Virus genome (UHGV): UHGV-1806156
Strand: one strand, 5' to 3'
Length of the DNA stretch: 13,526 nt
Origin: a virus
Part shown: positions 1 to 13,526 of the stretch, piece after piece
Numbering within the stretch: the first letter of the stretch is position 1
How the letters are laid out: every line of letters starts with the position of its first letter
The notes under the pieces: model-generated
Told to the model about the DNA's origin: nothing
Seen by the model: only the letters and a program-made list of their open reading frames with translations
Database searches by the model: none
Position numbers and translations under genes: made by a program

Positions 1-98
1 TAAGGGAAAAGCTTAACCCACAAATGAAAGCCTAAAGAGCATGAGCGACTCTTTAGGCAATCTGTGTGGGGAACATCGGAGCAGTATGTGAAGTATGA
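1..98. repeat. Left copy of a 98-bp direct repeat (same as 13429-13526)
   Basis: Positions 1-98 match 13429-13526 base for base except one T/C difference (position 54 vs 13482). The repeat runs to both window edges, so its full extent is unknown. Confidence 0.9.
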
Positions 99-437
99 GC
101 AGACTGTGATGATGTGACTTATATCTATGCGTATAACAGCCTCCGCTGTTTACGCTCTTTGTGTGGGTCCGGCGAATGCGTCAGCATGAGGCCCACAATG
201 TGGACCGCTGCCGAAAGCTTGCCAGCGCCGGAAGGAGGCAGCAAAGAGTCTCCCGCGCGCATGTGTGGGCGTATACGTAAGATATACATTCATAAATCCA
301 ATTCTAGGCCCATAAATGGCCTTCTGGCTGCATTAACTAGTGTGAGTAGTGCAATTGCATTACCTGACCTCTAAATCGCGTTAGAATTGATTTTAGAGCG
401 CCTAAGGCAAAAAGTGCTCTCCCTCCCTTGTGGGCCA

Positions 438-467
438 TTGACAATCTTATTGCATAAATGCTATAAG
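438..467 (+). promoter_or_regulatory. Sigma70-like promoter candidate (-35 TTGACA 438-443, 18-bp spacer, -10 TATAAG 462-467)
   Basis: Hexamers read directly; one of five ATTGACAAT-type sites in 437-765. Confidence 0.3.
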
Positions 468-566
468 TGATTTTGGTTTTGACACGGTAGGGGCCATTAA
501 TAATGCTTACCCCTTTGCTGTGGACTTGCTTGTACATATAGCATACCTAAATGATAATAATTCTCA

Positions 567-595
567 TTGACAATTGGTTGACAATATGATAAGAT
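567..595 (+). promoter_or_regulatory. Sigma70-like promoter candidate (-35 TTGACA 567-572, 17-bp spacer, -10 TAAGAT 590-595)
   Basis: Hexamers read directly; a second TTGACA at 578-583 overlaps it. Sits upstream of the sORF at 631. Confidence 0.3.
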
Positions 596-630
596 TATAA
601 ATAGGGGGAGAAACAGATCCGGAGGTCAAT

Positions 631-780
631 GTGGAAATTACTGATGCAATAGCGATCATCAACCTGGCTGTACTGTGGTGCGGTGTTGCCTACATAGCCG
701 GAGTGACTGCAATCGACAATCTTGAAGAAAAAATGATAGATAAATACAAAAAGATTGTTGACAATTTGACGAATGTCTGA
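631..780 (+). CDS. Small ORF, 49 aa, GTG start, predicted single transmembrane helix (VEITDAIAIINLAVLWCGVAYIAGVTAIDNLEEKMIDKYKKIVDNLTNV)
   Basis: GGAGG at 621-625 sits 5 nt before GTG 631, stop TGA at 778-780. Hydrophobic N-terminal stretch. Below the 60-aa cutoff of the ORF track. Confidence 0.3.
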   Translation: MEITDAIAIINLAVLWCGVAYIAGVTAIDNLEEKMIDKYKKIVDNLTNV

Positions 781-786
781 TAAAAT
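758..786 (+). promoter_or_regulatory. Sigma70-like promoter candidate (-35 TTGACA 758-763, 17-bp spacer, -10 TAAAAT 781-786), likely driving the operon starting at 913
   Basis: Near-consensus hexamers with 17-bp spacing, about 125 bp upstream of ATG 913. Confidence 0.45.
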
Positions 787-912
787 ATAAAGCATAGGGT
801 AATTCTCATCATAGTGAATTTCCTTTAGTAGACTGGCGGGGGCTTGTCTTAAGTTCCCGTTTCTTTTTAATCATATATCGCACAGGTTAGTGAGCTGACA
901 GGAGATTGAATC

Positions 913-1128
913 ATGGCTAAAACCGGACCGATAAGCCAGCTGGTAAACTGGACTACTGACGAAATCGTCGAGAACGTGCTTAAAGGTAACTTTCGAAAAA
1001 CTTCCGTTTATGCATTTATTCGTAAACACAAAGGAGAATATCCACACATTGAAGCGGCAATTTTAGAACTGAATCGTCTCCGCCTTGAGCGTGAGCTGGC
1101 TAAATACACCAACAACATTAATAAATAA
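913..1128 (+). CDS. Hypothetical small protein, 71 aa
   Basis: ORF with AGGAGA RBS 7 nt upstream of ATG 913; first gene after a long non-coding region. No recognisable family. Confidence 0.55.
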   Translation: MAKTGPISQLVNWTTDEIVENVLKGNFRKTSVYAFIRKHKGEYPHIEAAILELNRLRLERELAKYTNNINK

Positions 1129-1141
1129 CTGTGGGGGAACT

Positions 1142-2038
1142 ATGGCAAGTAATTACGGGGAGGTTTTTAATCCCCATTTCGAACGCCTCATTCAGTATAC
1201 TTTTGATAAACCAGTTGCAACAACAATTGCTAATAAAAAGACTGGAAAAACAAAAGAAAGATTTAAGTTAGACCTGACGGAGGTTACAATTTATGGAAAA
1301 ATGGCAGGTTTTCATTTAAACGGGCAAGAAATATTTATCTCAGAGCAGACCTTAGCAAAAATATGTGGAGTGAGCGATAGAAAAATCCGTGATTCGATTA
1401 AATCTCTAGAAAATGCCGGGCTTATTTCTAAAGATAATCGGAAAGGCATGTCTAATATTTACAAACTACTAATTACTCCTTCACAGGTTTGCAAAATGTG
1501 TGACGCTCAAGGAATACAACCTATGAGCAATGCAGGTGGTGAAGATAAACAGCCTCAGGAAGCCCCAAAACAAGCCGCACAGCAAGCTAAAAAGGCTAAA
1601 GTAGTGCAATTGCCTACCCAAGACACTAAAGCGCCTCAAATTAACGCTGTTAGTGACAAGCCACGCCGGGGCCGTCCTGTGAAAGATGTAACCGATGGAG
1701 GGTGGATCGCCCTGGGTGAGAGTGAGGCTAAAGGCATAATGCGATCACTGTGGGAAAGCAAATACAAAGATTTAAACAAACGTCGCCCGATCCTTTTGTC
1801 AAAGATTCAGGAGGATTTTTACACCACAGAAGAGGTAAGCCGACATAAAGGGAAAATAGAGGGTGAAATCTGGAAACCGGAAGAATACTGGCATTTAACC
1901 AGACCTGTGTTTATTTTTGCAAATAAGCTTATTGGGATGGGATTTGAAATATTGTTAGATAAAACCTGCGGAGATTATCCCGAAATATTGTGGAGAAATG
2001 TTAGAAAAAATAAAAAAGGCATTTTAGAGTTTAAATAA
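1142..2038 (+). CDS. Putative replication initiator-like protein with winged helix-turn-helix, 298 aa
   Basis: ATG at 1142 preceded by GGGGGA RBS, right after the stop of the 913 ORF; the track's 1085 start is an upstream in-frame extension. The segment FISEQTLAKICGVSDRKIRDSIKSLENAGLISKDNRKG resembles the wHTH of phage and plasmid replication initiators. Function from motif recognition only. Confidence 0.45.
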   Translation: MASNYGEVFNPHFERLIQYTFDKPVATTIANKKTGKTKERFKLDLTEVTIYGKMAGFHLNGQEIFISEQTLAKICGVSDRKIRDSIKSLENAGLISKDNRKGMSNIYKLLITPSQVCKMCDAQGIQPMSNAGGEDKQPQEAPKQAAQQAKKAKVVQLPTQDTKAPQINAVSDKPRRGRPVKDVTDGGWIALGESEAKGIMRSLWESKYKDLNKRRPILLSKIQEDFYTTEEVSRHKGKIEGEIWKPEEYWHLTRPVFIFANKLIGMGFEILLDKTCGDYPEILWRNVRKNKKGILEFK

Positions 2039-2085
2039 AAACACTGATAATCTTATTTTTTACAGTATTCTAAAGGAAATTTAAA

Positions 2086-2232
2086 ATGTATGGCGATTTT
2101 GATTATTACCTGGAAAAGGAAAAATATTTTGAAGATGAACTATCACAACATTTTTCATATTGGGAAGAATATTGTGGTTGGTTAGCTGAAGATCCAGCAG
2201 ATGAAGAAAACGATTCTGACATCCCTTATTGA
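2086..2232 (+). CDS. Small acidic ORF, 48 aa (MYGDFDYYLEKEKYFEDELSQHFSYWEEYCGWLAEDPADEENDSDIPY)
   Basis: ATG 2086 with AAGGAAA RBS about 6 nt upstream, stop TGA 2230-2232. Strongly acidic and aromatic-rich. Below the ORF-track cutoff. Confidence 0.35.
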   Translation: MYGDFDYYLEKEKYFEDELSQHFSYWEEYCGWLAEDPADEENDSDIPY

Positions 2233-2316
2233 TATCCCCAAATAAACTAAATAAATAAACTAAGCACTAGAACTAGATTGATTGCCCTGATCTTTTAAAC
2301 GTTCGGAGAATTAATC

Positions 2317-2805
2317 ATGTTCAAATCTAATCTTTCTGATTCTCAATTCGAAAAACTGGTAGCACTGCAGAAATATCTTCCCAGTGATGATCAACCAACA
2401 CGACAGGCTAAACACTTATTAGTCGAGGGCTTTACCCCTGAATTCGTGGCGGAATATACAGGCGTTAAACTTGATAAAGTCCAAAAACTATATAATGAGT
2501 CCTGGAATCCACGGTGTCGAGTTCCCCTCAGTGTCTATAACGACATAGATAGAGATAAAAATGTCTTCGAAGATCGCCGCCGCAAATCTCTTTTAATGTG
2601 GAATTGTGGGATGAATATTGAAGAGATAGCAAAAGAATTAAAAGTAACCTGCTTTCATATATGGGGCTTGTTGAGTGAAATCCTGCCACGTAAGGAGCTT
2701 AATCAACGTTTGCCTAAGCCCGGTAGTCGTGCTTATCGCGAATTTATATTCATCTACCGCCGCCATAGAAATAAAGTCCAGAAAGCAATGGCCCAGAAAG
2801 CTTGA
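2317..2805 (+). CDS. Putative DNA-binding regulator with two HTH-like segments, 162 aa
   Basis: GGAGA RBS before ATG 2317. Two segments with HTH character: GFTPEFVAEYTGVKLDKVQKL and GMNIEEIAKELKVTCFHIWGLL. Confidence 0.5.
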   Translation: MFKSNLSDSQFEKLVALQKYLPSDDQPTRQAKHLLVEGFTPEFVAEYTGVKLDKVQKLYNESWNPRCRVPLSVYNDIDRDKNVFEDRRRKSLLMWNCGMNIEEIAKELKVTCFHIWGLLSEILPRKELNQRLPKPGSRAYREFIFIYRRHRNKVQKAMAQKA

Positions 2806-2878
2806 GTTTTATCTCTTCGATTTATTTATTTTCGACTCACTTTAACCCCTTCCGGGGCTCTAATTTAAGGAATTCCAA

Positions 2879-3322
2879 ATGTCTCAAATCGCTAAATTAT
2901 TATCCCAGGTTATCAAAGCTATCGACGCTGAAGATTCAAAAGTTCGCCAGGATCTTTTAGATGGCAAGTTTACCAACACCCTGGCATTTACCCGTGACAA
3001 AGAGCACTTCTTAAAACACAGGCATCACGCTTTTCCTGAATGCAAGTCCGCTAATGGTGATGTTTTCTATGTCGATTTGGTGGTTATGGCATGTAGGCTG
3101 TGGATGATTCAGGACCTTATGCGCCAACACGGTGATGATCCTCTTATCAGCATGTGGAACAGCGCCCAGGATGGCTTTGTGATTGCTGCCTTATCCAAAT
3201 CAATGATTGAGGCAGAAGGGGCAAGCCTTCAGAACATGGCAGATCTCTTTGAAATAAGCGTAGGAATGATGCAGACCATGCTCCAAGCTGTCAAACCTCT
3301 CAAACTGGTTAATCTTGATTAA
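2879..3322 (+). CDS. Hypothetical protein, 147 aa
   Basis: AAGGA RBS before ATG 2879; no recognisable family. Confidence 0.55.
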   Translation: MSQIAKLLSQVIKAIDAEDSKVRQDLLDGKFTNTLAFTRDKEHFLKHRHHAFPECKSANGDVFYVDLVVMACRLWMIQDLMRQHGDDPLISMWNSAQDGFVIAALSKSMIEAEGASLQNMADLFEISVGMMQTMLQAVKPLKLVNLD

Positions 3323-3382
3323 GCTATTGATAAATAAGCACTCCCCATTTTTTGGGGGGTGCATCAATGAGAGGATATGCCT

Positions 3383-3766
3383 ATGAATATTGAAGAAATG
3401 ATAGTTGAATTCGAAGAGGGTGATTTCCTGGAAGAAGGGGAGTTTAGTTACTCCCATTTTAAACAGGCGTTATTTAGCAGCGATGATAAACCACACGTTA
3501 GTGATCTTAACGACGATGATTTATGTCGTTGGGTATGCACCCGCTTAAATGAAGATGGAAAGTATACAGGCCAAAACTTTCCAAATCTCTATTTCAAAGC
3601 ACAAACATTTGAGGAAGGGCAAAGAGTGAAAAACCTGGTCGATAAAATGCTGTCAGCCGGATATTTGCATAAAGAATTATTAAATCCTAAAGCTGAAAGC
3701 AAGCGCCATTATATTTTTGTGTGGACTATTGGCGATAAGTGTCCACTAAGACGCAAAGGCAAATGA
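3383..3766 (+). CDS. Acidic protein, 127 aa; possible tail assembly chaperone by position
   Basis: GAGAGGA (3369-3375) is 7 nt before ATG 3383; the track's ATG 3377 is too close to the RBS. Acidic N-terminus and position two genes upstream of the tape measure gene. Function is positional inference only. Confidence 0.4.
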   Translation: MNIEEMIVEFEEGDFLEEGEFSYSHFKQALFSSDDKPHVSDLNDDDLCRWVCTRLNEDGKYTGQNFPNLYFKAQTFEEGQRVKNLVDKMLSAGYLHKELLNPKAESKRHYIFVWTIGDKCPLRRKGK

Positions 3767-3767
3767 T

Positions 3768-4004
3768 ATGAATACCTACGAAAAGATTTATCAAAAACTG
3801 GTTAAGGACTCCGAAGACACGCCCGAAGGGGTGACAGTAGGTCACCTGCCAGAGGCAGCGAAAGAGGGGGCCACCATTATTAAAAGTGGCTCCCACACAG
3901 AAGGCCTCTCAATCGAAGAGCTGGCGGAGAAATATAATATTGATAAAGAGGCCCTGAAAAGGGCTATTTCATTATCAAAATCTTTAAGACAGGGCGAGGT
4001 ATAA
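3768..4004 (+). CDS. Hypothetical protein, 78 aa, translationally coupled between the acidic protein and the tape measure gene
   Basis: Starts 1 nt after the preceding stop and ends 1 nt before ATG 4006. Confidence 0.45.
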   Translation: MNTYEKIYQKLVKDSEDTPEGVTVGHLPEAAKEGATIIKSGSHTEGLSIEELAEKYNIDKEALKRAISLSKSLRQGEV

Positions 4005-4005
4005 A

Positions 4006-6153
4006 ATGGCAATGAAGGAAGTAGCCAGACTAACAAACGTTATTTACTGGGACTCTGATAAATCCTCCTGGCGAAAAGAAGTTAAACGGCTTGAGGATTA
4101 TAAAAAATCCTGGAAGAAAGCTACCGACGATATAGCTAAAGCTGATTTTAAATCTAATCAGGCTGTGCTCAGAACACAAAGAACACGCGCTAAGGTGGAA
4201 GAGCAGATAGCCAGAGCTCAGAGGAAACAACAGGAAGCACAGAAGAAACAACGTGCTCAGGCTGTCAGCCGTCTGACCGGGGGCAACAATGCCGAACTTA
4301 ACTCTATGCGCAAGTTCTACCAACAACAAGCCAGAGAAGCCGCCAGACAACAAAAACTGTTAGATCGTAGTGTTGGAGATGTTCAGCACAGAAAAGCACG
4401 TGTAGGGGCCAACAGTGCACGAATCAGCAGCATGTTTGATGGCTCCCTGGTTGCTCAGTTCCAGGGGCGCATTCAAAGAGTTAATGCTGATTATGCTAAA
4501 GGGGCTATAAACCTGCAGACCTATAATCAGAGGATGGCCCGACTCAGATCTGAAATGAAGATGGCAACAGCCGAAGCCGGAAAATTCCAGAGCAGACTAG
4601 ACAGAGCTGCGGCCGCAGGCTCCAGGCTGCATGACAACCTGGGGAAACTGAATTCCACACTGGGCAAGATAGCCATTGGCCTTACTGCCGCTGGCTGGGG
4701 TGTTCAGCGTGCTGTTAGTGGTGCTATGGGTAGCCTTGCAGATCGCAACAGTGCTTATTTCGGCTTAATGTCACAGAACAAGGATGATAAATCAAAAACT
4801 GATCAGCAGATGGCTTTTATCAAGAACACAGCCTACACCTACGGGATGGATCAGCGTGAGATGGAAGGCGGCTACATGCGCTTTGCTGCAGCTACCCCCA
4901 CCATGAAGGAATCTGATAAGCAGGCTCTCTTTGAGGCTATGGCTATTAAAGGCCGCTCAGTGGGTGCTACTGGCGAGCAACAGAACAGGGCGCTTGTTGC
5001 GGTCCAACAAATGGCTTCAAAAAATAAAGTCATGGCGGAGGAGCTGCGTGGGCAGCTGGCAGAAGCCTTTGCAGGCTCACAACAGGACTTCCAACAGGCC
5101 GCTATTGATGCCGGAATCATCAAAAATACCCAGGAATTCGATAAAGCCCTTAAAGATGGCAAAATCACCCTGGACAAGCTACTTCCTTCCCTAGTGAAAA
5201 TTTGGGGTGCTGCAAAAGAAACTAAAGCTTTTGCTGAATCCATGAAACAGCCAGAAGTAGCAATGCAGCGCATGAAAAACAGCTTTAACGAGCTGGCGAT
5301 TCAGTTTATGGGTGTTGTGGATCCTGCGGATGGCGTTATTAGCTTATCTGAATCTCTGATCTCCATCTTTGAAGACCTCACCACTGATATGGACGGCAGC
5401 GGGAGCGCGGCAAAACAGTTCGGTGAGGCAGTCGGGTCTGCCATGCGTGAGATCATGTATTGGGTAGGCTTCGCTAAGGGATATATTGAGGTCAAGGCTA
5501 AAGAGTTCGGCATGACCGGATCAGAGGTTGGCGAGCTTATCGGGAAACTGGTAGTCGGCTTAGCTGGTCTGAAAGTTATTACCACACTGCTTTCCCCTCT
5601 AACCGGATTTGTTTCACTTGTCACCCAACTGATTTCTCTGATAGGCAAGATTCCAGGTCTGGGCAATCTCGTTAAGGGTGCTGGCGGGGCAGTCGCTGGA
5701 AGCCCAACAACAGCATTAGCCGCTGGCAGTGCCGCAGGTGTGGGTGTTGGTGTCGCTGGCGCACTAGGCGCTAAGACGGTAGGTGAGAAGTTCAGAGGAT
5801 GGATGCAAAGCAAGGCTGATCAGTTCGGGGAGTGGGCTAAATCTAAAGGCCTGCTTAGCGATGAACAGGACGCTATGACCAAACCGGGGGCCTATAACCA
5901 TAGCTACATCAACAAGGGAGCTTCCTTTAATCCATATCCAACCATTAGCCCTTCACGTCCTACTCCTAGCACTGGTACGGCTATTCAGAATGGCGGATAT
6001 CAACCAGTCCAAGTAAATGTAGCCCCACAAGGTGAGATTTCCGGCAAATGGGAGATAACCATCGATGAGGGGGGAATTGCCAGGGTGATCCAGAAGGAAG
6101 TTAGCGATCAGTTGGATTGGAAAGCCACACAGGAATCTAACCAGCTTTTCTAA
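4006..6153 (+). CDS. Phage tail tape measure protein-like, 715 aa
   Basis: Long Q/R/K/A-rich helical N-terminal region, a central segment that reads like a tape-measure domain (AAATPTMKESDKQALFEAMAIKGRSVGATGEQQNRALVAVQQMASKNKVMAEELRGQLAEAF), and a Gly/Ala-rich hydrophobic block (LAGLKVITTLLSPLTGFVSLVTQLISLIGKIPGLGNLVKGAGGAVAG...). Recognised by eye, not by search. Confidence 0.6.
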   Translation: MAMKEVARLTNVIYWDSDKSSWRKEVKRLEDYKKSWKKATDDIAKADFKSNQAVLRTQRTRAKVEEQIARAQRKQQEAQKKQRAQAVSRLTGGNNAELNSMRKFYQQQAREAARQQKLLDRSVGDVQHRKARVGANSARISSMFDGSLVAQFQGRIQRVNADYAKGAINLQTYNQRMARLRSEMKMATAEAGKFQSRLDRAAAAGSRLHDNLGKLNSTLGKIAIGLTAAGWGVQRAVSGAMGSLADRNSAYFGLMSQNKDDKSKTDQQMAFIKNTAYTYGMDQREMEGGYMRFAAATPTMKESDKQALFEAMAIKGRSVGATGEQQNRALVAVQQMASKNKVMAEELRGQLAEAFAGSQQDFQQAAIDAGIIKNTQEFDKALKDGKITLDKLLPSLVKIWGAAKETKAFAESMKQPEVAMQRMKNSFNELAIQFMGVVDPADGVISLSESLISIFEDLTTDMDGSGSAAKQFGEAVGSAMREIMYWVGFAKGYIEVKAKEFGMTGSEVGELIGKLVVGLAGLKVITTLLSPLTGFVSLVTQLISLIGKIPGLGNLVKGAGGAVAGSPTTALAAGSAAGVGVGVAGALGAKTVGEKFRGWMQSKADQFGEWAKSKGLLSDEQDAMTKPGAYNHSYINKGASFNPYPTISPSRPTPSTGTAIQNGGYQPVQVNVAPQGEISGKWEITIDEGGIARVIQKEVSDQLDWKATQESNQLF

Positions 6154-6204
6154 TATTGTGATCAAAATCAATAAGTTAGCCTGACCGGATAAACTCCAGG
6201 CAAG

Positions 6205-6242
6205 AAAAAAGCCCCTAAGTGTTAACAAAGGGGCTCTTCTCC
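6205..6242. terminator. Hairpin terminator between convergent operons (stem AGCCCCT 6210-6216 / AGGGGCT 6229-6235)
   Basis: 7-bp GC-rich stem with 12-nt loop. On the minus strand it is followed by a run of six T (plus-strand A 6205-6210); on the plus strand by a weaker T-rich tract. Confidence 0.5.
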
Positions 6243-6266
6243 GGTATCCTTTTGATGCGGGGCGAA

Positions 6267-6310
6267 CCTGCTAACAAAAATCAACCTCTCGCGAGACTAA
6301 TGTTAGCAGG
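6267..6310. other. Stem-loop with perfect 10-bp stem (CCTGCTAACA / TGTTAGCAGG) whose 24-nt loop carries TCAACCTCTCGCGAGA
   Basis: Inverted repeat read directly. The loop contains the 10-bp palindrome TCTCGCGAGA and matches the leader motif at 10547 and 11089. Confidence 0.4.
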
Positions 6311-6655
6311 TTGCCGGAAGGTAAGTCAACTCCGGCCTATAAACCTTAAAGCGACTATAAAATCGCCCCGCCAATTGTGATGATCCGACCTTTGAGGCGG
6401 GTCCGGTGCCCAGGGGGGTGCAGTGATGCACAAACCAGGCAACGATAAACAGGCTAACAGTGATAGCGGCGCTCTCTCAGCGCACTAAATCCTAACCAGT
6501 CCGGGAAAGAGGCTGGCTCTATCGACCGCTCATGCACGGGACAATGCATACCTGATAAAGGATTCTCACAAGGGACCAATCGCGAGAAAAAGAAGTGGAA
6601 AGGGGCTGATTTGTGGTGTATCACTACGGCCTCAAAAGAACACTATTGTCTTTTT

Positions 6656-7114
6656 TCAGCCTCTCCCAACATTTGACCAGTATTTGATTGCACCGATCAA
6701 ATCATCATAGTGGCGCATTGCATCATTGAAGCCTTTATAGCTTGCCCATTGTGGGGAAACCTTGTTATTGCTGAATTGCCCACTAATCAGGATAGTCTCC
6801 AGAATGTCGGCATATCGCTTACCAATACGCTTTCTGACGGCCTCAGAGCTCCCACCCTTTACGATTGCATTAATCAGGGCTTTTGTGTGTCTCAGGCTCT
6901 CATAGAGCATTGCAGCGTGGGCAGATTCCATAAAGGAGCGCTTAGGCAAATCACCCCACCCCTCAGAGTGGATAGCCGCCAGTGTGGCGTAATTCAGGCC
7001 GCTATAGTGCTTTCCGTCATCCCAGCCAACCGCTACACCTTCCATCTGTGAGAGCTCTTTATGCAGCTTATCCATCATGCGCTTGTCTATGGTGCAACGG
7101 ACTTTCGGACTCAT
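6656..7114 (-). CDS. HK97 gp10-like head-tail (neck) family protein, 152 aa
   Basis: Segment GVAVGWDDGKHYSGLNYATLAAIHSEGWGDLPKRSF fits the pattern I associate with the HK97 gp10 family. GGAG RBS upstream; ATGA overlap with the preceding gene. Confidence 0.45.
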   Translation of the reverse strand: MSPKVRCTIDKRMMDKLHKELSQMEGVAVGWDDGKHYSGLNYATLAAIHSEGWGDLPKRSFMESAHAAMLYESLRHTKALINAIVKGGSSEAVRKRIGKRYADILETILISGQFSNNKVSPQWASYKGFNDAMRHYDDLIGAIKYWSNVGRG

Positions 7115-7914
7115 TTGTTGATCTCCGTGATGTCATCAAGCAACATGTTGGCCTTATCAATCATCGTTTCGTGGAATTCATTCGACACAACAGACTTATC
7201 ACCTGCGGCAATCTTTCCAGCTGCCTCTCCCTGTGCATATTCCCCGCGATGCTTAGCCCTGGTAGATTTCGTAGCAGCATTGCCAGCGTTACTACCCTCT
7301 TTAGCACTGTTAACAGCACCCTTTTGCTGTGTTTTATTCACCTTCTTACTGTTAGTGAAAACTCCGGCATTTTCGACCATCTTCACCTTGAAGGTGCGGA
7401 ATTCTTCAAAGGTGCAATCGATAGTGATGCAGTCACCGGAGGAAGAGCTACGCTTAACTTCACATTTCGTCATGATGAAGTTCTCAAGGAGTCCGGCATC
7501 TTCACTCACCAGGCTAACCAGCTGGCGCTTGTCTCTCATTTCCATAAGTGCCTGAACAGCGGCAGCAGGGCGCATAGATTCACGGGGATTATCTGGATCA
7601 GTGTTCCGGTCGATGTAGTTCTCTTTCCGGATAATGTGAGGGGAAGAGGTAATAATACCCGTAAAGCTGACAGATTTATCTTTAATGACGGCATGGTCTG
7701 ACATGGTGGTGCCATCTTCTACTGCATAGCTCGACTTTTCGACAGGGAACGAATAACGAACATCAGAGATAGAGTCAAAGAAGATAGCCACATTATCGGT
7801 ATAGTTGAAGCCATCCATTATATTTTTGTTTTGTGAATATCCCCCACACATAACAGTGAATGCGGGAGATCTCGACTCAGCTTGTTTTGCAGCTGTCAGA
7901 GCATCACTAGCCAT
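7111..7914 (-). CDS. Hypothetical protein, 267 aa (start placed at the ATG at 7914)
   Basis: Minus ORF 7111..7941 begins at a GTG; the in-frame ATG at 7914 has GGAGG 10 nt upstream. Normal amino-acid composition, unlike the Cys/Ser/Leu-rich plus-strand ORFs it overlaps. Confidence 0.55.
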   Translation of the reverse strand: MASDALTAAKQAESRSPAFTVMCGGYSQNKNIMDGFNYTDNVAIFFDSISDVRYSFPVEKSSYAVEDGTTMSDHAVIKDKSVSFTGIITSSPHIIRKENYIDRNTDPDNPRESMRPAAAVQALMEMRDKRQLVSLVSEDAGLLENFIMTKCEVKRSSSSGDCITIDCTFEEFRTFKVKMVENAGVFTNSKKVNKTQQKGAVNSAKEGSNAGNAATKSTRAKHRGEYAQGEAAGKIAAGDKSVVSNEFHETMIDKANMLLDDITEINK

Positions 7915-8042
7915 AGTAAACATGCCTCCAAATTGGTCCACTTCATGGATTTGGCTAAAGCCAAACCTGCAAAAGATGCAGGCAAAATAGAACTTATCGT
8001 TGCCCTGCGTGAATTCTGATAAAAAGACAGGGCTATCTATCG

Positions 8043-8303
8043 TTATTTTGCAAAACGATTATGCGCATTCAGGGCTTTTTTGCGGTCCTGGGCTTGTTTG
8101 CGTGCAATAAAATGTTCGAAAGTCTCGGCCCAGGTGCATTTATTATATTCACGGTATTTATGCATAGCCTGGCGGCTAACGTCATAGCAGGCGGCAAATG
8201 TGGAGATACGCAGGAATTCCGGCAGATCCTCGTCATCGATATGGATAATATCAAAAGGCACGTCGTCACGGTCGCCGTATAAAACAATTTTCATAAAAGA
8301 CAC
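8043..8303 (-). CDS. Small HTH DNA-binding protein, 86 aa
   Basis: GAGGTG RBS upstream of ATG 8303. HTH-like segment LRISTFAACYDVSRQAMHKY. Role unknown. Confidence 0.5.
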   Translation of the reverse strand: MSFMKIVLYGDRDDVPFDIIHIDDEDLPEFLRISTFAACYDVSRQAMHKYREYNKCTWAETFEHFIARKQAQDRKKALNAHNRFAK

Positions 8304-8327
8304 CTCAAAAACTTAAGACGGGGATAA

Positions 8328-8377
8328 CAAAAAAGGGAAGAGGGAAAGACCTATCCCCGATCTCTCACCTCTTCCCT
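8328..8377 (-). terminator. Hairpin terminator just downstream of the capsid gene (stem AGGGAAGAGG 8334-8343 / CCTCTTCCCT 8368-8377)
   Basis: 10-bp stem followed on the minus strand by a T run (plus-strand A 8328-8333), immediately after the capsid stop at 8384-8386. Confidence 0.45.
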
Positions 8378-8383
8378 TTGCTT

Positions 8384-9418
8384 TTATTTAGCCTTGGCAG
8401 CGGCGGCGGTGTTTTTAACACTCACTTTCACCACAACTTCAGGCATCATGTTCATGAAAGCATAAGAGGATTCAACGAAGATTTCGCGTTTGCCTCTGGA
8501 CTCTTCCATATACATGAAAGCTTCACGTGCAGCGCCGTTTGCCAGCTTCAGGTTGCGAGCGCAAGGGCCGAAAAATTGAGTATAAACGCCCACCATATCG
8601 CCTAACGCATGCGGCTGGAACTGTGGGACTAGATAAGCAGTATTCTCTGGCAGACTATCCATTTGCACCACACGCAGGGCTAAGCCCGGAATGCGGAAGG
8701 TCGGGAAGCCCGGCAGAATATCCTCAGGGAACATCAGACCTTTGTCGGTAATGTTCTGATTGCCGAACAACAGCACTTTACGGAGCAGTTCATCAGTCTG
8801 AATAGCGGTAAACAGTTCAGCACGGCAGAACAGGGTGAAACCACGCAGGGCACGAACGACACCACGCTGTTTAACCTTGCTCAGTGCAACCAGGTCCTGC
8901 AGCTGTTTAAGGATATCTTTAGCTAGATCCACTTCTGAAGTGGTTTGCTGTGCGCCCAGCAGTTCGCACACATTCAGTTCTTTACCCTTGGTGAGGATAA
9001 TTTTGTTCTCAAAGAGAGCAAGCTGGCGTGCTTCTTCGTGGGTCTGGCGTAAGCCTTCGCCAAGCTGAATAACACGACGAGCGGTTACAGACTCTAGATT
9101 CTCTTCGGAATCTTTGCCCGGAACACGGATACCCTGCCAGTCAGAAGGATAAATAGCACTTGATGCGGCAGTGAATGCCATATCACCCGTGCCCGTTTCA
9201 CGCTCATCTGCGGTAATGGTCGCCATCTGTTCACCGTAGCGCGGATACTGACCGAAAGCGGTTTGTTTCACCTGGCGAACTTTGTCATATTCAAATTTAA
9301 AGGTATTGCACAGAGCAGTAGTGTTGAAGATATCCATTGCAGAAATAATCATGTTATCCGGCGGGATATCTTTAATCAGACCACACAGATCGCGAACTTC
9401 GAATTCTTTCTTAGCCAT
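8384..9418 (-). CDS. Major capsid protein, lambda gpE family-like, 344 aa
   Basis: ATG at 9418 with AAGGAGG RBS 8 nt upstream; the track's extension to 9517 has no RBS. N-terminus FEVRDLCGLIKDIPPDN fits the L-x-G-x-[IV]-x-x-x-PP pattern seen in gpE-family capsids. Size (lambda gpE is 341 aa) and a small beta-rich gene directly upstream agree. Confidence 0.6.
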   Translation of the reverse strand: MAKKEFEVRDLCGLIKDIPPDNMIISAMDIFNTTALCNTFKFEYDKVRQVKQTAFGQYPRYGEQMATITADERETGTGDMAFTAASSAIYPSDWQGIRVPGKDSEENLESVTARRVIQLGEGLRQTHEEARQLALFENKIILTKGKELNVCELLGAQQTTSEVDLAKDILKQLQDLVALSKVKQRGVVRALRGFTLFCRAELFTAIQTDELLRKVLLFGNQNITDKGLMFPEDILPGFPTFRIPGLALRVVQMDSLPENTAYLVPQFQPHALGDMVGVYTQFFGPCARNLKLANGAAREAFMYMEESRGKREIFVESSYAFMNMMPEVVVKVSVKNTAAAAKAK

Positions 9419-9429
9419 TTTCAACCTCC

Positions 9430-9765
9430 TTATTGTGCAACACGCAAATCGCCATTGCTGGCAGCAACAACAGCGGCTAAGCCGTCTTTGTCCACATAGG
9501 CCGGATTGATGTAGCAACCTTTGTTCGCAACAACGATAAAGGAATCACCAACTTCAGCACGTTCTACAACCAGCAGCGGAGTTTTATCTGTGTGCGTTGC
9601 TTTAACGAAGGTCTCAACCTCGCCAGCCTCAGTCACCACAACAACAGTGCCAGCCGGAATCTCAGCCTTAACTTTGTTTTTAACTTCAACGTCGCGAATA
9701 CTAAATTGCTCATCTGCGGCGTATGAAATGATGTGTCCGCGTGTGCGGATAGTCATATCTCTCAT
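9430..9765 (-). CDS. Putative head decoration protein (lambda gpD-like), 111 aa
   Basis: AGGTGA RBS before ATG 9765. Small, beta-rich (Val/Thr/Ala/Gly), immediately upstream of the capsid gene as in lambda D-E. Assignment is positional and compositional. Confidence 0.4.
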   Translation of the reverse strand: MRDMTIRTRGHIISYAADEQFSIRDVEVKNKVKAEIPAGTVVVVTEAGEVETFVKATHTDKTPLLVVERAEVGDSFIVVANKGCYINPAYVDKDGLAAVVAASNGDLRVAQ

Positions 9766-10093
9766 TTGATCACCTGCGATTTAAATTAACTCCCCTCAAA
9801 GGGCTCAGGTATAACCTCTCAAACCACGACAGGCTCGGGCCGAAAAGTTATGCCGGAAATCTAAAGGGGGATTGATATAAGGAGAGGGAGATAGCCCCGC
9901 ACCGTCCAAGCGGGGGCTATTCCACATGGGGAAACCAACAACAGTTGGCTGATAGTTCACTGCATGGTTACAGGTTGCTAGAGAGCACTATCACGAAAGG
10001 CACTCCCCCGGATCAGTTCAGGCTGCGGTCACATCAGCGGGGAAATACCTTTCGGGATAGCTACCCACACAGAAAACCCGCAAAAGAAAACTG

Positions 10094-10102
10094 TGTGGAT
10101 AA
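10094..10102 (-). promoter_or_regulatory. DnaA box (TTATCCACA on the minus strand) inside an inverted repeat (CCACACAG 10065-10072 / CTGTGTGG 10091-10098)
   Basis: Exact 9-mer match to the DnaA box consensus, read directly. Confidence 0.35.
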
Positions 10103-10248
10103 CTAGCCCTGTAGGGAGAATAAGGAGAATTAATCGACCACTCTAAGATGATCATGGGTAGTGTTATTTATAAGGCGGCACCGCTACCTGGTCGCCTTTA
10201 CTTTGGAGGAAAATACGGCAAATCACCTTCGCTAAATGATTCACGGTA

Positions 10249-10268
10249 TACTGTATATTATATCAGTA
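10249..10268. promoter_or_regulatory. LexA (SOS) box-like palindrome TACTGTATATTATATCAGTA
   Basis: CTG-N10-CAG architecture with flanking TA and an AT-rich core, as in gammaproteobacterial LexA boxes. Lies in the large intergenic region between the capsid operon and the small-peptide operon. Confidence 0.45.
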
Positions 10269-10546
10269 TTTACTCACATTGTCAACACCCTGATTATATA
10301 AATTCTAATAATTAGCGTAGTAACGGTATTTTCAGACTGCTATCAATCCCATCAATACGTCATCTCATCGCATCTATCATAACTTTTTCATTCGTGATAG
10401 ATATCTTTTGATCAATATCAATGTTTTCCGGGGATTTGCCCGGCTATAGTTCGAATCAAGGAAGGGGAGCATTGATAGAGACACCCAAAGGGGTGACTGA
10501 AAGTCACCTGGCATAGCCAGTGAAAGCACCCAACCGAACAAACAAA

Positions 10547-10564
10547 TCAACTTCTCGCAAAAGG
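10547..10564 (+). promoter_or_regulatory. Conserved leader motif TCAACTTCTCGCAAAAGG, 26 nt upstream of ATG 10573
   Basis: Repeated with the same spacing upstream of ATG 11115 (11089-11107); a third variant sits in the hairpin loop at 6281-6296. Confidence 0.4.
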
Positions 10565-10572
10565 TGATAGTT

Positions 10573-10695
10573 ATGGGTATCAAGAACAGTGCCAGCGCAT
10601 GGCAAAAGGCCAGGTTTCATCACCCACACATTGTTAAGGCAATTGAGGTGGTTGGAGTTTTAGCCCTGATGTTAGCTCTGTGTGTGGAGGTGTGA
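10573..10695 (+). CDS. Small hydrophobic peptide, 40 aa (MGIKNSASAWQKARFHHPHIVKAIEVVGVLALMLALCVEV)
   Basis: AAGGTG RBS before ATG 10573; C-terminal hydrophobic helix. Below the ORF-track cutoff. Confidence 0.35.
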   Translation: MGIKNSASAWQKARFHHPHIVKAIEVVGVLALMLALCVEV

Positions 10696-10696
10696 G

Positions 10697-10777
10697 ATGG
10701 GCAAAGGAGGCAAAGCATTTTTAATAGGTCTGGCTATCCTGGATGTTCTACTAATCATGATTAAGCGGAGTTTATGA
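10697..10777 (+). CDS. Small hydrophobic peptide, 26 aa (MGKGGKAFLIGLAILDVLLIMIKRSL)
   Basis: ATG 10697 starts 1 nt after the previous stop, with AGGTG just upstream. One predicted TM helix and a basic C-terminus. Confidence 0.3.
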   Translation: MGKGGKAFLIGLAILDVLLIMIKRSL

Positions 10778-10796
10778 ACAGCATTGAGAGGAGTTT

Positions 10797-11057
10797 ATGA
10801 CGGGGGCTAAAGATATCAGGAGACTGAGGGAAGAGCTGATAGCTGAAATTAAAACTAAGGCAAAGCAAATGGAGATAGCCGCACAAATGGATGTAGCGGA
10901 ACAGATGTACAAGATGGTTGAGGAGGGAACGCCACGACAGGTTATCGCTAAAACCTTCGGTGTGGGGATCGCCACCGTGCACAGAAGGCTGAAAGCATAT
11001 GCTGACTACCACAATATCGAGAGAAAGGAGGATGGGAGATTCAGGAAAGCTAAATGA
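10797..11057 (+). CDS. Small DNA-binding protein with a Hin/resolvase-type C-terminal HTH, 86 aa, no recombinase catalytic domain
   Basis: GAGAGGAG RBS before ATG 10797. C-terminus EEGTPRQVIAKTFGVGIATVHRRLKA closely matches the Hin invertase HTH; the N-terminus is a short charged helix only. Confidence 0.55.
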   Translation: MTGAKDIRRLREELIAEIKTKAKQMEIAAQMDVAEQMYKMVEEGTPRQVIAKTFGVGIATVHRRLKAYADYHNIERKEDGRFRKAK

Positions 11058-11088
11058 TGTAAACGGTCCAACAGGTTACTAACTTAAT

Positions 11089-11107
11089 TCAACTTCTCGC
11101 AAAGGGG
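11089..11107 (+). promoter_or_regulatory. Second copy of the leader motif (TCAACTTCTCGCAAAGGGG), 26 nt upstream of ATG 11115
   Basis: 15/15 identity with the copy at 10547 over TCAACTTCTCGCAAA, same distance to the start codon. Confidence 0.4.
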
Positions 11108-11114
11108 TACCACT

Positions 11115-11702
11115 ATGAACATTAAAACTATCATTGCAGCCCTCACCATTGCCTTTAGTGCCAACACCGCAGCTATTGATGTAGGGGCCGTAAAAGATGC
11201 ATCTTGTGCTGATAAACTGGCGGCACTTGATGCGGGATTCGATGCACCCCAGGGCTATCAAATGGGGCTATCTCTTAAAAATATTATTCTCCCCATGGAA
11301 TCTGGCGCTTATGTATACGGAGCGATAGGAAAACTGGAGAAGCCGGAAATTGACCTGCAGGGTGTGAGAGCGAAGATCACTAAAAGAAATGAAAGCCTTT
11401 GTGATGTAGCTGAAATAGCTTTCATGTCAGACGATGAAAAATCTATTTTAGTCTTTTGCAAAGATAGCGATGATAATGATCGCTTCTTTAAGATCACCCA
11501 CAACAGGCCAATCTCTTTCTACTCTAATGCTACTATGGGCGCGGGTATGCAGTGGCTGAAGAGAGCTAAATTAACTGAGATCGACATTGAAAAAGAGGCC
11601 AATGCAGGCAGTTATGGATTCTGGAAAGGCTGGACTAAATACACGTTCCAACAATGCGGCATCGATAGTCAGGCCTACGACAACGGATTTTGGTTTTTCT
11701 AA
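11115..11702 (+). CDS. Secreted or outer-membrane protein with N-terminal signal peptide, 195 aa
   Basis: N-terminus MNIKTIIAALTIAFSANTAA has the basic/hydrophobic/A-x-A shape of a Sec signal peptide. C-terminus ends in aromatics (GFWFF), as many outer-membrane beta-barrels do. No family recognised. Confidence 0.55.
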   Translation: MNIKTIIAALTIAFSANTAAIDVGAVKDASCADKLAALDAGFDAPQGYQMGLSLKNIILPMESGAYVYGAIGKLEKPEIDLQGVRAKITKRNESLCDVAEIAFMSDDEKSILVFCKDSDDNDRFFKITHNRPISFYSNATMGAGMQWLKRAKLTEIDIEKEANAGSYGFWKGWTKYTFQQCGIDSQAYDNGFWFF

Positions 11703-11722
11703 CCTACTAAGTTAATCCCGCC

Positions 11723-11750
11723 AGGGGGCCATCACGGCCCCTTTTTATTT
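11723..11750 (+). terminator. Rho-independent terminator after the signal-peptide gene
   Basis: GC-rich stem GGGGGCC (11724-11730) / GGCCCC (11736-11741) with 5-nt loop, followed by TTTTTATTT. Confidence 0.55.
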
Positions 11751-11800
11751 ATCCCCTATTTAACCCCTATTTAATGGGTATTTAATGCCTATTTATTGAT
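11746..11800. repeat. Five tandem 11-bp units of form TATTTAANNNN (helically phased A/T tracts)
   Basis: TATTTATCCCC, TATTTAACCCC, TATTTAATGGG, TATTTAATGCC, TATTTATTGAT read directly; an 11-bp period suggests bent DNA or phased binding sites. Confidence 0.5.
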
Positions 11801-13063
11801 TTAATCCGTTTTATGCCACAACCGCCCGGTTGACAGAGTAAGATAGAGTGTGTAACCCTCTTTCGTAATACCAATAAAATCAATAGTTTAGCTCAATTGG
11901 CCTTTTCTCTATTTTTGTCAAATTTAACATACCCTCAAAAACTGCAAAATCTGGCTGCAAGATTATCTGCAGCTGGATTTCTTGCGCCTCAATTTGTGGT
12001 ATCACCCTGACTAGTTTGTGCATAAATTGAACAGTTTTTAACATTTCCTCCTCACCTGGTAACCACACAAAAAGCTAAAAACGAGGCACAGATAATCTTA
12101 GAGGCCTGTTTTCTTGTTATCACTCTGGTAACGTCGTAGAAGTGATTTTGATGAAAGATGACCTACCCTATTACACCCCCATTTTTTGTTATCACAATTG
12201 CATCCTGTGCGGTGTATGGCTATGTGCTGAAAGCGGTCTTATGTGTGGGTGTCAGAAATATCCATTAGCGGTATTAATACCCGTCGGAGATTCGTCTGAG
12301 GTGCCAGGCAGGCGCTCCCCCACCTCCCTTTTTTCTTCTAACAATTCTCAAATATCACACCACTGCCCACCACGTTGCTATTATGTTAATTCTTAAGCTT
12401 TGCTGTATGTTGTGCACATTATTTATTCAGGTGGCTGTACGTAAATTCTGTGCCCACTGATCATGATTTTTAAATCAGATTTTGTAGTGCGCTTTATTAG
12501 TGTAGATAAGATCTATTATGTTAAATGCATCTCTCTCAACACTTAAAATCAATGACTTAGAGGTTAGGATGCACTAACACCCCACACAGCACATTAGACA
12601 TATAGATGTCTATACCCCACATTTTTGATTGTTTTGTAGTCATTCCCCTGATCATTTAACCAGTATAGTTTGCTCCCTGCAGACCACAAAATCGGAATTT
12701 ACATCTGATTAACATAATCTGTTAGCATGATCACCATTACCCACACAACAATAACCACATGTAAGCCTCTTCAGGCAATTTATCGGCGTGTTGGTGTGAA
12801 CAGTCTTTCATGTTCTTTATGTATTCATTGTCCTGTGTGAGGGAAGGATGGACTGCCCCAGGGGCCATACTTATGATGCCCGGTCAACATACCTGTCGAT
12901 AAAATCAAAGGGTGTTGATCTGCATATTTCCCACACATGAGAGGAAATCAAAGCAAAGAGAGAGGAGAGAGGTTTGTTAGTCAAAATAGGTCAATAAGGG
13001 TGTATTTCCACACAGACATGATGAGATAACCTGTCGGTATTTCCTACAACTCTTGCACATACC

Positions 13064-13341
13064 CCGGAAGATTTTTCCGGTGTCTCCCACCTGTGAAGAA
13101 TTTTCACACCTGTAAATCCATACAGCACGGTAAAAACTACCGCACCACCTGTGAAAATATTTTACTACTCCCTTTAGTCATACCCCTTTCAGTCATACTC
13201 AGGCACCACACCCCGGTAAATATTTCCCTACCACCCCGGAGAATTTCTCCGGTGTCCAAGCTGTATCCAATACATACCCCGGAAAATTTCTCCGCACTAC
13301 TACGGAAGATTTCTCCGGTGTACCCCGGAAGATTTCTCCGA
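13064..13341. repeat. Iteron-like array of at least 8 copies of a 17-bp quasi-palindrome (consensus about CCGGARRATTTCTCCGG)
   Basis: Copies at 13064-13080, 13236-13252 (perfect palindrome CCGGAGAATTTCTCCGG), 13279-13295, 13302-13318 and 13325-13341, the last three spaced exactly 23 bp apart. Related variants at about 13094-13108, 13150-13164 and 13214-13226. Confidence 0.6.
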
Positions 13342-13428
13342 CTAATAAATAAAGTAATAGACCACACAATAGATCCCCCCTAACCCCCAAGGGGAATGGG
13401 GAGGGATCAGAGAGTGGGGAAGGTTTTC

Positions 13429-13526
13429 TAAGGGAAAAGCTTAACCCACAAATGAAAGCCTAAAGAGCATGAGCGACTCTTCAGGCAATCTGTGTGGGGA
13501 ACATCGGAGCAGTATGTGAAGTATGA
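13429..13526. repeat. Right copy of the 98-bp direct repeat
   Basis: Matches 1-98 with one mismatch (C at 13482 vs T at 54). Confidence 0.9.

Follow-up and report, generated by a model that had tools for sequence, protein, structure and literature searches.

Does a plasmid that carries capsid and tail genes read the SOS response of its host directly? The question is raised by a candidate LexA-type SOS box, named site 1 in the following, which lies between two divergent operons of the window, by which we mean the whole stretch of 13,526 nucleotides analysed here. The window is essentially the whole of a circular iteron plasmid of ~13.5 kb with a partial virion gene set, and by its sequence this plasmid appears to be wired to SOS through site 1 together with a second box, site 2.

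The candidate box and its matrix score

Site 1 is located inside a gap of 807 bp, reaching from a minus-strand gene on the capsid side (end at 9765) to the ATG of a plus-strand peptide gene (10573), in good agreement with an earlier note that had placed a LexA-box-like palindrome at 10249-10268, in a control region of about 800 bp. The LexA-operator geometry claimed there is also confirmed, namely a CTG-N10-CAG core with an AT-rich centre and TA flanks, as the sequence of an SOS box should have; the gammaproteobacterial LexA consensus is TACTG(TA)5CAGTA (PMC6590174). Only the outer 5+5 bases (TACTG/CAGTA) form a true palindrome, and the centre reads TATAT-TATAT. The bare CTG-N10-CAG pattern is unremarkable by itself, with 6 copies in the window versus 3.3 expected.

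The site was scored with a Lewis-type heterology index (HI), which is given for 368 CTG-N10-CAG sites of E. coli K-12 in the supplement of PSOSP (PMC12527982). As the index is additive, the position weights were obtained by regression on 293 published K-12 boxes with an RMSE of 1e-5, and the recovered matrix is symmetric and blind to changes within CTG/CAG; the thresholds 13.2 and 14.8 are the values dividing the 24 experimentally tested boxes in PSOSP. By this E. coli matrix the HI of site 1 is well under the binding threshold of 13.2 and similar to that of K-12 table boxes at 8.6-9.4. Every recorded host is E. coli, the very taxon of the matrix, and the LexA-operator reading of the earlier note thus finds support in the score. 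Sites with HI <= 8.9 are expected at 0.007 per 13.5 kb under an iid base model, and in first-order Markov simulations at least one such site was seen in 7/1000 and at least two in 0/1000.

Table 1. Features of the window that bear on site 1, site 2 and the capsid operon
Feature	Position	Strand	Sequence or match	Remark
Site 1, candidate LexA-type SOS box	10249..10268		TACTGTATATTATATCAGTA	minus-strand reading TACTGATATAATATACAGTA; HI 8.89
P_cap -35 hexamer	10280..10285	-	TTGACA	12/12 match, 17-nt spacer; same in 20/20 close relatives
P_cap extended -10	10257..10265	-	TGaTATAAT	within site 1; same in 20/20 close relatives
P_cap predicted transcription start	10249..10251	-		6-8 nt past -10, at the edge of site 1; from promoter geometry
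Structured non-coding leader	9766..10248	-		about 480 nt, between P_cap and first capsid-operon gene
Capsid/tail operon	6656..9765	-	Pfam, PHROGs matches	presumed P_cap-driven; RefSeq annotation of relatives
111-aa protein	9430-9765	-
Major capsid protein	8384-9418	-	PHROG 29
86-aa protein of capsid operon	8043-8303	-
Dit-like tail protein	7111-7941	-
Neck1/tail-completion protein	6656-7114	-
Hydrophobic peptide ORFs, 40 aa and 26 aa	10573-10695; 10697-10777	+		no detectable promoter link to site 1
86-aa HTH_7/HTH_23 DNA-binding protein	10797..11057	+	PF02796, E = 3.6e-6	possible plasmid regulator
Site 2, LexA-grade box	13108..13127		ACCTGTAAATCCATACAGCA	HI 8.19; within replication origin
Iteron origin	13060..13349	+	CCCCGGAAGATTTCTCCGGTGT	six ~22-bp copies, mostly 23 bp apart
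DnaA-box-like sequence	13097-13105; reverse complement 13150-13158		ATTTTCACA	both flanking site 2
Site 3, weak borderline LexA-like box	12646..12665		CCCTGATCATTTAACCAGTA	HI 14.15; relatives 10.8-14.2

The promoter under site 1

A consensus sigma-70 scan of 9600-10900 revealed a single promoter, P_cap, which is on the minus strand and combines a perfect 12/12 match with the extended -10 TG, whereas only about 0.01 perfect 12/12 promoters are expected per window. Site 1 spans P_cap from about -18 to +2 and covers the extended -10, the -10 and the predicted start site; in other words it falls between -35 and +1, where a bound protein would occlude the promoter, and SOS boxes over the start site are reported as typical (PMC8072944). 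Judged from this geometry, site 1 occupies what would be the classical repressing position. P_cap is directed to the capsid operon, away from the small peptides.

Read on the minus strand, site 1 is TAC-TGATATAAT-ATACAGTA, in which TGATATAAT consists of the bases fixed by the overlapping P_cap. All of the 8.89 HI penalty units come from these bases, and the 11 positions that are free of the promoter constraint match the LexA consensus without exception (11/11). Given TGATATAAT, the chance of a box with HI <= 13.2 is 7e-5, and that of the observed all-consensus state is 4e-7. Since the penalty is entirely due to promoter bases and the free positions are all consensus, the box is hardly explained as a by-product of P_cap, and gives the impression of having been optimised wherever the promoter leaves bases free. 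As for affinity, HI 8.9 is only mid-range and would have to compete with a maximal promoter, and the AT-rich -10 context exaggerates the LexA likeness of the central bases.

Two paralogous strong promoters of the TTGACAAT…CTGATAAAAT type (10-11/12 plus TG) are found upstream of the Rep operon, at 567-595 (+) and 758-786 (+). The second one has an intrinsic terminator ~50 nt further on, at 835-861 (+), and might thus give rise to a short RNA or serve as an attenuator.

The leader of the capsid operon

The leader downstream of P_cap is nearly invariant within the family, and its predicted fold is far more stable than those of shuffled controls (z = -4.2), with a strong predicted hairpin at 9923-9889; among 137 predicted pairs there is 1 compensatory change, so little variation that it does not prove the structure. 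Moreover in the sister plasmid L016 (leader at 1070-1503), a canonical terminator with a T9 tract occupies the corresponding position, immediately ahead of the first gene. We infer that the leader serves as a second gate on the capsid genes, by termination/antitermination or by processing, and that with such a gate the loss of site 1, which concerns a third of the family, can be tolerated. Small ORFs in the leader were also considered as coding sequences, and they are ruled out by frame-breaking indels of 1, 2 and 10 nt in the relatives. In Rfam the whole window gave two sub-threshold chance matches only, and none in the control region; a cognate antisense or antitoxin RNA for the small peptides is likewise without an Rfam hit.

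Conservation of site 1

Twenty close relatives include the region and were used for comparison. Site 1 is intact in 13 of them and broken in the other 7 by a 1-bp deletion, which turns ACAGTATA into ACATATA and removes the G of CAG (G at 10251), so that the natural deleted allele reads …ATATACATATACC…. On either side of the gap the match to the consensus persists, and the allele reads as a recent loss. Both alleles are found on differing flanking/leader haplotypes, and therefore recombination or recurrence is involved.

In the sister clades L016/L031 and L035-L037, the promoter is present and site 1 is absent. For L016/L031 the sequence is TTGACA-17-TGaTAAAAT, then ATATAATAGC; for L035-L037 it is TTGACT-17-TATAAT within GGGATATAATATACTTATG. 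These sister plasmids have the promoter core GATATAATATAC in common with the window and lack the CTG/CAG, hence the box is an added layer rather than a consequence of the promoter; by the same comparison, the strong promoter and the long leader are ancestral. Because it is deleted in 7/20 relatives and absent from both sister clades, site 1 is dispensable, and a LexA operator here would be a clade-specific overlay. At least one intact box is nonetheless kept in all of the 20 close relatives; the one plasmid without site 2, CP134895, has site 1.

A second box in the iteron origin

Site 2 occurs at the same place in 17 of the 18 relatives that include the origin, in four versions with HI from 7.67 to 9.40, i.e. 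ACCTGTAAATCCATACAGCA (8.19), ACCTGTATAAGAATACAGTC (9.40), ACCTGTGTGTTTATACAGTC (7.87) and TACTGTGTGCTTATACAGTC (7.67). Among the versions CTGT and ATACAG are invariant and the ten other positions are variable. That 0/10 variable positions fall among the 8 core bases (CTGT, ACAG) has a hypergeometric probability of 3.6e-4. The iterons around it come in six or more different sequences, in plasmids (the window, L001 and L008-L015) with 93-95% identity elsewhere, and such variety points to a rapid diversification of Rep/iteron (incompatibility) specificity. As the version of site 2 is independent of the iteron type, it points to a host factor that is constant, and not to Rep; a role of site 2 as a Rep operator was accordingly considered and rejected, its core showing no co-variation with the iteron type.

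The surroundings of site 2 differ from those of site 1 in that no promoter of at least 9/12 is found nearby, and no promoter occlusion is to be expected there. The left half of the box is part of a locally repeated motif, CACCTGTRAA, and the flanking ATTTTCACA resembles a DnaA box by our own reading, with 8/9 matches to TTWTNCACA. A role of site 2 in replication control or in origin transcription is possible, and a LexA-grade box in an iteron origin suggests that replication may also be SOS-linked. Taken over the family, the origin box, which the earlier note had overlooked, seems to be a more robust SOS feature than site 1. Most members of the family also keep the borderline site 3, some 460 bp away from site 2.

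Predicted LexA boxes in sister plasmids

The window is a member of a superfamily of E. coli plasmids of 13-15 kb (the window, L030 and L031-L038), each with capsid, Dit-like, Neck1-like and tape-measure genes. Their capsids are of two unrelated types, PHROG 29-like and Phage_cap_E, and their tail genes are akin to those of rV5-like virulent myophages. Strong boxes are found in three divergent members of 13-15 kb, in each case within a large non-coding region: L037 has TACTGTATGTGTATACAGTA at 2139-2158 with HI 2.82, L034 has a box at 9822-9841 with HI 5.98 over the -35 of a modest 9/12 promoter, and L038 has one at 698-717 with HI 7.47. Across the ~84 kb of divergent sister plasmids, the expected number of boxes with HI <= 8.9 is about 0.04. 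A comparison of the non-coding regions of the window and L034 gave no homology, and the boxes of L034/L038 and L037 count as independent instances. In L031 there is no box with HI <= 13.2, and in L036 there is a single weak one (HI 12.12), apparently within a called gene. As far as predicted boxes can tell, the SOS wiring is recurrent in the superfamily, not universal.

Gene content, kinship and the putative helper

The close relatives (90-96% identity) are non-mobilizable E. coli plasmids of 13.2-13.7 kb. The family is present in 7 of 5,426 complete E. coli genomes, each time in plasmid form, and also in hundreds of sequencing-run assemblies, with ~450 members in the Logan assemblies. No integrase appears in the annotations or Pfam matches, and every copy is a circular plasmid that carries Rep and iterons. 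On the plus strand are encoded a lambda-O-like Rep with an HTH, several small proteins and a tape-measure protein of 715 aa. The two hydrophobic peptide ORFs meet at TGAGATG, with one base between the TGA stop and the ATG; the HTH_7 gene follows them, and a motif GAGTTTATGA is seen at two gene junctions. Downstream of the peptides, a 195-aa protein begins with a hydrophobic stretch, which is likely a signal peptide.

Genes for capsid, decoration-like, Dit, Neck1 and tape-measure proteins are present in the window, and no terminase, portal, protease, sheath or tube was detected there; with these missing the element looks satellite-like, and the view of the earlier note that it is a phage satellite fits this incomplete virion gene set. 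The nature of the helper is another matter. It had been proposed that the element fires together with a helper prophage, yet when the structural module was compared with the 5,426 complete E. coli genomes, only plasmids matched and not a single chromosomal prophage, and the nearest phage kin are described as lytic. In fact the best lead to a helper is a Dit homologue of 46% identity, which belongs to the full myovirus tail module of a 91.7-kb rV5-like contig, itself with 70% DNA identity to Vequintavirus phages; the capsid and tape-measure proteins have only 24-26% identity to rV5/FV3-like myophages. The rV5-like Vequintavirinae are grouped with the lytic E. coli phages in the BASEL paper (PMC8594841), and judged by kinship a virulent phage is more likely as helper than a prophage.

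Other comparisons gave little. The DNA of the non-coding region had no match in the phage collection, and no relatives of the capsid protein were found in IMG/VR or in GTDB representative genomes, the capsid family being confined to E. coli at an identity of at least 82%. Our literature search found no report on plasmid satellites of Vequintavirinae or on these elements.

Explanations for site 1

Considering the score, the position and the optimised free bases together, site 1 is probably a LexA operator over the core of P_cap, and a link to SOS is plausible. With LexA binding and the direction and size of its effect read from the sequence, the regulation might work as follows. In undamaged cells a LexA dimer on site 1 would block the -10 and the start site and so damp an otherwise constitutive P_cap, with repression expected to be modest and leaky as HI 8.9 faces a maximal promoter. 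When RecA is activated by DNA damage, or plausibly by the attack of a DNA-degrading virulent helper, LexA would cleave itself and P_cap would be freed. The transcript would then pass first through the structured leader, whose hairpin/terminator is the probable second gate, and afterwards through the capsid/tail operon.

An alternative is that the LexA likeness came by chance or as a by-product of the AT-rich extended -10 (TGATATAAT) and its neighbours, with LexA binding absent or irrelevant. The central five mismatches, like the whole HI penalty, are indeed due to promoter bases, the site is lost in 7 of 20 relatives and does not occur in sister clades where the promoter persists, and a CTG also precedes the -10 of the paralogous promoter at 758-786. 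We nevertheless regard this as unlikely, since even with the CTG conceded to the promoter pattern a binding-grade box has a chance of 3e-4 and perfect flanks one of 2e-6, since an independent second box is on the same plasmid, and since the broken allele, being consensus on both sides of its gap, resembles the recent loss of a selected site. It is more improbable still that TACTG-N10-CAGTA is the operator of a plasmid-encoded regulator instead of LexA, for instance of the 86-aa HTH_7 protein. The gene for this small protein is about 530 bp off in the divergent operon, and the accession of the protein differs between plasmids with intact and with broken boxes. Against such a regulator, the motif is not repeated within the control region, its sole other good copies on the plasmid (sites 2 and 3) are located elsewhere and agree with it in no more than the CTGT/ACAG core that LexA contacts, the free positions of site 1 match specifically the consensus of LexA, and site 2 stays constant while Rep/iteron specificity changes, as for a constant host factor.

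The earlier note had also likened the hydrophobic peptides to LexA-controlled membrane toxins such as TisB and DinQ, in which case the box would control a plus-strand toxin operon through a divergent promoter. The two peptides are short, have one hydrophobic helix each and are conserved in frame, which agrees with TisB/DinQ in size and helix, and the distance from box to ATG is also long for tisB of Salmonella, 236 bp (PMC8072944). The likeness does not extend to the promoter: no plus-strand sigma-70 promoter of at least 9/12 exists in 9600-10900, the best candidate near site 1 reaches 8/12 by manual search and is weaker still in the relatives, the box is centred on the -10 of the minus-strand promoter, the only one there, and the peptides start 305 bp away and match no family. 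Of all the readings weighed here, we hold this one to be the least credible.

If the LexA operator at site 1 is accepted, a wider picture can be drawn, for which our confidence is low, namely that the plasmid is an extrachromosomal satellite of virulent rV5-like phages with a LexA sensor at both the capsid promoter and the iteron origin, and that LexA cleavage, set off by DNA damage or by the helper attacking the host DNA, licenses a burst of replication together with capsid production. Were it true, a negative action of LexA on an iteron origin would be new, and so would be SOS as an infection alarm for a satellite of a lytic phage.

Comparison with known systems

Site 1 is alike to the medium-affinity boxes of K-12 in its CTG-N10-CAG, its TA flanks and its overlap with a promoter core. 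The scores of 8.89 for site 1 and 8.19 for site 2 compare with 8.61, 8.80, 9.19 and 9.38 in the K-12 table, boxes that we take to be those of ftsK, uvrD, ruvAB and recN (box 2), respectively. Site 2 differs at 3 positions from the K-12 box with 8.61, TCCTGTTAATCCATACAGCA. Unlike the K-12 boxes, site 1 is plasmid-borne, lies over a 12/12 extended -10 promoter, and precedes virion rather than repair genes; to our knowledge no natural chromosomal promoter is at the 12/12 extended -10 consensus.

Colicin plasmids such as ColE1 are also small, non-conjugative plasmids of E. coli, and have a strong promoter under LexA boxes over the -10/+1. Their promoters carry two overlapping boxes with tight cooperative repression, while the window has a single polymorphic box. 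In coliphage 186 (tum), CTXphi (PrstA) and GIL01, SOS is read through a LexA box and not through a self-cleaving repressor. LexA acts there on a lysis-lysogeny switch or an antirepressor, whereas in the window it would act on a capsid operon and a plasmid origin.

For a satellite, the nearest parallel is operon I of the SaPIs (packaging/capsid-remodelling), described as LexA-controlled in a way that does not depend on how the helper itself is regulated (Ubeda et al. 2007, as cited in PMC5052747 and PMC6092414). In both cases a satellite morphogenesis operon has a host LexA box at its promoter, although for the window the box, like the satellite status, is a prediction. However, SaPIs are islands integrated in a Gram-positive host whose LexA motif is another one; they bring along an integrase and the master repressor Stl, which is lifted by a helper protein, and they remodel helper capsids without a major capsid protein of their own. 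The iteron plasmid of the window, by contrast, encodes capsid, tape-measure and Dit proteins itself, and nothing like Stl was identified in it. The element is consequently no member of the SaPI/PICI group, and the resemblance is best taken as a functional analogy.

If LexA does gate P_cap, non-mobilizable E. coli plasmids with capsid and tail genes of their own would read SOS directly, and the principle of SaPI operon I would extend to Gram-negative, plasmid-borne elements. There would also be a simple handle, through mitomycin C, lexA alleles and the 1-bp deletion that nature provides, for the induction and study of an uncharacterised class of candidate plasmid satellites, for which a 2025 review still sees an open possibility (PMC12282955). 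Moreover the box embedded in the origin raises the question whether plasmid replication is SOS-licensed through LexA.

Repeated units

Two further observations concern the organisation of the plasmid itself. In the 39.6-kb record NZ_CP043822.1 (L013) three 13.5-kb units follow one another head to tail, one of them in partial decay; this might reflect a true multimer or concatemer, or else an artefact of assembly. The ends of the window, 13429-13526 and 1-98, form a 98-bp tandem repeat with 1 mismatch, which could stem from a genuine duplication or from an overlap that circular assembly left behind; each copy has a terminator-like hairpin on the minus strand.

Follow-up and report, generated by a model that had tools for sequence, protein, structure and literature searches.

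Small antisense RNAs that act on their own mobile element are exemplified by c4 of P1/P7 and CI of P4. Each is a short RNA with an exposed sequence complementary to short repeats in the mRNA of the element that encodes it, at least one target lies at a ribosome-binding site (RBS), and several cistrons are placed under one RNA. Both c4 and CI are cut out of the transcript in which their targets lie. Enterobacterial trans-acting small RNAs such as RybB, OmrA/B and DicF, the last encoded by a prophage, are transcribed from a sigma-70 promoter and start with a single-stranded 5′ seed of ~12 nt; a variable body follows, and a Rho-independent terminator with a U tail closes the RNA. Their seed is conserved above the body, and their targets lie in the 30S footprint beside the Shine–Dalgarno sequence. 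In the type I toxin–antitoxin pairs TisB/IstR-1, ShoB/OhsC and ZorO/OrzO, the regulated product is a small hydrophobic peptide. Short repeats near gene starts are also found in mycobacteriophages: the Cluster K start-associated sequences and Cluster A stoperators are asymmetric intergenic repeats of 12–13 nt in one orientation, with 10–30 copies per genome, and stoperators are bound by a repressor protein (L5 gp71).

The locus described here lies in a window of 13,526 nt, the whole stretch of DNA analysed (UHGV virus genome UHGV-1806156). A small RNA (sRNA) predicted from it resembles phage and plasmid antisense regulators (P1 c4, P4 CI and type I antitoxins) in its working principle and would share with c4 and CI the kind of target described above; as with P4, a plasmid state is possible for the present element, which has the appearance of a phage satellite. 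It differs from c4 and CI in that the predicted RNA comes from the opposite strand of a distant locus with its own promoter, and carries its predicted seed at the 5′ end rather than in hairpin loops. Its predicted layout follows that of RybB, OmrA/B and DicF, to which it is non-homologous, and its predicted targets lie on the same plasmid rather than in chromosomal regulons. One of them encodes a 40-aa peptide with a hydrophobic C-terminal helix, with the sRNA predicted to act in the 5′ leader as in the type I systems, and a second small hydrophobic ORF follows that gene. Unlike in those systems, the RNA gene lies apart from the peptide gene, and an unrelated cargo gene is also a predicted target. 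In contrast with the mycobacteriophage repeats, only three copies are present, one of them within an opposite-strand promoter–terminator unit.

Rfam yielded no match at gathering score. The best match, ctRNA_p42d (23.6 bits against a threshold of 50), covers only the terminator hairpin, and the best antitoxin match, ohsC (18 bits against a threshold of 50), spans the terminator-containing 3′ part (6202–6275) and not the seed. The Rfam C4 family is absent even at E ≤ 10.

Three copies of a conserved 12-nt core

The original prediction described an identical 15-nt motif in two leaders, 26 nt before an ATG and running into the RBS, and this description is exact in the window. The motif, TCAACTTCTCGCAAA, occurs at 10547–10561 and 11089–11103 on the plus strand, each copy starts 26 nt from its ATG (10573 and 11115), and a Shine–Dalgarno sequence begins straight after both. 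A third variant, TCAACCTCTCGCGAG at 6281–6295, has three mismatches to the 15-mer and one to its 12-nt core, and is placed in the loop of a 12-bp inverted repeat with arms at 6265–6276 and 6301–6312. The copies and the surrounding genes are:

10547–10558, plus strand: motif copy 1 with core TCAACTTCTCGC, a predicted target site of the sRNA in the leader 5′ of the 40-aa peptide ORF
10573–10695, plus strand: predicted target gene 1; its 40-aa product has a transmembrane helix at the C terminus (MGIKNSASAWQKARFHHPHIVKAIEVVGVLALMLALCVEV) and is conserved in all lineages
10697–10777, plus strand: another small hydrophobic ORF (26 aa), variable among relatives and missing in some
10797–11057, plus strand: 86-aa Hin-type helix-turn-helix (HTH) protein in the same operon, between both motif copies
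11089–11100, plus strand: motif copy 2 with core TCAACTTCTCGC, the other predicted target site of the sRNA, within the 58 nt that separate the HTH stop from the cargo ATG at 11115
11115–11702, plus strand: predicted target gene 2, the variable cargo; in the window a 195-aa protein with a signal peptide
6281–6292, minus strand: motif copy 3; the minus strand reads GCGAGAGGTTGA, the predicted 5′ seed of an antisense sRNA

The core of copy 1 ends 15 nt ahead of its ATG, abutting the Shine–Dalgarno sequence GGTG, and copy 2 occupies an intra-operon position within the 58-nt intercistronic gap. On the minus strand, copy 3 reads GCGAGAGGUUGA, the antisense of copies 1 and 2, a relationship that the original prediction missed.

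Within the window, the repeat statistic alone is weak evidence for a motif. An exact 15-nt direct repeat arises somewhere in 12% of Markov-1 random sequences of window size, a second and apparently meaningless 15-nt repeat is present at 3706/7815, and a match with three mismatches is at chance level (0.46 expected). Position and phylogeny across relatives make the signal strong. The relatives compared were ~25 related 13–14 kb E. coli plasmid-like elements, and exactly three copies of the 12-nt core, NCAACYTCTCGC, are present per unit in every one of them, in the same three places on one strand, with none on the other strand. Absence from related loci had been named as grounds for abandoning the motif; it was found in all relatives examined.

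Across 35 distinct contexts, the 12-nt core is the only near-invariant block, and each flanking column holds two to four different bases. The identical spacing to the ATG, claimed from the two 26-nt distances in the window, does not extend to the relatives, where the core-to-ATG distance is 25–29 nt. Because only the core is near invariant and the spacing varies, the functional unit is the 12-mer and not the 15-mer. The core of copy 1 is invariant (12 distinct contexts), and that of copy 2 is conserved (17 distinct contexts), with a sole variant, ACAACCTCTCGC, in the L025 lineage. The minus-strand core of copy 3 is found in all relatives as GCGAGAGGTTGA or GCGAGAAGTTGA, or as GCGAGAGGTTAT in the distant L027. 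With a single mismatch to the core and a counterpart in every relative examined, the 6281 variant was rightly assigned to the same motif set. Both leader targets keep their Shine–Dalgarno adjacency although their flanks differ among relatives, and this fixed placement fits an sRNA, since an RBS-directed RNA needs it.

Variation within the E. coli relatives is confined to core position 6, where a G seed is found with U or C in the targets, and an A seed with U only. The only C-bearing target (L025/L026, copy 2) co-occurs with a G seed. All combinations seen (G:U, G:C and A:U) are pairable, in a thin covariation sample with one variable position. The L027 seed differs at two more positions, and the L027 contig lacks the target region for comparison; searches with the L027-type seed in IMG/VR and the L027 capsid in PLSDB found no further sequences of this type. 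The sRNA model predicts that L027 leaders would carry AUAACCUCUCGC, or at least AACCUCUCGC, beside their Shine–Dalgarno sequences.

A predicted sRNA locus on the minus strand

Because copy 3 lies between a conserved promoter and a terminator, the likely binding partner of the leader copies is the element's own RNA rather than a protein. The locus comprises:

6300–6329, minus strand: predicted sigma-70 promoter of the sRNA, from promoter scan and lineage conservation
6203–6293, minus strand: predicted sRNA with 5′ seed, variable body, and terminator with U tail, proposed from the promoter/seed/terminator layout
6203–6235, minus strand: intrinsic terminator in minus-strand orientation, stem AGCCCCT (6235–6229)/AGGGGCT (6216–6210), then TTTTTTCTT
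6265–6312, no strand assigned: 12-bp inverted repeat AACCTGCTAACA/TGTTAGCAGGTT, which brackets the −10 box and the seed

The predicted promoter is composed of a −35 TTGACT (6329–6324), an 18-nt spacer and an extended −10 with TG (6308–6307) and TAACAT (6305–6300), and the seed starts at the eighth base past the −10. It was called by the scan and is among only four TG-bearing promoter-like matches in the element. As promoter-like matches are no commoner in the window (22 found) than in shuffled sequence (24.5 expected), the case for this promoter depends entirely on conservation. Downstream of the seed, the minus strand carries a GC-rich hairpin and then T6, and 11 of the 12 sub-threshold Rfam terminator-type matches lie on that strand. 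At the level of sequence, promoter and Rho-independent terminator point to an independent transcription unit; no small ORF downstream of copy 3, on either strand, is kept between lineages.

Four lineages whose surroundings are otherwise unalignable (window type, L013, L029 and L027) keep the promoter–seed–terminator layout in register, and L027 among them has a protein identity of only 40–57%. The scan independently called an L027 promoter (TTGACT-16-TAGTAT with TG); the L013/L029 type has only a poor −10 (TCACAC or CACACT). Equivalent but different terminator hairpins are present in L013, L029 and L027: the loops are unrelated among the three E. coli lineages, and L027 has a hairpin of its own. 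Between the window and L027, seed and terminator are kept and the RNA body has diverged. Fifteen window-type elements show zero variable columns in the −35, −10, seed and terminator stem, and the few differences inside the sRNA region fall between these parts. The predicted sRNA would be ~89 nt in the window and ~55–60 nt in the L013/L029 type.

The duplex of the predicted seed with copy 1 has an energy of −26.2 kcal/mol for a 25-nt seed and −23.1 kcal/mol for a 17-nt seed; the corresponding values for copy 2 are −27.4 and −20.7 kcal/mol. When the element was scanned with RNAduplex, the two best non-self targets were copies 1 and 2, over a background of −11.1 ± 3.1 kcal/mol. This complementarity is true by construction, because three direct copies exist. 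Features generally looked for in an sRNA are present, namely RBS-adjacent seed complementarity of 12–15 bp in both leaders and a seed that is conserved above the RNA body. Folding of the two leaders gave z = −0.16 and +1.3, which corresponds to no significant structure; the motif is therefore not displayed in a loop in either leader, a possibility raised with the original prediction.

The inverted repeat around copy 3 has three compensatory pairs between the window and L027, and is absent from the L013/L029 type. Such covariation suggests that both arms are spanned by one transcript or by a DNA-binding dimer; the repeat is either a palindromic operator that serves the sRNA promoter or an RNA hairpin formed when transcripts are longer or read through. 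It counts against the sRNA reading that a transcript starting at 6293 would hold only one arm. Furthermore, the conserved TTGACT sits in a hairpin loop closed by stems that differ between lineages, and from this position it could have another role; the terminator could merely stop read-through from the minus-strand capsid/neck operon. A proposal that AAGTCAACTC (GAGTTGAC on the minus strand) acts as a second, hairpin-loop seed was weakened, because L027 keeps TTGACT but has CAC for the flanking GAG.

Proposed regulation of the peptide and cargo genes

It is proposed, with moderate confidence, that the element encodes a trans-acting sRNA of ~60–90 nt whose 5′ seed would pair beside the RBSs of the 40-aa membrane-peptide gene and the cargo gene. 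The tape-measure and capsid/neck operons converge, and the sRNA gene would lie on the minus strand of the gap that separates them, 4.2–4.8 kb from its targets. Synthesis would begin at ~6293/6292 from the sigma-70 promoter and end at the intrinsic terminator at ~6204, and given this predicted 5′ end the RNA would begin with GCGAGAGGUUGA. In vivo, the 5′ seed would form 12–15 bp with UCAACUUCUCGC in both leaders, in each case at −26 to −15 relative to the start codon of the 40-aa peptide or cargo gene. Such RBS-adjacent pairing would most likely prevent 30S binding and thereby repress translation. Repression is the more likely direction of regulation; activation, by freeing the Shine–Dalgarno sequence from the pyrimidine-rich motif, is less likely.

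The second predicted target occupies a cassette hot spot in which the cargo is frequently swapped. Comparison of alternative cargo genes puts the homology break exactly at the ATG behind copy 2, and an intrinsic terminator lies downstream of the gene at 11723–11743. With a docking site confined to a self-contained 12-mer, the same control would extend to whichever cargo gene is placed downstream of copy 2. Pfam and PADLOC searches found nothing for the peptides and cargo proteins, and the 40-aa peptide in particular has no Pfam match.

A broader joint reading is possible but doubtful, and describes a plasmid-borne satellite-like element of a kind not described before, with a minimal sRNA, a portable 12-mer adapter and release by a sponge. 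The minimal sRNA, a 12-nt 5′ seed plus terminator at the junction of two convergent structural operons, would jointly control a membrane peptide resembling a toxin or holin and a hypervariable cargo slot for exclusion or defence, with the 12-mer serving as a portable adapter for newly acquired cargo genes. Read-through of the tape-measure (late) operon, perfectly complementary to the sRNA, would act as the sponge and free both targets once the structural genes switch on.

Alternative explanations and distribution

Three identical 12-bp sites are equally expected from a sequence-specific DNA- or RNA-binding protein. A DNA-based alternative, which is unlikely, takes the 12-mer as an asymmetric operator for an element protein such as the 86-aa Hin-type HTH protein, comparable to the L5 stoperators: the protein would stop elongating RNA polymerase when bound in the leaders, and when bound at 6281–6292 would repress the minus-strand promoter at +1. 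Copy 3 does overlap the predicted promoter start, a classical operator position, and the three identical sites share a single orientation relative to transcription. The operon protein belongs to Pfam HTH_7, with the Hin DNA-binding domain (1HCR, E = 3.5e-4) as its closest solved relative. Hin/resolvase-type HTH domains bind a half-site of ~12–13 bp as monomers, and the recognition helix GIATVxRRL is conserved even in a lineage with 59% identity, which also retains the motif. However, an operator leaves unexplained the fixed Shine–Dalgarno-adjacent position of the leader copies, the opposite-strand terminator after copy 3 in four lineages, and the restriction of variation to one wobble-compatible position. 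An equally good or better candidate site for a Hin-like HTH is provided by the TGATAG/CTATCA repeats, which resemble the Hin TGATAA half-site and have 10 of their 15 copies at 9950–11260, around the operon control region. It is decidedly unlikely that an element, host or helper-phage protein recognises UCAACYUCUCGC in RNA, in the leaders and in the 6281 hairpin loop, which would lie in the 3′ end of the tape-measure operon transcript, and functions in translational repression or RNA processing. The sense-transcribed strand carries all three copies, two of them directly 5′ of a Shine–Dalgarno sequence, and the window-type copy 3 occupies the loop of a 12-bp hairpin that covaries in L027. Against this, the element encodes no recognisable RNA-binding protein, copy 3 of the L013/L029 type is outside any hairpin loop, copies 1 and 2 are in unstructured leaders, and the conserved minus-strand promoter and terminator around copy 3 would have no explanation. 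The conserved copies bear out the shared cis element of the original prediction, for which an RNA-binding target or translational operator was a reasonable option.

The motif might be a duplicated translation-initiation leader (an enhancer or standby site) that needs no dedicated trans factor and is kept for good expression, with the 6281 copy as a relic of a lost cassette. That two copies run directly into a Shine–Dalgarno sequence, that copy 1 lies in a CA-rich, unstructured leader and that the cargo position is a cassette hot spot agree with this reading. It is nevertheless very improbable: a relic would not stay invariant at 6281 in four lineages with fully diverged flanks, and enhancers tolerate substitutions while this core does not vary. 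In addition, the best duplex of the motif with E. coli 16S rRNA (−13.5 kcal/mol) is no better than those of shuffled motifs (−12.3 ± 1.9 kcal/mol), and an enhancer of the T7 gene 10 epsilon type was rejected because 16S rRNA complementarity is at the shuffled level. Least probable of all is that the motif serves a non-host or helper-phage RNA polymerase as its promoter, that it is a late-promoter or antitermination element, or that cargo cassettes are exchanged at it by site-specific crossover. Promoters of single-subunit RNA polymerases are compact elements directly upstream of short leaders, which this 12–15 nt element may resemble, and the homology break at the cargo ATG would suit a crossover site. 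The late promoter or antitermination element of the original prediction is not supported, as no sigma-70-like match lies at or beside 10547 or 11089 on either strand and copy 2 is inside an operon. Also against this group of readings, the phage collections show no DNA-level similarity, the capsid protein reaches only ~24% identity, and neither the motif locus nor the sRNA locus was found in IMG/VR. As for crossover, the element encodes no recombinase catalytic domain, 12 bp is too short to anchor homologous exchange, and copy 1 borders no variable cassette.

Several known signals were compared with the motif by eye. Neither the CTCGC half, which is invariant, nor TTCAA in copy 2 agrees with the IHF consensus (WATCAANNNNTTR), a likeness to lambda boxA/nut appears only when the sequence is read backwards, and RfaH ops, CsrA GGA sites and T7-like promoters gave no convincing fit.

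The element family comprises 13–14 kb plasmid-like elements with phage capsid and tail genes. Phage collections hold no close relative of the family, and no capsid-protein relatives were found in IMG/VR or the GTDB species representatives. The exact motif has six matches in IMG/VR, all in unrelated contexts and attributable to chance, and the promoter-plus-seed DNA pattern gave one chance match in GTDB genomes, inside a Bacteroidetes coding sequence. Literature searches on the element and the motif strings returned nothing relevant and no description of the family. A metagenome scan for relatives recovered only members of the same E. coli family. If confirmed, the arrangement would be a very compact circuit of one short RNA and two 12-nt docking sites, would show joint control of a membrane peptide and a rapidly exchanged cargo gene, and would extend the antisense-RNA regulators beyond the known families. 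In practical terms the benefit is modest yet concrete, in that the 12-mer and the sRNA locus together are a good marker for further members of the element family.

A conserved core in two leaders and at a third site

The 15-mer TCAACTTCTCGCAAA occurs exactly at positions 10547 (copy 1) and 11089 (copy 2), in both cases with a Shine–Dalgarno sequence directly after it and an ATG 26 nt on, as the original prediction had described. An exact 15-nt repeat alone is unimpressive, because 12% of Markov-1 random sequences of the window's length hold one, and the proposed third variant at 6281 (copy 3) has three mismatches to the 15-mer, which is chance level. A second exact 15-nt direct repeat, CCATTATATTTTTGT at 3706–3720 and 7815–7829, equals the reported motif in length and may be due to chance.

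Comparative data from approximately 25 related elements raise the motif's standing. The 12-nt core, NCAACYTCTCGC, is present in exactly three copies per unit, on one strand only and with none on the opposite strand, at the following sites.

4006–6153, plus strand: tape measure protein
70–130 nt past the tape-measure stop codon (across relatives): motif copy
10573–11702, plus strand: short operon
Leader ahead of the operon's 40-aa peptide gene: motif copy
Leader ahead of the operon's last gene: motif copy

In a motif-anchored alignment of 35 distinct contexts, the core alone is near invariant (2 1 1 1 1 2 1 1 1 1 1 1 bases per column), and every flanking column holds 2–4 bases. The core is conserved even in L013, a relative whose flanks cannot be aligned, and is also kept in L024/L025, a lineage with 82% identity in the capsid and 59% in the HTH protein. 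The original observation is confirmed and refined to a 12-nt core in three copies, retained at homologous loci in every unit; copy 3 stands as a copy of this core, not of the 15-mer. The identical spacing holds within the window, but ranges from 25 to 29 nt over relatives, such that 26 nt is not fixed. The original interpretation of the motif is partly supported.

The gene downstream of copy 1 encodes a conserved 40-aa peptide that has a hydrophobic helix at its C-terminus; after it come another small hydrophobic ORF and the gene for an 86-aa Hin-type HTH protein. Copy 2 lies within a 58-nt gap ahead of the last gene, a cassette hot spot (window 11115–11702) with at least six alternatives (173, 179, 186, 195, 225 and 236/239 aa). 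These cargo alternatives are membrane or secreted proteins with no match in Pfam or PADLOC, and several have a common C-terminal domain (…HAWLWNH…WCKD..GNDRW…). Homology between elements at the slot ends exactly at the ATG, and an intrinsic terminator (11723–11743) follows the cargo gene.

A repeat of approximately 50 nt at 3815–3864 and 10477–10526 (80% identical) forms two hairpins, and in one of them a compensatory change is seen (CTGCC/GGCAG vs CTGGC/GCCAG). Its leader copy (10477–10526) is a clean 48-nt presence/absence polymorphism in relatives, between CACCCAA repeats; the second falls within the variable central part of a 78-aa ORF, which is 61 aa long in relatives.

The minus-strand locus at copy 3

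Neither strand has a conserved ORF downstream of copy 3. Read from the minus strand, copy 3 is GCGAGAGGTTGA (the predicted seed), exactly antisense to the core if one G:U pair is allowed, and a promoter scan placed two boxes ahead of it.

6329–6324, minus strand: −35 box TTGACT, 18-nt spacer to the −10 region
6308–6300, minus strand: extended −10, TG + TAACAT

The antisense core starts at the eighth base past the −10, the expected transcription start. The TG of an extended −10 is found in only four promoter-like matches element-wide, and the remaining three are the element's strongest promoters. The argument for this promoter is comparative only, because promoter-like matches are no commoner in the element than in shuffled sequence. 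On the same strand, 44 bases past the core, a hairpin (AGCCCCT/AGGGGCT) followed by TTTTTTCTT forms a predicted terminator; 11 of the 12 sub-threshold Rfam matches in the region are to terminator-type models on the minus strand.

The promoter–seed–terminator layout repeats in four lineages whose surrounding sequence is otherwise unrelated.

Promoter, seed and terminator in four lineages (−35 box; −10 region; seed; downstream sequence)
Window type: TTGACT; cTGcTAACAT; GCGAGAGGTTGA; variable body, then AGCCCCT/AGGGGCT hairpin and T-run
L013: TTGACT; gTGaTCACAC; GCGAGAAGTTGA; directly a different GC-rich hairpin and T-run
L029: TTGACT; aTGaTCACAC; GCGAGAAGTTGA; directly a third hairpin and T-run
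L027: TTGACT; cTGtTAGTAT; GCGAGAGGTTAT; diverged body, then AAGAAGCCCCC...GGGGGCTTTTTATTT

From −35 box through seed, all four keep register apart from a 2-nt indel in the spacer. Across 15 window-type elements, the −35, −10, seed and terminator stem contain zero variable columns. The promoter of L027, a metagenomic relative with a protein identity of only 40–57%, was called independently by the scan; the L013/L029 type has a weak −10. L013 (4595–4741), like L014 and L029, carries a 49-aa lysine/arginine-rich ORF between the predicted sRNA gene and the neck gene, with a promoter-like site of its own (TTGTCT-17-TATAAT); this ORF is missing from the window type.

A hairpin with a stem that varies by lineage holds the TTGACT box in its loop, and the box was considered as a possible second antisense loop. 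L027 retains TTGACT but changes the adjacent GAG to CAC, favouring a promoter. In the window type, a 12-bp inverted repeat brackets the −10 box and seed; it shows three compensatory changes in L027 and is absent in L013/L029. It could either be folded by a longer transcript (read-through from either side) or serve as a palindromic operator of the predicted sRNA promoter.

The surrounding 440-nt gap between convergent operons (6200–6640) is conserved above the adjoining coding ends in 15 elements, and several blocks persist in the distant L027, among them CCCGCCTCAAAGGTC and TTTATAGTCG, the latter with a TATAGT −10-like box. Besides the predicted short sRNA, the gap may contain a longer RNA, a further promoter or a packaging site. 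The minus strand at 6580–6600 carries CACTTCTTTTTCTCGCGA, which is similar to the sense motif. Its potential pairing with the predicted seed (−21 to −23 kcal/mol) might hide the seed in transcripts that read through from the neck operon.

Predicted pairing and alternative readings

On balance, though by a modest degree, we favour a reading in which the element encodes a trans-acting antisense sRNA and the two leader copies are its target sites. The predicted minus-strand RNA would start with the antisense core, end at the terminator and pair with both leaders. When the whole element was scanned with RNAduplex using the first 25 nt of this RNA, the best plus-strand sites besides its own template were copy 2 (−27.4 kcal/mol) and copy 1 (−26.2 kcal/mol), against a background of −11.1 ± 3.1, a ranking that follows from the repeat itself. 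The 17-nt seed gave −20.7 at copy 2, −23.1 at copy 1 and −17.2 at the next-best site. The energies at copies 1 and 2 are within the range of working sRNA–mRNA pairs. At the sole variable core position, a seed G is found opposite target U or C and a seed A opposite U only; the single C-bearing target (copy 2 of the relatives L025/L026) is in elements with a G seed. This variation is as the putative pairing predicts.

Counted from the start codon, the duplex would span −26 to −15, within the 30S footprint, and repressed initiation would therefore be the most likely outcome. Activation, in which pairing would free the Shine–Dalgarno sequence, is made less likely by the leaders themselves: folding them for a motif-displaying loop, as had been proposed, gave no significant structure (z = −0.16 and +1.3). 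The same lack of structure, together with the L013 layout, does not fit an operator for an RNA-binding protein, an option in the original prediction that does agree with the sense-strand orientation and with the motif's display in the hairpin loop at 6281.

An asymmetric 12-bp DNA operator for the Hin-type HTH protein would also yield three identical sites, but it leaves unexplained the fixed position beside the Shine–Dalgarno sequence, the opposite-strand terminator and the wobble-compatible variation. TGATAG/CTATCA, which resembles a Hin half-site, is a better candidate operator for this protein. It occurs 15 times in the element (approximately 6.6 expected), 10 of them in the 1.3-kb control region at 9950–11260. 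In the peptide gene, one separates the Shine–Dalgarno sequence from the ATG, and at 10408 there is a palindrome, TTGATCAATATCAA. A recombination site is unlikely, as the element has no recombinase, copy 1 adjoins no cassette and homologous exchange needs an anchor longer than 12 bp. An rRNA-complementary enhancer was rejected after a 16S rRNA complementarity test, and a promoter at the motif, proposed earlier as a late promoter, was rejected when the promoter scan gave no sigma-70-like match there.

The mechanism predicted for the sRNA matches phage and plasmid antisense regulators and enterobacterial 5′-seed sRNAs. The nearest analogies are P1 c4 and P4 CI, which act on short repeated targets in the same element's mRNA, a ribosome-binding site among them; type I antitoxin RNAs, with a small hydrophobic peptide as target, are also close. 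Unlike those systems, the predicted RNA would be made from a separate promoter, and its locus lies on the opposite strand, 4.2–4.8 kb away from the targets. It is not a member of these families, and no Rfam model came near its gathering score at the locus. The prediction is clear-cut and open to direct testing; the satellite-like elements that carry the locus form an uncharacterised family.

The element and its relatives

The element is complete and circular (13,428 bp), with window positions 1–98 recurring at 13429–13526. It encodes a replication initiator of the phage O/HTH_36 type and, on the minus strand, neck/tail-completion, Dit-like and major capsid proteins and a small protein upstream of the capsid. 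No terminase, portal, integrase or lysis gene was recognisable. DNA matches are few and confined to E. coli plasmids of 13.3–13.7 kb, found in 7 of the 5,426 complete E. coli genomes and in one case assembled as a trimer; the phage collection gave no match at the DNA level. Homologues of the HTH, capsid and neck proteins are nearly all from E. coli (at least 82% identity), and the capsid protein is only ~24% identical to those of rV5-like phages. The literature searched made no mention of the plasmid family or the motif strings. The element looks like an undescribed plasmid-borne phage satellite.

The relative L002 (NZ_CP043822.1, 39,610 bp) was deposited as a 39.6-kb plasmid of three tandem, slightly differing 13.2-kb units, which could be a true multimer/concatemer or an assembly artefact. 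At 13060–13349, within a 1.8-kb non-coding stretch after the cargo gene, at least five iteron-like repeats of ~23–29 nt (TACCCCGGAAGATTTCTCCGGTGT) probably form the origin of replication to which the O-like initiator binds. A 62-nt repeat at 744–805 (plus strand) and 10238–10299 (minus strand) is 71% identical in opposite orientations, and each copy contains a near-consensus extended −10 promoter.

758–786, plus strand: TTGACA-17-TAAAAT, extended −10
10285–10257, minus strand: TTGACA-17-TATAAT, extended −10

This arrangement suggests common control of two operons, the early/tail one on the plus strand and the capsid one on the minus strand.

Follow-up and report, generated by a model that had tools for sequence, protein, structure and literature searches.

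Two tandem open reading frames, sORF1 and sORF2, lie at the head of an operon that also encodes an HTH protein and a secreted protein (Table 1). The preliminary description had placed two tiny ORFs of 40 and 26 aa there; their coordinates are correct, and the single nucleotide between them is G10696. The element that carries them is a 13.5-kb phage-satellite-like E. coli plasmid, and we refer to the whole stretch of DNA that was analysed (13,526 nucleotides) as the window. This plasmid appears to be a satellite of virulent rV5-like phages. Literature searches on this plasmid family and on rV5 satellites found no relevant description.

Table 1. Features of the sORF1-sORF2 locus and its surroundings, in window coordinates.
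Feature	Position	Strand	Remarks
LexA box TACTGTATATTATATCAGTA (10249-10268) and promoter	10249-10285	-	Neighbour, outside the operon; box unique in the window
FNR-type box, perfect, TTGATCAATATCAA (TTGAT-N4-ATCAA)	10408-10421	.	Sole exact match in the window
Candidate -10 hexamer TATAGT	10445-10450	+	23 bp 3′ of the FNR-type box; no -35; predicted start ~10456
Variable 48-nt insert with three small hairpins	10479-10526	+	In the window, L003 and L004; absent in most relatives
Conserved motif AACTTCTCGCAAA	10549-10561	+	Directly 5′ of the sORF1 SD
sORF1	10573-10695	+	ATG 10573, TGA 10693-10695; 40 aa, MGIKNSASAWQKARFHHPHIVKAIEVVGVLALMLALCVEV
sORF2	10697-10777	+	ATG 10697, TGA 10775-10777; 26 aa, MGKGGKAFLIGLAILDVLLIMIKRSL
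T5 run within sORF2	10718-10722	+	Recurrent frameshift; T5 to T4 gives 8 aa in L007, L013, L018, L027 and the N-containing L028
Second T run of sORF2	~10744-10747	+	T4 to T5 gives 22 aa in L015, L016, L020, L021 and L022
Bridging ORF, 8 codons (MNSIERSL)	10774-10800	+	From a 23-nt tandem duplication of the HTH ribosome-binding region
HTH_7-type DNA-binding protein, 86 aa	10797-11057	+	Pfam HTH_7 3.6e-6; dN/dS 0.08-0.13
Second copy of AACTTCTCGCAAA	11091-11103	+	5′ of the SD of the secreted-protein gene
Secreted-protein gene, 195 aa	11115-11702	+	N-terminal signal-like hydrophobic segment; variable cargo of the operon
Intrinsic-terminator-like hairpin and T run	11723-11752	+	Probable operon end

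The sORF1 peptide has a basic N-terminal half and a conserved Pro18; its hydrophobic helix is C-terminal and holds four invariant residues (E25, M33, C37 and E39). At only 13 residues, the hydrophobic core between the two invariant glutamates is short compared with a canonical TM helix. In the sORF2 peptide, a basic N-terminus is followed by a predicted TM helix with a central Asp16 and by a C-terminal KRSL. Each peptide has one 17-residue hydrophobic stretch with a mean Kyte-Doolittle value of 2.4 (KD17 of 2.43 and 2.45), and the single-TM character first attributed to both is plausible on this scale. Both had also been credited with good ribosome-binding sites. This holds for sORF2, whose anti-SD duplex energy of -10.6 kcal/mol (GGAGGUG) is very strong and the strongest in the region, the site of sORF1 being moderate (-4.3 kcal/mol, AAGGUGA). 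For comparison, the mean over the 452 ATGs of the window is -2.3, and 3% of them reach -8.

Such a combination of traits is rare. On both strands of the window, sORF1 and sORF2 are the only ORFs that start with ATG, encode 25-60 aa, have an SD of -4 or lower and a KD17 of at least 2.4; 0.085 such ORFs are expected by chance, and a tandem pair arose in none of 200 first-order Markov simulations. We read the two frames as genuine protein-coding cistrons and not as chance ORFs. As anticipated, routine annotation misses them: neither is annotated in any of the eight GenBank/RefSeq records of the family, and sORF1 is called by a few gene callers. Two other candidates for the sORF1 frame were rejected. 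The in-frame GTG located upstream at 10564 lacks an SD (+1.9 kcal/mol) as well as conservation, and the 75-aa call P0013 is an overcall that exists only in variants devoid of the 48-nt leader insert, its frame being closed in the window.

We compared 28 related loci of the 13.5-kb family, for which more than 200 contigs are indexed and whose deep clade consists of L009-L011, and a second plasmid family, L029-L031. An exact DNA anchor from the HTH gene retrieved three metagenome contigs and no entry in the genome or viral collections, and peptide-pattern scans of the viral and genome collections found no relatives via the HTH protein. A nucleotide search of the phage database with the region gave no match; by tblastn against it, sORF1 had matches only at E ~6, which is noise, and the HTH protein none. 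Conservation of the reading frames had been proposed as a check on the two ORFs. sORF1 is intact in all 28 loci, and its 30 variable sites fall on codon positions 1, 2 and 3 in the proportions 3/6/21 (chi-square p=9e-5), third positions thus varying most. Nei-Gojobori dN/dS values, computed against or within the deep clade, are 0.19, 0.09 and 0.13 at dS of 0.24-1.1, similar to those of the HTH gene taken as a control (0.08-0.13), and permutation of the substitutions gave P=0.0003. Judged from these substitution patterns, the sORF1 peptide is under purifying selection, and we regard sORF1 with high confidence as a functional protein gene. Synonymous change is almost nil in its last 33 nt; some of the strong conservation of the DNA around 10660-10730 could stem from a constraint other than coding.

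Relatives of sORF1 also exist outside the 13.5-kb family. Searched with a profile HMM, a set of 1.84 billion representatives yielded three clusters only, two of which are remote 40-aa homologues (P0014 and P0015). They are 53% and 48% identical to sORF1, and E25, M33, C37 and E39 are invariant across the families. The gene is exactly 40 codons long in all three lineages of phage-satellite-like elements and heads an operon in each, its range covering islands of the intZ/CPZ-55 type and two plasmid lineages with genes for capsid and tail proteins. In the second plasmid family, one remote homologue heads the operon, followed by an HTH homologue; in L029, this 89-aa protein is 59% identical to the 86-aa HTH protein, and its gene has an SD of its own and starts 16 nt past the stop of sORF1. 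The other homologue opens an operon in intZ islands that have inserted between eutB and eutA. Finally, CPZ-55 of E. coli K-12 keeps a 20-aa remnant with the E...M...C.E pattern. This remnant has no entry in one supplementary file of an E. coli K-12 Ribo-seq paper, and literature searches on small proteins in CPZ-55 and around yffP/yffQ found nothing relevant.

The history of sORF2 is different. Neither L029-L031 nor the intZ islands carry it; it is a lineage-specific add-on of the 13.5-kb family. In the deep clade, it is kept as a 28-aa ORF that retains frame, start, SD and hydrophobicity despite the insertion of a third sORF (35 aa) before it; searches of PHROGs, Pfam, NCBIfam and PADLOC assigned none of the three sORFs to a family. 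The check on frame conservation is here weakly positive on one side, with pairwise dN/dS of 0.09-0.34, the frame kept in the deep clade and variable sites distributed 9/3/7 over the codon positions, second positions having the fewest, and negative on the other, the permutation test giving P=0.12. In addition, sORF2 is frameshifted in six of the 24 unique sequences used for this count, in at least three events, and the truncated variants are dispersed over the tree. Because of these frameshifts, sORF2 is dispensable or counter-selected.

sORF2 may be decaying rather than functional, or it could be an accidental ORF in DNA conserved for another reason. The frameshifts and the permutation result speak for this, as does its absence from both other lineages with sORF1. 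We nevertheless consider it rather unlikely, since sORF2 has the strongest SD of the region, since both sides of the family's deepest split retain its start codon, its frame and a hydrophobic helix without interruption, since its changes are for the most part conservative and at first or third codon positions, and since its stop is in every case linked to the start that follows. On balance, sORF2 is probably a functional protein gene, and it would encode an accessory membrane peptide, probably mildly toxic.

The position of the two sORFs as leading cistrons of the HTH and secreted-protein operon, proposed at the outset, is borne out by the layout of the region. We predict a five-cistron operon (sORF1, sORF2, the 8-codon bridge, the HTH gene and the secreted cargo) that would run from a start at ~10456 to the terminator at ~11750. 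Its successive junctions, TGA-G-ATG, ATGA and ATGA, have the anatomy of termination-reinitiation coupling: the ATG of the bridge overlaps the sORF2 stop, and its stop overlaps the ATG of the HTH gene. The underlying repeat, D1, occupies 10760-10777 and 10783-10800. In L005, which has a single D1 copy, sORF2 overlaps the HTH ATG directly, and in L009-L011 the HTH ATG is overlapped by the sORF2 stop. Ribosomes that have translated the small cistrons may in this way feed the HTH gene. The AACTTCTCGCAAA motif has exactly two copies in the window and is conserved before both genes, sORF1 and the secreted-protein gene, in both plasmid families.

Such chaining raises the question of whether the sORFs are purely regulatory uORFs, in which the act of translation would set HTH expression, by coupling or by unmasking downstream sites, and the peptides would be irrelevant. 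Every junction is a termination-reinitiation overlap, and the 23-nt duplication, which should have broken the chain, instead made the bridge that restores it. The sORF2 stop that overlaps the HTH ATG in L009-L011 and the statistically weak selection on sORF2 at the amino-acid level fit as well. However, the sORF1 peptide is under purifying selection (dN/dS ~0.1), its four invariant residues being kept at 48-53% identity, and its length is the same in three lineages. Moreover, the HTH gene has a strong SD of its own (-8.6), its homologue in L029 starts beyond the sORF1 stop with its own SD, and elements with a truncated sORF2 persist. A purely regulatory function is for these reasons quite improbable; a regulatory role could exist in addition to that of the peptides, and it could be the main one for sORF2.

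Upstream of the operon, the perfect FNR-type box is found at the homologous place in 28/28 loci of the family, with invariant half-sites and an N4 of CAAT or CCTG; the second plasmid family carries TTGATGTAGATCAC. The candidate -10 hexamer TATAGT is invariant in all loci of the 13.5-kb family and is replaced by TAAAGT at the same spacing in L029-L031. These elements resemble those of class II FNR-activated promoters by the perfect consensus box, the lack of a -35, a -10-like hexamer at a distance that may be appropriate and conserved half-sites around a varying N4. They differ by the gap to the -10, which is 23 bp here and 22 bp, by our own geometry, for a site centred at -41.5, and by the fact that the related CPZ-55-type islands have a CRP-like site and not an FNR-like one. 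From these motifs, a class II FNR-type promoter probably drives the operon. Its expression would then be induced anaerobically, as in the gut, and independently of the diverging LexA-controlled capsid operon.

The preliminary description also mentioned a LexA-like box about 300 bp upstream of the sORFs, and this distance is numerically right. The LexA control that it implied does not follow. On the minus strand, a perfect TTGACA-17-TATAAT promoter (12/12 consensus) is directed leftwards to the capsid operon; its -10 is overlapped by the box, and both box and promoter are conserved in the deep clade. On the plus strand, a promoter scan found no sigma-70 consensus site in 9700-12200, the surroundings of the LexA box included, where its only hit is on the minus strand. 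Likewise, the long structured leader that had been suggested shrinks to a predicted ~117 nt (~57-69 nt in relatives). Fold z-scores against shuffles are -1.14 for 10456-10620, +0.56 for 10456-10830 and -1.49 for 10270-10580, so that no special RNA structure better than shuffles was found in the leader/sORF region. The 48-nt insert of this leader is absent in most relatives and is thus dispensable for the operon.

Which function can be proposed for the peptides? Both are small (<60 aa) and hydrophobic, and a type I toxin was among the first candidates. In this explanation, one or both would be membrane-depolarising toxins that stabilise the plasmid by post-segregational killing under the control of an RNA antitoxin. 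Their size, charge pattern and hydropathy resemble those of TisB, DinQ, ShoB and Hok, and their KD17 values lie in the range of these toxins. Length, hydropathy and charge distribution are shared more widely with the Hok/Gef, TisB, DinQ, ShoB, Ldr, Ibs and ZorO toxins, and sORF2 is especially like the 26-29-aa peptides of the TisB/DinQ kind. The element is a plasmid, no partition or TA system was seen among the plasmid ORFs scanned, and the recurrent inactivation of sORF2 in nature, at least three times independently at T runs, is as expected for a costly gene.

The other marks of a classical type I system were not found at the locus. A search of the whole window against Rfam gave two sub-threshold, chance-level matches elsewhere; at E<=1, no known sRNA or type I antitoxin family matched either strand of the region. 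Across 10300-10800, the minus strand has no promoter-like site and one weak terminator-like hairpin (10604-10590), and the nearby LexA box serves the opposite strand. The SDs are exposed and strong instead of sequestered, and the 5′ UTR is not significantly structured. Unlike type I toxins, the peptides are encoded polycistronically, in an arrangement coupled to a regulator gene. At E<=1, searches of Pfam and NCBIfam placed the peptides in none of the Hok/Gef, TisB, Ldr, Ibs, ShoB, Fst or similar families. Moreover, sORF1 is never inactivated and also occurs in chromosomal islands, where addiction is unneeded. A type I toxin-antitoxin system is therefore an unlikely explanation of the pair.

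Lysis control, another early candidate, fares worse. The sORFs would form a holin/antiholin pair or, in a satellite, modulate the timing of helper lysis like LidI, a small TM protein of the Vibrio cholerae PLE. The resemblance of the element to a satellite of virulent rV5-like phages speaks for it, as does the fact that lysis timing usually depends on small TM peptides, and the two adjacent TM peptides are superficially like holin/antiholin pairs. What they share with holins, antiholins and LidI is to be small TM peptides from a phage-related element. However, no endolysin or spanin was found anywhere in the 13.5-kb element, and the downstream secreted protein has no lysozyme- or muramidase-like fold. 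Typical holins have 60 aa or more, and 40 and 26 aa are well below. Each sORF has one ATG, no dual-start motif and a single hydrophobic stretch, and neither matched a holin family in PHROGs, Pfam or NCBIfam. In addition, the operon diverges from the structural operon, its predicted promoter is of a host type (FNR-like) and not a late or SOS one, sORF2 is dispensable, and there is no homology to these proteins. We thus consider a role in lysis very improbable.

Our best reading, by analogy, is that sORF1 and sORF2 encode small membrane-protein effectors of an envelope-directed operon expressed in the carrier state. The composite explanation, which combines coding genes, an FNR-type operon and membrane effectors, seems to us somewhat better than an even bet; its more specific part, a modulator of the small-membrane-protein kind or a role in envelope protection, is put forward tentatively. 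The sORF1 peptide would insert N-in as a tail-anchored inner-membrane peptide and would bind and modulate a protein or process of the carrier-cell membrane, in the manner of known small membrane proteins of bacteria. With the variable periplasmic protein, it may form an envelope-directed module, for example for the exclusion of, or defence against, incoming phage, rather than a lysis device.

The closest parallels are MgrB, AcrZ, MgtS, KdpF and CydX, small single-TM proteins of E. coli that modulate larger membrane proteins. Like them, the sORF peptides have at most 50 aa, one hydrophobic helix with a basic cytoplasmic flank and conserved polar residues in or beside the helix; they are missed by annotation, and sORF1 is under purifying selection. 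Unlike them, they are encoded on mobile satellite-like elements as first cistrons of accessory operons and show no sequence relationship to them in Pfam or NCBIfam, and the peptide here would be tail-anchored, with its C-terminus inside or at the edge of the helix. A second parallel is offered by the membrane proteins of prophage morons and superinfection exclusion (T4 Imm, HK97 gp15 and P22 Sie). These are also expressed from a resident element and not for lytic growth, are membrane-located, as is predicted here, and likewise adjoin a variable, envelope-targeted cargo gene. The sORF peptides are much smaller and without homology to them, and superinfection exclusion may, by analogy, be a role of the pair.

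More speculatively, sORF1 could found an undescribed family of 40-residue tail-anchored membrane peptides restricted to enterobacterial phage satellites, always encoded by the first cistron of an accessory or regulatory operon. Such peptides would act as effectors on a membrane process of the host or of the helper phage (phage DNA entry, lysis timing or membrane-potential sensing) and, in this plasmid, would be switched on by FNR in the anaerobic gut; we find this extension, as a whole, doubtful.

Annotation systematically overlooks small membrane proteins, and phage satellites have so far yielded few of them. sORF1 adds a statistically supported 40-codon gene, present in three satellite-like lineages that include the CPZ-55 remnant of K-12, and this remnant makes the family easy to test in a standard strain. 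Should the peptides prove to act on phage entry, on the timing of lysis or on plasmid maintenance, they would be a new small effector in satellite-helper biology; otherwise, sORF1 and sORF2 are still a useful correction of annotation. The corrected regulation also matters for the plasmid family, with an FNR-type promoter assigned to the accessory operon and the LexA-controlled consensus promoter to the capsid operon.

The two small ORFs are real and their absence from annotation is a genuine gap. sORF1 and sORF2, separated by one nucleotide, lie exactly where the preliminary description had placed them, and each peptide contains one 17-residue stretch with a mean hydropathy of 2.4, in agreement with the single TM helix predicted for each. 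On both strands of the window, they are the sole ATG-ORFs of 25-60 aa that combine such hydropathy with a Shine-Dalgarno (SD) sequence; Markov simulations (200 runs) gave 0.085 such ORFs expected and a tandem pair in 0/200, so that the pair is not due to chance. The good ribosome-binding sites attributed to both hold for sORF2, with a very strong anti-SD pairing energy (-10.6 kcal/mol), while that of sORF1 is only moderate (-4.3; window-wide mean -2.3). As anticipated, both are missed by routine annotation: none of the eight database records carries either ORF, and neither has a family match in PHROGs, Pfam, NCBIfam, PADLOC or Rfam.

Coordinates of the small ORFs and of the regulatory features, in the window unless a locus is named
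Feature	Position	Strand	Remark
sORF1	10573..10695	+	40 aa
sORF2	10697..10777	+	26 aa; one base after sORF1
8-codon bridging ORF MNSIERSL	10774..10800	+	its stop overlaps the HTH ATG (ATGA)
TTGACA-17-TATAAT promoter with TG extension	10249-10285	-	-10 inside the LexA box; 12/12 consensus
FNR-type box TTGATCAATATCAA	10408-10421	+	exact consensus, sole one in the window
Inverted repeats around the FNR box	10340-10347/10471-10478; 10372-10379/10395-10402; 10416-10423/10470-10477		
Motif (A)CAAC(T/C)TCTCGCAAA(A)GG	10549-10561, 11091-11103; L029 (second plasmid family) 3486, 3931		5' of both SDs
Third sORF	L009 10126..10233; L011 2424..2531 (deep clade)		35 aa, acidic; MSQAEM(V/I)IKAEELLERLQKAMDDAWNLIEELHEED
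CPZ-55 remnant MKRWEVALLVMVMLVCCIEL	L037 (E. coli K-12 CPZ-55 region) 1609..1671		between yffP and yffQ

We showed that sORF1 is a gene under purifying selection. The 28 homologous loci of the 13.5-kb plasmid family yielded 25 unique region sequences, 24 of which were aligned after exclusion of L028, which contains Ns. sORF1 is intact in 28/28 loci, and its 30 variable sites are distributed 3/6/21 over codon positions 1/2/3 (chi-square p=9e-5). Compared with L009-L011, the deepest clade of the family, its dN/dS is 0.09-0.19 at dS 0.7-1.1, a range like that of the adjoining HTH gene (0.08-0.12), and random redistribution of the substitutions produced equally few non-synonymous changes in 3/10,000 cases. 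Given this intact frame, low dN/dS and codon-position bias, the equal tolerance of synonymous and non-synonymous changes that the preliminary description regarded as evidence against a gene was not found for sORF1. Because selection acts on the peptide itself, a role as a pure leader ORF is excluded for sORF1; it is possible for sORF2.

Searched with a profile, 1.84 billion representative proteins gave just three clusters: sORF1 itself and two remote homologues, each of exactly 40 aa. The first, MGIKNSAGTWTKFKYHHPHMALMTELLGVVAIMMIMCVEF, belongs to a second plasmid-like family, which is more divergent and has the same architecture; its gene immediately precedes that of an HTH homologue with 59% identity. 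The second, MGIRNNAGWWRKFKHFHPEIGLVLEVIGVLVMMLVMCCEF, heads an operon of the intZ islands, which sit between eutB and eutA and encode an integrase, an AlpA-like HTH protein, a Sf6-type small terminase, a PPIase and a resolvase. The cryptic prophage CPZ-55 of E. coli K-12 sits at the same eutB/eutA site and harbours, just upstream of yffQ, an unannotated 20-codon remnant with a strong SD (GGGAGG) that is homologous to the TM half of sORF1; by offset arithmetic, we take it to lie at about 2563518..2563580 in NC_000913.3. The ~110 nt upstream of this remnant are 85% identical to the leader of the intZ islands carrying the full 40-aa gene. E25, M33, C37 and E39 are invariant in sORF1, both remote homologues and the remnant. 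As far as the 1.84 billion representatives show, sORF1 thus defines a small, hitherto unnamed family confined to enterobacterial satellite-like elements. Small hydrophobic peptides on mobile elements are a well-known kind, and no new mechanism is demonstrated for the pair.

The evidence for sORF2 is mixed. Its start, SD, frame and hydrophobic character are retained across the deepest split of the family, its pairwise dN/dS is 0.09-0.34 and its second codon position is the least variable (9/3/7), but significance is not reached in the permutation test (P=0.12), and frameshifts at two short T runs affect six of the 24 unique sequences, T5 to T4 leaving 8 aa and T4 to T5 leaving 22 aa. L028, left out of the alignment, likewise has the T4 allele. 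These truncated variants lie in scattered positions on the tree, so that at least three events arose independently; the plasmids can hence do without sORF2, and some hosts may select against it. This repeated inactivation, together with the likeness of sORF2 to TisB/DinQ-type peptides, keeps toxicity in play. sORF2 is confined to the 13.5-kb family: in the second plasmid family (L029-L031), only 16 nt separate the sORF1 stop from the HTH start, and in the intZ islands the gap is 36 nt. In the deep clade, a third small ORF (net charge -8) lies between sORF1 and sORF2, with no family match in Pfam, NCBIfam or PADLOC; in the intZ islands, the ORF after sORF1 likewise encodes a protein that is acidic by its sequence (74 aa).

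The cistrons of the operon form a chain. One base separates the sORF1 stop from the sORF2 ATG, and the sORF2 stop overlaps the ATG (ATGA) of an 8-codon ORF that arose when 23 nt of the HTH ribosome-binding region were duplicated in tandem. In L005, where this repeat is single-copy, sORF2 overlaps the HTH ATG directly, and in the deep clade the sORF2/HTH overlap is 8 nt. Since the chain survives a non-triplet duplication, we infer that termination-reinitiation coupling is under selection. A classical type I toxin-antitoxin system, as had been proposed, is unsupported: the sORFs are polycistronic and coupled, no antisense promoter or sRNA signal was found, the SD is not sequestered, and sORF1 also occurs in chromosomal islands. 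Downstream of the HTH gene come a variable gene, whose product has a signal-like N-terminus, and then a terminator-like hairpin at 11723. This secreted-protein gene (11115-11702) is the variable cargo slot of the operon, with alleles of 165-236 aa, some of which share just a CKDxxxNDR(F/W)...HN core (E=6e-7 between families); outside these plasmids, the search for homologues of the cargo protein found none. A 13-nt motif, AACTTCTCGCAAA, directly precedes the SD of sORF1 as well as that of the secreted-protein gene, and it is conserved across the two plasmid families. Its candidate roles are those of a translational enhancer, a regulator site or a cassette boundary; it bears a loose resemblance to the T7 gene 10 'epsilon' enhancer UUAACUUUA.

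The LexA-like box TACTGTATATTATATCAGTA (10249-10268) is genuine and unique in the window, but the link drawn from it to the sORF operon is not supported: it overlaps an opposite-strand promoter that faces the capsid operon. As the -10 of this promoter lies within the box, the capsid operon looks to be under direct SOS control. The left CTG half-site loses its C in four of nine aligned relatives (L001, L005, L006 and L008), in which LexA control may thus be lost. The ~480-nt leader from this promoter to the first gene of the capsid operon (9766-10250, especially 9979-10230) is nearly invariant among relatives, with a conservation above that of the flanking coding DNA, and is mostly retained in the divergent clade; it has no Rfam match, and a packaging site, an RNA element or an origin may reside in it.

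The promoter scan that detected the capsid promoter found no plus-strand promoter-like site in 9700-12200. An FNR-type box is exact in 28/28 family loci, with two N4 spacers (CAAT and CCTG), while by our own arithmetic chance would give roughly 0.01-0.03 exact matches per window of that size. An invariant TATAGT follows 23 bp after the box; in the second plasmid family, TTGATGTAGATCAC is followed after 23 bp by TAAAGT. Such a geometry would fit class II activator-dependent promoters (FNR/CRP promoters). The sequence thus suggests that an FNR-type class II promoter drives the sORF operon, with a predicted start near 10456 and a leader of ~117 nt, or ~57-69 nt in relatives without a dispensable 48-nt hairpin insert. 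This hairpin-rich indel (10479-10526) is present in the window, L003 and L004, and another of 68 nt at ~10368 only in L002-L004; both resemble small insertions of patchy distribution, and more indels occur at 9800-9830 in L007, L009 and L010. The long structured leader put forward earlier finds no support in the fold z-scores (leader, -1.1; leader with sORFs, +0.56; whole stretch from the LexA box, -1.5). Half-site-like (C)TATCAAT / ATTGATAG repeats, kept in the deep clade, flank the FNR box as inverted repeats within 10341-10481 and are possibly operators of the HTH protein or extra FNR half-sites. The predicted promoter is not a late promoter, the element encodes no endolysin or spanin, and both peptides are too small and have no dual start, which makes the holin/antiholin role initially proposed unlikely.

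The statements on the sORFs at the level of the genes come from observation; their promoter, coupling, topology and function are inferred. sORF1 would be a tail-anchored (N-in) small inner-membrane protein that, in the manner of known small membrane proteins of bacteria, binds a partner in the membrane, and would be made in the carrier state alongside the HTH regulator and the variable periplasmic cargo protein; envelope-level protection or modification would be the purpose of the module. sORF2 would be an accessory membrane peptide, probably costly, and both may in addition couple translation to the HTH gene.

The plasmid itself is a more unusual object than the sORFs. The window is essentially one full copy of a circular E. 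coli plasmid family of ~13.2-13.7 kb, classed as non-mobilizable by MOB-suite, of which no description was found in literature searches. The family is common among assemblies: its HTH protein occurs in 228 assembly blocks of one index, mostly on 10-20 kb contigs. Besides an O-like replication initiator, the element encodes tape-measure and tail-completion proteins, a major capsid protein, a Dit-like 'tail tube initiator' and few other proteins; among its ORFs, PHROGs search included, neither a terminase or portal nor an integrase or lysis gene was seen. The Dit-like protein shares ~50% identity with proteins from rV5-like Vequintavirinae phages. The element has the appearance of a phage satellite carried on a plasmid, with virulent rV5-like phages as its helpers. 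The sORFs open its only rightward accessory operon, flanked by the minus-strand capsid operon and a large gene-free region. This region, ~2.7 kb without a convincing gene (11750-13526 and 1-900, spanning the arbitrary start of the plasmid), presumably contains an origin, iterons or a packaging site; in L001, L002 and L010, the sole ORF annotated or called in this stretch has 49 aa. At 6200-6240 (-), just downstream of the tape-measure gene, Rfam gives a match to ctRNA_p42d that stays below threshold (23.6 bits for a gathering score of 50, E=0.25) and is probably due to chance. Finally, p3RM10740 (L002, NZ_CP043822.1, 39.6 kb) appears to be approximately a trimer of the 13.5-kb unit, one unit being partly degraded with truncated baseplate and capsid genes.

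Follow-up and report, generated by a model that had tools for sequence, protein, structure and literature searches.

A selected, predicted periplasmic protein encoded in an exchangeable slot of a satellite-like Escherichia coli plasmid

The open reading frame at 11115-11702 of the window (by which we mean the whole stretch of DNA that was analyzed, 13,526 nucleotides) is very probably an exported, periplasmic, swappable cargo gene that encodes no virion protein and is under selection. The original prediction, made from the sequence alone, had described a signal-peptide protein ending in FWFF and placed last in its operon; the 195-amino acid frame, its Sec-type N-terminus and its final residues, QAYDNGFWFF, confirmed this description. 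We also put forward this protein, referred to as allele A, as a candidate periplasmic superinfection-exclusion or defense factor, a tentative reading that we favor without holding it to be probable. The features of the locus are as follows.

10547-10563, plus strand: leader motif copy 1, TCAACTTCTCGCAAAAG, 9 nt before the ATG of the first open reading frame of the operon
10573-10695, plus strand: 40-amino acid open reading frame with a C-terminal transmembrane helix (hydrophobic segment, residues 19-40), first gene of the operon
10697-10777, plus strand: optional 26-amino acid hydrophobic open reading frame, carried by 8 of 12 relatives and lacking in the other 4
10797-11057, plus strand: 86-amino acid HTH_7 (resolvase-type helix-turn-helix) regulator, Pfam PF02796, E=3.6e-6
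11089-11105, plus strand: leader motif copy 2, TCAACTTCTCGCAAAGG, which includes the Shine-Dalgarno sequence and forms the 5' boundary of the swappable cassette
11115-11702, plus strand: cargo gene, allele A, 195-amino acid precursor of a predicted periplasmic protein
11115-11174, plus strand: signal peptide, residues 1-20, rule-based, with predicted cleavage between TAA and ID; AF2 pLDDT is about 25 there
11181-11330, plus strand: hypervariable patch 1, residues 23-72; pN 0.36 and pS 0.79 (saturated) between subtypes A1 and A2
11331-11570, plus strand: conserved core, residues 73-152, a beta-meander with C96, C115 and the loop CKDSDDNDRFF; domain shared with allele C
11571-11654, plus strand: hypervariable patch 2, residues 153-180, saturated at both kinds of site between A1 and A2
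11655-11699, plus strand: C-terminal tail, residues 181-195; C181 and QAYDNGFWFF (186-195) are invariant, and residues 184-185 vary
11723-11750, plus strand: intrinsic terminator, the 3' boundary of the cassette, conserved after alleles A, B and C

The ATG at 11115 is the first in-frame start after a stop, and the frame closes with TAA. By rule-based analysis, the N-terminus has the n/h/c layout of a Sec/SPase I signal (MNIK, TIIAALTIAFSA and NTAA, followed by the mature ID), with a charged n-region, an h-region, T at -3 and A at -1; cleavage is predicted after A20. Residues 5-21 form the sole hydrophobic segment of the protein, and the mature product of 175 residues is acidic (pI 4.9) and hydrophilic (GRAVY -0.29) and contains four Cys. 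The lipobox [LVI][ASTVI][GAS]C is absent from the end of the signal peptide, and the first Cys, residue 31, lies in the context D-A-S-C, 10 residues past the h-region. An overlapping or antisense gene at the locus was also considered and rejected, the substitution pattern fitting the plus-strand frame that starts at 11115.

The Shine-Dalgarno sequence AAGGGG (11102-11107) lies 7 nt before the cargo ATG and is embedded in a 17-nt leader motif, which has two matches in the window compared with 0.04 expected by chance. The two copies, at 10547 and 11089, differ by one mismatch, the motif RNA is predicted to be unstructured, and copy 1 is conserved in all relatives. On the 3' side, a hairpin starts 20 nt after the cargo stop codon; its stem (11723-11743, GGGGCC/GGCCCC) and T run have a predicted energy of -15.2 kcal/mol. 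No sigma-70-like promoter was found in the 57-nt gap before the cargo gene and no strong one upstream of the operon. The GC content of the cargo gene is 0.437 and that of the element 0.446, with no compositional signature of foreign origin in the gene, and no Rfam match was obtained in the window. About 2.6 kb downstream of the cargo gene contains no convincing genes. Directly after the terminator, at 11755-11805, stand five 11-bp-phased CTATTTAA-like units in the series CCCCTATTTAA CCCCTATTTAA TGGGTATTTAA TGCCTATTTAT TGATTTAA; their copy number varies between relatives, and they may be a protein-binding array, for example a partition or packaging site.

The window is a single circle of 13,428 bp; positions 1-98 recur, apart from one mismatch, at 13429-13526. 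The plasmid is a member of a family of E. coli plasmids that are non-mobilizable and 13.2-13.7 kb long. This family occurs in 7 of 5,426 complete E. coli genomes, each time as a plasmid. Isolates carrying such plasmids were obtained from humans (blood, urine and stool), pigs, cattle and chickens. We found no description of this plasmid family in the literature. The element encodes a Rep-O/HTH_36-like initiator, a tape-measure protein (TMP), a Dit-like tube initiator, a neck/tail-completion protein and an HK97-type major capsid protein (MCP), together with several small open reading frames without a family. Its structural genes are most similar to those of the Vequintavirinae, which are rV5-like virulent myoviruses of about 137 kb; identity to Vequintavirus MaxTheCat is 50% for the tube initiator, 45% for the neck protein and 24% for both the TMP and the MCP. 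Comparison with the MaxTheCat region, Pfam and PHROGs gave no match to a terminase, portal, sheath, tube or fiber, leaving four open reading frames without assignment, and no lysis genes were recognized in the element. At 13.4 kb, and with an incomplete set of structural genes that are rV5-like, the plasmid looks, from its sequence, like a plasmid-borne satellite of rV5-like phages and not a prophage. The proposal of lysogenic conversion, which presumes a prophage, accordingly does not suit a satellite-like 13.4-kb plasmid.

Two further observations concern the carrier. Five copies of a 23-29 nt repeat with the palindromic core CCCCGGAAGATTTCTCCGG lie at 13060-13349 with spacings of 172, 43, 23 and 23 nt; they are probably iterons or an origin, and both this region and the Rep gene (1000-2000) vary between relatives. 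One relative, L002 (NZ_CP043822.1, 39,610 bp), is a circular trimer of the 13.5-kb unit in which one of the three copies is rearranged; this may reflect a genuine multimer, which would bear on headful packaging, or an error of assembly.

The operon runs from the 40-residue transmembrane peptide through the 26-residue transmembrane peptide and the HTH regulator to the cargo gene. All 12 relatives examined have kept the 40-residue protein. Neither membrane peptide has a family match; these operon-opening peptides may be toxin-like or holin-like. The regulator directly upstream of the cargo gene is 91-100% identical across relatives, regardless of which cargo allele follows it, and IMG/VR contained no relative of its gene that we could find. 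Outside the operon, a 50-nt repeat (80% identical) occurs at 3815-3864, just upstream of the TMP gene, and at 10477-10526, upstream of the cargo operon. Side by side within it are the hairpins GGTGAC-N5-GTCACC and CTGSC-N3-GSCAG, the latter with a compensatory G/C swap between the copies; the position of the repeat varies in relatives, and a role as an operator or as an RNA element is possible. The minus strand carries, at 10257-10285, a perfect sigma-70 promoter (TTGACA-17-TATAAT, extended TG), which points toward decoration-like and capsid genes. If it is functional, so strong a consensus promoter would presumably have to be repressed in the carrier state; the adjacent 86-residue HTH protein is a possible repressor.

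We compared 17 distinct related elements, anchored on the HTH gene. The position downstream of this gene was occupied in all 17 and never empty: 10 carry A (subtypes A1 and A2), 5 carry B and 2 carry C. B is a multi-pass membrane protein of 172-173 residues, with a tail rich in Gly, Arg and Lys and two or more strongly hydrophobic segments, and C is a protein of 236 residues with an N-terminal membrane anchor, ending in SPMK. Across elements with A, B and C, the DNA is colinear up to the cargo ATG (...TTCAACTTCTCGCAAAGGGGTACCAYTATG) and becomes colinear again at the terminator (CAGGGGGCCATCACGGCCCC-T5), about 10-30 nt after each stop codon. Because the flanks are colinear around all three alleles, the leader and terminator are features of the backbone and only the open reading frame is exchanged. 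The original prediction had credited the gene with a leader motif and a terminator of its own; both are present, but both belong to the backbone and flank whichever allele is there. By sequence comparison, then, the slot is a precise open reading frame replacement cassette and not an optional insertion.

The idea of accessory cargo held up well, since the gene occupies a variable slot with conserved flanks: a fixed position with alternative genes among close relatives, as in an accessory hotspot. The stricter term moron did not fit. With the slot filled in every element, no promoter of its own and a GC content equal to that of the backbone, the gene is a swappable cassette and not a classical moron. 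The element has about six variable (mosaic) modules, of which the slot is one. The last ~260 residues of the TMP (window 5400-6000, its C-terminal third) occur as three types 46-70% identical to each other. No association was found between the cargo allele and these TMP types, which reassort independently, and there is thus no sign of a matched pair in which an element's own particle escapes its own block.

Alleles A and C are, by sequence, distant homologues that share one domain. BLASTP gave E=4e-7 over residues 105-159 of A, hhalign gave a probability of 73%, and the joint alignment keeps C96, C115-K-D, N121, R123, W147, E155 and Y167-G168. In C, the shared domain follows two hydrophobic segments joined by a Lys-rich loop, and in the variant P0018 it follows a signal-like N-terminus. 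The positive-inside rule places the shared domain of C in the periplasm, in agreement with the signal peptide of A, so that the earlier suggestion of a secreted protein was supported by both the signal peptide and the topology of its distant homologue.

A more diverged lineage, L021, whose proteins are only about 40-50% identical, has a B-type gene at the same slot (its B homologue is about 40% identical), lying after the leader core TTAACTTCTCGCAAGAGG and before a terminator. The leader core AACTTCTCGCAA and the Shine-Dalgarno sequence are kept in this lineage (L021 7760-7800; window 11080-11114). The presence of a B-type gene at the same slot there suggests that B may be the ancestral occupant. 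The L021 leader begins TTAACTT, a start that we take to resemble the "epsilon" translational enhancer of T7 gene 10. The 36-kb structural region of MaxTheCat does not contain the leader motif, so nothing points to a helper late-gene signal. A B-type cargo homologue, 47% identical, was also seen among many small open reading frames at 7538-8020 of L020, an 18.9-kb contig that carries Dit-like, TMP, Lambda_Kil and HNH genes as well and could represent a larger relative, either element or phage; a tblastn search of the phage collection with this homologue was negative.

A word-indexed search identified homologues of allele A in 12 clusters, each of 195 residues, on contigs of 13.4-14.4 kb from E. 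coli or Shigella. A HMMER profile search of 1.84 billion representatives returned only the family itself, two fragments and P0015, a repeat-rich Mycoplasma-like lipoprotein. The last was rejected as a relative, its 37-bit score being inflated by four repeated stretches.

Subtype A2, although only 66% identical to A1, keeps all four Cys, the signal peptide and the last ten residues, which are invariant throughout the family; the conservation of the tail extends over all 13 sequences, this subtype included. Between A1 and A2, the core (residues 73-152) has dS 0.55 and dN 0.09 (dN/dS 0.165), and the codons of the signal peptide and C-terminus are almost identical at the DNA level. Position 32 is A, V, T, S or E among proteins otherwise 92-98% identical, and patch 2 contains a mini-cassette at residues 175-180 (KYTFQQ, TAISE[KQR] or GYTFQQ). 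Within A1, pN/pS (dN/dS) is about 0.1-0.3, a range that points to purifying selection on the allele A gene. The A1/A2 pattern reads as a recombination mosaic, and these substitution data indicate that allele A is a real, selected gene with arms-race-like mosaicism.

Two AF2 models of allele A, with low to moderate confidence (pLDDT 53 and 63), have an alpha+beta fold with 4-5 helices and a sheet of 5-6 strands. The blocks of highest pLDDT (65-76) lie within the core, residues 74-86 and 135-146 fall below 50, and the C-terminal tail has low pLDDT; according to the models, the tail is probably flexible and exposed. The protein is probably disulfide-bonded. No match to allele A was obtained in Pfam or PHROGs at E<=10, in NCBIfam, by tblastn against 50,697 phage records at E<=1, by Foldseek of the model against BFVD at E<=0.001, or by sequence in the PDB. 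Alleles A, B and C and the small peptides had no match in PADLOC-DB (2023 library) at E<=1, and allele A had no sequence or fold similarity to T4 Spackle or to the periplasmic lysozyme inhibitors Ivy and PliC/MliC. The expectation that this is neither a virion nor a replication function was thus upheld by the searches of Pfam, PHROGs, NCBIfam, BFVD and the PDB, and no virion family appeared in the profile search. The two outcomes named beforehand as refuting the original prediction, lack of a predicted signal peptide and a clear virion family match, were both absent. We conclude that the allele A family is an orphan, a new protein family; as far as sequence can tell, allele A is not a lipoprotein, a virion protein or a catalogued defense protein. 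The kind of feature, by contrast, is familiar: phage-derived elements are known to have variable slots for envelope or exclusion functions.

What the slot does is best explained, in our view, by exclusion at the envelope. Three kinds of envelope protein are interchangeable and confined to the element, and A carries hypervariable patches; for these reasons, interference with something arriving from outside seems the most natural function. Alleles A, B and C would share one task, carried out in the periplasm or at the inner membrane and most likely consisting in blocking productive entry of an incoming phage or competing elements. Allele A, for example, might bind a tail-tip, lysozyme or tape-measure component in transit through the periplasm; the conserved beta-core would then be the scaffold, the two hypervariable patches would determine which target is bound, and the flexible, invariant aromatic tail, GFWFF, would tether the protein to the membrane or to a partner. 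Against this stands the lack of any homology or fold match between allele A and known exclusion or defense proteins. Moreover, exclusion needs expression in the carrier state; given that no promoter was found, expression in the carrier state and expression after helper infection are both possible.

A bolder form of the proposal, which we consider rather unlikely as a whole, would make the slot a module that controls entry, belonging to a class of plasmid-borne satellites of virulent rV5-like myoviruses that has not been described before. Unrelated envelope open reading frames (periplasmic A, polytopic B and anchored C) would be swapped bare between a fixed leader and terminator, and A would be a new periplasmic gatekeeper whose patches recognize tail-tip or tape-measure proteins and whose GFWFF docks to the membrane, to a PDZ protein or to a BAM component.

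Several other functions were weighed against exclusion. That each slot allele is an envelope protein would also suit a modulator of lysis or release, in which the cargo, perhaps with the two tiny transmembrane peptides, acts from the membrane or periplasm on the holin, antiholin, endolysin or spanin system of the helper and shifts the timing of lysis in the element's favor. There are precedents: PLE LidI disrupts lysis inhibition by ICP1, and T4 RI has a periplasmic antiholin domain. The constant filling of the slot and the retention of B in L021 suggest a needed function and fit a core life-cycle function, such as lysis timing, equally well as they fit defense. The small transmembrane peptides that open the operon, the lack of recognizable lysis genes in the element and the lack of an evident carrier-state promoter all point the same way. 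However, searches of Pfam and PHROGs revealed no similarity to holin, antiholin, spanin or endolysin families, and the interchange of soluble, multi-pass and bitopic proteins is more easily explained by different blocks to entry than by a single holin partner. The hypervariable patches, too, suggest an external, fast-evolving target, and on balance we regard a role in lysis as unlikely. A conversion factor expressed from the plasmid to the benefit of the carrier cell in its animal host, of the Bor/Lom serum-resistance, adhesion or virulence type, would agree with the predicted export of allele A and with the blood, urine, stool and livestock origins of the plasmids. Yet the protein has no lipobox as in Bor, no barrel as in Lom/Ail and no Pfam match, and a Sec signal by itself leads to the periplasm and not to the cell surface. 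Since the family occurs in this plasmid type alone, and inner-membrane proteins take its place in a third of the elements, a surface-exposed virulence role is hard to reconcile with the data, and we think a host-benefit function very unlikely.

Two readings turn on the C-terminus. The W-F-F-COOH tail might mimic the C-terminus of an unassembled outer-membrane protein and bind the periplasmic PDZ protease DegS or DegP, thereby inducing the sigma-E regulon and lowering porin and receptor levels. The complete conservation of QAYDNGFWFF down to the 66%-identical subtype and the low pLDDT of a probably exposed tail agree with such a trigger, as do the activation of AlgW by the C-terminal WVF of MucE (PMC8545111) and the recognition by DegS of YxF at the C-termini of outer-membrane proteins (PMC3582582). 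But Trp at -2 is reported to be accommodated by AlgW and not by E. coli DegS (PMC8545111), B and C end without a WFF motif (C in SPMK), and a structured domain of 175 residues with variable patches exceeds what a tail carrier needs; envelope-stress signaling is thus a very unlikely purpose for the gene. The original prediction had also entertained an outer-membrane protein, and a beta-barrel that masks or replaces a phage receptor is what the C-terminal Phe, together with a signal peptide and a mature size of 175 residues, similar to that of 8-stranded barrels, would bring to mind. This idea is now largely refuted, and we give it hardly any credence. No barrel was predicted, and a structure search with the models matched none; both models have helices beside their sheet, and four Cys are invariant. 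In the last ten residues, G at -5 and D at -7 stand where a beta-signal needs alternating hydrophobic residues, so that only the terminal Phe fits, and the homologous domain of allele C is anchored in the inner membrane.

If exclusion at the envelope is correct, the slot holds three interchangeable single-gene envelope blocks to phage entry that are absent from current defense catalogues, and the natural series A1, A2, B and C would be well suited to mapping recognition. The swapping of open reading frames alone between a common leader and terminator amounts to a simple natural expression slot. The carrier, which looks like an undescribed plasmid satellite of the Vequintavirinae, is a more surprising object than the cargo gene itself. 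Vequintavirinae are used in phage therapy cocktails, and an exclusion gene on such plasmids could affect the phage susceptibility of clinical E. coli.

Known systems share parts of this arrangement. The lambdoid morons (lambda bor and lom, HK97 gp15) are, like the cargo gene, extra non-virion, envelope-targeted genes with a terminator at the end of a unit, and HK97 gp15 is a membrane exclusion protein. Unlike them, the cargo gene has no promoter of its own and no difference in composition, and it is replaced rather than present or absent; it is neither Bor-like, for want of a lipobox, nor Lom-like, for want of a barrel. PLE LidI, from the Vibrio cholerae satellite of the lytic phage ICP1, is likewise a satellite-encoded envelope protein and acts on the infection cycle from the membrane, but it is a small transmembrane protein, whereas allele A is predicted to be soluble and periplasmic. 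MucE of P. aeruginosa resembles allele A as a signal-peptide periplasmic protein with a C-terminal aromatic-x-Phe (WVF compared with WFF), and its function resides in the C-terminal tripeptide, which activates AlgW (PMC8545111); it is much smaller, however, and has no homology to allele A.

Swappable antiviral hotspots are carried by satellites and temperate phages, and the P4/P2 hotspots and PICI accessory regions resemble the slot in having conserved flanks around rapidly exchanged, unrelated genes at one position (PMC13586616). The slot differs from these hotspots in that a single open reading frame is swapped between a common ribosome-binding leader and a terminator, in that its alternatives are all envelope proteins, none matching PADLOC, and in that it is always filled. 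With regard to function, there are parallels in T4. T4 Imm is an inner-membrane protein that serves exclusion. T4 Spackle is periplasmic and inhibits the gp5 tail lysozyme (PMC7677548); it resembles allele A in being small, soluble and Sec-exported to the periplasm and in being encoded by a phage-derived element. Spackle is helical, of about 75 residues and encoded by a lytic phage genome, whereas allele A is alpha+beta, of 175 residues and plasmid-encoded, without similarity in sequence or fold. Spackle and Imm together, a periplasmic and an inner-membrane protein with one exclusion purpose, parallel alleles A and B of the slot.

What the first reader, a model, noticed from the sequence alone, without database searches (positions are those of the whole stretch)
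11703..13428. 1.7-kb gene-free region with origin-like architecture
No credible ORF lies between the terminator at 11723-11750 and the right repeat. The region contains the five phased 11-bp A/T units (11746-11800), several CCCACACA-type motifs resembling degenerate DnaA boxes (near 12590, 12742, 12932, 13010) and the iteron array. This layout resembles a plasmid-type origin, but it is very long for a 13-kb element and may also hold packaging or partition sites.
Basis: partly seen in the sequence, partly recalled or inferred. Interest (0 to 1): 0.5.

Follow-up and report, generated by a model that had tools for sequence, protein, structure and literature searches.

The report
Plasmid origin and maintenance DNA hub
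The gene-free stretch is real, conserved non-coding DNA in a small E. coli plasmid that carries phage capsid and tail genes; it most likely holds the replication origin, a site for resolving plasmid multimers, and a very over-represented 7-base motif (CCACACA) whose function is unknown.

Summary
The window is a circularly permuted 13,428-bp element (1-98 = 13429-13526). The gene-free zone therefore runs from 11703 across the junction to about 630, roughly 2.36 kb.

**It is truly non-coding but under constraint.**
- There is no 3-base periodicity of substitutions (63/52/58), whereas every gene shows it.
- Divergence in the 1.1-kb core is 0.048, against about 0.16 at synonymous sites.

- Five to six palindromic 19-bp iterons with 23-bp phasing sit next to a conserved AT box.
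- Iteron sequence changes between relatives in step with the winged-helix region of the Rep-like protein.

**The "degenerate DnaA boxes" are not DnaA boxes.** CCACACA occurs 20 times in the circle (1.4 expected), across the whole element. It is also the top 7-mer in a distant relative with no alignable DNA. The copies converge on the iteron/hairpin zone.

**New features found here:**
- a dif-like XerC/D site at 12499-12526, with a perfect XerD arm;
- two IHF sites;
- inward-facing terminators at both edges;
- a motif order that matches the distant relative.

About 700 bp of the constrained core remains unexplained. Overall this is an ordinary iteron origin plus a Xer site, embedded in an unusually long, motif-rich hub of an undescribed plasmid family.

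The parts
11723..11750 (+). Intrinsic terminator of the upstream 195-aa gene. It forms the left, inward-facing transcriptional insulator of the hub.
   Evidence: 8-bp stem, 6 GC pairs, T-run. The distant relative L010 has an equivalent hairpin plus T-run at the same place.
11746..11800 (.). Array of 11-bp phased A/T-rich units (CCCCTATTTAA type). Copy number varies between relatives.
   Evidence: TRF period 11. This is the 4th least stable 50-bp duplex of the element. Copies are gained and lost in relatives. L010 has an analogous 10-bp unit array, TTAAATGCGT x2.4.
11877..11890 (+). IHF consensus site 1 (AAATCAATAGTTTA).
   Evidence: It lies 33 nt from a TATGTTAA motif. A collinear IHF site exists in L010.
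11897..12990 (.). Constrained non-coding core, 92-98% identical and almost indel-free across relatives.
   Evidence: Its p-distance is 0.048, against pS of about 0.16 and pN of about 0.02. It shows no codon periodicity. There is no Rfam hit and no strong RNA fold signal.
11948..11979 (.). Invariant 12-bp-arm inverted repeat (AATCTGGCTGCA-N8-TGCAGCTGGATT). Role unknown.
   Evidence: Fold z = -4.6. It is invariant in all relatives.
12499..12526 (+). dif-like XerC/XerD site: AGTGTAGATAA-GATCTA-TTATGTTAAAT.
   Evidence: XerD arm 11/11 and XerC arm 7/11 against E. coli dif, with a 6-bp centre (dif sequence from PMC2731167). A score of 18/22 was reached in 1 of 100 randomisations. The XerD arm TTATGTTAAAT is exact in every fetched relative that carries the region, and the alignments show no variable position across the 28-bp site. 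L010 has an 18/22 site at the collinear position.
12546..12559 (+). IHF consensus site 2 (AAATCAATGACTTA), 20 nt from the XerD arm.
   Evidence: The same Xer-arm/IHF adjacency is seen in L010.
12707..12735 (-). Weaker second dif-like sequence in inverted orientation (GGTGATCATGC-TAACAGA-TTATGTTAATC).
   Evidence: 16/22, 7-bp centre. It is one of four TATGTTAA copies, all of them in the core.
12063..12069 (+). CCACACA heptamer copy 1 of the left, plus-oriented series. The other copies are at 12582, 12741, 12931, 13008 and 13362.
   Evidence: The copies at 12063, 12582, 12741 and 12931 are kept in all 10 relatives.
12931..12972 (+). CCACACA followed by a GA-rich tract, at the right edge of the conserved core.
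   Evidence: L010 has the same pairing (CCACACA + AGAGAGAGAGAAGAGG) at the collinear position.
12991..13260 (.). Variable zone holding scattered palindromic iteron-like sites of several specificities, including GTGAAGAATTTTCAC at 13087-13113 and 13145-13165.
   Evidence: (D19).
13270..13341 (+). Phased iteron array: three 23-bp-spaced copies, with further copies at 13062 and 13234. This is the proposed Rep-binding origin core.
   Evidence: Co-variation with the Rep allele is shown.
13342..13361 (.). Conserved AT-rich box CTAATAAATAAAGTAATAGA abutting the last iteron. It is the candidate unwinding element.
   Evidence: The pattern is found in 8 of the fetched loci, covering several different Rep/iteron types.
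13372..13486 (.). Three GC-rich hairpins. The third (13458-13486) is a minus-strand intrinsic terminator and forms the right, inward-facing insulator.
   Evidence: z -3.9 and -5.3. The ~100-nt block is invariant apart from three positions, one of them in the loop of the third hairpin, in the 9 relatives that carry it.
63..268 (-). Three minus-oriented CCACACA copies (63, 160, 262) in the variable continuation of the gene-free zone.
   Evidence: Two to three minus-oriented copies are found here in nearly all relatives, although the sequence is otherwise poorly alignable.
567..786 (+). Strong sigma-70 promoters of the rep operon (567-595 and 758-786). They mark the end of the gene-free zone.
   Evidence: 10/12 and 11/12 matches, both with TG.
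1142..2038 (+). Rep-like initiator gene (298 aa, winged helix). It is hypervariable between relatives.
   Evidence: PHROG replication-initiation / O-like families at E 1e-10 to 1e-6, and Pfam HTH_36. There are 100 distinct 90% clusters, nearly all on 13.3-14.4 kb contigs.

Best explanation
The gene-free zone (11703 through the circular junction to about 630) is the cis-acting maintenance hub of a 13.4-kb plasmid.

1. **Origin.** Replication starts at the right-hand end. Dimers of the element's Rep-like winged-helix protein bind the palindromic 19-bp iterons (13062-13341, the last three phased at 23 bp). They open the adjacent conserved AT box (13342-13361).
2. **Multimer resolution.** In the conserved core, a dif-like site (12499-12526) flanked by an IHF site lets host XerC/XerD resolve plasmid multimers.
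3. **Architecture and insulation.** A second IHF site and the phased A/T repeats supply bent, easily melted architectural DNA. Terminators at both edges face inward, and promoter-like sequences are few, so the hub is kept free of transcription.
4. **Unknown factor.** The co-oriented CCACACA heptamers converge on the iteron/hairpin zone. They bind an unidentified factor that is conserved across clades.

What is shown:
- the region is non-coding and under constraint;
- all the motifs are present and occur more often than chance predicts (weakly so for the bare IHF consensus);
- iterons co-vary with Rep;
- the motif order is collinear in a distant relative.

What is inferred: that the iterons fire replication, that XerCD acts on the dif-like site, and any role for CCACACA.
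For: **Non-coding but constrained.**
- Searches show no ORF and no codon periodicity.
- Core divergence is 0.048, against pS of about 0.16 and pN of about 0.02.
- The core is 92-98% identical and nearly gap-free.

**Origin.**
- Iterons: 5 copies against 0.03 expected, with period 23.
- W and L001 have identical Rep and identical iterons.
- L002 and L005 share the Rep N-terminus and share CTGTTGGAATTTCCCACAG iterons.
- L003 and L009 use CGGTAAATATTTCCG, and L004 uses CTGTAAAATATTTTAC.
- L006 has an unrelated Rep plus an extra 450-bp insert of new repeats.
- W and L007 Rep differ at 19 residues, 9 of them within residues 83-106 of the winged helix. Their iterons differ only in the symmetric outer dinucleotides: CGG..CCG against (C/A)TG..CAC.
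- The AT box next to the last iteron is kept across Rep types.

**Xer site.**
- Perfect XerD arm, 6-bp centre, 18/22 overall, p about 0.01 per element.
- The XerD arm is exact in every relative carrying the region.
- The distant relative L010 has an independent 18/22 site at the same relative position, again next to an IHF site.

**Collinear architecture.** W and L010 share the same order without any alignable sequence. The order is terminator, A/T repeats, IHF, CCACACA series, Xer+IHF, CCACACA+GA tract, iterons, hairpins. The best local alignment scores 29, against 24 +/- 2.4 for shuffles.

**Insulation.** Terminators at 11723-11750 (+) and 13458-13486 (-) face inward. Promoter-like sites number 2, against 6.1 +/- 2.1 expected.

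**Plasmid state only.** All matches are on plasmids; there are 0 chromosomal places in 5,426 E. coli genomes.
Against: - Rep is assigned only through PHROG and Pfam HTH matches. It has no PDB or NCBIfam relative.
- rep lies 1.2 kb from the iterons, and no iteron copy sits at its promoter.
- The AT box is only 20 bp long. No perfect DnaA box lies near the iterons.
- The XerC arm matches only 7/11, and no ArgR/ArcA/PepA accessory architecture could be shown.
- Three further TATGTTAA copies in the core suggest this motif may serve a different binder.
- About 700 bp of the constrained core (11897-12490 and 12560-12990) has no assigned function.
- CCACACA is unexplained.
- Lower divergence than at synonymous sites could partly reflect different recombination histories in a mosaic family.
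Confidence: 0.6

Rival explanations
1. The hub is mainly a packaging region (cos/pac). The CCACACA copies would act like lambda cosB R-sites for a small terminase from the element or a helper phage. The IHF sites would bend the DNA, and cleavage would occur in the hairpin zone on which the motif arrays converge.
For: - The element carries capsid, tape-measure, Dit and tail-completion genes but no terminase or portal gene was recognised, so it must be packaged by something else.
- CCACACA arrays converge on 13370-13490 in all relatives.
- IHF sites are present.
- The family's size is tightly limited to 13.3-14.4 kb, and two trimer-length contigs exist at 39.6 and 40.4 kb.
Against: - The motif copies are 80-520 bp apart and are also spread through coding regions. 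They do not cluster within about 200 bp as in known cos or pac sites.
- There is no nucleotide similarity to any of 50,697 phage records.
- No small terminase was recognised.
- The most conserved non-coding block of the element lies elsewhere, at 6154-6655 with p-distance 0.015, and is at least as good a packaging-site candidate.
Confidence: 0.2
2. The conserved core encodes one or more non-coding RNAs, for example an immunity, copy-control or anti-helper RNA.
For: - The core is constrained without coding signal.
- An invariant hairpin at 11943-11986 uses G-U pairs only on the plus strand.
- Local fold z-scores reach about -3 at 11900-12049 and 12600-12799 on the plus strand.
Against: - No Rfam hit at E<=1 in this region.
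- Most 150-nt windows fold no better than shuffles.
- No consistent compensatory pairs were found in 10 sequences.
- Promoter-like sites are depleted, and no promoter-terminator pair is visible inside.
- Terminators at both edges face inward.
Confidence: 0.1
3. Most of the region is stuffer DNA, kept only to hold the element at a packageable length. Only the iterons would be functional.
For: - The size range of the family is narrow.
- 35% of the element is non-coding.
- The gap length is similar, 2.2-2.9 kb, in all relatives.
Against: - Divergence is about 3-fold below synonymous sites and indels are few.
- There are long invariant stretches.
- The motif order is conserved in a relative with no alignable sequence.
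Confidence: 0.08
4. This is a DnaA-driven, oriC-like origin in which the CCCACACA motifs serve as degenerate DnaA boxes.
For: - The copies at 12931 and 13008 have one-mismatch DnaA-box contexts (TTTCCCACA, ATTTCCACA) within 130-80 bp of the iteron zone.
- One consensus box, TTATGCACA, lies at 12017-12025.
Against: - TTWTNCACA occurs at chance frequency (2 against 1.5).
- 15 of 20 CCACACA copies have 2 or more mismatches in the T-rich half.
- The invariant part is CCACACA rather than the DnaA-box core, with no flanking consensus.
- Copies occur throughout the element.
Confidence: 0.05
5. The core is an origin of transfer that is used in trans by a co-resident conjugative plasmid.
For: - The plasmid is typed non-mobilizable and has no relaxase.
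- IHF sites and inverted repeats are typical of oriT regions.
Against: - A blastn search with 11-base words against 72,556 plasmids finds only members of this family, so the core is not homologous to any common oriT.
- No nic-site consensus was recognised.
Confidence: 0.07

Closest known systems
Iteron-controlled origins with dyad-symmetric sites, as in phage lambda ori/O protein (also pSC101, R6K and mini-F type iteron plasmids)
   Same: Both have several 19-bp sites with internal dyad symmetry at about two helical turns' spacing, next to an AT-rich box. The cognate winged-helix initiator is encoded in cis, and the best PHROG hits include 'replication initiation O-like'. Initiator and iteron specificity change together.
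   Different: - The iterons lie 1.2 kb upstream of rep rather than inside it (lambda) or directly abutting it (pSC101, mini-F).
- There is no iteron-type operator at the rep promoter.
- There is no perfect DnaA box beside the iterons.
- A set of iteron-like sites of other specificities lies next to the active array.
- Rep has no detectable relative in the PDB.
Xer multimer-resolution sites: chromosomal dif, pSC101 psi, ColE1 cer
   Same: The site is 28 bp: an 11-bp XerD arm identical to E. coli dif, a 6-bp central region, and a partially matching XerC arm. The XerD arm is known to be the better-conserved arm (PMC2731167). From my own memory, the central region GATCTA and the XerD arm resemble psi (GATCCA / TTATGTTAAAC).
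   Different: - The XerC arm matches only 7/11.
- No ArgR/ArcA/PepA accessory architecture could be demonstrated.
- An IHF site sits 20 nt beyond the XerD arm, which is not a feature of cer or psi.
- Three further XerD-arm-like TATGTTAA copies occur nearby.
Phage lambda cos (cosN flanked by gpNu1 R-sites and IHF sites) and P1 pac (hexamer repeats on both sides of the cut, plus IHF)
   Same: A short repeated motif lies on both sides of a central hairpin/palindromic zone with opposite polarity, and IHF consensus sites lie among the copies.
   Different: The copies are spread over more than 1.5 kb and over the rest of the element. No terminase gene was recognised, and there is no sequence similarity to any phage record.
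Polar chromosomal motifs (KOPS for FtsK, Chi for RecBCD)
   Same: CCACACA is a stand-alone 7-8-mer that is strongly over-represented and strand-biased (13+/7-). Its polarity flips at a defined point.
   Different: The sequence is neither KOPS nor Chi (0 Chi sites). The polarity flip coincides with the iteron/hairpin zone, not with the dif-like site. No translocase or nuclease partner is known.

Membership tests
Iteron-type Rep-dependent origin | Three or more directly repeated initiator-binding sites at helical phasing | tested here: met
   There are 5 copies plus 1 degenerate copy, against 0.03 expected. The last three are spaced 23 bp apart.
Iteron-type Rep-dependent origin | Cognate initiator gene on the same replicon | tested here: met
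   The gene at 1142-2038 encodes a 298-aa winged-helix protein. It hits PHROG replication-initiation/O-like families at E down to 1e-10 and Pfam HTH_36. There is no PDB or NCBIfam support.
Iteron-type Rep-dependent origin | Iteron sequence matched to initiator specificity | tested here: met
   Six Rep allele classes each have their own iteron. W and L007 differ in the winged-helix patch (residues 83-106) and in the outer iteron dinucleotides only.
Iteron-type Rep-dependent origin | AT-rich unwinding element adjacent to the iterons | tested here: inconclusive
   A conserved 20-bp AT box lies at 13342-13361. It is short and is not among the 12 least stable 50-bp windows.
Iteron-type Rep-dependent origin | DnaA box(es) beside the iterons | tested here: not met
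   No TTWTNCACA lies within 900 bp of the iterons. Only one-mismatch contexts occur, at 12927 and 13004.
Iteron-type Rep-dependent origin | Supports autonomous replication | not testable with these tools
   This needs minimal-replicon cloning or origin mapping.
Xer recombination site (dif/psi/cer) | 11-bp XerD-binding arm | tested here: met
   TTATGTTAAAT matches 11/11 and is exact in all relatives and in L010.
Xer recombination site (dif/psi/cer) | 6-8-bp central region and 11-bp XerC arm | tested here: inconclusive
   The centre is 6 bp. The XerC arm AGTGTAGATAA matches 7/11. The overall score of 18/22 was reached in 1 of 100 randomisations.
Xer recombination site (dif/psi/cer) | About 180 bp of accessory sequence binding PepA plus ArgR or ArcA (plasmid sites) | tested here: inconclusive
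   There is only a single ArcA-like half-site, TGTTAATT, about 115 bp upstream, and no paired direct repeat. No consensus for PepA is available to test.
Xer recombination site (dif/psi/cer) | XerCD-dependent recombination | not testable with these tools
   This needs a dimer-resolution assay in wild-type and xerC/xerD hosts.
DnaA-box cluster (oriC-like origin) | Multiple TTWTNCACA boxes | tested here: not met
   There are 2 in the whole window, against 1.5 expected.
Known structured RNA families (Rfam 15) | Covariance-model match | tested here: not met
   There is no hit in 11703-13526 at E<=1, and no covariation support.
Phage cos/pac site | Similarity to a helper's packaging site, or a cognate small terminase | tested here: not met
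   There is no blastn match to phages, and no terminase family hit for any ORF. The helper is unknown, so this is not excluded.
Partition centromere (parS/parC type) | Adjacent ParA/ParB-type genes and clustered repeats | tested here: not met
   No partition protein family was detected among the ORFs.

The most novel reading that the evidence does not exclude
CCACACA could be a new polar cis-acting signal of a previously undescribed family of plasmid-resident phage satellites. Arrays of the heptamer point from both sides at the origin/hairpin zone. They would be read by a conserved element- or helper-encoded protein to direct packaging, fork arrest or helper-triggered replication. On this reading the long hub integrates plasmid maintenance with phage hijacking.
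Probability: 0.25. Interest if true: 0.75.

Novelty: new variant of a known kind. Interest (0 to 1): 0.55.

Why it matters
The element belongs to a widespread but apparently undescribed family of Escherichia, Shigella and E. albertii plasmids.
- About 100 Rep clusters exist, nearly all on 13.3-14.4 kb contigs.
- The plasmids carry capsid and tail genes, but no terminase, portal or integrase gene was recognised.
- One third of the DNA is non-coding.

The hub studied here is where replication, multimer resolution and possibly packaging of such an element would be controlled.

Three points matter beyond this one region:
- The natural Rep/iteron allele series pins a specificity change to a 24-residue patch and to two symmetric base pairs. 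That makes it a ready-made system for studying initiator-DNA recognition and incompatibility escape.
- The CCACACA motif is a clear, testable handle on an unknown DNA-binding activity.
- At least one relative has acquired a strAB/tet resistance transposon, so how these plasmids are maintained and moved has practical relevance.

Tried and rejected
- **Protein-coding.** Rejected: no ORF over 96 aa, no codon periodicity, and the 54-62-aa minus-strand ORF (11880-12068) has substitutions evenly spread over codon positions.
- **Known RNA family.** No Rfam hit and no tRNA or tmRNA.
- **Structured RNA.** Sliding-window fold z-scores are mostly between -3 and +1.3 in the core. A search for compensatory pairs gave only mutually inconsistent candidates.
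- **DnaA-box cluster.** Chance level.
- **Chi, Ter, GATC.** There are no Chi sites, no Ter core, and no GATC enrichment.
- **Helper-phage promoter or motif.** CCACACA occurs 19 times in the first 50 kb of rV5-like phage FV3. That is about 3x uniform expectation, and it is not among FV3's top k-mers, so there is no clear link.
- **Homology to phage DNA or other plasmids.** None beyond the family itself.
- **Finding relatives through the capsid protein.** Searches in viral and GTDB genome contigs gave nothing. A DNA-pattern scan of viral contigs also gave nothing. The metagenome scan gave 5 more close relatives and 1 chance hit, L018.
- **Extended context around CCACACA.** None beyond a preferred 5' C.
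- **Literature.** Searches for a described plasmid-borne capsid/tail satellite of E. coli found nothing matching.
- **Small terminase.** PDB sequence searches for Rep, the 162-aa protein and the 86-aa HTH protein gave only a Hin-type HTH match for the last, so no small terminase was identified.
Full report
**What the window is.** Bases 1-98 repeat at 13429-13526 with one mismatch, so the window is a circularly permuted 13,428-bp element.

Nucleotide searches find it only as small circular E. coli plasmids. Seven of 5,426 complete genomes carry it, and none of the matches is chromosomal. PLSDB holds five such plasmids, all typed non-mobilizable. Sizes are 13.2-13.7 kb, plus one 39.6-kb trimer.

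The gene set is:
- a Rep-like winged-helix protein (PHROG replication-initiation/O-like families, E to 1e-10; Pfam HTH_36);
- a tape-measure protein;
- a Dit-like protein;
- a tail-completion protein;
- a major capsid protein;
- several small HTH proteins.

No terminase, portal, integrase or partition gene was recognised.

**Checking the observation.**
- No ORF exceeds 96 aa.
- PGAP calls no gene there in any relative.
- The terminator, the 11-bp A/T units, the iterons and the CCCACACA motifs sit at the stated places.

Because of the circular overlap, the gene-free zone really extends to the rep-operon promoters at 567-786. That makes it about 2.36 kb; it is 2.2-2.9 kb in every relative.

**Non-coding yet constrained.** In a whole-element alignment of 10 relatives, 11897-12990 is 92-98% identical and almost gap-free. 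The flanking 195-aa gene, the iteron zone and rep are far more variable.
- Variable sites in every annotated gene pile up at one codon position (p between 1e-2 and 1e-23). Those in the core do not (63/52/58, p=0.59).
- Mean pairwise divergence of the core is 0.048. Backbone genes give about 0.16 at synonymous sites and about 0.02 at non-synonymous sites.
- Five further metagenomic relatives fall in the same range.

So the core is neither filler nor a missed gene. It also does not look like a structured RNA:
- there is no Rfam hit;
- fold z-scores are unremarkable;
- there is no coherent covariation;
- sigma-70-like promoters are depleted (2 against 6.1 +/- 2.1).

The zone is bracketed by terminators that face inward: 11723-11750 on the plus strand and 13458-13486 on the minus strand.

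**The origin part.** The iterons are 19-bp near-palindromes (CCCCGGAAGATTTCTCCGG).
- The last three are phased at 23 bp.
- The array ends at a 20-bp AT box (13342-13361). This box is kept in relatives with different iterons.

Iteron sequence tracks the Rep allele:

| Relatives | Rep relationship | Iteron |
|---|---|---|
| W, L001 | identical Rep | identical iterons (CGGAAGATTTCTCCG core) |
| L002, L005 | share the Rep N-terminal domain | CTGTTGGAATTTCCCACAG |
| L003, L009 | same allele | CGGTAAATATTTCCG |
| L004 | own allele | CTGTAAAATATTTTAC |
| L006 | unrelated Rep | extra 450-bp block of new repeats |

The sharpest case is W against L007. Their Rep proteins differ at 19 residues, and 9 of these lie within residues 83-106, the C-terminal part of the HTH_36 match and the stretch just after it. 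Their iterons differ only in the symmetric outer dinucleotides: CGG...CCG against (C/A)TG...CAC. This is the signature expected for initiator-binding sites.

Across public data, Rep forms about 100 distinct 90% clusters at 40-93% identity. Nearly all sit on 13.3-14.4-kb contigs.

**What the CCCACACA motifs are.** They are not DnaA boxes. The relaxed consensus TTWTNCACA occurs at chance level. Only 5 of 20 copies have a T-rich 5' half.

CCACACA itself has these properties:
- It occurs 20 times per circle, against 1.4 expected.
- It is the most frequent 7-mer of the element.
- It is also the most frequent 7-mer of L010, a relative whose capsid protein is only 51% identical and whose gene-free zone has no alignable sequence.
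- Beyond a preferred 5' C, no flanking consensus exists.
- Fourteen of the 20 copies are in non-coding DNA.
- In all ten relatives, four to six plus-oriented copies lie left of the iteron/hairpin zone. Two or three minus-oriented copies lie right of it in nearly all of them, even though that right-hand sequence is not alignable between relatives.

I found no link to Chi, Ter, GATC or an rV5-like phage genome. The binder is unknown.

**New features in the core.**
- TTATGTTAAAT at 12516-12526 is identical to the XerD arm of E. coli dif (dif sequence from PMC2731167).
- With a 6-bp spacer and the arm AGTGTAGATAA (7/11), the site scores 18/22. That is the best score in the element, and 1 of 100 randomisations reached it.
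- The XerD arm is exact in every relative.
- L010 has its own 18/22 site (AGTACGCATTT-CGTTTA-TTATGTTAAAT) at the same distance from the upstream gene.
- All four TATGTTAA copies of the element lie in the core (0.58 expected).
- Two extended IHF consensus sites (AAAATCAATnnnTTA) lie at 11877 and 12546. Each is 20-33 nt from a TATGTTAA copy, and the same adjacency holds in L010.
- A motif map shows W and L010 are collinear. The order is terminator, A/T short repeats, IHF, CCACACA series, Xer+IHF, CCACACA+GA tract, iterons, GC hairpins. The best local alignment is no better than shuffles (29 against 24 +/- 2.4).

A motif order kept without sequence conservation argues for an organised set of protein-binding sites.

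**Best explanation.** The zone is a transcriptionally insulated cis-acting hub. It combines:
- an iteron origin at its right end;
- a dif-like multimer-resolution site with IHF in the conserved core;
- bent, A/T-rich architectural DNA at the left end;
- a polar heptamer bound by an unidentified factor.

I put this at 0.6. Replication and recombination activity are inferred, not shown, and about 700 bp of constrained DNA has no assigned role.

**Rivals.**
- The main rival is a packaging region of lambda cosB / P1 pac style (0.2). It is attractive because the element has virion genes but no terminase gene was recognised, and its size is tightly limited. It is weakened by the wide spacing and element-wide spread of the motif and by the absence of any phage homology.
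- The remaining readings are an RNA gene, stuffer DNA, a DnaA-driven origin and an oriT. Each is less likely, for the reasons given in the rival explanations.

**Comparison with known systems.** The origin works like lambda-O or pSC101-type iteron origins and passes the testable membership features. The exceptions are an adjacent DnaA box (not met) and a convincing unwinding element (inconclusive). The Xer site passes on the XerD arm and the spacer. It is inconclusive on the XerC arm and the accessory sequences. Neither component is new in kind.

Three things are unusual:
- the length and constraint of the hub;
- the set of alternative iteron types beside the active array;
- the polar CCACACA arrays.

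I found no published description of this plasmid family.

**Verdict.** The region is a new variant of a known kind of plasmid maintenance region, and it contains one unexplained motif. Interest: 0.55.

Noticed in passing
whole window (1-13428): The element looks like an undescribed plasmid-resident phage satellite. It has capsid, tape-measure, Dit and tail-completion genes, but no terminase, portal or integrase gene was recognised. Its capsid and tape-measure proteins are closest (about 25% identity) to those of rV5/FV3-like 137-kb myoviruses. About 100 Rep clusters exist, nearly all on 13.3-14.4-kb contigs from E. coli, Shigella and E. albertii. Two contigs of trimer length exist, at 39.6 and 40.4 kb.
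   Followed up: partly
window 6154-6655: This 500-bp non-coding block between the convergent tape-measure and tail-completion genes is the most conserved part of the element (p-distance 0.015). It begins with CCACACA (6125) and an IHF site (6165). It folds strongly at 6200-6400 (z to -5). It is a candidate packaging site or RNA.
   Followed up: partly
window 9766-10796: This third long non-coding block contains a perfect sigma-70 promoter (TTGACA-17-TATAAT, 10285-10257, minus strand) for the capsid operon. Its leader is about 480 nt long and strongly structured at 9960-10160. The block also holds a CCACACAG...CTGTGTGG hairpin that overlaps the only perfect R1-type DnaA box, TTATCCACA at 10094-10102.
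   Followed up: partly
window 3815-3864 and 10477-10526; L010:5535-5579: A 50-nt direct repeat (AGACACGCCCGAAGGGGTGACAGTAGGTCACCTGCCAGAGGCAGCGAAAG, 80% between copies) is also present at 85% identity in the distant relative L010. This suggests a conserved cis or RNA element.
   Followed up: no
window 758-868 and 2063-2088: A strong promoter (758-786, 11/12) is followed after about 50 nt by an intrinsic terminator (835-861), upstream of rep. This could be a small RNA or a transcription attenuator for copy control. Bases 810-835 are 81% complementary to 2063-2088, which lies at the start of the late operon.
   Followed up: no
window 436-449, 566-584, 711-725, 754-768, 10277-10290: The sequence TTGACAAT/ATTGACAAT recurs at the rep-operon and capsid-operon promoters, and arms 744-805 and 10238-10299 are 71% complementary. 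This could be a shared operator for an element-encoded repressor.
   Followed up: no
window 11115-11702: The 195-aa ORF just left of the hub starts with what looks like a signal peptide (MNIKTIIAALTIAFSANTAA, my reading of the translation). It is one of the most variable genes of the family (about 62% nucleotide identity, and 173-236 aa in relatives). It behaves like an exchangeable accessory gene.
   Followed up: no
L012 (NTNY01000053.1) 13452-21041: One relative is a 30-kb version. It carries aminoglycoside phosphotransferase (strAB-like), a transposase and tetR-type genes, inserted in the 6154-6655 interval. The family can therefore acquire resistance determinants.
   Followed up: no
window 5569-5968: The C-terminal part of the tape-measure gene falls to 41-57% identity (79% in 5569-5668) between relatives that are otherwise about 95% identical. 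This points to a swapped or diversifying module.
   Followed up: no
window 54 vs 13482: The single mismatch between the two copies of the terminal overlap lies in the stem of the third hairpin. T gives a perfect stem and C gives a mismatch. This points to population heterogeneity rather than a clean assembly overlap.
   Followed up: no
whole window: Only 65% of the element is covered by plausible genes, leaving 4.7 kb non-coding. That is far below what is usual for phages or small plasmids.
   Followed up: partly

What the first reader, a model, noticed from the sequence alone, without database searches (positions are those of the whole stretch)
13064..13341. Dense iteron array of 17-bp palindromic repeats with exact 23-bp phasing
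At least five canonical and three variant copies of CCGGARRATTTCTCCGG lie within 280 bp, the last three exactly 23 bp apart. This is the signature of an iteron origin or a cooperative operator array. Together with the wHTH replication-like gene at 1142-2038 it suggests autonomous replication. The array could also be a packaging or recombination site.
Basis: seen in the sequence. Interest (0 to 1): 0.6.

Follow-up and report, generated by a model that had tools for sequence, protein, structure and literature searches.

The report
Iteron replication origin of phage-like plasmid
The repeat cluster is most likely the replication origin of a small E. coli plasmid that carries phage structural genes; the plasmid's own initiator protein appears to bind the repeats, and repeats and protein have changed specificity together at least six times among near-identical relatives.

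Summary
Five copies of CCGGARRATTTCTCCGG (at most 1 mismatch) lie at 13064-13341, against 0.09 expected by chance. The last three are exactly 23 bp apart.

The window is a circular plasmid of about 13.43 kb. It carries homologues of rV5-like phage structural genes and has no terminase, portal or integrase.

In 19 related plasmids the array keeps the same place and layout: four palindromic sites spaced 43/23/23 bp, then a conserved AT-rich stretch, then a hairpin. The site sequence falls into six classes. Each class matches one class of recognition helix in the winged-helix N-terminal domain of the protein encoded at 1142-2038 (19 of 19; Mantel r 0.82). The protein's C-terminal domain (r -0.03) and all other genes (r at most 0.41) reassort freely. 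Four of five advance predictions on newly fetched relatives were met.

No sigma-70-like promoter adjoins the array. The cumulative GC-skew minimum falls 49 bp after the last repeat.

I read it as an iteron origin built like lambda ori, with a modular replicon like that of Vibrio PLE satellites. It is a new member of a known kind. The "variant copies" are sites of other specificity classes.

One lead is unproven. Some virulent E. coli phages encode a Rep-like winged helix fused to a nuclease-like domain, which resembles the origin-directed nuclease of phage ICP1. No binding or replication experiment exists.

The parts
13236..13252 (.). Iteron R1 (class A), CCGGAGAATTTCTCCGG, a perfect 8-1-8 palindrome
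   Evidence: Folds as a hairpin with z -3.8. Relatives of all six classes have a cognate site at the equivalent position.
13279..13295 (.). Iteron R2 (class A), CCGGAAAATTTCTCCGC, 43 bp after R1
13302..13318 (.). Iteron R3 (class A), ACGGAAGATTTCTCCGG, 23 bp after R2
13325..13341 (.). Iteron R4 (class A), CCGGAAGATTTCTCCGA, 23 bp after R3 and directly abutting the AT-rich tract
13342..13374 (.). Conserved AT-rich tract CTAATAAATAAAGTAATAGACCACACAATAGAT (three AATARA units at 12-bp spacing); candidate DNA-unwinding element
   Evidence: Present directly after R4 in all 20 elements whatever the iteron class. 77% A+T over 30 bp, and among the 5% least stable 40-mers of the plasmid, though not the single least stable.
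13372..13408 (.). Imperfect C/G-rich inverted repeat GATCCCCCCTAACCCCCAAGGGGAATGGGGAGGGATC, just after the AT-rich tract
   Evidence: -11.2 kcal/mol as single-stranded DNA, z only -1.8. Conserved with variation in relatives. Lambda ori has an inverted repeat at the same relative position.
13064..13080 (.). Distal class-A-like site CCGGAAGATTTTTCCGG (core T for C); left junction of an inserted block
   Evidence: The block 13081-13235 is missing in relative L020, where a single site occupies this position.
13030..13048 (.). Heterologous class-D-like site CCTGTCGGTATTTCCTACA
   Evidence: Matches the cognate repeats of CP035869, CP074841, L023 and L026.
13090..13109 (.). Heterologous class-C-like site CCTGTGAAGAATTTTCACAC
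13127..13143 (.). Heterologous class-B/F-like site ACGGTAAAAACTACCGC
13148..13165 (.). Heterologous class-C-like site CCTGTGAAAATATTTTAC
   Evidence: The cognate type of CP178698, L022, L024 and L028.
13213..13229 (.). Heterologous class-B-like site CCGGTAAATATTTCCCT, 23 bp before R1
   Evidence: The cognate type of AP045055 and CP043822.
1142..1525 (+). Rep N-terminal winged-helix DNA-binding domain (aa 1-128). The recognition helix is aa 79-91, DRKIRDSIKSLEN (nt 1376-1414); the wing is aa 95-109.
   Evidence: Pfam HTH_36 at 31 bits against a cut-off of 25. PHROG replication-initiator and O-like families at 1e-11 to 1e-7. AlphaFold2 model. The helix class tracks the iteron class in 19 of 19 elements.
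1526..1684 (+). Rep disordered linker (aa 129-181) with the conserved PQEAPKQAxQQ motif; recombination joint between the N- and C-terminal modules
   Evidence: pLDDT below 50 over aa 129-181. Alignments.
1685..2038 (+). Rep C-terminal domain (aa 182-298, allele C1 of three); presumed replisome-recruitment module
758..786 (+). Strongest sigma-70-like promoter upstream of g913-rep (TTGACA-17-TAAAAT with TG); a second lies at 567-595
   Evidence: No class-A site lies near either promoter.
13458..13486 (-). Conserved terminator-like hairpin on the minus strand, positioned to stop leftward transcripts before the origin
   Evidence: Conserved in most relatives; absent in CP020521 and diverged in CP134895.

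Best explanation
The array is the vegetative replication origin (oriV) of a circular plasmid of about 13.4 kb.

Proposed mechanism:
- Dimers of the plasmid's initiator (Rep, 298 aa, gene 1142-2038) bind the four promoter-distal-to-rep, phased, palindromic 17-bp iterons R1-R4 (13236-13341) through the recognition helix of the N-terminal winged-helix domain.
- The resulting nucleoprotein complex opens the adjacent conserved AT-rich tract (13342-13374).
- The Rep C-terminal domain, joined by a disordered linker, recruits the helicase or replisome for theta replication.

Rep N-terminal domain plus iterons form one exchangeable specificity module. The C-terminal domain is a second, independently exchangeable module. 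The upstream sites at 13030-13229 belong to other specificity classes and sit on an inserted block. They are not needed for a minimal origin; they may be relics or may titrate foreign Rep proteins.

Shown here: the repeats, their phasing, the conserved architecture, and the covariation with the Rep helix. Inferred: binding as dimers, melting of the AT tract, helicase recruitment, and direction of replication.
For: 1. Real, non-random, localised repeats.

2. The element is an autonomous plasmid. The window ends overlap. All relatives are circular plasmids of 13.2-13.7 kb: 0 chromosomal places, 7 of 5426 complete E. coli genomes. Rep homologues sit almost only on contigs of 13.3-14.4 kb.

3. Rep is the only replication-like gene. 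It passes Pfam HTH_36. Its best PHROG matches are 'replication initiation protein', 'O-like' and 'DnaD-like helicase loader'. Of 27 distant homologues of its N-terminal domain, 10 match DnaD_N, 6 Phage_rep_O, 5 RepL and 3 RP-C.

4. Covariation. Across 19 elements, six recognition-helix classes map one-to-one onto six iteron classes. Mantel r with the proximal 95 bp of the array is 0.82 for the helix, 0.79 for HTH plus wing, -0.03 for the Rep C-domain, 0.06-0.41 for eleven other genes, and 0.11 for DNA between array and rep. The same helix class occurs with two or three different C-domain alleles and still carries the same iterons.

5. Predictions written down before looking were met for P0014, P0021, P0013, P0073 and, though not written down in advance, for P0010 too. 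Two natural helix/wing chimeras (P0016, P0025) follow the helix.

6. Residue-to-base covariation. Arg at helix position 6 goes with G/C at site positions -6/+6 (classes A, B, F). Ile or Val goes with T/A (classes E, C, D).

7. The architecture is invariant across classes: R1-43-R2-23-R3-23-R4, then CTAATAGATAAAGTAATAGA..., then a hairpin.

8. The design matches lambda ori: four 18-bp palindromic iterons at 20/24/23 bp, an AT-rich tract, then an inverted repeat; O protein binds as dimers (PMC7466680).

9. The one element with an unrelated Rep N-domain (CP020521) has acquired its own private triple repeat nearby.

10. The detrended cumulative GC-skew minimum is at 13390 and the maximum at about 5900-6600, roughly opposite on the circle.

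11. There is an experimentally proven precedent for exactly this kind of covariation. In PLE satellites the RepA N-domain and ori co-vary, and cognate pairs are required for replication (PMC8263062).
Against: - No experiment exists: neither binding nor origin function is shown.
- Covariation proves a specific Rep-repeat interaction, not that the interaction initiates replication.
- Rep shows no detectable sequence similarity to lambda O, and none to Rep_3 or RepA_N models. Fold search gives only generic winged-helix matches, and the C-domain has no known fold.
- No clear DnaA boxes or IHF site lie next to the array. The AT-rich tract is not the least stable segment of the plasmid.
- GC skew is confounded by gene orientation.
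- The 19 elements are related, so Mantel p-values overstate independence.
- CP020521 keeps a class-B array without a class-B Rep.
- One of my advance guesses failed: I expected a new iteron type for P0004. Its iterons are class C, which fits its SRPTxIxxIKS helix.
Confidence: 0.8

Rival explanations
1. Operator array. The wHTH protein is mainly a transcriptional regulator (a repressor or activator of the element's life cycle), and the repeats are its cooperative operators. The true origin lies elsewhere.
For: Palindromic sites bound by dimeric winged-helix proteins are typical operators. Fold search returns mostly repressors such as CodY, ArsR/SmtB and MarR. NCBI sources name homologues GntR or MarR regulators. 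Covariation alone cannot separate an operator from an origin.
Against: No sigma-70-like promoter lies in or beside the array. The rep promoters are about 650 bp away and carry no cognate site. The array is followed by a conserved AT-rich tract and an inverted repeat, as in lambda ori. The N-domain's sequence neighbours are enriched for initiator families. The plasmid has no other candidate initiator or repeat cluster. A disordered linker with a separately swappable C-domain fits an initiator better than a small repressor.
Confidence: 0.1
2. Copy-number or incompatibility locus, or a partition centromere. Rep, or another protein, binds the array to pair plasmids or to segregate them, rather than to initiate.
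For: Iteron plasmids use extra iteron clusters for handcuffing. Centromeres are also phased repeat arrays. TubR-type centromere binders are winged-helix proteins (a TubR fragment appears among the weak fold hits). The distal heterologous sites have no obvious role in initiation.
Against: The plasmid has no ParA, ParM or TubZ partner gene. The four cognate sites abut an AT-rich tract. The minimal arrays of relatives L020 and L026 consist only of these four sites, so they must serve the essential function if Rep is the initiator. Copy control by the same iterons is compatible with the best explanation and does not exclude it.
Confidence: 0.05
3. Packaging (pac or cos) or recombination site, recognised by a helper phage's terminase or by a recombinase.
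For: The element lacks a terminase and must be packaged through some cis site if it is a satellite. Small-terminase sites can be repeat arrays. Recombination has evidently occurred at the iterons: the block 13081-13235 is flanked by two class-A sites.
Against: The repeat sequence differs among elements whose capsid, neck and tail genes are 95-100% identical, and it tracks Rep instead. No similar sequence was found in 50,697 phage records. No arrays were found in IMG/VR or in phage muut. The plasmid encodes no recombinase.
Confidence: 0.03

Closest known systems
Bacteriophage lambda ori / O protein (lambdoid origins)
   Same: Both have four phased iterons, each an imperfect inverted repeat of 17-19 bp (lambda spacing 20/24/23 bp; here 43/23/23 bp). 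In both, an AT-rich tract of 30-40 bp follows directly, then an inverted repeat. Lambda O binds as dimers (PMC7466680). That the O N-terminal domain sets ori specificity is from my own knowledge. PHROG 'replication initiation O-like' families match Rep.
   Different: The origin lies about 1.2 kb upstream of rep, not inside the initiator gene. There is no detectable sequence similarity to lambda O (BLASTP E 1.3; hhalign probability 0.07%). No P-like helicase-loader gene was recognised. The replicon belongs to a plasmid, not a temperate phage.
PLE (Vibrio cholerae phage satellite) RepA/ori replicon modules
   Same: Semi-palindromic iterons lie in a non-coding region. The initiator's N-terminal DNA-binding domain co-varies with the origin, separately from the C-terminal recruitment domain. 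The module is swapped between otherwise similar elements (PMC8263062). The element also looks like a satellite of large virulent myoviruses.
   Different: The PLE RepA N-domain belongs to the RepA_N family, which Pfam does not detect here. PLE has three iterons of about 30 bp; here there are four of 17 bp. PLE is integrated and replicates only on infection; this element is a resident plasmid. Here the C-domain also has three alleles, and there are at least six specificity classes against two in PLE.
Classical iteron plasmids (pSC101, R6K, RK2, F, P1; Rep_3-type initiators)
   Same: Phased repeats at about 22-23 bp next to an AT-rich region, with a plasmid-encoded winged-helix initiator (established knowledge).
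   Different: Rep does not match Rep_3. The sites are palindromes, implying dimer binding, rather than asymmetric direct repeats bound by monomers. No DnaA boxes were found. There is no inverted half-iteron operator at the rep promoter. MOB-suite assigns no replicon type.
SaPI / PICI Rep-ori
   Same: A satellite origin made of iterons around an AT-rich stretch, with allele-specific Rep recognition (from my own knowledge).
   Different: SaPI Rep is a helicase with an associated primase, and its ori lies just 3' of rep. Here Rep has no helicase domain.

Membership tests
Iteron-type theta origin (generic) | Cluster of at least 3 phased repeats of 17-22 bp at about two helical turns | tested here: met
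   R1-R4 are 17 bp with spacing 43/23/23 bp.
Iteron-type theta origin (generic) | Adjacent AT-rich unwinding region | tested here: met
   13342-13374 is 77% A+T and conserved in all 20 elements. It is not the unique stability minimum.
Iteron-type theta origin (generic) | Cognate initiator encoded in cis that recognises the repeats | tested here: met
   Indirect only: helix class tracks repeat class in 19 of 19 elements, Mantel r 0.82. Physical binding was not tested.
Iteron-type theta origin (generic) | The fragment supports Rep-dependent replication | not testable with these tools
   Needs cloning and transformation.
Rep_3 iteron plasmids (RepA, pi, RepE, TrfA) | Initiator with the Rep_3 (PF01051) two-winged-helix fold | tested here: not met
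   No Rep_3 hit at E up to 0.01. The model shows one winged helix plus an unrelated C-domain.
Rep_3 iteron plasmids (RepA, pi, RepE, TrfA) | DnaA boxes at the origin and an inverted-repeat operator at the rep promoter | tested here: not met
   Only 1-mismatch DnaA-like 9-mers, at least 170 bp from the array. No cognate site at the promoters.
Lambdoid ori / O | Initiator homologous to lambda O (Phage_rep_O) | tested here: inconclusive
   No Pfam Phage_rep_O hit and no pairwise or profile similarity. Against that, PHROG O-like families match at 7e-9 to 1e-6, and 6 of 27 distant N-domain homologues match Phage_rep_O.
Lambdoid ori / O | Four palindromic iterons, then an AT-rich tract, then an inverted repeat | tested here: met
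   Direct comparison with the annotated lambda ori.
Lambdoid ori / O | Origin located inside the initiator gene; P-type helicase loader downstream | tested here: not met
   The origin is 1.2 kb upstream of rep. Downstream genes have no loader signature.
RepA_N replicons (staphylococcal plasmids, PLE) | RepA_N N-terminal domain | tested here: not met
   No Pfam hit. Only weak Foldseek matches to 4pql, 4pt7 and 5kbj (E about 0.01, TM 0.42).
RepA_N replicons (staphylococcal plasmids, PLE) | Modular covariation of the DNA-binding domain with ori, independent of the C-domain | tested here: met
   The precedent is PMC8263062.
Partition centromere | Partner NTPase (ParA, ParM or TubZ) encoded nearby | tested here: not met
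   None among the ORFs.

The most novel reading that the evidence does not exclude
The iteron array may be both the origin and the target in a phage-satellite arms race, in three linked steps.

1. The plasmid family would be an extrachromosomal satellite of large virulent E. coli myoviruses (rV5-like or phAPEC8-like).

2. Some of those phages (muut, inny, Mt1B1_P17, BI-EHEC) encode a protein that fuses a Rep-class-A-like winged helix to a T5orf172/MUG113 nuclease-like domain. The local match to Rep is 39% identical (E 5e-14), and the recognition helix reads SDRQVR against Rep's SDRKIR. This would be an E. coli counterpart of the ICP1 origin-directed nuclease Odn, cutting class-A iterons such as those in this window.

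3. That pressure, together with the stand-alone Rep N-domain paralogues carried by some plasmids, would explain why at least six Rep-N-domain/iteron specificities circulate on near-identical backbones.
Probability: 0.25. Interest if true: 0.8.

Novelty: new member of a known kind. Interest (0 to 1): 0.5.

Why it matters
It assigns an origin and an initiator to a plasmid family that replicon-typing schemes do not recognise and that I could not find described in the literature. That matters for plasmid typing and for predicting incompatibility.

The family offers a natural allelic series for a small winged-helix initiator: six helix-site pairs, two helix/wing chimeras, and a simple Arg-to-G versus Ile/Val-to-T correlation. 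This is ready material for working out a DNA-recognition code and for designing orthogonal replicons.

If the phage-encoded Rep-mimic nuclease really targets these iterons, it would be a second, independent case of origin-directed anti-satellite immunity, in the best-studied bacterium. It would also mark these plasmids as plasmid-borne satellites of virulent phages. [quoted passage not shown]

Tried and rejected
- Rfam scan of the whole window: only two sub-threshold chance hits, so no known RNA lies in or near the array.
- Megablast of the whole window against phages: no match. blastn of the array against phages: one chance hit.
- Exact 17-mer scan of IMG/VR: five unrelated contigs. Searches for relatives through the 162-aa neighbour protein in IMG/VR and GTDB genomes found none.
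- NCBIfam: no family-level hit.
- DnaA-box and IHF scans: nothing convincing at the array.
- The hairpin after the AT tract is not significantly more stable than shuffled sequence (z -1.8).
- Other helix-turn-helix proteins as the binder (g913, the 86-aa HTH at 10797, g2317, g3768): rejected. Identical alleles occur with different iteron classes, and Mantel r is at most 0.41.
- ORFs overlapping the array (13093-13383 plus strand, 13137-13367 minus strand): rejected as coding, because the region is replaced or differs by indels between relatives.
- Literature searches for this plasmid family, its accessions, or satellites of rV5-like phages found nothing.
- Class B and class D Rep N-domains find no phage homologue.
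- Phage muut has no class-A site and no array of any class. This is only weak support for the nuclease idea, because few sites are expected by chance anyway (my rough estimate, not computed).

Full report
**Observation**

The repeats are real. A search for CCGGARRATTTCTCCGG with up to three mismatches finds sites only between 13064 and 13341. There are eight matches counting both strands, against 0.09 +/- 0.31 in 200 dinucleotide-preserving shuffles. The plus-strand copies start at 13064, 13236, 13279, 13302 and 13325. Only 13236 is exact, and it is a perfect 8-1-8 palindrome. The last three are exactly 23 bp apart. A related site at 13213 lies 23 bp before 13236. The core GARRATTTCTC occurs nowhere else in the molecule.

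**What the molecule is**

Bases 1-97 of the window repeat bases 13430-13526 with one mismatch. The window is therefore a circular assembly of about 13,429 bp, and the array lies about 1.2 kb upstream of gene 1142-2038.

Near-identical relatives are all circular E. coli plasmids of 13.2-13.7 kb. One is a three-fold concatemer. None is chromosomal, and only 7 of 5,426 complete E. coli genomes carry one.

The plasmid encodes:
- a tape-measure protein (phrog_5255);
- a Dit-like tail-tube initiator, about 50% identical to those of rV5-like phages;
- a Neck1 protein;
- a divergent major capsid protein, about 24% identical to rV5-like capsid proteins.

It has no terminase, portal or integrase. It looks like a plasmid-borne phage satellite. 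I found no description of it in the literature. MOB-suite assigns it no replicon type.

**The candidate initiator**

Gene 1142-2038 encodes a 298-aa protein, called Rep here.
- It passes the Pfam HTH_36 threshold.
- Its best PHROG matches are replication-initiation, O-like and DnaD-like families.
- An AlphaFold2 model shows an N-terminal winged helix, with the recognition helix at aa 79-91 and the wing at aa 95-109. A disordered linker follows (aa 129-181), then a compact C-terminal domain.
- Fold search gives only generic winged-helix matches for the N-domain and nothing for the C-domain.
- A search of 1.84 billion representative proteins with the N-domain alone returned 42 hits. Among 27 distant ones, 10 also match DnaD_N, 6 Phage_rep_O, 5 RepL and 3 RP-C. 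Its sequence neighbourhood is therefore enriched for initiator winged helices.

**Comparative evidence, the core of the argument**

In nine database relatives the array sits at the same place. It lies between a conserved left anchor and the conserved motif CTAATAGATAAAGTAATAGA..., which is followed by a C/G hairpin. The three or four repeats next to that motif differ in sequence between elements.

Rep is by far the most variable protein: 30-100% identity, where the capsid, neck and Dit tail proteins and most other proteins are about 92-100% identical and the tape-measure protein 71-97%. It is a mosaic of an N-domain, a PQEAPKQAxQQ linker and a C-domain.

A homology search showed about 100 Rep clusters, nearly all on contigs of 13.3-14.4 kb. 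Many N-domain alleles are combined with three C-domain alleles.

Before fetching more elements I wrote down predictions.

| Rep fetched | N-domain / C-domain | Iterons found | Prediction |
|---|---|---|---|
| P0014 | window-type N, C2 | class A | met |
| P0021 | N1' | class E | met |
| P0013 | N5, C1 | class C | met |
| P0073 | N3, C3 | class D | met |
| P0010 | N4 | class F | not listed; fits class F |
| P0004 | new helix allele | class C | failed; I expected a new class |

The P0004 helix, SRPTIIKAIKS, shares SRPTxIxxIKS with the other class-C Reps, so the result still fits helix-determined specificity. Two natural chimeras, which pair one class's helix with another's wing, follow the helix.

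Over 19 elements, six helix classes map one-to-one onto six iteron classes. Each helix class that was sampled more than twice occurs with two or three C-domain alleles.

Mantel correlations with the proximal 95 bp of the array:

| Compared with | r |
|---|---|
| Rep recognition helix | 0.82 |
| Rep HTH plus wing | 0.79 |
| Rep wing alone | 0.36 |
| Rep C-domain | -0.03 |
| Eleven other genes | 0.06-0.41 |
| DNA between array and rep | 0.11 |

At the residue level, Arg at helix position 6 goes with G/C at site positions -6/+6 (classes A, B, F). Ile or Val goes with T/A (classes E, C, D).

The one element with an unrelated Rep N-domain, CP020521, has a private triple repeat found in no other element.

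The elements are related, so the p-values are optimistic. Even so, recombination has clearly separated the N-domain from the much closer C-domain, and the array from the intervening genes. It has never separated helix class from iteron class. That pattern is what selection for a cognate protein-DNA pair predicts.

**Origin rather than operator or packaging site**

The layout is the same in all six classes: R1, 43 bp, R2, 23 bp, R3, 23 bp, R4. Then comes a 33-bp tract that is 77% A+T and holds three AATARA units at 12-bp spacing. An imperfect inverted repeat follows.

This is the design of lambda ori as annotated in NC_001416. Lambda has four 18-bp palindromic iterons at 20/24/23 bp, an AT-rich tract, then an inverted repeat. 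O protein binds them as dimers (PMC7466680).

- No sigma-70-like promoter lies in or beside the array.
- The strong promoters for the rep operon, at 567-595 and 758-786, carry no cognate site.
- The detrended cumulative GC-skew minimum is at 13390 and the maximum is roughly opposite on the circle. Gene orientation confounds this.
- A packaging role is unlikely. The repeats differ between elements with near-identical structural genes, and nothing similar exists in phage records.
- No partition NTPase is encoded.

**The "variant copies"**

The sites at 13030, 13090, 13127, 13148 and 13213 match classes D, C, B/F, C and B. The block 13081-13235 is flanked by two class-A sites (13064 and 13236). 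It is absent from relative L020, whose array is just four class-A sites. The minimal origin is therefore R1-R4 plus the AT tract. The distal sites are relics of iteron-mediated recombination, or possibly decoys for foreign Reps.

**Comparison with known systems**

It works like lambda ori/O and like the modular RepA/ori replicons of PLE satellites. In PLE, covariation of the RepA N-domain with ori was shown experimentally to reflect cognate specificity (PMC8263062).

It is not a member of those families by sequence:
- no similarity to lambda O;
- no Rep_3 or RepA_N domain;
- the origin lies outside the rep gene;
- no DnaA boxes.

I file it as a new member of the known kind "iteron origin with a winged-helix initiator".

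**An unproven lead**

The window's Rep, which is class A, matches a protein in four virulent Stephanstirmvirinae phages: muut, inny, Mt1B1_P17 and BI-EHEC. Class B and class D N-domains do not.

- That protein (muut gp094, 332 aa) has two HTH_36 winged helices. The second is 39% identical to Rep aa 41-110 (E 5e-14). Its helix reads SDRQVRNIINM, against SDRKIRDSIKS in class A.
- Its C-terminal domain matches MUG113 at 22.5 bits, against a cut-off of 22.3, and T5orf172 below threshold.
- That C-terminal domain is homologous to annotated homing or GIY-YIG endonucleases in many phages.
- This is the architecture of ICP1 Odn, which mimics the PLE RepA DNA-binding domain, cuts the PLE origin at its iterons, and is thought to select for replicon-module swapping (PMC8263062).
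- The muut genome has no class-A site within three mismatches and no array of any class.

Cautions:
- The nuclease-domain score is marginal.
- muut shares almost nothing else with the plasmid.
- The structural genes point to rV5-like phages, not phAPEC8-like phages.
- Absence of sites in muut is expected by chance.

I give this reading about 25%.

**Verdict**

- The array itself is an ordinary kind of feature in a new, undescribed replicon.
- The diversifying specificity series and the possible phage counter-weapon make it moderately interesting.

Noticed in passing
window 63, 160, 262, 12242 (+); 3892, 7843, 10064, 10623, 12581, 12740, 12930 (-): The 8-mer TGTGTGGG occurs 12 times against 0.41 expected. 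Copies flank the origin region in inverted orientation. In relatives they bound variable cassettes of about 100 bp downstream of the array. Function is unknown; it could be a helper-phage promoter element, a cassette junction or a protein-binding site.
   Followed up: partly
whole window (1-13429, circular): The element is a 13.4-kb plasmid. It carries homologues of rV5-like phage tape-measure, Dit/tail-tube initiator, Neck1 and major capsid genes, and no terminase, portal or integrase. It occurs in 7 of 5426 complete E. coli genomes and on over 100 Rep-cluster contigs of about 13.5 kb from E. coli, Shigella and E. albertii. I found no publication. It may be an undescribed plasmid-borne satellite of virulent myoviruses.
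   Followed up: partly
L031:2090-3088 (phage muut gp094); L033:502-1488 (Mt1B1_P17 gp053); L032 (BI-EHEC): Virulent E. coli phages encode a protein with two Rep-like winged helices and a MUG113/T5orf172 nuclease-like domain. The second helix is closest to the window's class-A Rep. The architecture is that of the ICP1 origin-directed nuclease.
   Followed up: partly
L027 9603-9989; L010 (CP035869) record 6451-6816; L020 8577-8951; L021 2618-3136; L023 7857-8357; L025 3520-4017; L026 9464-9982: Several relatives carry, just upstream of rep, a stand-alone winged-helix paralogue with no C-domain. In L027 it has the class-B helix, although the plasmid's own iterons are class D'. In five others it is homologous to the MarR-like N-domain that forms the Rep of CP020521. 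These may be trans-acting origin blockers or incompatibility factors.
   Followed up: no
L012 (CP020521), oriented coordinates 492-600 after the array: This relative has replaced the Rep N-domain and C-domain but kept the PQEAPKQAAQQ linker. It has gained three private repeats, TATCAACATATCAATNTGATATA, and retains an orphan class-B array.
   Followed up: partly
[not shown]
   Followed up: partly
window 630-779 (+) and 835-861: A conserved 49-aa hydrophobic ORF lies between the two rep-operon promoters. A terminator-like hairpin lies between the second promoter and g913-rep. Together they suggest attenuation or antisense control of rep expression.
   Followed up: no
L014 (NZ_CP043822.1, 39,610 bp): One database record is a head-to-tail trimer of the element, with small differences between the copies, including frameshifted genes. 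It is either a real multimer or a long-read assembly artefact.
   Followed up: no
window 11703-13063 and 98-560: About 2.4 kb around the origin has no annotated gene in any relative and no Rfam hit, which is unusually much non-coding DNA for a 13-kb element.
   Followed up: no

What the first reader, a model, noticed from the sequence alone, without database searches (positions are those of the whole stretch)
13429..13526. Terminal 98-bp direct repeat with a single mismatch: att-like repeats, terminal redundancy or circular overlap
Both window ends lie in the same 98-bp sequence, differing at one base (T at 54, C at 13482). A circular assembly overlap is normally identical, so the mismatch favours genuine direct repeats such as attL/attR or a tandem array. 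The repeat runs to the window edge, so its true length is unknown.
Basis: seen in the sequence. Interest (0 to 1): 0.55.

Follow-up and report, generated by a model that had tools for sequence, protein, structure and literature searches.

The report
End overlap of circular plasmid contig
The 98-base repeat at both ends of the window is where an assembler's linear print-out of a 13,428-bp circular, phage-like E. coli plasmid laps over itself; it is not an integration site or a true terminal repeat, so the finding itself is ordinary.

Summary
Bases 1-98 and 13429-13526 are the same sequence with one difference (T54 / C13482), and both copies are flush with the window ends. The favoured interpretation (attL/attR or a tandem array) is not supported. 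An independent metagenome scaffold (L016) is the same 13,428-bp circle, with 0 differences, but it is opened 8 kb away. There the 98-mer is single-copy and internal, and the 13428|1 junction is contiguous. Twenty-one more assemblies of the family carry one recognisable copy per unit (nine are partial contigs or diverged there), and they break at many different places, often with exact k-mer overlaps of 30 or 55 bp. Every E. coli genome hit is a 13.2-13.7 kb plasmid and none is chromosomal. There is no integrase, tRNA, terminase or portal. The C allele is this strain's own base, and T is the base in all other relatives. L016 has an analogous one-base discrepancy inside its own 105-bp end overlap, so the mismatch is an assembly or minor-variant effect. 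In passing, the element looks like an undescribed plasmid-borne relative, possibly a satellite, of rV5-like lytic phages. The repeat lies at the edge of an array of structured non-coding modules delimited by TGTGTGG, one of which is shared with those phages.

The parts
1..98 (.). Left copy of the terminal overlap (carries T at 54)
   Evidence: T is the base in all other relatives that have this segment.
13429..13526 (.). Right copy of the terminal overlap (carries C at 13482); redundant with 1-98
   Evidence: C is the base in the single internal copy of the identical circle L016.
1..13428 (.). One complete unit of a circular 13,428-bp plasmid-like element
   Evidence: Rotated L016 equals the window unit with 0/13,428 differences. 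Finished circular E. coli plasmids of 13.2-13.7 kb are collinear with it.
30..58 (-). Conserved hairpin (GCCTAAAGAG-N7-CTCTTTAGGC) inside the repeat, terminator-like on the minus strand; the T/C site is in its 3' arm
   Evidence: Terminator scan. RNA fold is -15.9 kcal/mol (z -3.0) with T and -11.8 (z -0.6) with C. Invariant apart from a loop base in relatives.
63..70 (+). First TGTGTGGG delimiter motif (others at 160-167 and 262-269); ends module A of the non-coding module array
   Evidence: 12 matches in the window against 0.41 expected. Module boundaries across relatives are shown.
1..269 (+). Module array in this window: A (1-71), B (72-167), F (168-269); the repeat covers A plus the first 27 nt of B
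   Evidence: module presence/absence among relatives; folds; module F homolog in rV5-like phages.
13060..13349 (.). Iteron-like direct repeats (CCCCGGAAGATTTCTCCGG, 5 copies) 80-370 bp upstream of the repeat; putative replication origin
   Evidence: Family D2/D6; sequence. The origin function is inferred from the neighbouring Rep gene.
1085..2038 (+). Replication initiator-like protein (HTH_36; phage O-like/DnaD-like Rep)
   Evidence: Pfam and PHROGs.

Best explanation
The window is a whole contig of a circular 13,428-bp extrachromosomal element that an assembler wrote out linearly. The path went once round the circle and 98 bases further, so the first and last 98 bases are two read-outs of one physical locus. 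The break point is arbitrary. The single T/C difference arises because the two read-outs were built or corrected from different subsets of reads. One carries this strain's own base (C). The other carries a minor variant or an error (T), which happens to be the base found in other strains. Shown: circularity, single-copy status, arbitrariness of the break point, and that overlaps containing a mismatch occur in this kind of assembly. Inferred: the exact assembler step that produced the mismatch, and that 98 = k-1 for k = 99.
For: (1) The repeat is flush with both ends, giving a unit of 13,428 bp. (2) L016 (ENA ERZ28658146, 13,533 bp) has its own 105-bp end overlap at window 7978-8082. When rotated it is identical to the window unit (0/13,428 differences using the right-hand copies). 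The 98-mer occurs once, internally, and 13428|1 is contiguous at L016 5451|5452. (3) Seven of nine finished circular E. coli plasmids have one recognisable copy per unit and the 39.6-kb trimer has three; two others are diverged in that segment. The circularised window junction aligns straight through L001. (4) Other assemblies of the family break at many different window coordinates. Several have exact terminal overlaps of 30 bp (four Logan contigs) or 55 bp (a SPAdes NODE contig), the usual signature of circular contigs from a de Bruijn graph. (5) In 5,426 complete E. coli genomes all 10 matching places are on plasmids and none is on a chromosome. (6) No tRNA/tmRNA and no integrase, terminase or portal. 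(7) The repeat boundaries match no discontinuity in relatives that share the flanks. (8) L016 shows the same signature: one C/T discrepancy 51 nt from its end, and its T is a singleton absent from all relatives.
Against: The two copies are not identical, whereas a pure de Bruijn-graph overlap should be. I could not inspect reads, so the source of the T is not shown. L016's overlap is 105 bp, not a standard k or k-1, so the k-1 = 98 reading is only plausible. Assemblies of intracellular DNA cannot tell a circle from a head-to-tail concatemer.
Confidence: 0.95

Rival explanations
1. attL/attR: the element is integrated in a host chromosome and the 98-bp repeats are the duplicated attachment core flanking it.
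For: Direct repeats at both ends with a near-perfect match. An 86-aa protein has a resolvase-type HTH (HTH_7).
Against: No host DNA lies outside the repeats, since they run to the contig ends. No tyrosine or serine recombinase catalytic domain was found. No tRNA/tmRNA. There are 0 chromosomal places in 5,426 E. coli genomes. The identical circle L016 has the junction closed and the 98-mer single-copy. The element has its own Rep gene and iterons.
Confidence: 0.01
2. True direct terminal repeats of a linear, virion-packaged genome (T7-type terminal redundancy).
For: The element encodes a capsid protein and tail proteins, so a packaged form is conceivable. The repeat lies in a non-coding region next to phage-derived sequence.
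Against: Independent assemblies of the same or related sequence open at many other coordinates and never at this one. The boundaries of the 98-mer are not conserved landmarks. No terminase gene is present. All finished records are circular.
Confidence: 0.02
3. The source DNA is a head-to-tail multimer or rolling-circle concatemer, and the window is one unit plus 98 bp of the next; the T/C difference is a real difference between neighbouring units.
For: One public record (L003, 39.6 kb) is a head-to-tail trimer of the unit. A cyclic assembly graph cannot tell a circle from a concatemer.
Against: Units of a concatemer are copies of one template and should be identical. L003's units differ only by indels typical of long-read error plus one deletion. 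L016 shows that the mismatch phenomenon sits at the assembler's break point, wherever that falls.
Confidence: 0.03

Closest known systems
Terminal k-mer overlap of circular contigs from de Bruijn-graph assemblers (the 'direct terminal repeat' used by completeness tools to call circular genomes)
   Same: The repeat is flush with both contig ends, its length is in the k-mer range (98 = 99-1), and its position is arbitrary. Sister contigs of the same family show exact 30-bp and 55-bp overlaps.
   Different: It contains one mismatch. L016 shows the same thing (105 bp, 1 mismatch). Tools that require an exact match of the two ends would miss it (my own knowledge of such tools).
attL/attR direct repeats of integrated satellites and prophages (e.g. 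P4-like elements, PICIs)
   Same: Direct repeats of tens of bases bounding a roughly 13-kb mobile element that carries phage-related genes.
   Different: No integrase, no flanking host DNA, no tRNA target and no chromosomal copy in 5,426 E. coli genomes. The element is a plasmid with its own Rep gene and iterons.
Short exact direct terminal repeats of linear phage genomes (T7-like)
   Same: Size class of about 100-200 bp, located in non-coding DNA.
   Different: The ends are not fixed across independent assemblies, and there is no terminase gene.
Phage satellites that encode capsid genes (P4, capsid-forming PICIs) and phage-plasmids. This comparison is for the element, not the repeat.
   Same: A small replicon with a subset of phage morphogenesis genes. 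These are homologous to one phage group: rV5-like tail-tube initiator 50%, neck protein 45%, tape measure 27%, capsid 25%. It also shares non-coding DNA with that phage.
   Different: It is extrachromosomal with no integrase. The candidate helper is a large virulent myovirus. The gene set (capsid, neck, tail-tube initiator, tape measure; no portal or terminase found) matches none of the described satellite families. A 2025 review knows only one plasmid satellite, of an inovirus (PMC12282955). Helper dependence is untested.

Membership tests
Assembly overlap of a circular replicon | Repeat is flush with both contig ends | tested here: met
   1-98 and 13429-13526 in a 13,526-base window.
Assembly overlap of a circular replicon | Sequence is single-copy per unit in independent assemblies, and the junction is contiguous there | tested here: met
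   L016 is the identical circle with the 98-mer internal and single. There is one recognisable copy per unit in 21 other relatives, three in the trimer; nine further loci are partial contigs or diverged in this segment.
Assembly overlap of a circular replicon | Break point is arbitrary (differs between assemblies) | tested here: met
   Contig ends map to many different window coordinates. L011 has a 55-bp exact overlap in the tape-measure gene. L016's overlap is at 7978-8082.
Assembly overlap of a circular replicon | The two copies are identical | tested here: not met
   One mismatch. The same deviation occurs in L016's overlap, so this feature is not strictly defining for this type of assembly.
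Assembly overlap of a circular replicon | Reads span the junction with normal, not doubled, depth | not testable with these tools
   No reads are available.
attL/attR of an integrated element | Integrase or recombinase gene | tested here: not met
   Pfam, PHROGs and NCBIfam scans of all ORFs of at least 50 aa in gene-free stretches and of all main genes found only an isolated HTH_7 domain.
attL/attR of an integrated element | Host DNA outside the repeats, or chromosomal copies | tested here: not met
   The repeats reach the contig ends. There are 0 chromosomal places in 5,426 complete E. coli genomes.
attL/attR of an integrated element | tRNA/tmRNA or other conserved target gene at the junction | tested here: not met
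   ARAGORN found none, and Rfam found nothing above threshold.
Physical direct terminal repeats of a linear phage genome | The same fixed ends in independent assemblies | tested here: not met
Physical direct terminal repeats of a linear phage genome | Doubled read depth over the repeat; defined ends in virion DNA | not testable with these tools
   This needs reads or virion DNA.
Phage satellite (element level) | Partial set of morphogenesis genes homologous to a specific helper phage, with essential ones missing | tested here: met
   Four rV5-like structural homologs. No terminase or portal by HMM, and no unassigned ORF over 200 aa is left to encode one.
Phage satellite (element level) | Helper-dependent packaging and transfer | not testable with these tools
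   This requires an infection experiment.

The most novel reading that the evidence does not exclude
The repeat itself is an artefact, but the circle it reveals may be the complete genome of an undescribed plasmid-borne satellite (or minimal phage-plasmid) of rV5-like (Vequintavirinae) virulent myophages. The non-coding control region in which the contig happens to be opened would then carry an array of structured modules delimited by TGTGTGG. At least one of these (module F) is copied from the phage, and it may serve to capture helper replication, transcription or packaging.
Probability: 0.4. Interest if true: 0.7.

Novelty: not a real feature. Interest (0 to 1): 0.12.

Why it matters
For the finding as given, the result prevents a mis-annotation as att sites or terminal redundancy. 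It also shows that the window is a complete circular genome of 13,428 bp, from which the last 98 bases should be trimmed. It is a practical reminder that end overlaps of circular contigs can contain a mismatch, so exact-match tests for circularity will miss them. Beyond the finding, the circle belongs to a rare family of E. coli plasmids (7 of 5,426 complete genomes). These carry capsid, neck, tail-tube-initiator and tape-measure homologs and non-coding sequence from rV5-like phages. If they are satellites, they would be the first plasmid-type satellites of a tailed lytic phage that I could find in the searchable literature.

Tried and rejected
1. Exact-pattern scans for the hairpin and motif, allowing either allele, in viral, genome and metagenome contig collections gave no hits. 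The allele survey therefore relied on BLAST and protein-anchored loci.
2. Capsid-based locus searches in viral contigs and genome contigs found nothing.
3. Megablast of the whole unit against phages gave no match. Only protein-level and short non-coding similarity exists.
4. Rfam: nothing above threshold in the window, in the module array of L011 or in the rV5 gap. That includes CRISPR-repeat families, so the idea that module E mimics a type I-F repeat is unsupported.
5. tRNA-like reading of module F: ARAGORN finds no tRNA in the window.
6. Covariation in the hairpin of the 98-mer could not be assessed, because the stem is invariant in all relatives that have it.
7. Modules B, C, D, E and G against phages: no match, so the idea of one module per helper lineage is unsupported.
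8. Defence-system models and PDB sequence searches for the small ORFs gave nothing significant.
9. A simple SNP-bubble geometry for a fixed k does not reproduce the positions of the mismatches (53+1+44 in the window, 50+1+54 in L016). I therefore do not claim a specific assembler mechanism.
10. Literature searches for the protein accessions, plasmid names and rV5 with satellite found no description of this family.

Full report
**1. The observation**

Bases 1-98 and 13429-13526 are the same sequence in register. The single difference is T at 54 against C at 13482. Both copies touch the window ends, so the period is 13,428 bp. The next-longest direct repeat in the window is 50 nt at 80% identity. 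A 98-mer with one mismatch cannot arise by chance; my estimate is about 3e-49 expected.

**2. What the window is**

The window matches a small family of Escherichia coli records deposited as circular plasmids of 13.2-13.7 kb, at 92-96% identity over 81-92% of its length. One further record of 39.6 kb is a head-to-tail trimer of the unit.

In 5,426 complete E. coli genomes, seven carry the element. All ten matching places are on plasmids and none is on a chromosome.

The gene set is as follows:
- a replication initiator-like protein (HTH_36, phage O-like)
- an HK97-type major capsid protein
- a tape measure protein and a Dit-like protein
- a neck/tail-completion protein
- a resolvase-type HTH protein without a catalytic domain
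- several small unassigned ORFs

No integrase, terminase or portal was detected by Pfam, PHROGs or NCBIfam. No unassigned ORF over 200 aa remains to encode one. There is no tRNA or tmRNA.

**3. The decisive test**

Exact-protein look-ups returned many further contigs of 13.3-13.7 kb from independent assemblies. One of them is L016, an ENA metagenome scaffold of 13,533 bp.

- L016 has its own terminal overlap of 105 bp, also with exactly one mismatch. That overlap lies at window 7978-8082.
- Its unit length is again 13,428 bp.
- After rotation, L016 and the window are identical at all 13,428 positions when the right-hand copy of each overlap is used.
- In L016 the 98-mer occurs once, internally, and window positions 13428 and 1 are adjacent (L016 5451|5452).

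The two ends of the window are therefore two read-outs of one locus on a circle.

Other assemblies agree:
- Among the 31 related loci examined, 22 carry the hairpin core once per unit (three copies in the trimer, one per unit). The other nine are partial contigs or are diverged in that segment.
- The window's circularised junction aligns straight through L001.
- Contig ends fall at many different window coordinates.
- Four Logan contigs have exact 30-bp end overlaps and a SPAdes contig has an exact 55-bp overlap inside the tape-measure gene. This is the usual mark of circular contigs from de Bruijn graphs.
- The 98-mer's boundaries match no discontinuity in relatives that share the flanks.

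**4. The mismatch**

- All other relatives that have this segment carry T at position 54.
- The only other sequence with C is the internal copy in L016, the identical circle.
- C is therefore this strain's own base. The T in the left-hand copy is either a co-existing minor variant or an error.
- L016 behaves the same way. Inside its overlap one copy has T at window 8028, where its other copy, the window and every relative have C.
- In both contigs the odd base lies 51-54 nt from a contig end.

End overlaps with a single discrepancy are therefore a property of this kind of assembly, not evidence for two loci. The name of L016 resembles those of a large re-assembly resource that used MEGAHIT v1.2.9 (PMC10767986). 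That attribution, and reading 98 as k-1 for k = 99, are inferences. A simple bubble model does not reproduce the exact geometry, and I could not inspect reads.

**5. What the 98 bases are in the real molecule**

They lie in a gene-free region of about 2.8 kb (roughly 11,700-13,428 plus 1-1,085).

- They sit 80-370 bp downstream of five iteron-like repeats at 13060-13349.
- They sit about 470 bp upstream of strong promoter-like sites that face the rep genes.
- They contain a conserved hairpin at 30-58 that scores as terminator-like on the minus strand.
- The T/C site is in the 3' arm of that hairpin. The T form folds at -15.9 kcal/mol (z -3.0) and the C form at -11.8 (z -0.6).
- The stem does not vary among relatives, so covariation cannot be assessed.

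My best guess is that the hairpin ends a minus-strand transcript of the control region. This is an inference with low confidence.

**6. Rivals**

- attL/attR is rejected. There is no recombinase, no host flank, no tRNA and no chromosomal copy, and the junction is closed in an identical circle.
- Physical terminal repeats of a linear genome are not supported, because the ends are not fixed between assemblies and there is no terminase. Only virion DNA could exclude them formally.
- A concatemer or multimer source is topologically indistinguishable from a circle in an assembly graph, but it does not explain a base difference between units. The three units of the public trimer differ only by indels and one deletion.

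**7. Things noticed beyond the finding**

(a) Link to rV5-like phages (Vequintavirinae).
- The Dit-like protein is 50% identical to their tail-tube initiator.
- The 152-aa protein is 45% identical to their Ne1 neck protein.
- The tape measure is 27% identical and the capsid protein 25% identical to theirs.

(b) Shared non-coding DNA.
- Window 197-259 matches an unannotated gap in 120 such phage genomes at 85-87%.
- The 50-nt repeat at 3815-3864 and 10477-10526 matches the phage's 2.5-kb gene-free region.

(c) Module array. From position 1 to about 270 the family carries an array of short hairpin-rich modules, each ending in TGTGTGG(G).
- Their presence varies between relatives: A-B-F here, and A-C-D-E-F, A-D-G, A-E-F, A-F and others elsewhere.
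- Modules C, D and E are always found in that relative order.
- TGTGTGGG occurs 12 times in the window against 0.41 expected.
- The phage copy of module F is bracketed by the same motif.
- Between module F, the phage copy and module G, one helix position has three different self-complementary versions: GCTGCC/GGCAGC, ACCGAC/GTCGGT and GTCCGGAT/ATCCGGAC. The loop between F and the phage copy is almost unchanged.
- Module E and its L007 variant also differ by compensatory changes.
- No Rfam family matches. Modules B, C, D, E and G have no phage counterpart.

(d) Literature. I found no paper describing this plasmid family or a satellite of rV5-like phages. A 2025 review knows only one plasmid satellite, of an inovirus (PMC12282955). 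Helper dependence is untested, so this remains a hypothesis.

**8. Verdict**

The repeat is real in the sequence, but it is not a biological feature. It is the linearisation overlap of a complete circular genome, with a one-base assembly or minor-variant discrepancy. Interest in the finding itself is low. The element it reveals deserves a separate look.

Noticed in passing
window 1-13428 (whole unit): The element belongs to a rare family of 13.2-13.7 kb circular E. coli plasmids (7 of 5,426 complete genomes). These carry homologs of four rV5-like (Vequintavirinae) structural proteins: tail-tube initiator 50%, Ne1 neck protein 45%, tape measure 27% and major capsid 25%. No terminase, portal or integrase was found. 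It may be an undescribed plasmid-borne phage satellite.
   Followed up: partly
window 1-566 (modules A 1-71, B 72-167, F 168-269); relatives L001-L023: A cassette-like array of hairpin-rich non-coding modules (46-105 nt), each ending in TGTGTGG(G). Presence varies between relatives (A-B-F, A-F, A-E-F, A-D-G, A-C-D-F, A-C-D-E-F and others), and modules C, D and E keep their relative order. Variants of module E differ by compensatory changes. No Rfam match. Function unknown.
   Followed up: partly
window 197-259; L028 2501-2563 (rV5_ev168 64480-64542): The core of module F is 85-87% identical to an unannotated 660-bp gap in 120 Vequintavirinae genomes, between RNA-repair genes and a tRNA cluster. 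The phage copy is also bracketed by ATGTGTGG(G) and is preceded by palindromic iteron-like repeats and an AT-rich tract. One helix position has three different self-complementary versions in F, G and the phage.
   Followed up: partly
window 63, 160, 262, 12242 (+); 3892, 7843, 10064, 10623, 12581, 12740, 12930 (-): The octamer TGTGTGGG occurs 12 times (11 per unit) against 0.41 expected, and TGTGKGG occurs 30 times against 2.9. In the rV5 genome the motif clusters in the two regions that share non-coding homology with the plasmid.
   Followed up: partly
window 3815-3864 and 10477-10526: A 50-nt direct repeat (80% identity between copies) is present twice, each copy followed by a CCCACACA motif. 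Both copies match rV5 105663-105713, inside that phage's 2.5-kb gene-free region.
   Followed up: partly
L016 1-105 and 13429-13533 (= window 7978-8082): The identical circle assembled elsewhere also has an end overlap with exactly one C/T discrepancy. The odd base is 51 nt from the contig end, compared with 54 nt in the window. This suggests a systematic assembler signature rather than biology.
   Followed up: partly
window 13060-13349: Five iteron-like copies of a partly palindromic 19-mer (CCCCGGAAGATTTCTCCGG), followed by a C-rich/G-rich inverted repeat at 13373-13397. This is probably the replication origin served by the HTH_36 Rep protein.
   Followed up: no
L003 (NZ_CP043822.1, 39,610 bp): This public 'plasmid' record is a head-to-tail trimer of the unit (13,530 / 13,554 / 12,526 bp). 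Its units differ only by indels and one ~1-kb deletion. It is probably a long-read assembly artefact or a plasmid multimer.
   Followed up: partly
L010 (15,489 bp metagenome contig): This contig is longer than one unit. Its two ends carry rep-region alleles that are only 74-84% identical, which suggests two co-existing variants merged into one contig.
   Followed up: partly
L008 (NZ_CP020521.1), region homologous to window 13391-13428 onward: Homology to the window stops immediately after GGTTTT, one base before window position 1. Module A is replaced there by three copies of a different ~26-nt palindromic repeat (ATCAACATATCAATNTGATATAYTTA). This marks a mosaic hotspot at the edge of the 98-mer.
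   Followed up: no
window 10257-10285 (-): A perfect sigma-70 consensus promoter (TTGACA-17-TATAAT with an upstream TG) faces the capsid operon. Strong promoter-like sites at 567-595 and 758-786 (+) face the rep genes.
   Followed up: no
window 6200-6240 (-): A weak, sub-threshold Rfam hit to ctRNA_p42d (23.6 bits against a gathering score of 50, E 0.25) lies just after the tape-measure gene. It is probably chance.
   Followed up: no
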